Of a stretch of DNA of 64,000 nt, positions 1-64,000 are shown piece by piece. The DNA lies in NCBI GenBank assembly GCA_023213395.1, contig CM041465.1:200763741-200827740 (forward strand). Reading direction: 5' to 3'. The notes beneath the pieces were generated by a model. The model was not told the DNA's origin. It searched no databases and saw only the letters and a program-made list of their open reading frames with translations. A program made the translations under genes and the position numbers. Source of the DNA: Cycas panzhihuaensis. Its lineage: Eukaryota; Plantae; Cycadophyta. Numbering within the stretch: position 1 is the first letter of the stretch; the number at the start of each line of letters is the position of its first letter.

Positions 1-723
1 GTCTAAATGTTGAGTTAGATCTTGGTGCTAATTAAGTTATTGAGTTATTCTATTGACAGTCTTACTCTTTTCTAAATTTTGGGTTGCAAAGTCAAATGTG
101 GATGTTATCCTAAGTTGGTTGAGTATATTCTCCTCTCATAATAAGATCCCCTTAAAGGTTATGAAATCTATTTTAAAATAATTATCATGTAATTTAGAGA
201 CAAACAAGTCATATTCTATGGGTAAGATGTTTATAATGCTAGAGATAAAATCATGGTCTAAAGGTGGCTCGCCAATGATAATCAATTGGTTCTTAATTAT
301 TTTAACTTTATTCAAATGGTTGATAACATTTTCAATAAAAGACATTACAAATAGGTGATCTTTGAGGGTTAGAGATCTAGATTAATATTTTCTCTCATAG
401 AGGGCACAAAGTATGGTCCATGCCCCATGAGATGTTTAAGTAGTTTCAATATTTTAGTCTATTTAGTCTTCAATAGCTAAGTGGGGAAAGGATAAGATAA
501 TGTTGCCCTTAGCTTTGAAGTTATCTAAGGCTATAAGATTAGCTGGGATTGTTTTGGTAAGATTATTAGGGTCTTTTATTGGCATAGAAAGGGGTATGTC
601 TCCATTCACATAGGCCCAAAATTCATTTATGATAAGTAAATATTTAAATTATTTCTTCCATGGTATGAAGTTATTGATGCCATTGAATTTAATGGTATTA
701 GAAAGAAGCATTTGTGATGCTAT
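1..723 (-). pseudogene. gag: copia gag (UBN2-type), disrupted
   Basis: Translation reads IKFNGINNFIPWKK*FKYLL..EFWAYVNG..AWTILCALYE; ORF 136-345 (SFIENVINHLNKVKIIKNQL..ILPIEYDLFV) is the typical copia gag core. Confidence 0.8.
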
Positions 724-2727
724 GTTTCAAAGTTTTTGTCTTATTTTTATATCTTTAAAGGTTATGTAATTAGGTACTAATCTACCTAAGGGGTTACTAA
801 TCTAGGATTCTAAGGTTTAAGGGTCTCTTAGAAAGTTCTCAATTGCTATCATGTCTAGTGATACTTGCCTACAAGTGCCAAACCAGGGACCTAATATACT
901 GATATGTGAGCTCAAAGGATCGATATATCTTAGTATATGGGTTATAAAGAAGGTCTAGGACTCCCTTAATTTGTTTTTCTACTTGCATTGGACTTATGCC
1001 CAATGATAGATCTAGTAGTGACAACTTATCTAACCAAGGTACTCACCCCCTTTGGGTCTAGTCTAGTCTCCAAACTCTAATAAGAAAGGGTCTACACGTT
1101 AGTCTTCCATTTAATACACCGAATAATTAATGGTTTCCTCAATAAATTAGAGTACATCAATGGTGTGTGCAGGATGGTAACTTTAGAGGTCCTAACCATT
1201 CTTCTTACAAGGCCAGAAATGGGAGATTCAATTTAGAAATTATCCTTTTAATACGAAAATTTGACTTTATGATGACTTTTTTATAAGCATAAGGTTCCTT
1301 TTAAGAAAAAAAATAAAAACAAAAATAAAAATAAAGTAAATTAAATTACAAAGATGGGTTTAGAGTGATCTTTAATGGGTCAAGCTTAAGAGAGAACTAT
1401 GTTAACCTTCCAAGACCAACACCTACAAAAGAAACAATACTATGCACATGTTAGTCTCAAAAAATAGAATCAGATAGTTGAATAAAGATTACCCATAGCC
1501 TAAAGTAGCACAAGAACTTCAAGGAAACTAAAATAAGCCTTTAAAATTTGAGAAAAAGGCTTAAAATACTCAGATACTAAGGCCAACTTTAGTAGCTTAT
1601 ATCTTCAATAAATTGGCTCCAAATTTGACTCAATTAGATCTTAAACTATAAAGCTATAAATCTACTTTTTGATGATCTATATGGTTTGCAAATAGGACTT
1701 ACAGTTGCTAAGATATGTTTGAAATAATATAGGTGCCTTTTTATGAAAAAATCCAAATGAAGATACACATAAGCCCCTTCTGAAACTAGCCCTTGGTCAC
1801 CTGTTGACTGCACATGACCATCCATTGATATAACTAGGGGGCTTATAGACTTGAAAATATATCAAATACAGCCTAAACATTTTGAAAGTGTAAAAAGTAT
1901 TTAAAAGAGTTAAGTTTCTTTTGAAATCTGCCCTTTTAACTAAAAACTAGGGTCATATGAGTGATGAAAATGACTAAACAAAGGGGCTAGCCACCAAATT
2001 CAAGCTAAATATCAGATATGATTTAATTTTATTTACTAAAGATAAAAACTTTAGTGAATTAAAGTGAAATTTTATAATAAAATATGAGAAAAGAGGTGAC
2101 ATAAAGGTTGCACAACCTATGCGCAAGTTAGGTGACCTATGTGGGTGATTGGATGGCAAAAGGAGGTACCAAATGGTCACAAAATGCAATGAAGCTTTAG
2201 AATAATGGACATAAAGGTCAGAGGGACCCAAAGGATCAAACATTTTTGAGAAATAAGCTCATAATAAGGAGAACAAAGCTATGGAATGCCAAAGGGCTAT
2301 GGGAGCCAAACAAAATAGAACTAGCCAAGAATAAGCTTAAAACTACTTGAGATCTATCTAAATCTATTATAGTATACAAAGAATGAGGGTGTGGGGCTAC
2401 TAAAAGGAGAAATATTACTTCAAGAAAGAGAAACAAGTAGATCTAGGGTTGGTGTAACATAGAAACATGTTTTTTCCTCTATTTATTCTCACAAAATTGG
2501 AACCAAACCTTATACATCTATAAATGAGCTTGGAATCTACTTCAAAAGGCTGATATCTACTAGAAACTACTATACTTCATATAAATACTATAGAATACAT
2601 GAATTTTTGATAAAATAATGAGGAAATATGAGTAAACATGGTGTAATTATAAAGGAATAATAAGCCTCTATGTTTTAATCTTGCACTAATAAACCACTAA
2701 ATCAAAGCACATATGGCTTTGATATCA

Positions 2728-3052
2728 TGTTAAATACTTCAAGATCTAAGATATCATATGTTCTAATGAAAATATTATAGAAAATAATAGTAATATACAA
2801 CAAAACAAATGAAATATGTATGAATAATTCAATGGACCAAGTATGGGCGAATTTATCACCATGTAGAGCTCTATTTGGGCAAAGCTTCTATATTAATCAT
2901 AATCCAATGTCTAATAGAATGGTGTGGGGCTTAATTTATAAGAAACCCACCAATATTTTAAGAGATACAATAGGTTGGCTAAGTGGCAAATGAGACAAAA
3001 CTAACCAATTTATACAATAACAATAAATTATAACAAGGGTCGCCTTAATATT

Positions 3053-3055
<3 letters not shown>
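2728..3055 (-). repeat. 5' LTR of copia A (about 330 bp; far end approximate)
   Basis: Directly abuts the PBS and has TG...CA termini. The partner LTR is outside the window. Confidence 0.6.

Positions 3056-3108
<53 letters not shown>
3056..3108. repeat. (TA)n microsatellite
   Basis: About 26 TA units. Confidence 0.97.
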
Positions 3109-3110
<2 letters not shown>

Positions 3111-3715
3111 AAATATGCATTTATATGAAATAAAGTTGATATTACAATGTTTTAACATCACCAACCATGCTCTATATATATTTCTCTAGATATATCATAT
3201 TAAGTAGTTATGTTCTGAAAACTTTAAAATCTTAAGAAGTTAACTAGTTATATTACCTTATATATTCAATTCATTTTAGTTCCTAATAAAGATTACTTCT
3301 AATTAAGGAGGAGGAAAATTCTAATATTACTTGAGAATATTATACTTACTTGAAAATCCAACCTAGGTATAAATCAGTTTTAGACATGTTAGATAAAGAG
3401 AATAAATATACTAATGTTCCCAACATTCCCATTACTGCTATATCTAATTAAATAAATTTATGTCATCAATTGCCTATATTCTTGTAAATGAAGTACATTG
3501 GATATGTAAGTCTACCATATATACTTAATTGGTGCTTAAGTATGTTAACATACTTAACTATTATAATGTTACTTATTTGTATTTAATTTAATTTACATAT
3601 TATTGAATTCATAGGGAATAATTCTTTCACATCCCTAAGGTGGTAAATAATAAATATTTTCCCCATTATCCATATCCAAATTTATGATTAGGCCATGCGT
3701 TATGAAGAAAAATAA

Positions 3716-4830
3716 ACTAATAACTTGTGTCTACATGACATAAGCCTTGGATAAGATGGTAGGAATATGATATATTGATGTGAAACATAGTATATCATAA
3801 AAATCACTTTCTTAGCTAATTCAAATCCTAGAATATTAATGAATGATTATAAAGTCTTAAGTTCCTTAGTATGATCTTGTTTATTTTCTATAAACTAGTC
3901 AAACAAATATTCATATTATTACATATGATTATATTATCATATATATATATAAACCTAAGTTCTTGATTCATGGATAAATCTATGATTTATATAAAATGAC
4001 TAATTTGATTTAATATATGTTAAACTCATTTAAAATCATTATTTTTTCATATAAAATGAATGTTATAACCAACACTATGATAAAGGTTCCTATAATATTA
4101 TAATATTAATCTATCCTCTACCATCTCTCCCATCCTAATTAGTAGCCAGCTCCTTGATTTATAATGGACTAAATAATAAAATTAGTAGTAAGAAAAGTTT
4201 TAATCTCTAGGAATTGTGCATAGTAACATGGTAGTAATAATTCTTTGAAAAAGCTTAATAAAATCAAGGTTTTAATAAAAATATAGCAAAACCATATAGA
4301 GTGTTATATGACAACACACATAGTGCTACATGATAGTGCTAGTGGTATAAGTACATATCTAGATTTATGATAGGGCTAATTGCTTATCTCTACATAACAT
4401 AAGCCTTGGACAAGGTAGTAAGAATATGATCCACTTTCACTTAGTGATATAAAACATAACATATCATAAAATCCACTTTGTAACTAATTTAAATCCTTAA
4501 ATATTAATGAATGGTTATATGTTCTTAAGTTCCTTAATATGATCTTGACTATATTATATGTATTAATTGAAGAAATATTTGTATCATTACATGTGTTTAT
4601 ACTATAATATATTTTTAAAAAAGTGATTAATTCATGGATAAATTTATGATTTAGATAAAAAGACTAATTTGAGTTAATATATATTGAACTTATTAAAGAG
4701 TATTGTGCTTTCATATAAAATTAATATTAAAAGTAACACTATTATAAAGGTTCCCATAATATTGTAACATTAGTTTATTCTCTACAAACTCTATCATCCT
4801 AATTGATATGCTAACCCCTCATAATAAGCT
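3716..4830. repeat. Diverged direct repeat, about 450 bp arms (3716-4170 and 4375-4830)
   Basis: CTACATGACATAAGCCTTGGATAAG at 3731 matches CTACATAACATAAGCCTTGGACAAG at 4390; collinear similarity continues through TAAAGGTTCC..CATCCTAATT. Confidence 0.85.
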
Positions 4831-5268
4831 AAACACCAAGGGAGGAACTCAAGTTGGTTTGCTAATATTTTATGAAATTATTGAAGTTAGCTCTAATAAT
4901 GATGGCATATATAAATAAATTAGAGCCTTATGGAAGACCATGACTATTTTGTTTCCCTTAATAATCGATTGATTCCATTTGGGTGCTTTGGTGCATTTTA
5001 TTCTATGATATTCATACTTCATATGCTTTTAATTATTAATATTACTACACTTATTCATAGGTCATTTATCATTTGTATCTATTTTGGATTATTTATTTTA
5101 TCTATGGAATTAATTACTAAGGTTCTTCATAGTGGTATCAAAGAAACCATCCTATTCTTATGATAAAGGTATTACTACACTAGTCATTGATATATTAATG
5201 TTGGAAGAGGCCACCATATCTTTGTGAGGGAGCCCAAATACTCATCTATACTAGAGCCAAGTTCATGA

Positions 5269-5912
5269 TGCTGGGTATTGTGACAATAATTATAGGACTA
5301 AAATTATGGTATGTTTTCGGCGCAATTTCCCCCCCAATCTTTCTTGGGGGGTTCCAAGGGGGGCAAGAGCCCACCTTGCCCGAGGCGTGTGGGGGGTGTG
5401 GAATGCCCCTATTAGGAGGGGGTTTAGGGGTGATAGCCCCTGACCCAAAAAATTAGCCATGTAAACCTTATCAAAATGTAAAGAGAATCAGGGTCGTTTG
5501 ATACAAATACACTAGATTCTACAGTTGAGATTTGTGTCTTGGATGTTCCTCTCATGTAGTCCATTTTAGGGCTTTTCTTATTATGTTGTAATGTAATACA
5601 ATGTAATTGTGATGAGGGTGATAACTAATTGTTGTTCCTGAGAGCACTCTATAACTGTGATATACTATTTCTCCATTCTATAGTAATATAGATCGATACC
5701 TTTCCTGTGTGGATGTTTCCTTAGCACACTGCTAGGGTTTCACCACGTTATATCGGGTGCACATGTGATGTTTGACTTTTATTTTCTTATCACTATATAA
5801 TCTCTAATTTTAGAACTTGCATGTAATTTTAAGTTTCAATTTTTGTAACTAGTTATAGGAATGAAATAGATCTTGGTGGCGGTTAAAGGGTTGGGACCTT
5901 GTATTCTCAACG
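5269..5912 (+). repeat. 5' LTR of copia B (644 bp)
   Basis: Both ends match 9957-10250; followed by the PBS. Confidence 0.9.
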
Positions 5913-5914
5913 AG

Positions 5915-5926
5915 TGGTATCAGAGC
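5915..5926 (+). promoter_or_regulatory. Primer-binding site (initiator tRNA-Met)
   Basis: Exact TGGTATCAGAGC, 2 nt after the LTR end. Confidence 0.95.
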
Positions 5927-5983
5927 CACTCTTTTTCTTGTAGTGAGTTTATGAAGGTTTTGGTGTCAGCTTTTCTACACTAA

Positions 5984-8900
5984 ATGGCAAAACTAGTAGG
6001 TACAAAGTTCGAGGTGGAGAAATTCAATAGCAAGAACAACTTTGAGTTGTGGAAACTAAAAGCGTATGATATTCTTGTACAGGAGGGTTTGTACAAATCC
6101 CTTACAGGCAAATCAAAGAAACCCGTAGGGATGGACGATGATGAATGGGATGATTTAGACAAAAAGACACTTAGCACAATACGATTGTGCTTGGCGGATG
6201 AAGTTTTGTTTAACATCACAGTGGAGTAGATAATAGTAGGATTATGGACCCAGTTAGAAGGCCTGTATATGACTAAATCAGTAACAAATCGAATTTACCT
6301 GAAGAGGTAACTATACTCCTTACGGATGAAGGAAGGTCAAAAATTACCAACCATTTAAATATTTTTAATACTTTTATTTGTTAATTGACTAGTATTGATG
6401 TTAAAGTTGAGGATGAGGATAAGGTTGTTACCCTGTTATACTCATTACCTAAATCCTATGAAATTTATTGTCACCTCAATTAGTTTTAGTACTACAGATG
6501 AATTGGAATATGATTCTATTGTGAGTGCTTTGCTAATGGAAGAAGTGCAGAGGAAGTCTAGTCTTGAAACCTCCACACTAGAAGCCATGATAGTAAGGGG
6601 TAAAACATTTGAGAGAGGACAAAACTCCAGGGATACATCGAGGTCCAAGTCAAAGAGCAAAAAGAGTAAGCTTAGGTGTTGGCATTGTAATAAGATTGGT
6701 CACCTCAAGAAGGATTGTTACAAAAGGAAAGAGTTCCAGAAAAAGGAAGATCCTACCAAGGAAGCGAATAAGGTGGAGTCAAATCAAGGTATGGATGATG
6801 ATGTCTTGATTGCTTGTAATGCTTCTCATTATCACCATGACTGGTTATTAGATTCAGGTGCTTCACACCATATATGTCCACACAAGAGTTGGTTCTCAGC
6901 ATACCAACTTCTTGATGGTGGTGATGTGCTTATGGGAAATGAATTTTCTTGTAAGACAGTGGGCATTGGTAGCATTAGAATTAAGATATTTGATGGGGTA
7001 GTCAGAACATTAACTGAGGTTAGACATGTACCTGATTTGAAAAAGAATCTTATTTCCTTGGGTGAATTAGATTCAGGTGGTTTTAAGTATACAGGTTATG
7101 AAGGAGTCCTAAAGGTATCAAAGGGTACCTTGGTTGTTATGAAAGCCTTAAAGAACGGAAATCTTTACATTTTAGTAGGAAGTACAAATGTCAGCCAAGC
7201 AACTACAACATCAAAGACTAAAGAAGGTCTAGCTCAGTTATGACATCAGAGACTTGGGCACATGAGCGAGAAAGGACTTAAGGTGCTAATAAATCATAAG
7301 TTGCTTCCTAACTTACAGCTTTTAGATTTGGCTTTCTGTAAACATTATGTTTTTGGAAAACAGTGTAGACTTAGGTGTAAAGTAGGGAGTCACACTAGTA
7401 AAGGCATTCTGAATTATATACATTCGAATGTATGGGGACCAACCCCTAAAATATCTTATGGAGGATCATTGTATTTTGTCACATTTATAGATGATTACTC
7501 TAAGAAGGTATGGGTCTATTTTTTGAAAAGGAAATCTAAAGTTTTCAGTGTGTTTAAGCAGTTCAAGGATTTAGTTGAAAATAGTACTGGTAAGACAATC
7601 AAATGTTTAAGAACTGACAATAGAGGTGAGTTCAACTCCTTGGAGTTTGAGAACTATTGTAGAGAAGCTGGGATCGAAAGACACAAGACCACTAGCTATA
7701 CTCCGTAGCAAAATGGCATTATTGAGCACATGAATAAGACACTCTTGGAAAGAGCAAGAAGCATGCTAAGTAATGTAAGAGTGGACTAGGGCTTGTGGGC
7801 AGAAGCTATTCAAATAGCTTGCTATATGGTAAACAGGTCACCATCACTTGTAATAGATTGGAAAATTCCTGAAGAGGTATGGATTGGACATCCATGTGAT
7901 TATTAAAATTTAAAAGTTTTTGGTTATGATGCTTATGCCTGGATTGACAAAAGTACACGTTCAAAGTTAGACCCAAAATCCAAGAGATATATCTTTGTTG
8001 GTTATGGTGATAAGGATGGTGTGAAGGGATACAAGTTGTGGGATCCTACTGCCCACAAAATCACCATTAACAGAGATGTCATATGTGATGAATCTCCCTT
8101 TGTAAAATCAGACAGTGTAGAAGCTGAAATAAAATAGGAGCAGCAAGATGAACATCAATAAGTCAAGTTTGAAATGTAGCCATCTGTGGAATCAAAAGAG
8201 CATGAAGATCTTTCTGAAGATGAATTAGTAGCAGATTTACAGGAGTATGTGGACACTCCCCTACCAACAGTTAGAAGATCTACATGAGTTAGTCATCCAT
8301 CTGACAGGTACAACCCTTCTATTTCTATTGCTTTAGTTTCTAATGATGGTGAGCCTACATGTTATCAGGAAGTAGTAGATGATATCCATGGAGAGAAGTG
8401 GATAAGGGCTATGCAGGAAGAGATAAATGCTTTGAAAAAAAATAATTCATAGGACTTGGTAGAACTTCCACATGGTAGGAAGACTGTTGGTTGCAGATGG
8501 GTTTTCAAAAAGAAAATAGATGTTGATAGAAAGCTTAATAAATACAGGGCAAGACTGGTGGCTAAAGGTTTTGCATAGAAAGTAGGTATTGACTTTCATG
8601 AGATCTTCTCACAAGTTGTTAAACCTGTTTCAATTTGATGGCTATTAGCATTGGTAGCTTCTCTCAGTTTGGAGTTAGAGCTGTTAGATGTGAAAATAAC
8701 TTTTCTACATGGAGATTTAGATGAGGAGATCTATATGGACCAACCAGAAGGGTTTGTCCAAGATGGTAAGAAAAGACTTATTTGCAAGTTCAGGAAATCA
8801 TTGTATGGTCTAAAGCAATCACCCAGGTAGTGGTATAAGAAGTTTGATGCCTTCCTGGAGAACCAAAATTTTAAAAGAAGTGAGTATGACTATTGTATTT

Positions 8901-9910
8901 ACTTTAAATTTATGGACAATGGATTATTCATTATCCTGGTGTTATATGTTGATAACATACTAGTTGCAAGTAAGAGCATGGAAGAAATCAATAAGCTAAA
9001 GGCTCAATTGGCTAGGACTTTTGGTATGAAAGATCTAGGAGCTATAAAATAAATCTTAGGCATAGAGATACATAGAGATAGGAAAAATTGTAAGCTATGG
9101 TTATCACAGTAGAAATATATAGAGAAGGTGCTAACCAGGTTTGGTATGGCAAATGTGAAACCAGTGAGTATCCCATTAGCTTCCCACTTCAAGCTTTCTT
9201 CAAATATGAGTCCTAGTAGTGAAGAACAAAAGGCTTATATGTCTCGTGTGCCTTATGCTAGTGCAGTAGGAAGTTTGATGTATGCCATGGCATGTACAAG
9301 ACCTAATATTTCACATGTAGTCGGTGTAGTTAGCAGGTTTATGGCAAATCCAGGAAAAGAACATTGGGTTGCAGTGAAATGGGTGCTTCGGTATTTAAGA
9401 GGCATGAGTGACTACTGCATCACCTTTAGATGTACAGGTAATTAGGTTTATGGATATGTCGATTCAGACTTTACAGGAGATTTAAACAAAAGAAGGTCTA
9501 CTTCAGGTTATGTTTTTACTCTTGCAAATGGTCCAGTTAGTTGGATGTCCAAATTGCAGAGCACAATTACACTGACAACCATAAAAGCTTAATATGTTGC
9601 TGCAGCACATGCTTATAAAGAAGCAATCTAGTTACAGAGTCTATTGGTTGATCTTGGAAGGAGACAGGAAAATGTAAAGGTATTTTGTGATAGTCAAAGT
9701 GCCATTTACTTAGCCAAGAATCTAGCTTATCATAGTAGAACAAAGCATATTACTCTTAAGTACCATTTTGTTAGACAAGTTGTGGAAGCAGGTGGAGTGG
9801 CACTTGAGAAGATTCACACCAATCAGAATTATGCTAATATATTCACAAAACTAGTACCAGTAGAGAAGTTCAAATGGTGTTTGACTTCTCTTGGCTTGCA
9901 GGAAAGATGA
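5984..9910 (+). pseudogene. gag-pol: copia gag-pol polyprotein with stops and frameshifts
   Basis: KFEVEKFNSKNNFELWKLK; zinc knuckle CWHCNKIGHLKKDC; protease WLLDSGASHH; integrase YFVTFIDDYSKKVWVY..LRTDNRGEF; RT VPYASAVGSLMYAM; RH FCDSQSAIYLAKN..HSRTKHI. Confidence 0.95.
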
Positions 9911-9956
9911 TGAAGGGTCCAGGAAAGGTACCGGGTATTATTGTTAAGGTGGAGAT

Positions 9957-10250
9957 TATTGGATATTATGATAACAATTATGGTGCTAATATTTTGGCAT
10001 GTTTTTTGCACAGTTTCCCCCCCAATCTTTCTCAAGGGGTTCCAAGGGGGGCAAAAGCCCCCATTAGTTAGAGGGTGTGGGGGGCGTGGAATGCCCCCCG
10101 CTAAGAGGAGGTTCGGGGGCAATAGCCCCTAACCCTAATCTCTGATTTTAGAAATTGCATGTAATTTTAAGTTTCAATTTCTGTAACTAGTTATAAGAAT
10201 GCAATAGATCTTGGTGGCAGTTAAAGGGTTGGGACCTTGTATTCTCAACA
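9957..10250 (+). repeat. 3' LTR of copia B, lacking about 350 bp of the middle
   Basis: Matches 5269-5446, then jumps to 5799-5912; ends TCTCAACA. Confidence 0.9.
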
Positions 10251-12460
10251 ACGTTAAGGTATGTTTAGTTTGATCATAGTATCTTTTGTAAACTAGTTAT
10301 CCATCATCCACATACTTTATCCAAATCTTTTACCTTTGAGAAATAAGTTTCACCATGATCATTATCACCTTTTACCATCCAACTTCCCTTTTAAAGTAGG
10401 AGTTTCAAGTGCCAAGGGGATAAATGTTTTACGAAACTTTGATCCTTAATTGATTTTCGTTACTATTAATGAGTTTCTTACCCCATTTACTTTTGATATG
10501 GTTAATTATGGCTTGTTTCAAGTTATATTAGGCCATGTTTTAATGAAATACATTATTATTCTTTAGATGATCTATGTTGAATAATGATGATTATATTATT
10601 ATGTTTTTTTAGTTGTTGATGTGTGAGAACTATAGTGATAAAACCTCTCCTTTATAATTATTCAACTCACTTTTTCTTTAAAACATTCTTTTGTTTTGTT
10701 ATCATCTTTTTAGTTTCACCTTTTAAATCATCCCCTTTTCACTATTTTTGGGCCTATACTTATAGTTTTCACACCTTTTTGGGGTTCTTTTGTCATTGAT
10801 TAAGTTATTTTTATTTAAATTTTGTAATAAAAATTTAATTTTGACCTTCTAATTAGTAATTTTTACTTCCTAATTTATTGTATTTTTGGTCTTGCTAAAA
10901 ATGTAATTGATCGCATTTTATTAATGACGTCACATTTTTTATTGTTAATAAAACATGATTGGTCATATTTTGTACTATCATACATGTAAAATTTTTAATC
11001 AATACACCAATTTTATATGCCACCACCTAGATTCAGTGGAAATTGACTCCATTCATCCCTTGAACTCTCTAAAACCCTAGAGTGTTCATTCATTTGCATT
11101 GTGATGAGCTTGATGCTTAGGTTTTGAGAGTGATTCTTCAAAAATTAAAACATTTTGGCTTGTTATTTTGGAGATCTATCTTAGAAGAAAAGATGAAGTC
11201 AAGGGAAGAAATTTAAAGTTCTATTTGCTATCTTACTATCATATGGATCTTAATCATTATTACTTGTTAAGATACTTAGTTTATTATGATTTTTTTAGCT
11301 TTAGACTTCATATCCTTAGTAAGATCTTATCTACTCTAGTTTCTTCTTGTTTAGATACTCTTTTGATGACTTCTTATGACCAGATTTGCTCCTCTCCTTT
11401 TGTTGACTTCTAAGAAACCTTTATCTATGTTTTTCCTTGGAAAACTTGGCTAAAAGGTTAGCCCTTTATGTGAAATAAAAAGGGTAGACTATTGTGAAGA
11501 AGGATCTATCTCTTCACTATAAAAAATAGCTACTCTCTCCCATTCTCCTCAGGTATCTAGGTTTCCCAAGAGATCTAGTCTCATCTTTTCTTCGTCTTTA
11601 TCTATTGTTGGACTTATTCTTGATTTTTCTTTCTTTTTCTTTCTAGTTTTAAGGAAAAACTTAAGAAGATTATTTATTTTAAAGGGGAGACAACAATTCC
11701 GAGTCAAGAATCAATCATTAGAATAAAAAATTCTGAAACTTGTTGGTGTTGTATTTCTTGCCTTCATCCTTTTGCACTTTCCTCTCATTTTAGGAAAGAA
11801 ATTTAGGTGTTTGAATGATATACTTTTGTTACAATTGGCTTGAATGAGATTCAAGCATCCCATGGTGTTTCAAAACCATGGGTGCTAGAATCTCTTTGTG
11901 TTACTAGTCTATTATCTTTTTGTAAGAAGATCATCTATAGGTAATTATATGTCACTTTTATAGACTGTATATCATTCTTAGTGGCTAAAAATTATTTTTG
12001 AAATCTTTCATTTTCTTTTTTAGTCATTCTTTAAAAACAAAATAACATTTGAATGAGATTAAAAGATTTCTATAAATATTGCATATTGTTTTATATTCCA
12101 TCAAGTTGCATATAGAGTTGCATCTCATAATAGTTACATTTCATGCTAGTTGTGCTTGTTAAAAAAGTGCGTTGCATTTAAAGGATACTTACATCTTTCA
12201 TTTTAGTGTATTTCATTTAAAAAATAAAACAAACAAGAAGTTTCATATGTGATTAATTTTTCTTACTTGATTTGAAAAGAAGGTAGTTAGATCTTTTTGT
12301 CTCTTTGTCTTTTTTTTTATGTGCTCTCATTAAAATAAAAATAAAACAAAACAAAAGGGGGGGATTGAAGGGCATGTTTATTTTTATTTAGGGACTTGGT
12401 TGTTGACCCTTAAAATTAGTCAAAACTAAACATTGATTGGGAGACCATTACTACTGCATA
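10251..12460 (+). mobile_element. Tat-type gypsy fragment: 3' UTR end, PPT, LTR (10425-11523), then probable PBS and leader
   Basis: Reverse-complement homologue of 16328-17560, including TCAAGTGCCAAGGGGATAAA|TGTTT and TGCCACCACC. The right boundary is approximate. Confidence 0.75.
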
Positions 12461-15304
12461 ACAAAATGAAAGTGAAGAGGAAGTTCGATATAGATTTTAA
12501 ATGAATACATGCATAATTTCAAGTTATGAATTTTGAATTATAGTTTTAGAATTAGATAAGATTCATAATAAAACTCTTACTTTTCTCTTTTTCTCAACAC
12601 TAGTTTAAAAAATTATTAAGAATAAAATATTCATAAGAATATTCTTGTTAAAATATTTGACCTTGAATAAAAAGTATGATAAACCCATCTTTTAACAATT
12701 AGACTTCTTATTTAGGTTTGATTATAAGGGTATCATTTATTTTTGTTGAGATCACAATAATAAAATAAAGGTTCTAATTTCCTTTAGAGACAAAAAGGTC
12801 CATCTTATATAATGATTAAATAGCATCAAAGTAATTTATAAACTTGAGCCTTATATATAGAAAATAAATCTTGGGCCACTTGAATCAAACCTTAGGGAGG
12901 AGGCTCTTGATTGGTATATAAAGAGAGTCTGAGAATAAATATCTAATTAAAAAATAATAAATTAGCATGTACAACCATATAATCATAAAATAAATACCAA
13001 AATATTAGAAAAAGGTAAATGCCAAACATTGAAGTATCAAATGCTTATATATTAATCCATGTTAAAAGAATGGAAAGGCATACATTTGATATAGTTGGGA
13101 TCCCTATTTATATTCCTAATAATTGGAATTTTAGGATCCAACTTCAATGAAGTATTAATAAAATATTATAACTAACTTTAGTCTTCTTATAATTCCTCCC
13201 TCACTAAGATACTCTATTCTTGAAATCAATCAATCTATCTATTTATAAATACTTTCCTTGCTCTTAATATATCCATATATTAAAATGCTTCACCTATTAA
13301 TCATCTGAAAGGAATTTATGTCTTCTATACACCACCTACTAAAGACATGACATTATAGATATTTGGTCCACCTATATGCCATCTCCTAATGTCATCTCAT
13401 ATATATCCCCTTCCTATTTGTGATATAAGTTGTACTATATAACTTTTAAGAGAGATCTTAGATATAGTAGATCATGGGACCTATATGTTATAAATTCAAC
13501 ATGTTAGAAGTACTATGTTATGCTTTTATATTATACCCATGGGAAATTATTATCAAAATAAGAAAAAGGCTTAGGGATTAGGAGATGAGTTGGGTATGAA
13601 TAAGGGGTACAAATTAAGAGGGATAGATAAGGTTTTGTGGTTATACATGTGTTAGATGGGAATATATGGGACAAACAAGTAGGTGATGTGTTATATAGCT
13701 ACCATCAATAGTGGGACCTAACTTCTAACATATGTGACTAAGGGACTTGATCAATAGTATTAGTCATTAATATTTGTATGTAGGTTGCTTATTCTTACTA
13801 ATGGCATGTATGCTACTTACACTTGCCAATGGAATTTTATGAAGGATGCCTTAACTATCTTTATAAGTCCCTAAGAAATATAGGAGGAGAATTATTATAA
13901 ATATAAAATCTTATATATGGCATATTGTAGTATTTCTTTTGTTACTGTTTTGGTGCTCTTATTCTATAATCCATATTTTTTATTAATCAAGGTTGACTTG
14001 CATTGCTATTAAAATTGTTATTCTCTTTGGGCACTATTATTTAAATATTTATGGTGGTAATTAGGAAAGAGTTGTCCGAAGTAGTATGAAAGCTTGGTTT
14101 AGGGGACTCTTTAGTGGCAACAAGGCAAAAGTAGTAGATTTTTAGCAATCTAATTGGGATTATTTTTTCTTTTTATGATATCTACAACTCTTTCTTTTCT
14201 ATAATATTTTTCTCTCTTTTTGCAAGTAGTGGTCTAGGTAGAAACCTTATTCAAAGGATTTTAAAGTACCCATAGGGAAGTTATCATTGTCATCTAAACA
14301 TTATTGGGGATAAAATAACATATGAAATGAGGTTATATATGCAGTAATACCTAGGCTTTAAACAAAATCTATACATAAAATTGAGCCTCCACATACCCTC
14401 AGGTATATAGGAGGATCCTTGTAGGATTTTTTGAAGCCTTAGAATAGGTGACTACTCTATTATTTATAACCTATAGTACACTTATTAGTGGTTAGTACTA
14501 TGAAGACACTCTTTACAAATATATCAAAAATAGATAACATGATTATAGGTATGGTAATTATCTATTATTAATTCCCTAAGATATTGGGTTGGTGCTATTA
14601 ATAACTAAGAAGTTTATAAGATAACCTACATAGTAGGCAAGTACCAAGTTAAATGTTTATCTAAGCATTAGTTGTTTAACTTCTATTTTTAAGTTAGTAA
14701 TGAAATTTTCTTAAAACTATCATTTGTAGGTTCAATATTGTTAAAACCCTTATTAATAGACACTATATTAGAAAAATAAAAGAACTCTATAAGATTAATT
14801 CTATAAATATTAACTTTTTATACATGAAACCCTTACCAACAATCCTTACATTACAAAAAAAGAAAAAACAAAAATTTTTACCTACATCATTTTAATGACA
14901 ACATCATGCCCATCATTTTACATTTAGTTTTAACCCTTATTTTATGAAAAAAATGACATATAGGCACCTTATAGTCCCCGTGGCTAAAAGTTTGGTGCAT
15001 AATCATAACTTCATCATCTTAACAAGTATATCACACTTGTCCTAGTATACCAAGTGAGCATCTTACATAATTTTTAGAGTAAACAATCTAAATGCACCCC
15101 ATATAGACTTTCTTGTGATCATGGGGTTAATAGGATATAGATAAAACCCCCTCTCTCCCACAATTCTATATCATATTTTTAAACTCTTTATTTATATTCT
15201 TTCTATCTAATCCAATTTTCTTTAAATCCCTTCTTCTTCCATAATCCCTCTTATTTGAGTCCCTTTCTCTTAACTTATCCCATCAACTTATATTATTTTA
15301 TATA

Positions 15305-16320
15305 ATGGCTCCTCCTACTTAGGTAGATCAAATTTTAGTAATGGAAACTTAGTACAACACTTTAAATGATGATATCATGAAGCTATCTAATGAGATTAGG
15401 AAGCTTTCCATGTAAATATCTAATACACCCACCACCTTTAATTCAACTGGTAGCTCCCCATCACCTCCATCCCCCTTTACTATATCCCTACCACATTAAC
15501 ATCCACTCCACCAGAAAATTACCATCCTAACATTTGATCCTAACCTTAATAAGGAGAATGTATAAAACTAGATTAACAAGTTAAAGTCATACCTCTCTCT
15601 GATACCTATATCACTAGATGATAAATTAACCTTTACCTCTATATAACTTTAAGGAAAAACATATTATTAGCTCTATTGGTGGTAATGTGAGAATCCCATC
15701 AACCAAATGTGGGACTTATTTTATCAATGTTCCTTCGATTAGTATGAAGATATATGGAATCAATCCTTCTTTAGTTAGCTTACCTATCTTAAATAACCAA
15801 CATTGATTGAAGAATTCTATGCCCTACATAAACAAGTTTCTCAATCCCTTGATTAATAAACCATCATTGATGTATAGATAGAGAGAGAGAGACTTAAGGG
15901 CCACATACAAATATGCCTTAAGCTTATTCCTTTAATGACTACTAGGGAAGCCATATCCATGGAAAATGAGATTAAAATAGACTTTATGATATAATGATTA
16001 ACTATTTTCTAGTAAGATCCTCCTAGGTACTAGCGCCCTTATTCTAGAAGTCAATAATTCCTATACTCATGTACATATGATATACAATGCTTAAGAACAA
16101 ACTCTCCTTTAAATCAATTGCATGTTTTTGTAGTCAAAGTAAATAGGCATTAAGAGTTTAACCTCTACATCAAGTGCTAAGTAAAATGGTCCCTTAATTA
16201 TAGCAATGTTTATAATGCTAGTAGATGGCCTTCAACAACAATCCAAAGAGGCCAAACAATGCCAAATAGGAACAACAATCTAACTAAAATATAGGTTGCT
16301 ATGAAAGAGTAGGAAGAAGT
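15305..16320 (+). pseudogene. gag: Ty3/gypsy (chromovirus-like) gag remnant
   Basis: KITILTFD..INKLKSYLSL..LDDKLTFTSI*L*GKTYY*LYWW resembles Retrotrans_gag. Interrupted at 16328 by the Tat LTR. Confidence 0.6.
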
Positions 16321-17585
16321 AGCTAGATGTATGGCAAAGAGATGACCATACTCCACCCTAGTCTATCCTTAAGGAAACCCATAAAGGGTAGAACTTTTAG
16401 CATATATTTCAATTCTAAAAGTCTAAAAAATAATCCAACAATAATCAGCCAATGAAAAGAAATAATTCTAAGCTAAAATTACCTTCAAGACAGCATGAAA
16501 CAAGCTTGAAAGCCCATAGGAAAGATCTTACCAACTCCAAGGAAGTTTGAAGCAAAAATTGATGAAGATCCAAAGAGATAAAAGCTTAGACCATCAATAA
16601 TTGAGTAGTAGTAGCACAACAATAAAACTTCTTTGAGATTTCACCTAATAACTTCAAAAAATCAAGTCTCCAAGAACCACATCAATAGTCCTTAAGAATT
16701 CTCTAAGAAGTTCACAAAATCTCTCAATGAAAGAGCAAGAATCACTTCTTCCTCTCTAATTCTCAACTTTCTTTCCTACTATATTTCTCTCCCTTTCTCA
16801 TCAAAAACTATGATCAATAATCCCTTTATAACACTTTTGGGCATTGAGAGAGTCAAATCCCATCAAATTTGGGTGGTGGCATGTAAAATTTTGGTGTGGT
16901 AGCTAAATTTTACATGCATGCAGTTAAAAATATGGTGATTAGTTAGAAGGCAAAAATAACTCATTAAAAAGATCAAAAAATATTTTTTATTAATAAATTA
17001 AGGCATAAATGACTTTATTAATGAGGAGAGGGGCCCAAAACATGATGAAAATAATAAACACAAGCCCAAAAATGATAAAAAAATTAGGTGAAATCAAGGA
17101 TTAAAAAAATTTTAAAATAACAAACTTTGAAAGAAGCATAGGGTTAAGTTAGTCATAAAGAAAACTTTGTTGCCATAGTTTACATCATCTATGGAATGAT
17201 AAGAATACAAGCTATAATATCATTTATTACATTTCATCAATTAATAATCACACACCATTTCAACAAAACGAGACCCAATCCATCAAGTAGAATCAACATA
17301 CATCAATCACTACTAATAAAACCATATAACATGTATCAATTTACTAACATAATATAAATACAACTAAGGAGGCCAAGTTTTGGTGAAACATTTATCCCCT
17401 TGGCACTTGAGGCTCCTATTCTAAAAAGAGACATAAGATGGTAAGATGTGGTAATGATGTGAGTATTTGTTGCTCTAGAGAAAGTGATAGGGACTAATGA
17501 AATGTATGGATGATGGAGTACTATTTTTTATGGTGGGATGAAATCTATAATATAACTTGAGTCTAAAAACTTCTATTGGTAGAGT

Positions 17586-18430
17586 TACTCAAAATGATTG
17601 AGTAGTCTTAACCAAAAGAGGTGTCACTCATATTCCTTGCCTAAAAGGACTAGGCATCTATCAAATTACCTAAGAGGACTTGGTATCAATCACGTTACCC
17701 AAAAAGGGCTGGGTATTCAACTCTGTACCCAAAAGGACTAGGTATTCAACTTATAAACATCATTATGTTTTTCTTATCACCTAAAAGAACTAGGTACCTA
17801 CTGTTATCAAAAACTTACCTAATATTTACAAACTGGATGGGACCTTCACCTTCAAATAAGCACTATCTACTGTCCACAAATAGGATGGGACTTTATTAAC
17901 AAATGTCCACAAACTGGATGGGCTTCTAATATATATTTGGTTATAGTTTATCTCTCATTAACTGAGTATCATAAGAAAGTCTTTTTGCTAGAGCAAAAGG
18001 ATAGATTGTCAGCTTAAGCTCATTAACAAGTGATATTTTGAAGCAAACCCATCATAGTTTAGCCTTGTTAATGGGGTGAGGTCTTTTAGAGGGTGATTGT
18101 CATCTTTTAACCTCATTAACAATCGACTTCAAAGGGATCCCTATCATAGTTTAGGCTCATTAATAAGTATGGAGGTATCAGAGAAAACCCATCATAGTTT
18201 AGCCTCGTTAATGGGGTGAGGGCTTTTAAAGGGTGATTATCATGTTTTAACCTCATTAACAATCAACTTCAGAGGGATCCCTATCATAGTTTAGGCTCAT
18301 TAATAGATATGGAGGTCTCAGAGCAAGGTCTTATTATAGTTTATACTTATCGACAAGGAAATGGAAGGTCAGAGTTTGTTGTCCTTTCCTAGTTTAGACT
18401 CATCAATAGGTACCTAAAAGCTCAGAGTGA
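17586..18430 (-). repeat. Three consecutive families of short hairpin repeats in the Tat 3' UTR, including a 140-bp higher-order duplication (18041-18180 / 18181-18320)
   Basis: Plus-strand loops AAAAGGACT (6 copies), CAAACTGGA (3 copies) and CATAGTTTAGGCTCATTA-like (10 copies), most closed by 5-6 bp inverted stems. Confidence 0.9.
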
Positions 18431-19269
18431 TTACTTGTCTCCAAACCTTTTATCCCCCCTATTCTCATTTATATTTGAGCATAGGATGCATTCGTTAGTG
18501 TGATTTATCCAATAAAATATATAATGATTTTTATTATTTTTATACTTTTTCTATTCTTTTATGGTTACATAGTTTTTCGGTATTTTTTGTAATACTATAT
18601 ACATGGTAGTTTATATTCATTCTAGAGTAGAATGGTTTAAGAAAGATAAGGTTAGGGGAGGAATAAAAACTAAAACTAGGAGATAAATAAAAGATTAAAA
18701 TGGGGTAAGTTAAAGGTTTACTTATTCTATTTTCATAAACTTAAAATCATCTGGAATATAAACAGTAATAAGTTTATGAAAGAAAAAGATGGAGTAATAT
18801 AAATCTCCAAAAAGGAAATCCATATAACTCACATCATACTCTTGGTAGATTATATAAATATAGGATAATCCCACACTTATATAATATATCATAAAGGAAG
18901 TAAGTCATTTAGTAAATGAAACTAATCTCACTCAATAAATGACTAACTACCTGAGTATATTAGATTCTTCATTGGCTCCTTCCAAGAGCAAGAAGCTTTT
19001 AAGAACTTGCCCCCTACCAAGATCCTCCATGGCCCAAGATTCCCACGTGGGTCTAGCCCTTTCACATATCTCGCTTAAGTCTCATACCTATCATCACAAT
19101 CTCATGACTACCCAAACCTACAGTCTTACCAAACTAATAGTTTATACTCATTGCAGAGTGGTGGTTTATACTCATTCTAGAGTAGGGTGGCCCCAATTAG
19201 AAGAAGAAAAGTCAATCAATACAATCATCAAGGATTGAGGAAATTATAGCGTCAGCTTTGAGATTAAAG

Positions 19270-19900
19270 GAACATGGTACATAATGGATAATTACTAAGG
19301 TAAATAGGGACAACAATGATGAGGGCTGATGATGCAAAGAAAGGAGTCATAGAGAGTGGACTTGGTACATCCTAACTAACTAATAAATCACAACCTCAAA
19401 ATTGACATACAAAGTAATAGGCCCAAGATAAAAGTAAGTGACATCTGATAAGGCTCCTATAATTGTAAAATATTAAACTTCATTATTGATTGCTCTAGGT
19501 ATAAAGAAACCTGTAAAAAGGAGGGGACTTCCTAATTGGTCATAAACCACCCAAGCAGAAGTAGACGGTCTTGGGTTTCCTCTACTACCCCGATCGATGA
19601 AGATACTCAATGTCATGAGAATGAGAGGATCTAAACTAGGAGACTGTGTGATCAATGAAGGAAGGTGCAAGAATCAATCAGTAAGGAGATGGTGGTAGAA
19701 ATAGATCTTTGACTATGATGAAGTAAGAAAAAGAAACCTAAGTAAGATAATTATGATCAAGCTCTCAATTAGGGTTTGATTGTAACTGAGGCCACGGTGG
19801 ACCCAAGCAGCTAGATCTGAAAATCCTAAATGACTCATCCAAATGAACCCAACCTATAGATAGATAGGTGGTGATGAAGCCATCATGCAAGTTGCACTAG
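19270..19900 (-). pseudogene. Additional archaeal-type RNase HI (aRH) with N-terminal extension, disrupted
   Basis: LSIFIDRGSRGNPRPSTSAWVVYD..FFIPRAINNEV matches the DG.SRGNPG..G..TNN.AEY motif of aRH. Confidence 0.85.
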
Positions 19901-20777
19901 ATTACAAGAGGATGAAAATAATAAACTTAGTTTTTACTTTCTTTCAACTTTTTTTTTTTTCTTTGTTTCTTTTTTTGCTTCACTTTTTCTTTTTTCTTTT
20001 TTTTTTCTTTTTTACTTTTCACTTCCACTTTTCATAAGAACAAGATCATAATTATCTTCTTAAAAAACTCTTCTACTTAACACAATAAGGATTTCTTCTT
20101 TTTATTAAAATCTTAAAAGGGAAAAGGGCCAATCTCTTTAAAGAATAAACCATGAGAAGCAAAAAAGAAAATAAAAAACATGGTGTCTCCAAGTGTGAAG
20201 GGAAAGCAACAGAATGAGTATATGTTTCGAAGGAATAATAAAGAGAACTAAGGATAATAAAAATAATCAACAATTGGTGGTATATGACTGAAAAGGGAAT
20301 CCCAAAGTTTACTAACTAGCAAGTAAAAGTGAGGTCTGAATTAACAAGGTAACAAACTGACAAATAAAAGTAAACTCTCGATGGATGAGTGAATACTCGA
20401 AGCTAACAAGGGGTGTTTCTCTTTCTGATATGAAAGTATAATAAAGGTGGGGATGTAGGTCCTCTTTTGAGTGTAAGACTCAAAGGAGAACAAGATCCAA
20501 ATGATGGTAAACCCACAACCAATGTAAGTACTAGAAAGAGCACATAATTTACATGATTATGGGCAAGATCTATCACAAAAACACCACAATGCTTAACGAA
20601 AGGAAGAAAGTATCAGAAAGAAAGGAAGATTTTTCCCATAATTTTAGCTCATTAGACAAAGATATAAGTTTTCAAGCAACTAATATTTTGAAAAGAAGGG
20701 ATTTGCCCATAGTTTAAGCTTATTAGGTAGGGGTATTAGCTTTAGAGCCGTAGTTTATTCTTGTTGTGTGCATGCTG

Positions 20778-21980
20778 CTAAGCATAAAACATTCTCAAAT
20801 ATTGAGAATTAATAGGTCTCTTGAACTCTAATCCTTCCAATGTTGAAATTTGGTAGGCTCCATTAATTAAGTCCTTAATTACCAAGAAAGGTTCTATCCA
20901 TTTAGGAGAAAACTTCCATTGCCTATCGTGCAAATAATCCAATTTCAAAACCTTGTCACCCACATTAAACTTTCTAGGAATAAGTTACCTATCATGTATA
21001 GCTTGAACCCTAGATTTAGACATGGCATTATTTTGTAAGGCTTACAAGTAAGTCGTATCTAACTTCTTTAGCTCCAAAAGGTGAGCTTCCCTTTGGAACT
21101 ACTTATCAATAAATTCCTTCAATGAGATGCATAGAGAAGGAATTTTGACCTCTAATGATAAAATAACTTTAACACCATAAACAAGAGAGAATGGTATCAT
21201 ACCTATAACATTTCTAATGGTAGTCCTATAGGCCCATAATGCAAGAAACAACTAAGAGTGTTAATCCCTATGAGAAGTAGCAATAGTCTTAGCTAAAATA
21301 TTAGCTAAGATCTTATTAAATGCTTCTACTTGGTCATTCACCTAAGGATGATATAGGGCAGATATCCTATGAGTAATATGAAACTTACTACATAGTTCAC
21401 TAAGATGGTGATTACAAAATAAACTTCCATTATCAGTAATGATAATATCCAATATTCCAAATCTATAAATAATATACTAAAGTATGAAAGTAGCGATGAT
21501 CTTTCCAATAACGAAGACTAATAAGATAGCTTCACACCATTTCGTAAAGTATTCAGTTATAGTTAGAATGAATTTATGCCCATTTTAAGATGTTGGAAAG
21601 ATCTGTCCAATGAGGTTAAGGCCCTATTGGGAGAAAGGCTAAGGTGAAACTATGGATTTCATTTCTTACATAGGTTGATGGATTAAAGTTATGTGGGATT
21701 GGCATTTCTGGCATCTCTAGATGAAAGAGTGGGCATCCTTAAATAAGGTAGGAAAAAATAACCTATATGAAGAATGTGTTGGGCCATTGATCAACCACCA
21801 AAATGTCCACCATATATACCTTCATGATATTCTTTTAAAGCAATTAAAGATTCATCAAGTGAAAGACACCTGAGTAGAACTCCATCAAAAGAATGCTTGT
21901 ATAAGGTATCATCTAACAAAAGATACTATCTAGCAGTAGCACGAATTTGTCTTCTCTTCTTTGAGGTAGTAAGAGATGGA
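20778..21980 (-). pseudogene. gypsy integrase with GPY/F tail, disrupted
   Basis: HEGICGGHF zinc finger, IITDNG, LWAYRTT, TGMIPFSLVYG, and GDKVLK..KFSPKWIEPFLV..NGAYQI..INSQYLRMFYA. Confidence 0.9.
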
Positions 21981-21999
21981 TTTTTTTCTAACATGGTAT

Positions 22000-24900
22000 T
22001 ATTAGAATAATGCCTATTGGGGCTCATATCTACCTAGGATTTGTTACCCATATTGGAGAGATAATTGAGATATTAGCGGAGATATTATTATGACTCTATG
22101 TCAGACCTTAGCTACACATTATTAGATCTTGGCAACATCCATTCTGATGTTTGTCAATTCCAGTCAGTGATGGATATTGAGTGGTGTGTCACATCCCATT
22201 CACATCCCACTTATTTATCTATGGGGTCTGATGACCTTGTTATTAATTAATATTTCCATTCTATCAGATTGTTAATTTGCTCTTTCATACATTCTCCATA
22301 CTCCCTCTATCCCCTGATTCCATCATTTGGTATTAAAAATAGAGTTTAGGAATTCTAATCTTAGTTCAAGCATTTGAAGCCATCTTCCTATTACAAAAGT
22401 AATTATTCAAGAGCCAAGTTTGAAGAAGTATTTGAGAAGTCAAAGTTATGAAAGAAGTCTTATGAGGAGTTTTTATCACATGTATTACCAATACATTTGA
22501 GTTATCAATCAATATTTCTTTACTCATTTTCATAAGTTTATTTTTCTTAAATGCTATCAATCATTTATATCTATTGGTACTCTATTTGAAAGAAGTTTCT
22601 TCCATTATATGCTTGAGTGTTTCATCTAATCCATGTGAAGGAGATCTCACTATTATGAAGCCTGACTCATTACCAACTTATCTTGCCTAGAGAAGTAATT
22701 GCTTTGCCTTACCTTGTCTCATTTCTTCTCATAAATTCTCTATATTTATGTGTCACTTATATCTGTATGAAGGCTCTACCTAGCTTGTATTTACATCTGA
22801 TCCTTCCCCTTAGCATTAGTCAATCCATTACAAATCCATGCATTTGCATCCATAAGAGAGTGTCTCTATTCGTTTGTTTATAAACTCTACTGGAGAAAAG
22901 AGTGCTTCCATTGAAGGCACTGATGATCAAATAATATAGTCATAGTTTTTTAAGCATCATTGAGTTAATCCCTACATGGACTACATCCTCTTTCTGCTAC
23001 TACATGGACTATATCTATTTTTTGCTTCTACAGGCGATAAAGTTAACCAAACAAATGACATTCTCAACTATATATGGCTATCATATTAGCTTCATAAGCT
23101 ACATAGCCAAATGACCAATGGCTACATATTGCTTATTTTTCAAAATTGTATAGGCACAAACATATTTCTAGCATTTGGTGAATAACTGCTACTAATTTGG
23201 GGTCATTTTCATACGAATATTATTTTTAGGAATTTTTCCTACTACACTCTTACCATTTATGCTTATATCTATGTTGTTCAAATATTATTTTAAAATAGTT
23301 GAGCTTTATTATGTCACTATCATTATAGATGCATCCTTATTATTACAACTATTTTTCACATGCAAAATATTTTTAATATTTCACTTTACAAAAGTTTGTG
23401 GTACATTATAATTCTTTAGTGATGATTGAAAAAAAATATTTTGCATCCTTTCTTTGACGTATTAATACATTTTTACTTTCATAGATTTGCACATAGAGAT
23501 TTATGTCATATAATGAATTCATTTAGTATTACTTTAATTTCTACTTCTACATGTATTCATAGTTATGCAAGCATATTGTCTATAGTCTATGTATGCATTA
23601 TTTCATCTGCAAAATAATCTATTTGCATTAATGGACTTTTCATTTAATTATATATATTAAAAGAGGCTAATTTTTCTTGTGGTCCCCACATTTGAGCTAT
23701 TGACAATATGCACCCAATCATTGTTCAAAAAGGATCTGTTGTAGGTTATATGTAGCAGTTAAAGTGACCTAGTTTAGTTTTTTCAGAGGGGACCAAGGTA
23801 TTTTTTCAAGTTGTCATTTAAAGATAAGATCTATTTCTACTTTGATAGCTATAATTTTCACCAATTGAGTCAAAAGTTAGTTTAGACAACATCAACTTAG
23901 AGTTCATTCTCATGTGGTTGAATAAGTAATCACATGGCCATATTCCATTTTAGTTTGATATACTTTTTAATGAGTTAAATTGATGCAAACTTTATTTGAG
24001 TCTTTGATGTTAAAAGGCCAACTTTTTGTAAAACATTTTCAAATATATCTTAAGCATTTAATATCAAAATTTAGTTATGTTTAAAATGTTGGACTCTATT
24101 TTCTGTCCTATAGTGAGTGGTAAAGACTTTAAATTTTTTGGGATTATCTTATATAATATTTTTATGCTCAAAAGTGACACTAATGAAGGACTTCCTGCAT
24201 GATGTTCCTTATTTAAACTAGTCAAAAATCAATTTGTAATCCCCCACTAATATAAAATATTATCTTTTGAGGTGATAAAAGTCCCAATTAGGATATTTAT
24301 CTTAGTCCTAGAGGTGAAATGGGACACATCTTGTGTTTTTTGAGTATATCTCTATTGTCTTTTTAGTGCTTTTAGTTAATTTTATTTTAAGCACTTTTTA
24401 CATTTGAAAAGTTATTCTTTCAAGGCAATTTTTTTACTATGGCATGGAATATTGGAAATATAATAGTGCCTATATTTAATGGTATAAACTTTCTTAGTTG
24501 AAGTAGGTGAATGAAGCCTATTTTTATTACAAAAGATGTGGGTACTTATTGATATAGGTTATGGTTTGATTGATGAAGATGCCACTGAGGATGAAAGGAA
24601 ATACTATAAGGAGAATAAGAAGAAGGATAATGAGGCACTTGTACTAATCTTTTGTCAATTAGAAGACCATATCTTTTCTAAAGTCAGTGAAGTTGTAACA
24701 TTAAAGGAGGCTTGAAACCCACTCAAGACAACTTATGAAGGAGTTGCATCGTCTAAACTATATACCTTAAAAAGTAAATTTGAAAATCATAAGATGATAA
24801 CTCATGAAGGAGTTAATGAGTTTATTACTAAGGTCAAGGATTAGTTAACTAGATGAGATCCTAAGGAGAAATGATTAGTGGACAAAAAGTTGTTGAAAAA

Positions 24901-27900
24901 ATTCTAAGATATGTAGGAGATATCAAGAGGTTTAAAATGGTGGCCAGTAGTATAAAAGTATCTAAGGACCTTGATGCACTTAAAATAGATCAACTAAGTG
25001 CTATACTTCTAGAAATTGAAGAAAATAAAGAGGGAAGTAAATCTCTTAAGCATGCCTTTGCCACAGAGGTAAGAATTAGGCCCAATTACGAAGGACAAAA
25101 TTTTAGGGAGACAAGACAATCCCCTAGAAGTAGAGGCCAACTAAGAAACTAGTTTCATAGATAAAGTTATGGTTTCCAAGGTTATCATTAAGGTTATTAA
25201 ATACAAGGATAAAACAACTATTAAGGACAAGGCCTAAATCAAGGTTATCAAGGGCTAAATCAGTACCAAGGTTAAAGGTACTATCAAGGCCAAGGTTAAG
25301 GCCAAAATTTTAGACCTCAATGAAGAGGAAGAGGTCAAAGTCCTAGGGGGAGAAATCAAAGTCAAAGAGGTAGGAATCCAAGAGGTAGAGGAACTATTCA
25401 ATATTCCTACTATCATAAGATTGGTTACTTGGAAGAAAATTATTTTGCTAAAAGGTCAAGTTCATAAAAGGGGGCAACTAATATAACTGTAGAAGAAAGA
25501 CATGATGATAGATTATTTCTTTTAAGTCTAATGGTCAATGAAGAAGAGGATAGCTAGTATATTAATTTAAGATGTTCCACATATATGACACATAAAGAAG
25601 AGTGGTTTAAGGAGTTATATTTAGAGATAACACCACTTAAGTAGTAATTGAAAAAAGAAACGTCTCCATAATAATTAATTTTAGAGAAACTAAAAGTATA
25701 AATGATGTCATACATATTCCAACTCTTAAAAGAACTTACTTTTAGTGGCTTAGATGATGGAGTAGTAATATAAAGTGGTCTTTGATAATAGAGAATGCAC
25801 TATCAAGGATAAATTAAAGAATAAGGCAATTGTAGCCAAATTCTAAATGACTAGTGATAGGTTATTTAAACTAGGCATACTACCAATAAATTATTATACC
25901 TTAAAGGCATCAACAAATATGAGTAAAACATGGCACAAAAGACTTGGCCATATAAATTATAATAGTTTGGCCTTAATGAAAATAATTAATATAATAATTA
26001 GACTTCTTATTATAGAACTAAGCAAGAAAATTTATGAAGGTTACATACTTGGAAAGTAGCAAAGGGAAGGATTTCCTAATGAAAGTTATAAGGATAATGG
26101 GCCTCTTTAATTGATATATACAGACTTATATGGTCCAATGGATGTGCCCTCACTTAGAGGAGCTAAGTAATTTATAACTTTTATTGATGACTTTACAAGG
26201 ATGACATGGGTCTACTTCATCAAATTCAAATCAAATGCTCTACAATGCTTTATAGACTTTAAAACTTTTATAGAAAGGCAAAGTAGATTTAGAATTCTAA
26301 CCCTAAGATTAGACAATTAGGGATAATTCATCTCAAATGAGTTCAAAGCTTATTACAATTATTGTGGCATAAGAAAATAACTCACTAATCCTTATACCCC
26401 ATAGAAAAATGGGGTTGATAAAAGGGAAAAAAAAAATTATAGAAATGGCAAGAAGTATGCTTAATAATAAGCATCTAAGAAGTGAATATTGGGCAAAAGT
26501 TATACACATAGTAGTTTATATAATGAATAAGTATACTACCAAGGCAGTTAGGTGGGTTACATTAAAAGAAGTTTAGATAGGATATAACCTAAGTATAAAA
26601 CACTTAAAGAATTTTTAGATGCATAGCTCATAAACATATACCAGAACAAAGAAGAACTAACTTAGATAATAATAGCATCAAGTATATTTTTATAGGATAT
26701 AGTGACTCATCTAGATCCTATAAACTATATGATCCAAAAAGTAAAAAGTTAATTATGAGTAGGTATATCATCTTAAATTCATCTTCTTTAAAGATGATAT
26801 ACCTACTTGTTGACAAGGATAAAGAGAAAAGTATCATGGTTGAAATGGAATCAAACTCTAAGGGTACAAATATACCTAATCCAAATGAAGTAAGACCCTC
26901 TACATCAAATTAATAGGCCCTTAAGTAGGTACAAAGGCTACATGACCCTTCAAATATTTTAAACACCAACTTTGATAGAAGAACCACTAGGTCTCAAAGG
27001 GTGAATTTTGTATTAATGAATCAAGTTATAGAGTATAATGAGTCTCACAACTTTAAAAAGGATAACACACAAGATGAATGGAAGGAATCTACGAAGGATG
27101 AATACAATGCCTTAGTAGAAAATGATACATGGGAATTAGTGGATCTACCACCAAATAAAAATGCAATTAGAATGAAATAGGTCTATAATACTAAGCATAA
27201 GTTATATGGAACAATTGAAAAATACAAGGAAAGGTTAGTTGTTAAAGGTTATGCTCAAATTAAATGCATAAATAACAATGAAACTTTCACACTAATTATA
27301 AGACTAGAGATAGTTAGATTGATAATGGATTTAGTTACACAATAAGGTTGGACAATTCACCAAATAGATGTTCAAAGTGCTTTCTTAAATAGTTATGTGG
27401 AAGAAGAAATATATGTCTAATAAATAAAAGGTTTTAAAATTAAGGGTAAAGAAAACAAGGTCTATAGACTTAAAAAGTCCTTATATGGGCTTACACAAGC
27501 ACCTAGAGCATGGTACTCTAAGATCAACAAACACTTTAAGGATAAAGGGTTCTAAAAGAGTCAATCTAATCCAAACTTATACATCAAGATAGAAGAAAGC
27601 TCCATATTTATTGTGGGCTTGCATGTTGACGACCTAGTATACACTGGGAATGATGTTTATTTGTCCCAAATATTAAAAAAGAATATGTGTAAAGAGTTTG
27701 AGATGGTAGATTTGGGACTAATATATTACTTATTAAGCATAAAAGTTTGACAATATGAAAATAAGATATTTATTTCCCAAATGAAATACATATTGGAATT
27801 ATTATACAAGTTCAACATGGGTAATTATAAGCCACTTACAACTCTAGAAGAAGTTGGGATAAAGTTATCAAAACTTGAGGAATTAGAATTAGTTGATCCT

Positions 27901-28872
27901 ACACTCTATAAGCAATTAATTGGGAAGTTTAATTTACTTAATTTTAACTTGACAAGATATTATGTATGTAGTTAGTGTAGTTTCTAGATTTATTCATGAG
28001 CCTAAGATAAAATATTAGCAAGTAGTAAAGAGAATTCTTAGGTATCTAAAGGGTTAGTTGGATATACAGATTTAGACTGGGTAGGTTGCATAGATAATAG
28101 GAAATCTACCTCTGGATGTACATTTAGTTTGGGTTTAGCTATAATTGCAAGAAGTTATAAGAAATGGGTCATAATATCCATATCTATTATAGAAGTAAAG
28201 TACAAAGCAATTATAGCACGAGCATATAAAATAGGCTAGCTTAGAGGGTTATCTAAGATTTATAGGAAGAATAGGTTAGTCCCACTTAGATGTTTTGTTA
28301 TAATCAAAGCATAATTCAGATGACTCAAAATCTAATGTTTTATAGTAAGACAAAATACATTGAAACACAACAACACTTCATCAGAGAGTTGGTATAACAA
28401 GGCAAACTAGAATTAGTCTACTATAACATAAAAAAATAGGTGGCTGATATATTCACTAAGTTACTTAGTAAGATAAAATTTATAAAATTTAGAGATAAAC
28501 TTGGAGTCTCCCCAAATAGGCATTATGGAGGAGAAATATTGAAATAATTCCCATTGAGGCTTATCTCCGCCTAGGGTTTGTTACCCATATTGGAGAGATA
28601 ATGAAGATATTGGCAAAGCTATTATTTTGGCTCTATGTTAGACCTTAGCTGCACATAGTCACATCTTATCAGATCTTGGCATCATCCATTCCAACATTTA
28701 TCAATGACAGTTGGTAATGGATGTTGAGTGGTGTGCCATATCTCACTCACATCTTACCTATTTATCTATGGGGTCTAATAACCCTAGTTTTCATTAACAC
28801 TACCATTATATCAAATTGTTAATTTTCTCTCTCATGCATTTTCCATGCTCCGTGTGTCCCTTGATTTCGTCA
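22000..28872 (+). mobile_element. Ty1/copia element C, full length, degenerate; LTRs 22000-22325 and 28537-28872
   Basis: LTR pair sharing TTGTTACCCATATTGGAGAGATAA, decayed PBS TGGTATTAAAA, PPT ATGGAGGAGAAA, and degenerate TSD GGTAT/AGCAT. Confidence 0.92.
24439..28530 (+). pseudogene. gag-pol: copia gag-pol, heavily disrupted
   Basis: WHKRLGHIN, ITFIDDFTRMTWVYF, LVENDTWELVDLP, MDVQSAFLN, LYGLTQAPRAW, TKYIETQQHFIRELV. Confidence 0.92.
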
Positions 28873-29625
28873 AGCATCAAAGCTCGATGGTGTGATATTA
28901 TGGAGCCTGTATATTATCAAAGTGTCCTTCATATGTTTATAGTTCATTATAGTCAAATTTAGAAAATTATTAGGGATTTGTATTAAGTTTTAAAAATTTA
29001 AATATAGAAAGAACTAAGAACTAATTGGGATATGCCAGTTTGATTGAAACATGGTAAAATCAAGTGTATGATTGATAAGATAATGGTGAGATTTATTATT
29101 GCATTTTTTATGGACATTTTATTATATATGTGGTACCTATGAATTGCATATAAATATTTTAATATTGACTCTACATAGTGTGAAAGAGGTTATTGCTGCT
29201 TAAGCTCACTTATGTAAGATTGATCACCCTACATATAAGAATAAGAGTAATTACAGATAACATAATTAACTACAAAAGAGAGTATCTATTTTGGTTCATT
29301 TATAAGGGTCATTGTGAGTGTCCTACTGGAGATTCATTGCCATGGAGAACCATCTTCTTAGGCTTTTTATTATTTTTTCTTCACCAGTATTTATGATGAG
29401 TTGGGAAAATTAAAAAAGGACAATTATATAACAAGTTAATGTAATAGAGAAGGGCATGGATGAACCATTGAAAATTTTAGATTTTTATATATGGATGGTT
29501 TTAAAATATTTGTTTTAAATGTGTTTCTATGATATTTGAAGTTATTTAGTGTAGGGGTGGCTATGCATTAAAATATTGGGTCAAATTGTGGTTGTGATGA
29601 AAGAGGAATGTTGAAAATTAATGCA

Positions 29626-29628
<3 letters not shown>

Positions 29629-29660
<32 letters not shown>
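29629..29660. repeat. (GA)n microsatellite
   Basis: About 16 GA units. Confidence 0.95.
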
Positions 29661-29663
<3 letters not shown>

Positions 29664-32600
29664 TCAAAAAACCAACAATATTTAACACTTTTTAAGTGAT
29701 TATTTATTGGATAGCTCTTTGATTCTTATTTATTTTTGGGTTATGAGGATGTAAAAATATTCTTGAGTTAGGGGATAACATGTTTGTTATGGTTTGCTAC
29801 TTCAAATTTGATAAAACAACTCGTTGAGATTTCATGCAACATGCATTTTCCCTCTCCATTGAAGATGAGAACTTTTTTAGTGTTTATAGTCATTTTTCTT
29901 GATGATTAAGGGTTCTATTGACTAAATATTAACTTTTGGAAGTAGATATATTGTTTAGTAGCACATATATAGAAATGTTCAAGCTTCAAATCCACCCATA
30001 GAAGCCTACATAGTCAATGCATAAATTGGAAACCTAAATGGTATGTTGGACAACTTTGAATTGATGTATACCTTTATTTTCTATATTTTTTCCATAATTT
30101 GGGGCTATATAAAGATTTATAAGGCATTATTATGATGTAGGTAGTTCTTATATATTAATTATTTGCTTCAGTTTTGTTAAAACAAAACAAGAAAATTATG
30201 CAACTCCATTAACATTTTTGGGTGACTTCATGGTGGTAAAACCTTTGTTTTCTATATTTTCTTCAAGTTATATGGTTGGAATTCCATTGTAGAGGCTTTA
30301 TAATATAGTAGGAAGTTTAGATTTGTGATCTAATACTTCGGATTTGGCTTAAAATAAAAGAGATATGCCATTGAACCTCTATGGTAAATGTATAAACCAC
30401 ATGACTTAATTTTTTAAGAATAAAGTTAAGATGTAATTTAATTATATTGTAATGCCACTTCAGGTATACCTGGCCCCTAATCACCTTTTTTTTATAGTCA
30501 TATGGTGTTTTCTCATGACTAAGTGCAAAAAAATTAAAGTGCTAAAGTGATTTTCTAGCCAAGTTTCATTATTTTATGATAGACAACTACTTTTTTTGGT
30601 ATATGGTGGCATACTTTTAATCTATCTAAACTATTAGAAAGAGGGTTTAGATGTATATGAGTTGACTAGTTGTAAGGTATGATTTAGTGATGCTTTGATA
30701 GATATTTTAATGGTTGAAATTGGTGCATTAAAATCTAATATACTTATAGGGTATTTTTTTGGTAATTTGAAGCATGATTTGGCTTTCTCTTGATAATTTA
30801 TAAGTTCTTGAGTATGCAATAATGCTTATGGATGTTTAATGACAAATGCCTTTAGTTTATTTATTAATAAAAAAGGAAGAGAGAGAAATTATTAACCCTA
30901 TACATGTTGAACTCTTTAAATAGGAAAAAGGGAAAAAAATTGCCCTCTTCACTAAAAGAGAGAAATGATATTTTATTGGCTTAGGATTATTTTATTTACT
31001 AAAAAGTCATTTGATGACTCTAATATGGTGAGAACCCATTATTTTGAAGAGAGGGAGAAAGAGATGGAGCTAAAATGCACTAGTCTTGTCACTTATTTTA
31101 TGCTAATTAAATATTGAAGCTACTAAAATATGTTTATGATTGAGTAAGGGTCAAGATTTGATATTGTGATAGAATAAGGGTCAAGATTTGATATTATGAT
31201 CAAAGCCAACCATTGAATTGATATTTGGACCAGCCACTATACTAAAATATAGTGTTAATCATTGGTGAATTATGTACTAGAAAAACTTCTTAAAAAACTA
31301 ATAGAGGCAATGGTTGGTCACCCATGTTGTTCGACAAATGGTCATCACTTTATATAGACATTAGCATTTAGATGCAAATTTAAGAAGGATCATAAATCAC
31401 TAGATATGAGGAAAGATTCTTGGTTTAGGAAATATCAATTTGTTGTATTATATGAGAAAAAAATGTTTATGTGGCATTGTATTTTATGTATAATTAAACT
31501 TTTTTTTAAGGTGGGGGTGTTAGGTATAATATTTAATTATTAGTGAAAAACCCCTTGCATAATCTTTCTCTTTTATAACTATGAATATGTGAACCTATGG
31601 AGAGCTATGCCAAGCTTACATCTTCACATTCACTCTCATAGGTCTCAAGGAAGGTTCTCAAATGTAATTGGACATTCATGAGGTGTACGTATCTACAAGT
31701 ATGAACTCTCTCATAATATAATATTTAGAGATGATCATTTTCCACAAGTTTTATTATCTTATATGTTGATGGTTACTTTATTTTAAGTATCTTTATTATT
31801 ATATCTTAAATACCATGTTTATGTGTGTATGCTTCATTATAGATTTTTTCTAACACAAATGGTAGAGTTATGCAACTTTCTTCCATGGTGACAAGGTTAG
31901 CCTATATTCTTTGTCTTGCCTATTATTTATTATTATTTAATGATTATTTGTATTATATTTTATTCTACAGTAATGCCATTGAGATGTTATATTTTCCTCT
32001 CTAAGAATATAGAACACATCAAAAGAATCACTAAGTAGTTATATATATCTTCTTTGTTTTTCATTTACATAAAGTTAGACAAAGATGTATTATAGACCTC
32101 TATGATCCATTCTAAATTCAATATATTTAACTTACAAGTATTATATCCATTATTTAAAAGAATAAATAATTAAGACTAATTCTAGATCATGCATGTGGTG
32201 GTTCCTTTCATTTTTCTTTACTTATATACTCTTATGTTGTACTATCATATAATCTCAACTTTGTGTACAACTAAACCCTTCTCCACTTGCATTCATAAAC
32301 ATAGGGGGGAATAAAATATATGTTTTTATAAGGAGGTGTTTCAACTTATTAAAATTATTTTTATATAATTGAGGTCATTTAAAATTTTATCCTTTCTTTT
32401 AAAAAATGAATAGTGGATTTTTAATTTGAGAAAAAAAAACTCCATATTTTTTTGTAGTGAGCTACTAGTTTTAATGATACTCTTTCTTTTACTATTAAAG
32501 GTGGAGTGGGCCACTATTTTATGATCTTAATCTTCTTGAGATTAGTTATCACCACCTTTTTCAAAATGATGTTCCTTAAATAGTGCATTTATGCTTACCC

Positions 32601-33799
32601 AAGCACATGCTAAGTTTGTAATGCGTTTGGTTTTCTAGGAATTCTTACATTATTTATAATAGTCCTAAATAGGTCTAATTGAACTTGAATAAGGATTATT
32701 AAGAAATTAATATATTGATTATAGTTAGATAAATAATTAGAGAAAATGAGTAATTAATTAATAATCTTAAAGATCATTGTGATTGGTCAATAAGATATGA
32801 TATTTAATTATATATGTATAAAATATTATTCAATCATATGGTAAAAATATCATTAGAATTAATACTTTTAGTCTTTACCCTTGTTTATTAACCTTTGGGC
32901 CATTACATTGGTATTGTTTCCAACAATTTTTAGGGTTATCTAATTAGGTATCCTATGTTCTTAATGGTATACTCTATTATGGAAATGAATCAGTATGTCA
33001 TTTAGGAAGACCAATACAAAATTATCTAAGTAGGATCTAGAGATATTATACATCAAATACATGAAAGTTACAAATGCATTAGATAACCCAAATAATATTG
33101 TTGTAAATTTATAATTTTAAATGCCATTTTATGTGAATCATTTAATTTCATACAAATCAAATGATACCCTTTTGAGATAACTTCATGTCTAATCCATTGA
33201 GTTATCAATGTGTTATTTAGATCAAGGAAATAAAATATAAGTGACATGCAAACTAACTAAATCTAACCAAAAGAGATATTAAGAAATCTAACTTCAAAGT
33301 ATATAATAATATATAAAAAAAAATTAGTTATAGAGTTCCTTCATTTATTGCATATATCATTATATATATCAAATAAACAAACTACCAAAACATAAGAATA
33401 AAGATCCCATAATGATATATCAAAGAAAATTATTTCCCTGATTTTGGGTTTCTTACCCTCAATCTAGGAATTCCAAGTGTATTCACCGAGTCTCACATAT
33501 TAAATATGCATATGATATTTACCATTATCTTGATGTTGCATTTGATCACATGCATTTTCTTGTCATTTTTCTTCCATATGTATTTGATGGAGCATTTTCT
33601 TGTTTGTGTGTACATATCGTATCTCCCTTTTGTTAGTGATGATATGGGATATATCCCCAATAATAGATTATGTTATAGAGGTATAACTATATAGGTTGAG
33701 TTAATATACTTAACAATCATTGCCATGCATTTCTTACATTGCTTTTTTTTCTTATTTGTTTTATCTCATATACTTTATTTTGTTTTACATACTTTTCTT

Positions 33800-34580
33800 T
33801 CTTTCACTCCCTAGTTCCTCATTTGAGTGACCTTTTCTAATTGGCATGAGTTAGTACTTCCCTGTGTTGGTTTATATGGGTTAAACATAAGTTAAGTTTC
33901 CCTATACGTTAACTATCTTATAAGTTAGATATAAGACAATGACATTTTGAGTAATTCATTTTGGTCAACCTAAATCTTTGTTATTATTTCTCACCTTACA
34001 TTATGTTTCTTTTATTTTTTTAGCATTGTATTTGAATGTGATTGATTGTTTCACCCGGTCTATTATTTATATCTCTTTGAGTAGAAGTGACTTAAGTTCT
34101 TAAGGTTAAAAATAGATACCATATAAGGGAGTTATACTCCTTTTATGTTTCCACTTTCTCTCATTGGTCAACCTCATGATGCCTTGAGGATAAGTTCACA
34201 ATTATCCCTAAAAAGCTATGCAATTAATGTAATTGGTTCATTTAGGGGACCACTTCACTATAAATACCCCTCATACCTTCTCTTTTGAGACATATAGAAA
34301 GAGCCATTACAGAGATATCATGCTATTATAAGATGCCACACTTGTATGATGAGGAGATACTCTGTGATTTTTACTAATGATCATTTAAGACATTTTCATT
34401 CTCTACATATTAATACTCAAGGTATTTTTATTAATTTGAGGGCTTGATATTGTCTCGGTGAGACTTTTCATTTGATTATTTCTTTTATTTTTTTATTTCA
34501 TCTTCTTGTTTGACTTATTTTATCATAAGAAAGATTTATATGGTGTTTGTTTTAATTAATTACACCCTCTTCTAACATTG
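33800..34580 (+). repeat. Possible LTR remnant
   Basis: TATA-like CTATAAATACCCC near 34258 and an LTR-like end CACCCTCTTCTAACA near 34577; no partner LTR found. Confidence 0.3.
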
Positions 34581-35155
34581 ACCAAGCCTCGTACCTTTTT
34601 TGTTTATTATTAGGGATTGACTATTTGATTGCATGGTAATTTAATGACTTCTTAACATGATGGCTCAAAGAATTCATACCAATTATGCATGTGCTTGACT
34701 AATATTACTAATGATACAAAGATCATTAAAGTATCCATAAAAAGTAGCTTATTCTAGCGTCTTTCAAAGCTACAACTCACTTTTATTTTTCATCCTCTTT
34801 CAACTTGATTTTAACCCAATGAATTTTGTCTCATATATTTGTTTCATCTTATGAATTCAAGTATCCCTCTATTGATTCAACATGTTGATCTATGATGAGA
34901 TTTTCTTTGACTCTTTTTTACCTTATTTGATGAAAACTTTATTTTTTCAAGGCTTCCTTGTTGGTTGCACATTTTATAATAGGTCACATTTTTAGTATTA
35001 CTTAAAAATACAACTTGTCTCATAAGATACAACCTTTGTATAACTAAAATTGTGATCTCCTCTTGGTTGTATTTTTAGTGTATCTTTTATAGAAAATTTC
35101 CTTGTAGCTTGCATTTTTCAATGTTGGTCATGGTTTCCATCTTCTTGCATAATAT

Positions 35156-35212
35156 CTATATATACATACATACATACATATACATATACATATACATACA
35201 TATATATATATA
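35156..35212. repeat. (TA)/(TACA) compound microsatellite
   Basis: Direct reading of the sequence. Confidence 0.95.
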
Positions 35213-37799
35213 ATGATAAGGCATTTTTCCCCATCATATGAACATTGGATTACATGAAACCATGGTTACGCCTGCCCACTATTTTTAGCCTTCTCTACCT
35301 ACGTTCTTCTCCACAAAAACTCGTAATTTTTTTTTTTTAAATGGGAGATCATTTGAAGTAATAGAGTATTACTAGAATTGTAATTCATACTTGTGGCCAT
35401 TATTTCGACTTTGTGGAGACTTATCTAATGCTAAGTTTGAAGCCATTTATTGGACTAATTAGAGACTTGAATTTGATTCTATTTCTCTTTTCCTCTTTTA
35501 GTTTCCTTTCTCTCATACATCCCTCCTCATTTTTCGAGTATCATCTTCTACTCATTTTCCTTCCTCTTGTTTCTTATTCCTTTTGCCTTTTGCAACTAAT
35601 TTAGAGCCCTAATTTGGAGAATTTGGACAAGTAAACCACTAATATAAGATATAACTTCTTATTCTCATCAAGTGTTTGGTGAATTAGTGTGTTTCATTTG
35701 AAATTTCTTTTAAAGTTTATTATTTGTTCTTTGTGAAAAGGTGACTAGGTTAGGATTTCAGTTATTTTTCATCATAGATTAGATTTCTTGTATCATTCTC
35801 TTTACTTGTTTAGAGTTTTCCATTGCTTGTAATCTTGATTTTATAGTGGTAAACTCGTAAATTCATAAGTTCCTAGTCATAACCTAGTGATAGCTCCATA
35901 CACCTAATCTTTGTGCTTAGGAGCCCATTAGGGAGGTGAGTGGCTTAGCTTAGGAGTATAAGTTTTGGTGGCTTGAATCCTCCTTCTATAGGGCTCTAGG
36001 CATCCTTTGGCCCATCTCTTTTATCTATCACAACCCTTTAGGTACAACTAAAATGTTGTTGGGGTTTTAAGAATATTATTGGTTGTAAAAAAAGAGTTTT
36101 TAGTATACTCCTTCCTTTGCATAGCCTCTAATATTTGTTATAGCTATCACAATCATCTAACTCATATTGGAGCCTTGTTTGTAAGAGGAAAGAAGACATC
36201 ATTCAAAGATTCTTCCAACTAATAATTATAAAGTCAATCACTTTTTATTTATTACTTTTCTTTTATTTTCCTATTTTTATTTATGAAAGAAATCTTCAAA
36301 AAGGAGAAAAAAAAAAAGGAAATAGAAAATATGAAGATTATCTTTTAAAGGGACCTTTGTGCTTGTTGAATTATTTGATTGAGTGATTTACTTGAATGAA
36401 TTATGTTCTTTTCTTCTTTTGAAAATAAAAGGAGAAAGGGTGACTAGGATATTTAAAGAACTATTTCTTTTCTCATTCCTTATAGGTGTGTTGAATATCA
36501 TTTTCTTTTCTCTTTTTATTTAGATGATAATAATAATAATAACAAAAGAAAAAGAAAATGCATGCTTCAATAATTTTCATTGGTTAGGATTATATTAGGA
36601 TAGGGTAATTCTTTTGGGTAGTTGTTTGAATTGAATTATGATTTACCTCTTTGTATATAAAAATAAAACAAAATTTTGGTTTTGTATTTATGGTTACTTA
36701 TTATTTGCTTATTAGTTAGCATCCCTAGGCTTTGCCCCATCCCTCTATTTAGGGCTTGATTGATTAAGCAAGAATTGATATCCCTAACATATCAAACTTA
36801 TCCTCTCCTAGGGATAAATACCTCTCAATGTAAAGGGTCATTTGATTAACTAGAACATGACATCCCCAGTATATAAACTTTCTTTTCCTTGGGATTGATT
36901 TCTTCTTATCATGTTCCTAAAATCAAAAGTGTTGACTTGCCATCATACTTTAGGTTTAGAGTGGTATTTCTTCTTTATCTTCCTTCACCTTTAAGTGTAA
37001 AAAACCCTTAAAATTAGATGTAAACATCCTTGGGTTGTCCATCCTCATAGGTAGATCATCATCAAGTGTGAGAGTCCCTAACAACTGACCTCCAATAAGG
37101 TTATTAATCTAAGGTTTGAGATCTCTTGGGTCCTTGAACTTGTTAGTCCTCCCACATTTTAGATTAGTTTGGCATAGACTTTTGATGCTTTGGGTGTTCT
37201 AGTGACCCAGGTTTAGGACTTTTCCTTCTAAAAAGTCATTTGGAAGGGTAGGTAAATAGGAAGCTCTAGGTTATTTACTTAGGGTAAGTTTTTCCTATCA
37301 ATCCTCCTACTTATTTAGAGACCATTTGATATTTTCTTTAACAAAAGGGAACCTTGTTTATTTGGATTAGATTGGTTGATTATTTTTCTTTAGCTTAGGC
37401 ATGTTATCACTTGGATTTCTTTGATTTATTATGTAAATATAGAAACTAGTAAATAACAACCTTTGAAAACATGTACTTACCTATCCAACACACACACCAA
37501 TGGAATCATCCCTTCTTATTAAAAGAAGGGTTGAGGGTTACCCTTAAGTTATATCACCTAGGAACTTATTCACTTACTTTCATTCTGAGTGATTTATCTA
37601 GAGTCTTTTTAGGTGACTTGACTTGAGTTCTTGGAACCATTTTGACAACCATACTAAAAAGTTATTAAAACTTTTAGGTTACTCTTTGGCTTTACTAATG
37701 TATAGAGTCATTCATTGGATATCCTTTTCCCTCATTGACCACACTCCTCCTTTCACTTTAAGGGAACCTTTTTTTCTTTTCTATTTCTCTCTTTCTTTG

Positions 37800-39554
37800 A
37801 TTTACACTTCTATGTTCCACTCACACTCCACATAGATTCTTTTTACACCTATCCTAGGTGATCTAGAAGACTCCTTGGCCTTTCACCTAAAGGCCCATCC
37901 TCATCTTCTCTTCCTTCTAACCTTCCACTATGCAAATGTTATGAGACCTTAATCACCAATCCTAATGCCTTAGTTAGGACTTTAAATATCAACAATCCTT
38001 TTAAGTATGAGAAAGAGCCACTTCTATATAAGATTCTTATAAGAGAGACTCTCCATCACTTTCAAAATGCATCTTTTAAAGAGGTTACCATGCCTACCCA
38101 AGCCCATTATGTGGTTCATAAGGAACCTACCTCTCATAATGAGGGACATGAAGCATCCATGACATAGCCCTCACCTATGACAACATATCCCTTTGAGCAA
38201 GATTTAGACCCTATCTCCCCAACCTATGTTGGCTCATATATCACTATCCAAGAGTGGGGAGACCATATGCTCACACCCCAACCCTCTTCATTAGCTATTG
38301 ACCCTAGCAATCATCCTCAAATCCCTCATGTTCCACCTTCTATGGCTTGGCAATTAACTCCTCTTTTAAAGGCATTTTAAATGGGTCCTCAAGGGAGACT
38401 TGTTCTCCCCATTTAAGGCACTTCATCTATCCCTTTACTTTCACATAAGCTTGGATTGCCTCCACCACCTAGAGTTTCTCCTTCTCCCATGAGAGAGAGT
38501 CATCCCTCATAAGATAACCCTTTCATTTAGGCTATCCAAAGACCTAAACACATGACCCACTTACCTAACTTTCTTCTCCTCAACCATCCTCAATTGCCCA
38601 TCCCCCATAACCATCGTACACATTAAGAATTGGTCAAAAAACCTTATAACCACATGTTTTATACCCTTAGTAATCACCCATGACTACTTATGGCTCACCT
38701 CTAATAACTAACCAGTAAGGTCACTCTAGCCAACTTGTTAGCTATGGGCCATATCCTCCCCATATGTCCCATCACCCAAGATGCTTCTTATCTTAAGGGG
38801 CACCTATGTCTCACATTCCCACCATACTTCATTCTGGACTTATGAGAACTCATCCTTGCCCCTCTTATCCTACATAACCCACTTATACAAAGGTAATAAG
38901 ACATCAAGACCATACCTAAATGGCACCTCAACCATCCTCATCACTAAGGGCCAAGAGGTCATATTTAGACTATAAAAGGAGTCCCTTTTGTAAGAGATCC
39001 TTCTCTTTTCACTCCCTCCTTTTATTCTTGAGCTACCTAAATTCACAAGCGAATCAATTTGAGATGAAATGACCCATGTTCAGGCCTCCATACTTGTATG
39101 TATTGACTATCTACCATATGATTATGTGATGATGTAACTCTTTCCTCTTTCCTAAAACCCTTCAAGGTGATGTTTTGAAGTGGTATAAATGGTTAAAACC
39201 CACATCTATCTACTTCTTTTAATAGTTAGTAGATACCTTATTAGTTACTTTAATGTTACTCACCCTTTTTATAGAAGGATTAAATCCTTGTTATCCATTA
39301 AACAAGAAATAAATGAGTCTTCACATGACTTTGTTCATCGTTTCTAAGACCTAGTTCATGCCTCTTAAGCCCCCTTAGATAATAACTTACTTTGTGACTT
39401 ATTCACGAGTGCCTTAGGACCTCAAGTTCAATATGAGGTCCTCAAGTTAATGCTTATATCATATGAGGATACAATTAAGAAGTGCCTTGATTTTAAGGCC
39501 TTTGAAATTTAACTAGGAGTGAAGAAGCTTACCAAACCCCCTACCTCTAAAGAC
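37800..39554 (+). pseudogene. gag: Tat gag, N-terminal part (P/H/Y/Q-rich region plus Retrotrans_gag core)
   Basis: LELPKFTS..THVQA..LFPL..LQGDVLKWYKWLKPTSI..LLSIKQEINESSHDFVHRF. Start coordinate is approximate. Confidence 0.75.
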
Positions 39555-39858
39555 TAATGGCATGGGGGCAGAATGAAATAGAGACTATAAGGTATATATT
39601 ATAAAAAATAAATAAAATCTCTATATAAAGTTGGCAGTGTTAAGGAACACCATTAGGCCATAGGATCCTATATAAATAGTCAAGACATTGGACAAGCCTG
39701 CTATCAATTAACTTTGGTATTAGAAAACACCATTTAAAATAAATTATAAAATAATACATACCTGATGGCTAAGTTGGTTGATGTTAATTGCTGGCAGTCC
39801 TATGGCATTCCAATGTAATGTGCACACTTAATAATAAAAATTGACATTATGTCTAATA

Positions 39859-41269
39859 TTCTCCTCTATAATGTTCATTTTGTATAACTCCAAGCTTTTC
39901 TCTAAATTTATAAAACTTAGTTTTTCTAAGAGCCTTTGTTTTAAATTTTATTCTGTAAACCCATTTGTTGCTAATTGCATATTTATTTGAAGGGAGGTTA
40001 ACTAGTTCCCATATATCATTCTTGACCAAAGCATTATACTCCTCCCGCATTGCATGTTGTCATTCTTGTTTGGTATTAGCCTCTTTAAAGGTTGAGTCCA
40101 TGACTTGACTCATTAAAGCAAAGTTGACCCTATTAGAATGTGTAGATCTCCTTTCAAAATTATTATCAAGCATATTCACTGGGTCATGTTGTCTTTATAG
40201 CCACTTTGGAATATTTTGACTGGATGTAGAAGGTCCAACCTCACTAAGACTAGATTCATGTTGAATTGGCACATGTGAAGGTATATTTTTTTATGTAGGA
40301 TGTGAATCAGAGTCTACTATGATATTTTTCACTTTGTTTTTTTCAATCTCTGCTTTATAATAATCATCCTCTTTGAAGATAATGTCTCTACTCAAGATTA
40401 TCTTCTTTCCTTTAGGGTCAAATAACTTATAGGATCTAGTTAAATCATAATATCCTATAAATATACACTTAGTATATTTATCATCCAATTTTATTCTCTT
40501 TTGATCAATTATATGAGCAAATGCTAGGTAACCAAAAATTTTCAAGTGGTGAATACTAGGCTTGTGTCATGTCCAAGCCTCTTCAGGTGTAACCCACCTT
40601 AGTGCCTTAGTGGTACACCTATTTAATAGATAAACAATTGTGTGTATGCCTTCTACCCAAAATTTATGCCTAAGTTACTTGTCCTTAAGCATGCACCTAG
40701 CTATCTCAACAATGATCCTATTCTTTCTTTTAGCTACTCTATTCTATTATGGAATGTATGGATTGGTGTATTACCTCCTTAAGCAATGATGGATACAAAA
40801 ATCTTTTTTCGAAGTGAATTCTCCCCAATTATCTGATCTAAGGGAGAGGATCGAATGACCAATTTATTTTTCCATAAAGGATTTGAAGTAAATAAAATAT
40901 TGATAGGCATCTAATTTGAACTTTAGGGGAAATGCTCAAGTTTTTCTTATAAAGTCATCAATAAATGTTATGAAATATTTAGCTCCTCTAAGTGGGGGTA
41001 CATCCATAGGACCACATAAATCTATGTATACTAATTACATGAGACCTTGTGCTCTATAGTTGTTATCATAAAATCTCTCTCTATGTTACTTTCCAAGTAG
41101 ACATCCTTCACATATTTCTTTATTTCCCTCAATGGTAGGTAAGCCTTCAACCATTTTACTTCTTTTAATTAGGGCCAAGCTATTATATCTTAGATGGCTA
41201 AATTGTTTATGTCATATGTCAATTCCAACTTTAGTAGAGGCTTTCAATGCATAGTTATCTACTGGAAGA
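39859..41269 (-). pseudogene. pol: copia D integrase and fused RT-start/RH-end
   Basis: KIFGYLAFAHIIDQKRIKLDDKYTKCIFIGY; EEYNALVKNDIWELVNLP..KWVYRIKFKT|KALRKTKFYKFREKLGV. Confidence 0.9.
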
Positions 41270-41274
41270 TGACT

Positions 41275-44200
41275 TAAAGGAATGATGGATCTAGGGAATA
41301 AATCATTCACATGCACATAATCGCAATGGAAAATGAAAAAGAGATGAAATAAGATATGAAAGCTAAGCTTGGAGGTGAGAATGAATAATGACTCCCTCCT
41401 TGAGATTTCACCTTTTATTATTGAGGGTGAGTATTAGGGTTAGGATTTTCCAGCCTAATGACATGAACCCAACATTACATCTAAATGCATATAAAGCACA
41501 TTTCATTAAGAAACTAATGCTAACAATATATCCTAAGATCACATAATTGATCTACATAAATGACCTTGATATATTAATCTCTTTCAATACCCCCCTTAAT
41601 GGTGGAAGGTTATTTTGAGAAAATCTATTGCATAAGGTATTCATTTAAGTCTCATTATTACATTGAAATTCTAAATGACACTTTTGCAAGAAAACCCTCA
41701 TGGGGAATAAAAATCCACAAACTTTCTAAAATCTATAGGCCCTTTTATAAATCAAAATGGCTAAGGTTGCTCTTTAATGTAGCCTGATAGCCAAGCAATT
41801 TAAATATGTAGCTTAATCTATAAAATCTCCATATACCATTTGGTCATCCCCTATGCCCTTTTAGGTTTTCATAGGTTCTGATTTTCCAAAACTAATACAA
41901 CCCTTATCCTTCCATGCCCATATGGGGTTTTCACAAATAGGATAGAATAGAGACTTACTCTTATTCGTCCACACCTATAAGGGGTTTTTATGAAGAGAAT
42001 AGAGTATGATGATTCTGTTGCCATCTTCTTTGATTAGTAAAAAATGGAGGCCCTAAGGCTGAGCTACCTTCAAAACTATTTAAACTTCACCTTTTATAGT
42101 GGTTTGGTGAAGATATTGGCTACTTGATCTACTATGGGACAGTATTCTAGTTGAATTATACCATCATGAACAAGTTCTCTAATCCTGTGGACTTTCGTAC
42201 TTATGTGTTTGGTATGATCATGAAATACAGGATTTTTCACCATGTGGATTGTTGATTGATTATCCATATGAATGCCAATAGGACTTGTTTGGGTGATATT
42301 TAATGTTTCTAATAATTTTCTAAGCCATATCACCTCCTTATTGGTCTTAGAAGCAGTAATGTATTTAACTTCGGTAGTTGAATTAGTAACTATCTTCTAT
42401 CATTTGGATCTCCATGATATTGGTGCTATTCCAAGAAATGTTATATACCTAGATATAAATCTCACTGTATCTTTATCTCTTATAAAGTTTAAGTTTATGT
42501 ATGTAGAAATCTTCTAATCTAAATTAGGTTCATATAATAGACCACATTTGTTAGTCATCTTAAGGTACCTCACACCTGCACTGCTACCTACTAATGATTC
42601 CACTTAGCATTTGTCATGTAATGAGTAAGAATACCAATAGAGTGTATAATATATGGCCTTGTATTGGTAGTGTAGATAAGACTACCTACAAGTTTCCTAT
42701 AGAGTGTTATATCTGCCTCCCTTATATCACCATCAGTTGAGAGTTTGGTATTAGGGTACATAGGTAAAGCCATTGGTCAAGCATCTTCTAAATGAAACTT
42801 GGTTAGAAGATCGTTGATGTATTTTTCTTGGGAGAGGAAAAATTTTCTATTCTTTTATGTTACTTTAATTCCCAAGTAATATTTCATCAAACCGAGGTAA
42901 GACAATTTGAATATTTTGCCAAGGTTCTTTTTTAGCTAGCTTATTTCTTGTTCACTATTACTCGTTACTAGCATATCATCCACAAAGATTATGGGATAAG
43001 TGACTTTGCCCTTTTGGTGCTTGATGAATAATATTGCATTAATATCTTGGTAGTCACAAACCTTGTATCTGAGTTGTCTCATTCTTTTAGACAACTCAGT
43101 AAACCAAGCACAAGGGGCTTGTTTAAGGCCATACAAGGACTTTCTGAGTATGAAAACCTTATGCTCTTGACCTTTGATCTCATATCCTTCTAGCTAAGCC
43201 ATGTAAATTTCTTCTGCAAGGTATTCATTGAGAAACATAGTCTTAACATTAAGCTGGTGGATTTTCCAACCTTGTTGAGCAATCAAGGCCATAAGAGTTC
43301 TAATTGTAGGTCACTTGGTTATAGATGAGAAGAATTTGGTGTAGTCGATGCCTTCCCTTTGTGTGAATCCTTTAGCTACCAACCTTACCTTATGTTTTTC
43401 AAGGGTGCAATCTAATTTACATTTATTTTTTAACATCCATTTATTTTTAACTACCTTTCTGCTAAGTGGTAGATCAACAAGCTCCCATGTACCATTCTTG
43501 ATAAGAGATTAGTACTCTTCATTTATAACATTTCTCCAAGTTGTATGCTTTATAGCTTCCTAATATGAGAGGGGCTCTTCATTAAGAGTAAGGTGCAGTT
43601 CTATCAGTTCAAGCTTAGCGTATAATGATTTCTATATCTTTGCTCTATGGGCACTTCGAGTGCTAGTTTTACCCACCTCATCTAGTCATATGTCTTTATT
43701 GAGCTAGCAGGCTTATTAAGATCCTCGAGTTGGGAATGAGGTCCTCATTTCCTCAACTTCTTAGTTCTCATCTTGTTCATTAAAATGGTTACTTTATGAG
43801 GAAGATGTTGATGTGCCTGAGGAAGATGGTCCTTCTACCATTGTTTTACCTTTGTCAACTTATGGTGGAGAGAATGATTCTTCTATAATGGCTTTGTCTT
43901 TGTCAACTCTGTTATCTTCAAAGGATGGTACTAGATATGCACTCATCATTTTAGAGTCACAAATTGTATCCTCTGAGGCTCTATTATCAGCTTCCAATAT
44001 TTGGAGTAATTTATGTATGTCCCTCTCTCCCCAAATTTTAGAATCTAAACATCACATTTAATAACATCATTATAGCAGTGTGACAGTATTTTAGAGTCTA
44101 GTCTAAGCAACTAATCCTCTATCTCCTCAGAAATGACATCTCTAGTAATGATAATTTTTTATTGTGAAGGTATAAAGACCTTATACCCTTTCTTATGCAT

Positions 44201-47200
44201 AGGGTATCCAATAAAGATGCCTTTAAGTTCCCTTGGCTAAATTTTATTTCAATCTATATCTAGAATGTGGGCATAGTATATAGAGCTAAAAATTTTGAAG
44301 TAGTGAATAATGGAGACTTGTCTTGACCACTTTTTATTAGGTGATTGTCCTTCCTTTAATGGGCTAATAACATTAATATAATAAACAATTATATAGATAA
44401 CTTTAGCCCATAGGTAGGTAGGTACATTTTTGTATACCAACATAGCCCGAGCATTGTTCATGATTATCCTATTCATGCACCTGGTAACTCCATTTTATTT
44501 TGTGATACTTGCTACTATTGTTTGATATTTAATGCCATTGTCTTGAAGGTATCTTTTAAACTCATGTAAGGTATATTTACCACCATTATTAGTTCAAAGA
44601 TATTTGAGTTGATAACCTAACTCTTTTTTAGTGTGGGCTTTAATTTCTTTGAATATATGAAAGGCTTCATCTTTCTTGTATAGAAAAGCTACCTATACTT
44701 TTCTAGTGAAATCATTAATGAAAGAGATGTAATATAACTTATACTTCAGTGAGGGAATAGGCATTAGCCCACACAGATCAGAGTGTACCAATTATAATGG
44801 ATGGCTAGATTTTCACTAACTTTTGGGAAAGGGTTATCTATGCCATTTGGAAATGATATAAGGTTCACATTTAAAGGGCTTAGAGGATAACTTTAAAAGA
44901 TTGGGAAGAGTGTTATAAAGATCTCTAAGTCTATCAATGTAAACATGGCCCATGCGAGCATGCTAAAGAGCTTTTGATGACAATGTTAAATGGGTCAAGA
45001 TGGAATTAAATGAAAATTATTCATCAGCACAAGGGCTTTAGGCATAATGAGCTTCAAAAGATGAAGAGTCATTCAGTAGAAAGAGTTTTCCAAAGAGATG
45101 TCCAATCAAGACTACTTAATCAGTTGGAGGGTGAATGACTTAGAGAGTCTAGTCATTTGTAGTTACACTCAGATTAAATCCATGAGAGAGAAGTATGAAT
45201 AAGCAAAGTAGGTTTTGTTTAAGATTGGCTATGTATAAGACATCAAGCAATGTAAAATCTTTTAAGCATGGGAGTTTCAGGCAAATATTACAAATTCCTT
45301 CAATAGGTTATGATTTCTCAGCCATGTGAACAACTCCTTGAATATTTAAGTCAAATGTTTGATATAGATTATGATTGCACATTATATATTGAGTTGCTCC
45401 AGTGTCTCTGATTTACTATCCTTTGATTGAAGCCATACTATTTGTAATTCTAATAGTGCTTCACATTGATGAAGGAAATTCACAAGTAATATATCCACAT
45501 TAATCTTCAAAGTATCTCTTTGGTTGGTCAATGGTATTTGATGTTGAAGATACCTCAATTCTTTGAAAGTATACTTATATAAAACTTATGCCACTAAAGG
45601 ATTCTTCACAAGTTTCTTCAACATTATGAGCTCCATATTTTGGTTGGAACTTGGCCAACTTCTAAATGGCAATTCTGTAATCGTTTATAAAATGTCCTTT
45701 ATAATTACATTGATCACACATAATAGTTTGATTGCTAGTCCCTGAAGAGGTACTGGTTTGGCCTGACTATCTTTCTCTTTATTGAGGTGGGCCTTAGCCT
45801 TGAGATTGTCGAGGTTATGACTAAGGGTTTGGTTGACCTTGTGGATAATTTACCATGTTTCTTCCTCTTCCTCTTGCTTGGTTGTTTCCTTTGCCATGAA
45901 AGGGACCTTGATTTTTTATATAGAAAGCTTCTTCTTCCACCTTAAAGGCTACATCTTAAAGAGATTTAGAGGCTACAAAGTTGGTGTCAAAGGTCTTGTC
46001 AAATTCTATGAACTTCTTGGCAAGTGCTTCAAAGTTGAGTGTCTTCAATGTTCCACTAGATTGAGGACTTCCAAGCAAGTTTTTATAATCAAGGACATGT
46101 AAACATGGTTGGATCAAGAATGCCCAAGTGATGTATTGGGTCTTAAAGTCTTTATTAATTGCCTGTTTTATCAGTTGAAGGAGATTTACTGTCTCATGAG
46201 CTTATCCCTCCTCTATTTTTAATTTGTTTATTTTTAGAACAAAATAAACAAATTTGAAATCTAATTTGGTATTAAAGTTCTCCTTGAGAACTTCAAGGAT
46301 CTTCCAAGTTGTATCATATTATTCTTTATTAATCGAGTTGTGCAAGGAGTCATCAGTAACCAATAGAATTCCTGCAAAAATCCTTTTATCATTAATCTCC
46401 CATTATAATTTAACTGTAGTATCTATAGAAGCTATTTGAGTGGATCTACCAAAAGCAGGTGTTGTAGTTATTGCAGGTATGATAGGTGTAGGCTGCAAGT
46501 GGACTCTCTAAAGGCCTTCATACTTTATAGTATTTTTAACTCTAGCATACCACATATCCTATTTTTCTTTACCTTTTAATATGCAATTGACATTCTACTT
46601 GAATTAAGATGACATGGTGATGATAAAGAAGTAGAAGAGATGATAGAAGTATGTACCACTAACATGTGTGGCTAGTATACCTAGCATAATAGGGATGTAT
46701 AAATGAATACTCTGATGAGAAGTAAGCAATGATTAAGTATTTTTTAATAACTATGAAAAATAAGTATAAGTAATGATGAAAGCATGAGGCCTAATATAGA
46801 ACCAGTAAATAATGGTGATGTGTCATGCCACTAACCTCTAACATATATCCAAATATAGGTGAGGTTTCAATACTTAAGGCTTCTAGTATATAATTAGGGC
46901 CTTCACCGGTGATACCCACACCTATGCTTGGAAATGAAATCTAAGTCATAATGGATCCCAAGTACTCCCAGTCCTCATGTAGTTTACCTGTGAGCAACTA
47001 TATACCTCCTCCAAAGAGTTAAATAGTACGTGCATATCCCATGGCTATGACAGATATTAGACCAAGTTAATTTTAATCTTACATTAAGGTTTTCAGTTTT
47101 CCCACGTAGTTATCAAGATTATCCCTAATTGGAGGTTGTAGGTATGGCTAACCTATCCCTCTACCACTATTCTGATTAAGACCAGACCCTGTATAAAACT

Positions 47201-48845
47201 TGCACCTTCCTTAGGGCCCAGACTTTGGCTAACCGTGGTCTATTTCAACTAAGGTAAGTGTACGCATAAGTCAAGAACTGGTAGTATAGATTAAATGGAT
47301 GAGATTTCTTTTAGGGATGATTGAAAATTAAAATAGAAAGTTATTAAATGTTCTTGCTTACTTTTCATATTTGCTTTATTGTTGCTACTGCTTTATATGA
47401 TGCTTTATGCTATATGTGCAAATAGAAAAAGCATACTAGATTTAGTAGGGGAACTGGATGTTGCTTCCAATTCAAGGTTTCCCTTGCTTTTAATACAATA
47501 TTTCTAAATATATATTTTTTAAAATTTTAATACAAAAGCCACAATGGGCTAAAAAATAGATCAACTTGCCACTAAAATACTAATTTTTTAAAATCTAGAT
47601 GTATGTTAGTTTTCCCTATTTTATGATTTCTTTTATAAAATTTATAAATAATGATAAATAGGTAATTTTTTCTTAAAATTACAAATATGAAGGCCTAAAT
47701 GATGGAATTTAAATTTATGGAAGAAGAAAAAAGTGTTTAGAATATTATTTTTGATATAGTAGTAAAGTTAGATTTCTAGAAAGGCATAAAAATCTTTTGC
47801 CCAAAAAAAACACAAAAGCATAATCTTACTAGATCCACTATCTCAGAATCTAAACTTCAATATGTCAAAAGTTGCATCGTGACACATACATCAACTTTTC
47901 CTTCTACACCATCTATAAAATCAGCTAAAAATTTATCCAAAATGCTCTCACAATATCTTTTGTGGGGCTGAGTAGGCAAATTCGGCATCTGTGAGAAAAC
48001 TGCATAGATCTCACTAACTGGTGGATAAAATTTAATGATATTTATCTTAAAATGATCCTAATACATAAATATACCAGATCCCTTAAAAAAAATTTAGATT
48101 TGTAGCTTATGTTTAAAGGACTTCATTAGAAAAAATGCCAAATTTTAACCTTTCTCCTCAGCCAAAACTCACTCTTTTAGGCTAAATTTAAAACTACTCC
48201 AGAAGACAAAAATAATCCTCCTAGTATGGAAACCTTACATGCCAAATTTTATCAAAATCTGAGATGGTCAAAATTTTTATAAAATTTTAGGCCTTTAATG
48301 CTTCTGGGATTGTTCCGACAATTGAATGGCTTCAAAACCTGTATTTTTCACCTCTAAAATTTTACATATATAAAGAAAGTAGAAACATATAAAGTAATAT
48401 AATTTTAATCTCTCAAAATATTAAAAATGATGAGTGCACTCTCAATACTTCATATTGAAGGTGAAGGAGAGGCAAAATGACTCTATGCAAGTGGAATTGA
48501 GTGAATAGATCCTCTTCTAGATCTGATACCACATGAAGGAAGGATGGATTTAGGGAATAAATCACTTGTATATACACAATTGAAATGGAGAATGAAAAAG
48601 AGATAAAACAAGATATGAGAGCTAAGCTTAGAGATGAGAATGAATAATGACTCCCTCCTTGAGATTTCACCTTTTATTATTGAGGGTGAGTATTAGGGTT
48701 AGGATTTTCCCACTTAATGACATGAACCCAAAATTATATCTAAATACACATAAAGTGCATTTTATTAAGAGGCTAATACTAACAATATATCCTAAGGTCA
48801 CATAATAAATCTACACAAATGACCTTGATATATTAACCTCTTTCA
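41275..48845 (-). mobile_element. Ty1/copia element E, full length, nested in D; LTRs 41275-41586 and 48534-48845
   Basis: 312-bp LTRs about 88% identical by hand count, perfect TSD TGACT, PBS complement GATCTGATACCA at 48520-48531, and PPT AAGGGGGG. Confidence 0.95.
42030..46615 (-). pseudogene. gag-pol: copia E gag-pol, disrupted
   Basis: DTGATQ protease motif, HARMGHV, YGLKQAPCAW, FVDDMLV, YRKLVGSLIY, MDNQSTIHMVKNPVFHDHTKHI. Confidence 0.92.
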
Positions 48846-48850
48846 TGACT

Positions 48851-50430
48851 AGCTTAAACAGTCAATCACTAGTCATTTGTCCCTTAGCTACAATAGCTTT
48901 ATTCATCCTTTTTATCTTTGATTTTATATTCACTATTATAAAAAGTAACCTTATAATCCAATTCCATCATCTATCCTACTAAAAGTAAATTCTTCTTTAA
49001 GGTAGGTATGTGTAGTATGTTATCAATGTTCTGAGTTTGATCTGATTCCATGGTGATGGTAATATTTCCTCTACTAATTGACTCATATGAAGTGTTGTCT
49101 CTAAACATGATCTTCTCCTTTTTAGTTCTCTAAATGGTTTTAAAGATTTCCACCTTATGTGTCATATGAGTTGAGCATCTTGAATCTATATACTAACTAT
49201 TTTCTTCTTTATTAGCCACCATACTTGATAAGAAGAGTCTATTATTTTCTCTACTTTTAGTTAAGGTATTTTCACTTCCTCTTTGTTAGTTTATAATCTT
49301 GGAAAAACAACAATCCTCCATGTGTCTAATCTTATGGCAATATGAGTATTGAATGGGTGCTCTACTCCTTTGGTTATTGCTTCTACTTTTAGAGGTTCCT
49401 CCACCTCTAGAGGTTGATCTACCTCTTTCAAGGAATGAGATTTAATTTTATCCTTGATAACCTAATGATTTAGTCCTTGATCACATTAAGTTAGTCTTAG
49501 ATAACTTGATTATCCTTAATAATGATTATATTCATGGCAACAATGATTATGTTTTTGTATTCTACCTTGATTATTAAAGTTGTTCCCCCCTTGGTATGTT
49601 AGATTTGGTGGTTCATATCTTTAAGGAGGTTCTTGATATTGTTGCCTTGATTCTTGATGCCTAAGATTGGATTCTTGGTATGTCCTTTAGTTCTTAGAAT
49701 TTGATTTTTGATAAGATCTTTGGTTCCTTTCTCTTCTACTAGGGGATAGGTCCCACTCCCTAGAACTTTTCCCTTAGCTACTTTGCTTAATTCTTACCTT
49801 TGTGGCAAAGGTGTGTTCTAAAGATTATTATCCTCCTTTCTTCTCTTCTATAGTAAGGAGCATGACACTCAATTACTTGATCTTAAGGGTACTTAAGTCC
49901 TTTGAAACTTTAATACTTATAGTTACCATTTCAAATAACTTAATTTCTCTAACATATCTTAATATTCTTTCCATAACTCTTTACTCAGTTAACAATTATC
50001 CAATGGATCTTATTTGGTTGATTAGGTATTAGACCTTGGTAATGAATTTATTAACACTCTCTCTTGGTGACATCTTTAAATTCTTGAACTTGCTTCTAAG
50101 GGATTGAAGCTTAATTGAGGCAACTCCTTTATAAATCAACTTTAGTATGTCCCAAGCTTCCTTTGATGTAGTGGCTTCACTTACTCTAGGAAATATATGG
50201 TCTTTTAGAGCACAAAAAGTAAGTGTTAAGGCTTCATTGTCCTTCTTAATATATTCTCTATAAATTATTTTGTCATCCAAGGTGGTATTTTCTCCAAGTT
50301 CATCAAATCCTTCATCAACAAATTCCCACATATCTTTGGCTATGAAAATGAATTTCATCCTCTTACACTAATTAAGGAAATTCATTCCATCAAATTTAGG
50401 TATAATCATACTTCCAAGTATTGTTGCTAT
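48851..50430 (-). pseudogene. gag: copia D gag-protease
   Basis: MKFIFIAKDMWEFVDEGF..EATTSKEAWDILK; degenerate knuckle (YSYCHKIRHMEDCC) and IDSRCSTHMT. Collinear with 24439-25900. Confidence 0.9.
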
Positions 50431-51967
50431 TGTAACTCAACTGTGTTTTAGTATACCCCAAAAAGATTTAAATTTATTATGTCTTATTTACCTATGGGGT
50501 TTCTAATCTAGAGTTCTATGTCTTAAGGTATTCAAAGAAAGCTCTTGGTTACTATATTGTCTAATGGTGCTTACCCACAAGTGGCAAACTAGGGACCTAA
50601 TATACTAGTATGTAAACTCAAGGCTTGATATACCTTAGTACATGGGCTACAAAGAAGGTCAAAGACCCCTATGATATGTTGGCTCACTTGTGTCAGTCTT
50701 ATGCCTAATGACAAATCTAGCATCGAGAGCTTGATTAATCAAGGCACTCACTCCTTCTGAGTCTAGCCTGGTCTCCAAACTTCAAAAGGAGAAAAGGTTC
50801 TTCACCTCATCTTACCATTGAATACACCTGATAGCCAATGGTTTCCTTAATAACTTAGAGTACACTAAAGGCACATGTAGGGTGATAACTTCAGGGGTCA
50901 TAGCCATTCCCCTTACAAGGCTAGAAAACAAGGGTGTTTTATTTGGGACTTATCTTATTAATATGAAAAATTTAATCTTAAATGTGGTTTTCTTTATAAG
51001 CAATGGTTCCTTTTACTAATAATTGAAAAAACTTGAAATATTTGCAATGAAATAAAATGAAACCAACTAAAATAAAATGTAAATGAGTCAAATAGTACTA
51101 AATGAAATAAATTAAAAAGGTAAAAGGGTTTAGAATGCTCTTATTTATAAAAAATTAACCTAAATTATTTGTTTCCTTTTCAAGAGTAAACCTATACTAA
51201 ATCAACCAAAAAAGTAATTATAAATTTAAATAATGAGCTAAAATTTTCTATTAATAGTTAGTACAGTAATATATCATTAATATCCTTAAATAAATTTAAG
51301 AAATTTCTTTAAAAATAATAAGAAATGCTCAAATAAGGACTAATTATATAGGTGAACGTTAGTAGTTTAAAAGACCTACAAAACAACTTTAAGTCATTAT
51401 TAAACTAATTCTAAAGCATAGAGATCTAAGTTAACTTTCCAATGGTTTAAACCATTTGAAAAATAGACTCCTGGATCAAAAGTTATTAAGAAAACAATAT
51501 AGACACCTCATTATGGCCAAAAAACAAAAGGAGGGGTCCTTAAGCCCCTTAACAAGATGGCCCTCGGTCTCCAGTTTATTGCATGTGACCACTCATTGGG
51601 CTACAAATGGGGCTATGGATTCCAAAAATTATGAAATTTAGCTAAATTTCTTAAAATCTAAATTTATAAAGTATAGCTTAATGGGTTTTTAAATCTGGCT
51701 CTATTTTCAAAAAGTAAGGTCATATGGGGCTTTAATATGACCGACTACTAATAGGCAAAGGGGGCTAACATATTTCAAAATATATGAAATATAACTAAGT
51801 CACATAAAAACTAAAATTATAAAAAGAAACTTAGTTTGATTTTAAATTCTCCCTTTTTAATGAAAAGAATTATCACATGGAATGTGCATATGATCGCCGA
51901 CTAGCCAACTGAGGGGGCTATAGATTTAAAGTTCAATTTTAAGCCAATTAAATTTTTAAAAAACTAT

Positions 51968-52011
51968 GTTATATATATATGTATATCTATATATATATAT
52001 ATATATATATA
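51968..52011. repeat. (TA)n microsatellite inside the copia D leader
   Basis: Direct reading of the sequence. Confidence 0.9.
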
Positions 52012-53550
52012 ACAAATAGATTTAAATGAACATTAATAAGCAACTAATCATAGAGTAAAAACGTGTAGAAACGATCAAAAACTCAATCAAACTAATGACA
52101 AATTGAATCAAAGTTTAATCGATCGAAGAACAAAATAGATTTATAAAATCTAAACCCAAAAAGACATCAGAAAATGTCTTAAAAAAATGGGCAGAGGGCC
52201 TAATAGATATACAGGTCTAGGATGAATGTATATCAGGTGACATGCTAAAGGATACAAATCCTTAAATCAAGGAATCAATGAATAAATATTTCTATATTAA
52301 TAAATTACAAGCAGTCAATAGGTCATAGGGATGAGCATGGATAAGGTAGTCCAGCCTTGTAATCCCATTCCAATAATCGACAATAGTGAGGAGCAAAACC
52401 ATGAGGAGTGCAGAGCTAGATGGATAACTCACCTTCCAAAGGATGAAGGTAACTTACCTTCCTTCCTAATAGACAATTCATAAGCTACGATGATGACATT
52501 GAGATAGGAAAATATGATTCTAAGTTTGATATGTGGCCAAATAATCGATATTGGAATGATGTTAATAGACCCAAAACCAGAAGAAGAGCAAAGGAGCATG
52601 TGTGTGCGTGTGTGTGTATGTATACAAGTGAAAGTTTTTAGTAGGGTAAATTGAAAAAATAAATAGAGACAGATTTGGGTGTGCCAAATGGATATCTAGA
52701 CTTTGTAATAAGGCCAAATGGTGTCGTATTACTTTGAAAATATTTTATTTTTCAACTGGGCAGTAAAGTTTTAGCAAAAAGAGAGATATGTGATCTTCTG
52801 GAAGCAATATCTTAGCAATGAGGCAATAGTTTTTTAAACCATCTATTCTATAGTGAAGTAGATTTAGCCAGGATTAAAATAAGTAGTCATGTGCTTAGGT
52901 TTTATCTATCCATTGAAGAGTAGGAATTTGTTGAAGTTTAATGATCCTAGAAAACCTAAAACATAGGCTGTAAAATAATTAAATATTGATAAAATATCTT
53001 TTAAAACCTCTGTAAATCTCTTCCAAATCACCGTTAGGATGCAAATGACTACAAATGCTATAAAAAATTACCAATTTATGGATTATATTAAATTCATAAT
53101 GTGATATCATAAATGTATAAACAATATTAAATATAAACTATGTAAGAACTATATAAACATGAATAAATATTAAAATATATCGAACAACAAATTATTGTGA
53201 TTCTCCATGGCTCCAAATCAACATGCTTTGATACCAATTGATGGCACAAGGATAGAGCAAAATAAAGACTATAAGGTATACAATGTGAAAAATAAAAAAA
53301 ATCTCTATATAAAGTTGGCGGTGTTAAGGAACATCATTAAGCCATAGGATCCTATATAAATAGTCAAGATGTTGGGTAACCCCACCATCAACCAACTTTG
53401 GTATTGAAAAATATGATTTAAAATGAAATATAAAATAATACATACCTAATGGCTAAGTTGGGTGATGTCAGCTACTAGCAATCCCATAGCATTCTAATGT
53501 GGCATGTACACTTTATAATAATATAAATGAACATTATAACTAACAAAGAC

Positions 53551-56500
53551 AAATTTACATCTTCAATAGAGTATAAAGCACCTCAAAGTGATTAAACATA
53601 TGATCACCTTACTTTTGTAATTCAATCCCTTGAAAGATCAATCAATACTAAATTATGGCTTGATCTTACTCCCAACCTTAAAGTTAAAAAGGAAGAAAAA
53701 GTTATTCAATTTGTTGAATAAGAGAAGGGCCAATTCTCGAATGTTATTCCTCCTAAGAAGGCACTATGGTGCTCTTACCATCAGATATATACTCACGATT
53801 AAGAAGAGTGCAAAAAGCTTAAGTCTATCCTTCATTATGGTCATGCCAATAAAAACCCCACTTCTAGGCTTAATCAAGACTAATTGATTCATAAAGATCC
53901 ATTGCCTAACCATACTAGGAAGGCACCCAAATACAAGGGTAAGGTTAAAGCTTAGGACATAATGACTCTTTTGGCTCTAACTTTGAGCCTCTACTTAAAA
54001 CCTCTCTTCTCAAGAGGTGTAACCCTAAAAAGGTTAATCCTCAAAACAAATTACCTACAAATGGGGAAGAGCCTAAGAAGACCATTAATATGGTAGAAGC
54101 TTACAAACCCTCTACCTTAATAAAACCCCATGACATAGATTTCCCACCTAAGGATAAGTCTTCATAATCCCCTTCTTAGTTTCTAATTAGACTTATTCAC
54201 TTTAGGTCTATACCACAACTCACTAAAGAAGGCTCTTTCTCACTTATGGAGGAGCTAAAAATTATTCCTATCAGGATCTTAGCCATTAACCTCTTAAAAC
54301 GTTGCCCCTGATCAAAGGCAACACCTTTTGGACACCCTTGGAGTCCTTAGGCCTAGTTCACTTAGAAACCCTAACTTGGTTTTTGACCCCATAATGTTGC
54401 CAAATAAAGAAGAAAGAAATCATAATGAGACCATTGCTTTTTATATTAAAATTATGAAGGATGATATTAAGATTAAAAGGTACATAGTAGTTGAAGGCTC
54501 TTTTCTTAATATTATTCCCTTATGCCTCATAGGGGACTTAGAGATTTTAGCTTATGAGTTTGTTTATTAGGTCTTCCAAGGCTATGATAAGAATTAAAAA
54601 AACTAAATTGTCCAAGTCACTCTCCCTCTTACTTTAGCAAGTGAAATTATTATTGTAGAAGTCACCATCATTAACTTTGACCTTGAGTTCAACATGCTTT
54701 TGGATTAACCTTAGATTAGTCAAATATCAGTAGTCTATTCTTTGTTATTTGGTGAACTCAAGTTTATCCATGAAAGTAAGCTTAAAGATGTTAAGCATAA
54801 GAGTACGCTTATTTAGAAATTTATCTCACTAGTTGAAACCATCCAAGAGGAAGGAGAGTCCTCATCCCCTTTCATCTCTTTAGGGTTTAAGCAATATTTT
54901 AACATAGAATTTGTGCTTCAACCTAGTCAAGAGGAAGCAAAATAAATCCACATGATTACCACTACCTTCATGTAGGATATCTCTCCTCCTAACCGTGTGG
55001 AAACCTCTTCATATGATAAATCAATTAGAACTTTATCTCTAATTACTGACTCTTCCAATTACATTGTATCTCAACCAAGTATGGAGTCCTAATTTGATCT
55101 CCTAGCACAACTTTATTGAAGTTTCCTATCTAAATAACCCCTTTATAAATGACATCTACCCTTGTAGATACTATCCCCTTCACCTTGGTTTCTATATCAC
55201 TAGAGTTAACCCCTTTGAGCTAGCTACTTCATGCTCTTCCTTGTGATCACAAATTACTCTCTAAAAGTGTCAAAATTTGGATCATTTTGAGAACGATGAG
55301 ACCATTATCAAGCATTTAGTAGGATCTTCTCCTACTCTTCCACCTAATCATCACAAGCTTAGTTTTTCTAAATGCATCCAACTTGATTCACCCTTGTCAA
55401 CTTGTGGTTATGGAGTTACTTCTTCATCCTTACCACTCAATTCACCCACCCTCACTTTGAAGAGGGAAATTCCATGATAGTTGAAGGTACCATTAATGCC
55501 AACCTAGGAACTCAAGAGGAGCCCAAAATAATCAAAGTTGGTACTACTTGTTCTCCTTTAAAAGTAGAATAGTTACATGACTTTTTTATTGAATTCTCCT
55601 CTATTTTTTCCTGGGTCTACATAAACATGAAAGACCTTCATCCTGATGTGGTGATTCATAACATTACTTCTATCCTTGGAGCCAAACCTAAGAAATAGAA
55701 ATAAAGGCCCATTCATTCTTGGCTTTCTTGTACAATTACGTAAGAGGTGGAAAAGCTCCTAAAGGTAAGATTCATCAAGTCAGTGATTATTCTTAATGGG
55801 TATCCAACATTATTCCCATAGAAAAAAAAAAAGGTTTTATCCAAATTTACATTGACTTTTGAGATATAAATGGTTCCTACCCTAAAGATAACTTGTTTCT
55901 ACCTTTCATTGATTAAATATGGGCTCAAATAGTTGGCTTTGAAGTGATGTCTCTTATGGATGATTTTTTAGGATACAATCAGACCTTTATTTCCCCTGAA
56001 GACCACCATAAGACCATTTTCACCATGTCATGGGACACATTCATTTATAAGATCATGCTATTTGGCTTCAAAAATGCTGGGGTTAATTATTAGTAAGCCA
56101 TGGTCTTCATTTCCTATGACTTAGTAGGAAGTGTTATAGTAGTCTATCTCAATAATATGTTAGGTGTATCACATCAATGGGAAGATCATATCCATGATAT
56201 TAGAACTATCTTTGAATGATATAAAAAATGTTAACTTTTTTAAAATCCTAATAAATGCATCTTTGTAGTGACTTCTAGAAAGATGATTAGCAACATCATA
56301 TCTAGAGATGGTATCAAGGTTGATTTTGACATAGGTTATGACTATCATTGAAATGCCCCCACCTCACATCCAAAAATAGGTCAAGTCCTTCTCAAGGAGG
56401 CTCAACTTTCTACGTTAGTTTCTTACTATTTTTTCTCTCATTACTAAACCACAAACCAACCACTTCAAGAAAGGTACTTTTATTAAATGGACTGAAACTA

Positions 56501-58269
56501 CATAAAAATTCTTTGATAAACTTAAATAAGCATTAATCTTGGCCCCCACACTTGACCTACCATGTTTTAATAAACCATTCATTTTATATACTTCTTCCAC
56601 AAAGGAATCTCTTGATGCCATGTTAGCCTAGGAAGATGAGTTTGTAAGAGAGCAAGCCATTTACTTTATCAATCGTACCTTAGTTGTCATAGATCTTAAC
56701 TACTCTTTATTTAAAAAAATATATTTAGCTTTGGTCTATACTACTAAAAGGCTATGGCATTAGCTATTGGCCAATACTACCCTTGTGATCATATAATCAA
56801 ATTTAATTCATCTTCACCTCACCAAAATTGACCTTATTAGATGAACTCGTAGATGGGTCTTATTATTGTAAGAATTCAACTTGTAGATGGTTAATTACAA
56901 GTCAAAGAAAGAAATGGCCATTATTAAGCAGCTTGTTATAGCCTCAATTCCTAACTATGATTTTATTCGTGTCAATGACTCACTCCTAGATGAACATATC
57001 CTTTAAGTTGACATTGTTTCCATCCATCCAGAATGGCATAAGGATATTTGAGCTTACTTCTTAGACCAAACATACCCTCCTAATGCTAATTCCAAGAAAA
57101 GAAAAGAGGGTAAGGGCCTCTTCTTATCAATACCTCCTCCTAGATGACTTATTATACAAGTGTTTCTTTGATGGGGCTTTACTACAATCCTTCTAAGCTT
57201 AGGTCACCCTAGTTGACTGCCATGATGACATCTATGGTGACCATTTTGATGGTCAGTCCACATCATTACATATCCTTCAAATAGAATATTACTGGCCTAC
57301 CTTATTTAAAGATGCATATTCATATATGTAAAAGTGTAAGAAATGCTAAGAATGCTCATCCTTAATTCATCAATTAGATACCTCACTTAGGTTAATTCTT
57401 ACACCACGGTCCTTTTCTCAATTGGGCCTTGAATTTATTAGACAAATTTATTCCCCATATTTTGTGGGCAATAAATTCATCTTAACTGTGACTAAATACT
57501 TTACAAAATTGAGTGAGATAGTTCCCTTAACTATTACAATTAGAAAAGTAATTGCCACTTTTATCTTCTAATATATCATTTACAAATTTAGTGTCCCCAA
57601 TGTCATTATTACAAATAATGGGACTTTATTTTATAACTCTCGTGTTGATGAGCTTTATGACAAGTTTTACATCATACATAGAACATCATCCCCTACCACC
57701 CATAGGAAAATGGTTAAATCAAAGCCTTTAACAAAGCCTTGGAAAAGATCTTGGCTAAAATAGTTGATGACTCCTAGCAAGATTATCACACTCAACATTT
57801 TCTTTCCCTATGGGCTTATAGTACTTTTATTAGAATTGTAACTTAGATGACCTCATTCTCTCTAGTATATAGGACTGAATCTATATTTCCCTTAGAAAAA
57901 GAGATACCTTCACTTGGAGTCTAACTTAAGCATTTCACCGATGAGGAATGGCTAAGATAAGTAAGGTTATTAGAACTTAAAAAGATGGATGAAACCTACA
58001 TTAAAGCTCATCAAAAGAACCTAGCCTCAAAAAATAGAGGTCAAGCAACTCATGATCGTCATTTGAGACCAAAGAAATTTTATGTAGGAGACAAAGTCCT
58101 TAAACTTGAATATTAGTATAAACAATAATAAAAGTTTAATTCCAAAATAGTATATCCTTATTTGGTCATTAAAGACTTGAACAATGGGGCTTATTATGTC
58201 TATACTCTTAATGGGCTTGAATTCTAGAAGCTAGTCAACTCCCAATTTCTAAGAAAGTGTTATGCTTAG
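53551..58269 (+). pseudogene. pol: Tat gag C-terminus, protease, RT, RH and integrase, disrupted
   Basis: VVEGSFLNII (PR), WVSNIIP..IYIDF..MSLMDDFLGYNQ..MLFGFKNAG (RT), PFILYTS (RH), HDDIYGDHF..LWAYST..GDKVLK (INT), ending TATGCTTAG. Confidence 0.9.
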
Positions 58270-59299
58270 CTAACCTAGCCTATGGTCTGCAATAAGCCTA
58301 AATTATGGCTTTAAAAATCCACCTACTAATGAGCCTAAACCATGGTAGGTCAAATACTTTTACCCCTAAGACTTGGAAGGCATGACTCTAAAATTAAGTA
58401 TAAACTTTATGTACATATGATATTTCCCAAAAGCACAAAAAAGAAAATAATAATAAAACCTTAAAATAATAAAATTAGACTTGTCTCTTACCTCTCCTCA
58501 ACTTGTCATCTATTTTGGACCCTCAAGTCTTTACTCTTCCCCCAACTTGGCTTAGTGTAATAGACCTTTCTCATAAATTTGAGTAGTTAATTTCTCCATT
58601 TTGTGCCACACTCTACCTAAGAAACTCTTTTCACTTCAAAGTAAGATAGATATATCCATAGCATTATCTCTCTTTCTTATTCTATTTAAATAGTGAATAG
58701 TTTCCTCAAAACTTTCAATAACCAAAGGATCTTTAAGCTCCTAATTAGCTAGTATGTTAAGCATCTAATAGTCTCTTCATTCATCCTTGATAGCTTACAA
58801 CTTATCCTCTAATAGGACGAGCTTTAGTTCTATGAGAAATCTTAGCTTTCTATTCCCCCTCTTAAAGAATTGTGTACTCAATGATGAAGTAAGCCCTATT
58901 GACTATACCCCTCCTACTCCTTAGTAGTTAGTTATTTAAGGCCTGTGCTTTAACTCTCAAAGACACTTTGATTAAACATCCTATAAATACCTATAGTTTA
59001 TCTCTCAAGAGTGTGACATTAATTTATTTATTGCTTATACTTTCTTAGGTATTAACTCCCCATGGTTTGGCTAATTATGACTATACTCTTCAAATTTATT
59101 AGTCATCCCCATCTAGTATACCTTAATAAAGATTGCATAATGATCATAGTTATATATTCTTTATTAAGCATGAGGATGGGTGAGATTCATTGTCTAGAAA
59201 GTGAGTTCAATGATGCTAAGCTCATCACAAACCTCATTTGAACCATTGTATGGATTGATACCCTCCCAAAGGAAAAGAAAAAAGAGAGAAAAAGAAGAG

Positions 59300-60060
59300 A
59301 AAATTCTTGTATATAGATATCAACACCCTCTTGGCATATGGGGTAAGCCATGTGTCAACTTCATCCCCACCTATAACATGCAATTTGAATATAGTTATGT
59401 GTGTTGTTCATGAGCTTCAAATCTAGTTTCTTAGGTCCACCATAACCATAATTATGATTGAAACCATTTGACATTTATAAGGTTATATATTAGCTTTAGA
59501 AAAGGTAGTTATGGTGATGAAACCAAATATAGGGGTTCTATCTTTCATGATTAAACACTTGAAGTGCAATTATTTAAGCTAACTTATACCCTTGACTATT
59601 AATTCACTAACCTTCCTCTTATTCATTAACTTGTCTCTAACCTTTTGTCCTTCCCTCCCTATAGCCTTACATGTTTATACTGATGGTGGGGGCAGAGGTA
59701 ACCCAGAGGTTTCTACTATAACATCGGTCGTACATGATGACAGGATCACTATCCTTTTTAGTGTCAGTTTTTTCATACCATAAGTAACTAATAATATAAC
59801 ATAATACTTAGTTTTAATTAGAGCTCTTATTGATGTGCTTTACTTTTATAATGGACTAATCAACCTTTTTATAAATTCCCAAATCATAGTGTCCTAACTC
59901 ATTCATACTCATCAAACTTGCTCAAGTAACTTACATCATTTGTTTAGTACTACCACCTCTTTATTAGTACAATTTAGATCTGTTACTATTCAATGCATCC
60001 TAATAACTTAAAATGTTAAAGTTAACTCACATGTTTCCCACATAATTGATGACTATCACT
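59300..60060 (+). pseudogene. Additional archaeal-type RNase HI (aRH) with N-terminal extension
   Basis: LHVYTDGGGRGNPEVSTITSVVHDD..FFIP*VTNNIT*Y; homologous to 19270-19900. Confidence 0.85.
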
Positions 60061-60499
60061 TATAGCATAAACATGATAAACTAGGGGCATCTATTACTTT
60101 GAATTTATGTTAGAACAATCTACGACTCTCTCAAGACATCCACTTGGGAGCATTCACTCTCTGTAATAAGTATAAATTACAATGTTGAAAAGCTATTTAC
60201 TAAAGAGTCTAAACTATGGTAGTCATGTCCACCCCTAATGATGGATCCCTCACTTCTTAATGAGGGTAAACCATGGCTCAGAAGGCCCCATTTACTAGAG
60301 CTTAAAGTATGGTAGTCCCCATCATATACTTGCAATGGATGTCACCCCTTTGAAGTCTCATACACTTAAGATATATAAGATGGTTACTAATGAGATAAAA
60401 CTTTAGCAGGTCTTAAAACCTCTAAAAATCAACCACTAATAAGGCTAAACTATGGTGGGTATACCATTGTACATAAGTCCTTTGTATTGTGGGGTTTAA

Positions 60500-60818
60500 T
60501 ATTTAGATTAATATTTAATTCATTAGTCATTATCTATATCCCCCCCCCTTCATGTCCTTGTAACCCTCAAGATTATTCTTGTTATTATATTGTACTCATC
60601 TTAATATATGTGCAAGTGACATCTTGGTTTATATGTTAAGCCACCAAGAGCATATTGAGAGATCTCGCATATATGTGAGTATCCTATATATGTATACATA
60701 TTTTGTATTGTAATACAACAAGTAGAGTTCATTCTCATTGTTCATATTTATGTCTCACATTTCTTCTCTCAAGATGTGTTATCACTCTAATACCACATCT
60801 AACATTTGGTATACGAGC
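60500..60818 (+). mobile_element. 5' LTR and PBS of another LTR element interrupting the Tat 3' UTR (LTR start uncertain, 60468-60501)
   Basis: TCTAACA ends at 60804, followed by PBS-Met-like TGGTATACGAGC at 60807-60818. Confidence 0.55.
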
Positions 60819-62613
60819 TGGAATGGGTTTTGATCCCTTGAGAGACCACCCATTTAATCATGGGATTCATTCTTTATATAAGAAGTTTCATAGTTAAGTT
60901 CTTTATCAAAAATCATATCTTAGTTCATATTTTCCTAGTAGTTTTTTCCATCATAGTGTGGAGGATTTACATATGGTAGCAAGTTCCATTTTCTGTAATG
61001 TTGAATACTAGAAACAGTATGTGAGCACTACAAATTAGAGGATATATGTAGCAATTAAAGTTTTTCAATGTGGAGAATGACGATGAAACCTTATAAATCT
61101 AGAGATATAAGGAGATCATATAAAATGAAGGCCCACTCATGTGATAATGAGCCATGGGACTGATCGTCCCAACATCTTAAATATGGGATATTTTTCTCTT
61201 TAAAAGTTGTAGTCATATATTACTTTTTTAGCCAATATATCTAGCTATATTCTGCCCTGTAAGTTATGAATATTTGTCAGCAATCTATCCACTATGATGT
61301 TTCTCCATTTGGGTCAACATCTCTATTATTACTTGATCTTAATAAAGTTGTATATATGATTGTAATGTATAGCATTGATATATGCTTAATATAAGCATTT
61401 ATACAAGTATTTCTAGCTAGGTTTGATGGCATTTAGGAATTAGTTCTATCCATTAGAGACAAAGGTTTTGCATCTTGTTTGAGAGTCTTTATGAGGGAAA
61501 ATACATCATCAAGCTAAAAGCCCTATAGTAGTTCTTTCTGTATACTAAAATCTTCTATCTCTTATAATTTTCCTAAACTATTAATAATTAAGGATACTAA
61601 AAATTCCTTTGATTAGTCTGTTGTCCTTGTTACTACTAAAAGTGATTCTAAGATAGCCCTGTACATTTGATATATTTTGAAGTATTTGGTCCTAATTCTA
61701 AGAAATAACTATTTCTCTAAATAATTGTTTTATGGTGTCTGCCTTTGATAACTATTCCAAACCTCCTTCTGATGTTATAGAGGTTGCCATCAATTTGAAT
61801 GCATCTTTTATAAAATCCATGAGATGCACTTAAGATTTATCCATGCCCACTCCTAGGGTTTATCTATTCTTTTTGTAGCATATGGATTAGTTCTTTCTTC
61901 TATAAGTCTGGCCACTATAACTATATTATGTGGTGGAATGAATGACTTGGAATAACCCATCTCTTGAGATATTATTGAAATGCCCCCCATCAATTATCAA
62001 ATTTCCAAAAGGATTCTTGGTGTGACCAAAAGAGAGGATTTTGGTAGCAATTGATGAATGTGTTGTAGACAACATCAACACTCCAAAACAAGATGCTATT
62101 GGCCTCTTCTAAATGAAAATGGAGTTGATGCTAAACTCAAGGGATGTTGCTACCCTCTTATAAGGGTGATGCTCATTGTACTATTTGAAGGAGAAGATAT
62201 TGCTAAGAAATTTATGAAGACATAATCACCAACTTGTGTGAAGAAGATCACTATTATAACGCCATCGAGTAAAGTAAGAGTAAAAAAATAATGAAGACGA
62301 ACAACAATTAGAGTGATACATCACCCCATGGTAGAGATTGATTTTCTATATCACATTAGACACTATTATCAGACTTGAAGATGAAGATGAAGATTAGAGG
62401 TGATTCATTGAAGCTCATGATACTAATGCCACGACTAGACCTACATCAATGTAATAACAAATAAGCCATTGGCTTACAAATTTCCATCATTATATAGAAA
62501 CCCACAACCTACAATATAAAGAAAAAAATAGCGAAAATCCTTGGCTAGGGTTTTAGTTTTGCAAACATATTTTTTTAGAAAGAATATTTTATATGTTTTA
62601 AGATCTGTCGCCC

Positions 62614-64000
62614 TTAAATGATTGAGTTGGGAAGTCCAAAATACTTCCAAACATGCTGGAAAAATAGTCTAGCTATGTCTTCTCCTATATGTGTCTTCCT
62701 ACAGGGAATCAACATCACCATTTTACTGAACTGATTAACAACTACAAACAAATAATCCATACAATTTTTGGTTTGTGGTAGTCCTCCCAGAAAATCCATG
62801 GAGATACTTTCCCATGGTCGTGATGGAACAGGAAGTGGAATGTACAATCCAAACTTCCTATTGGCTGGCTTTGATGTGCTACATAATGTACACCCTCGTA
62901 CTACTGTAGTCACATCTTGCTGCATATTTGGCCAATACATATATCGTTGCAAGTTGAGTAATGTTTTTCCCACTCCAAAGTGTCCTATAACTTGAGAGGT
63001 GTGAGCTTCTCTTATCCACTTCATTTGATCTGCATGCTTTGGAATGTAAAGCTTGTCTTACTTGCAAAGAAGTCCATCTTTTAGCTAGAAATCAGCAACT
63101 ACTTTTCCTTGCTGTAGCTACTTAAAGATAGGCTTTAATGCCTCATCTTTTAAATACAAATCAACATATTCATCATGGCAGAAAGGTTGAAATTGCATAA
63201 CTACCAATAAACTAGAAATACCTTGCTATTGAGGAGGCCTGGACAGCAAGTCTATAATCTTATTCATCATTCCTTTCTTGTATTTAACCACGATGTAAAA
63301 CTACTGCAAATAGGATATCCACTTCATGTGCCGAGCCTCACGTAATTTGACCGAGTCGCAAAATTGTAAAGGCTTGTGGTCGGTGTGGATGACTACTTCT
63401 TTTCCCAACAAATATGGTCTCCAATGCTTCACTGCTTGGTGTAATGCATAGAGCTCCTTATCGTAAGTTGGGTAGTTTATGACAGCTCCATTAAATGTCT
63501 ATGAATGGTATGTTATCGATTTTTCTTCTCACTTCAATACTGCTCCCATGGCATAGCCTGAAGCATTAGTCTCCAATTCAAATGGCTTTTACAACGAGAG
63601 TAAAGCTAACACTGGTGCCTCACAAATTTTTTGCTTCAAAAGCCTGAAAGCTTTTTCTTGTTCATTCTCCCAATGAAGCTTTGCATGTCCTCCCGTTAAT
63701 GCATGAAAAGATGCTGCAATTTGAGAGAATCTGAAAATAAATTTTCTTAAATATTAACATGCACCAATGAAACTTCTTACCTCTATGGTTGTCTTGGGTG
63801 TGGGCCAATGGAGAATGACTTTAATCTTTGTTGGGTCAATCTTCAATTCTCCTCCTCCAACCACGAAACCTAAGAAGACAAGATATTGTTTTCCAAACTT
63901 GCACTTCTTTAGATTTAGTTTCAACTGCTGCTCTTGGAGAACTTTGAGCACTTGCTCAACATGTTGGAGTTACTCTTCCCATATATGGCTAAAAATCAGA
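62614..64000 (-). pseudogene. pol: Ty3/gypsy chromovirus (CRM-like) RT-RH-INT, truncated within INT; runs off the right edge
   Basis: LKLNLKKCKF..FLGFVVG; FELETNASGYAMGAVL..YPTYDKELYAL; EAH..GHFGVGKT..GLYIPLPVPSRPWESISMDF..FSKM. Confidence 0.9.

What the first reader, a model, noticed from the sequence alone, without database searches (positions are those of the whole stretch)
17939..18430. Array of hairpins with a conserved 18-nt loop and co-varying stems in the Tat 3' UTR (candidate new structured-RNA element)
Seen: on the element's sense (minus) strand, about 10 units recur every 44-60 bp. Examples are CCCAT-TAACGAGGCTAAACTATG-ATGGG (loop 18193-18210), GATTGT-TAATGAGGTTAAAAGATG-ACAATC (18095-18124), CTTAT-TAATGAGCCTAAACTATG-ATAGG (18140-18167) and CTTGT-CGATAAGTATAAACTATA-ATAAG (18330-18357). 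Stem sequences differ between units yet stay complementary. Loop length and loop consensus are fixed, and a linker CTCTGA recurs between units. The variants imply a pre-deamination loop of about CGACGAGnnTAAACYACG. Inference: this is what selection on RNA or ssDNA structure looks like, not plain satellite amplification. It could be a multivalent protein-binding array (Gag packaging, export, translation control) or a processing site. Tandem repeats in Tat/Ogre 3' UTRs are known; I do not know of a description of this structure.
Basis: partly seen in the sequence, partly recalled or inferred. Interest (0 to 1): 0.85.

Follow-up and report, generated by a model that had tools for sequence, protein, structure and literature searches.

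The report
Conserved-loop hairpin repeats in Tat retrotransposon tail
A dead plant retrotransposon carries about ten copies of a small hairpin whose loop is nearly fixed while its stems change in matched pairs. The same hairpin follows the ends of its genes and those of a diverged second copy, so it is probably a selected RNA signal that nobody seems to have described.

Summary
At 17939-18430 (minus strand) ten units, 44-65 bp apart, carry an 18-nt motif (TAAYGAGnnTAAACYATG) flanked by 4-7 bp inverted repeats, with a recurring CTCTGA linker. Six of the ten are one 140-bp three-unit block duplicated at 92% identity, so there are only 4-5 independent stem types.

Stem complementarity is unit-specific. 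81.5% of cells pair, against 69% when shuffled and 29-48% when partners are slid. Swapping flanks between units and neutral duplication-plus-deamination simulations never reach the observed value.

The motif also lies just after the integrase and RNase H stop codons of this element and of a second, diverged Tat element (58290-60460, plus strand). It is always on the sense strand. It is better conserved (82-86%) than the coding DNA (58-66%). No Rfam family matches.

Best reading: a selected, protein-binding RNA hairpin module of a TatIII-like (gymnosperm-type) family, amplified here inside the known Tat 3' tandem-repeat zone. Its function (RNA stability after stop codons, packaging, export) is inferred, not shown.

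Caveats:
- The hairpins are thermodynamically weak.
- Most compensatory changes are transition pairs.
- Only two decayed copies could be studied.

First readers of this scan noted the same motif in at least seven other windows of this genome (unchecked).

The parts
17939..18430 (-). Tandem array of ten hairpin units (E, D, A1, B1, C1, A2, B2, C2, F, G), each made of a CTCTGA-type linker, a spacer, a 4-7 bp stem, an 18-nt loop and the matching stem
18044..18323 (-). Higher-order repeat: a 140-bp block (A-B-C) present twice at 92% identity
18188..18215 (-). Unit C1, stem CCCAT/ATGGG, the most stable array hairpin (-7.6 kcal/mol alone). 82% identical to the unit at 60432-60459 in element 2
18095..18124 (-). 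Unit B2, 6-bp stem GATTGT/ACAATC
18280..18307 (-). Unit A1. 86% identical to the hairpin after the integrase gene of element 2 (58322-58349)
20631..20766 (-). Three motif copies right after the integrase stop of element 1: a stemless copy at 20749-20766 (11 nt after the stop), a decayed hairpin at 20708-20725 and a B-like hairpin at 20637-20654
20778..20984 (-). Integrase C-terminal piece of element 1 with its stop codon at 20778-20780
19212..19673 (-). RNase H (aRH)-like region of element 1. N-terminal piece at 19476-19673, stop codon at 19212-19214
19136..19177 (-). Two adjacent stemless motif copies, each preceded by CTCTR, 34 nt after the aRH stop
18605..18622 (-). Further stemless motif copy with the same 5' flank as the one at 19160-19177
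58290..58350 (+). Element 2: a stemless motif (58290-58307, 20 nt after the integrase stop at 58267-58269), then the best hairpin in the window (6-bp stem, 58321-58350, -8.3 kcal/mol)
59583..60065 (+). aRH-like region of element 2, stop codon at 60063-60065
60164..60459 (+). Element 2: six motif copies after the aRH stop. Loops at 60164, 60201, 60258, 60296, 60388 and 60437. Four have stems of 4-5 bp

Best explanation
The unit is a cis-acting hairpin of the element's sense-strand RNA. A short stem of free sequence (5-6 variable pairs plus a fixed U.G and A-U) presents a conserved, roughly 14-nt single-stranded loop (AYGAGnnUAAACYA). The loop probably binds a sequence-specific protein.

The module belongs to a TatIII-like family, with the RNase H placed after the integrase. 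One or two copies follow each stop codon, and further copies fill the long non-coding tail.

In this dead copy a three-unit block was duplicated, giving the ten-unit array inside the tandem-repeat zone known for Tat and Ogre elements.

Shown: the motif, its strand, its positions, its conservation and the unit-specific stem complementarity.

Inferred: that it acts as RNA and binds protein. The most likely role is to mark the termination context and stabilise a genomic RNA with a multi-kilobase 3' UTR, as the RSV stability element does. The next most likely role is to supply multivalent Gag-binding sites for packaging.
For: - Structure: 81.5% of cells pair against 69.2 +/- 2.3 shuffled (0 of 500) and 29-48% when partners are slid. 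There are 28 double-change cells against 10.7 +/- 3.5. RNAalifold finds the same hairpin on its own.
- With one unit per stem type (11 units), 41 of 55 Watson-Crick pairs form against 23.3 +/- 3.8 after swapping flanks, P<1e-4.
- Neutral duplication-tree simulations with a deamination bias never reach 41 (0 of 14,017).
- Of 72 chance occurrences of the motif in unrelated DNA, one has a stem of 4 bp or more. Here 12 of 17 do.
- All covariance-model hits with E<0.2 lie on the sense strand of the two Tat 3' regions.
- Between the two elements, aRH DNA is 58% identical, integrase DNA 64-66%, the post-integrase non-coding stretch 76% and the hairpins 82-86%. Apart from integrase and a 35-bp chance-level match (E 5e-4), blastn aligns only the hairpin.
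- Motif copies start 11-34 nt after three of the four stop codons (integrase and aRH, both elements). After the aRH stop of element 2 only a partial copy lies 2 nt downstream, and the first full copy starts 98 nt downstream.
Against: - The hairpins are weak, and most have low pairing probability in context. The array folds no better than shuffles.
- Six or seven motif copies have no stem, so the sequence alone may be the signal.
- Nearly all compensatory changes are C-G to T-A transition pairs. G.U and A.C mismatches are equal (5 and 5), so nothing favours RNA over DNA.
- Independent events are few, and they come from two decayed copies.
- No transcript, binding or expression data could be obtained.
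Confidence: 0.55

Rival explanations
1. This is an ordinary hypervariable tandem repeat of a Tat 3' region. A conserved linear sequence motif is the only selected part. The flanking inverted repeats are a by-product, for example of hairpin-induced template switching by reverse transcriptase, which also creates the tandem copies.
For: Tandem repeats in Tat and Ogre 3' UTRs are well known and are ascribed to illegitimate recombination or abnormal strand transfer (PMC7004042; PMC6317226). Stemless motif copies exist. The stems are weak. At least two other short hairpin-like tandem families lie next door at 17640-17930.
Against: Stems differ between units yet stay paired far beyond the swapped, slid and neutral-simulation controls. 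The same stem types, with their loop dinucleotide, persist in two elements whose coding DNA is only 58-66% identical.
Confidence: 0.25
2. The hairpin acts in DNA rather than RNA. It could be a single-stranded DNA hairpin during reverse transcription (priming or strand transfer), or a cruciform or protein-binding site in the integrated copy.
For: Watson-Crick complementarity fits DNA as well as RNA. G.U-type and A.C-type mismatches are equally frequent, 5 each. Sireviruses have precisely placed inverted repeats at the PPT/LTR junction (PMC2829016).
Against: The conserved U.G closing pair (14 of 17 units) stabilises only the sense strand. Placement right after stop codons suggests a link to translation. 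A double-stranded DNA site for a dimer would keep its half-site sequence, which varies here.
Confidence: 0.1
3. It is a self-cleaving or processing element (hammerhead-like), or a C/D-box small RNA precursor.
For: The loop begins with a UGAUGAG-like string and has a GAAAC-like string after two bases. CUGA recurs in the linker. Weak C/D snoRNA hits lie nearby (E 0.3-7).
Against: No Rfam hit reaches any gathering score in the window. No ribozyme family hits, even at E<=10, over either 3' region. The position matching the essential G of the hammerhead GAAA is T in 16 of the 17 aligned units and A in the other, never G, and there is no helix II. The snoRNA hits do not overlap the array.
Confidence: 0.03

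Closest known systems
Hypervariable tandem-repeat region in the 3' UTR of Tat/Ogre/Retand elements (Macas 2009; Vondrak 2019, PMC7004042; Neumann 2019, PMC6317226)
   Same: Short tandem repeats between the coding region and the 3' LTR of Tat-lineage elements, with monomers of tens of bases.
   Different: The papers I could read describe sequence-variable repeats made by replication errors. The searchable Tat papers never use the words hairpin or stem-loop. Here the repeat is a hairpin with a fixed loop, it also occurs singly after stop codons, and it is conserved between diverged elements. Macas 2009 itself is not in the library, so I could not check it.
Conserved non-coding motifs of Sirevirus (Ty1/copia) elements (Bousios 2010, PMC2829016)
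   Same: Highly conserved short motifs in many copies within the non-coding regions of otherwise very divergent plant LTR retrotransposons, some symmetric or in inverted repeats.
   Different: It is a different superfamily. Those motifs are extra PPT copies and CGG-CCG boxes in the LTR (DNA-level regulatory candidates), not loop-conserved hairpins after ORF ends.
Rous sarcoma virus RNA stability element (PMC2925335, PMC5580461)
   Same: A structured RNA element directly downstream of a termination codon in a retroelement RNA with a very long 3' UTR.
   Different: The RSE is a single element of about 400 nt in an animal retrovirus. There is no sequence similarity, and function here is untested.
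Dispersed packaging signals of HBV pgRNA and ssRNA phages (PMC8677749)
   Same: Multiple stem-loops with variable stems presenting one short loop motif for multivalent coat-protein binding.
   Different: Those are spread along the genome. Here they cluster in the 3' tail, and no Gag binding is known.

Membership tests
Tat lineage (TatIII-like) Ty3/gypsy LTR retrotransposon | RT followed by integrase on one strand | tested here: met
   RT pieces at 32964-33256 (RVT_1, E 0.009) and integrase pieces at 21102-21251 and 20781-20984 (SH3_Tf2-1, E 0.013), all on the minus strand. The integrase C-terminus is 62% identical to a Ginkgo biloba protein.
Tat lineage (TatIII-like) Ty3/gypsy LTR retrotransposon | Extra archaeal-type RNase H (aRH), located after the integrase as in TatIII | tested here: inconclusive
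   Pieces from both elements each hit solved RNase H chains at E 0.04, and the C-terminal N..AD..D motif is readable. Pfam gives nothing for the short decayed pieces. The region lies 1.1-1.3 kb after the integrase stop rather than fused to it.
Tat lineage (TatIII-like) Ty3/gypsy LTR retrotransposon | Flanking LTR pair, PBS and PPT | tested here: not met
   No LTR pair was found for either element by blastn. There is only a candidate PPT at 16745-16757 followed by TG. So '3' UTR' is inferred.
Tat/Ogre 3' UTR tandem-repeat region | Tandem repeats downstream of the coding region | tested here: met
   TRF finds a 140-bp unit repeated twice and a roughly 48-bp sub-period, about 800 bp downstream of the aRH stop.
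Any Rfam family | Covariance-model score at or above the gathering threshold | tested here: not met
   There are no hits in the whole window. Only sub-threshold snoRNA and miRNA noise appears at E 0.3-7, outside the array.
Hammerhead ribozyme | Conserved core CUGAUGA ... GAAA with helices I-III | tested here: not met
   No hammerhead hit at E<=10. The GAAA-equivalent reads TAAA in most units and never begins with G, and there is no helix II.
RSE-like stop-proximal stability element | Lies directly 3' of the termination codon of an RNA with a long 3' UTR | tested here: met
   Motif copies start 11, 20 and 34 nt after three of the four stops. After the aRH stop of element 2 a partial copy lies 2 nt downstream and the first full copy starts 98 nt downstream.
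RSE-like stop-proximal stability element | Protects the RNA from NMD or deadenylation | not testable with these tools
   This needs reporter or RNA data.
Multivalent packaging-signal array | Several stem-loops with variable stems and one shared loop motif | tested here: met
Multivalent packaging-signal array | Loop bound by the element's capsid or nucleocapsid protein | not testable with these tools
   There is no intact Gag in the window, and no RNA-protein test is on offer.

The most novel reading that the evidence does not exclude
The hairpin is a new RNA family: a portable 'ORF-end module' of gymnosperm Tat retrotransposons. One copy is placed after every stop codon and arrays fill the tail. 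It would recruit a host or Gag protein to shield a multi-ORF genomic RNA with a kilobase-long 3' UTR from nonsense-mediated decay. It may also be the joint at which extra genes (aRH, or the PMD noted in other windows) were added.
Probability: 0.2. Interest if true: 0.8.

Novelty: new variant of a known kind. Interest (0 to 1): 0.55.

Why it matters
Very few cis-acting RNA signals are known for plant LTR retrotransposons, although these elements make up most of large plant genomes. A small hairpin that is more conserved than the element's own genes would give two things. First, it would be a handle on how Tat elements manage a multi-ORF RNA with a very long 3' UTR (stability, packaging or export). 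Second, it would be a sequence-plus-structure marker for annotating this lineage. It would also recast the 'hypervariable' Tat tandem repeats, a known source of plant satellites, as amplified functional modules rather than pure replication errors.

Tried and rejected
- External copies. A two-motif pattern scan of metagenome contigs gave three unrelated hits: a 22-bp satellite, a 60-bp duplicate without stems and a chance pair. A single-motif scan of viral contigs gave 73 single chance hits, which I used only as a negative control. A Ginkgo integrase fragment found no relative in viral contigs.
- LTRs. No LTR pair was found for either Tat element.
- Pfam. Nothing for the aRH pieces.
- Ribozyme and snoRNA readings. 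Rejected.
- Inner loop pairing and a CCTC/GAGG pseudoknot with the linker. The inner pairs are not kept in all units. The CTC/GAG partners never vary, so they cannot be tested.
- Three-frame stop cassette. The TAA, TGA and TAA of the loop are all in one frame.
- Long-range partner. No reverse-complement copy of the loop lies on the sense strand of either element.

Full report
**What is there.** Read on the minus strand, 17939-18430 holds ten units. Each has a CTCTGA-type linker, a short spacer, a 4-7 bp stem, an 18-nt loop of the form TAAYGAGnnTAAACYATG, and the complementary stem. With up to three mismatches the motif occurs 13 times in the window against 0.32 expected.

**How independent the units are.** TRF shows that 18045-18323 is a 140-bp unit present 2.0 times at 92% identity. 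This is a block of three different hairpins (A, B, C) that was duplicated. The two copies differ at 11 sites, 7 of them transitions. The array therefore offers four clear stem types: A, B, C and D. Three degenerate flank units remain: E is shifted, F has a 16-nt loop and a 4-bp stem, and G has a 19-nt loop and a 2-bp stem.

**Context.** The window is AT-rich (about 31% GC) and full of decayed retroelements. No ORF of 120 aa or more survives between 10 and 32 kb.
- On the minus strand lie RT pieces (32964-33256) and integrase pieces (21102-21251). The integrase C-terminus at 20781-20984 has its stop at 20778-20780.
- An RNase H-like region spans 19212-19673. It hits solved RNase H chains at E 0.04, and its stop is at 19212-19214.
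- A Copia element on the plus strand is nested at about 22000-28870.
- A second Tat-like element lies on the plus strand with the same order of parts: RT near 55917, integrase up to the stop at 58267-58269, and RNase H at 59583-60065.
- RNase H placed after the integrase is the TatIII arrangement, which is reported from gymnosperms (PMC6317226). The closest named relative of the integrase tail is a Ginkgo biloba protein at 62% identity.
- I found no LTR pair for either element. There is only a candidate polypurine tract at 16745-16757 followed by TG. 'Downstream of the last ORF' is shown; '3' UTR' is inferred.

**The motif is not confined to the array.** Pattern and covariance-model searches find it only in the 3' parts of the two Tat elements and only on their sense strands.
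- In element 1, a stemless copy starts 11 nt after the integrase stop and a decayed hairpin about 50 nt after it. Two stemless copies start 34 nt after the RNase H stop.
- In element 2, a stemless copy starts 20 nt after the integrase stop. The best hairpin of the window (6-bp stem, 58321-58350) starts 51 nt after it.
- Also in element 2, six more copies follow the RNase H stop between 60164 and 60459.
- The stemless copies share a CTCTR box directly in front of the motif.

**Conservation between the two elements.** Apart from the integrase gene and a 35-bp chance-level match (E 5e-4), blastn aligns only the hairpin.

| Region compared | Identity |
|---|---|
| RNase H DNA | 58% |
| Integrase C-terminal DNA | 66% |
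| Non-coding stretch after the integrase stop | 76% |
| Hairpin pair A1 and 58322-58349 | 86% |
| Hairpin pair C1 and 60432-60459 | 82% |

The motif is thus better kept than the genes.

**Is the stem real?** I aligned 17 units (A1) and counted pairs for an 8-pair helix.
- 81.5% of cells pair. Shuffled 3' letters give 69.2 +/- 2.3% (0 of 500 reach the observed value), and sliding the partners gives 29-48%.
- 28 cells have changes on both sides, against 10.7 +/- 3.5 (0 of 500).
- RNAalifold predicts the same hairpin without being told. It uses five variable pairs plus a fixed U.G and A-U, which leaves a 14-nt loop.
- Swapping whole 3' flanks between units, with one unit per stem type (11 units), gives 23.3 +/- 3.8 Watson-Crick pairs of 55 against 41 observed (P<1e-4). 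With all 21 non-redundant motif copies, stemless ones included, the figures are 54 of 105 against 32.6 +/- 4.2.
- Of 72 chance occurrences of the exact motif in unrelated viral contigs, only one has a flanking stem of 4 bp or more and none has 5 bp or more. Here 12 of 17 have 4 bp or more.

**The main caveat.** Nearly every compensatory change is a C-G to T-A, or G-C to A-T, transition pair. Cytosine deamination drives changes in that direction on both strands, and this genome is heavily decayed.
- Half-changed pairs are symmetric (5 G.U and 5 A.C). This looks like neutral decay after insertion and says nothing about RNA versus DNA.
- I simulated neutral duplication trees with a strong deamination bias, starting from a perfect stem. 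At the observed divergence between units, own-partner pairing never exceeded 39 of 55 (0 of 14,017 runs reached 41).
- Neutral decay plus shared ancestry therefore does not explain the data. The simulation is crude, and the number of independent events is small.

**Thermodynamics are not impressive.**
- Alone, the units fold at -1 to -8 kcal/mol.
- In local context only two of eight array stems have high pairing probability.
- The whole array folds no better than shuffles (z = -1.4).
- The copies are decayed, so this is a lower bound, but it counts against a self-sufficient structure. It fits a hairpin that needs a protein partner.

**What it is not.** No Rfam family reaches its threshold anywhere in the window. 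At E<=10 only weak snoRNA and miRNA noise appears, outside the array. The loop resembles a hammerhead core without helix II. However, the position of the essential G of the GAAA string is T in 16 of the 17 aligned units and A in the other, never G.

**Literature.** Tandem repeats in Tat, Ogre and Retand 3' UTRs are well known and are ascribed to replication errors (PMC7004042; PMC6317226). None of the Tat papers I could search mentions hairpins or stem-loops. Macas 2009 is not in the library and could not be checked. Sirevirus elements show an analogous set of conserved non-coding motifs (PMC2829016). The RSV stability element is a structured RNA placed right after a stop codon (PMC2925335, PMC5580461). 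HBV packaging signals are stem-loops that share a loop motif (PMC8677749).

**Reading.** The array is an amplified block of a family-wide hairpin module. The module was under selection while the lineage was active.
- Three features point to an RNA element that presents its loop to a protein: strict sense-strand orientation, placement after stop codons, and the conserved U.G closing pair.
- Among possible roles, I rank stop-proximal protection of a genomic RNA with a long 3' UTR first. Multivalent Gag binding comes second. Neither is tested.
- A linear motif with incidental stems, and a DNA-level hairpin, remain open.

- The single metagenome scan returned only chance hits.
- All evidence therefore comes from two decayed copies in one window.
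- First readers of this scan noted the same motif in at least seven other windows of this genome, including 'after the end of each sense ORF'. These notes are unchecked leads. Only the part visible in this window was tested.
- I built no element consensus, no repaired frame and no deamination-corrected version.

Noticed in passing
window 17640-17800 (-): A second tandem family (29-bp period). Its units form hairpins of the type TACCYA...TRGGTA around a loop of about 9 nt, and one unit has the stem changed on both sides (TGCC/GGCA).
   Followed up: partly
window 17830-17930 (-): Three copies of a roughly 19-nt box (CCCATCCAGTTTGTGGACA-like) about 40 bp apart, between the two hairpin arrays. The box contains a small TCCA/TGGA inverted repeat.
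   Followed up: no
window 22000-28870 (+): A decayed Copia element is nested inside Tat element 1. Its LTR pair is 22000-22319 and 28537-28866 at 79% identity, and a GAG-pre-integrase-like piece lies near 25847-26059.
   Followed up: partly
window 19160-19183 and 18605-18628 (-): A roughly 24-nt string (CTACTCTAGAATGA...) containing the stemless motif occurs twice, 555 bp apart. This could be a segmental duplication or could mark the edges of an inserted piece.
   Followed up: no
window 16745-16810 (-): A purine-rich stretch of about 60 nt ends in AGAGAGGAAGAAG and is followed by TG. It is a candidate polypurine tract and 3' LTR start for element 1. No matching 5' LTR was found.
   Followed up: partly
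window 41277-41586 and 48536-48845 (+): A direct repeat pair at 88.7% identity, 7.3 kb apart. It is probably the LTRs of another, younger element.
   Followed up: no
L075:700-2180: A metagenome contig with a long 22-bp satellite whose unit happens to resemble the motif (TAACAAACATAAACTATG). It has no stems and is unrelated.
   Followed up: yes
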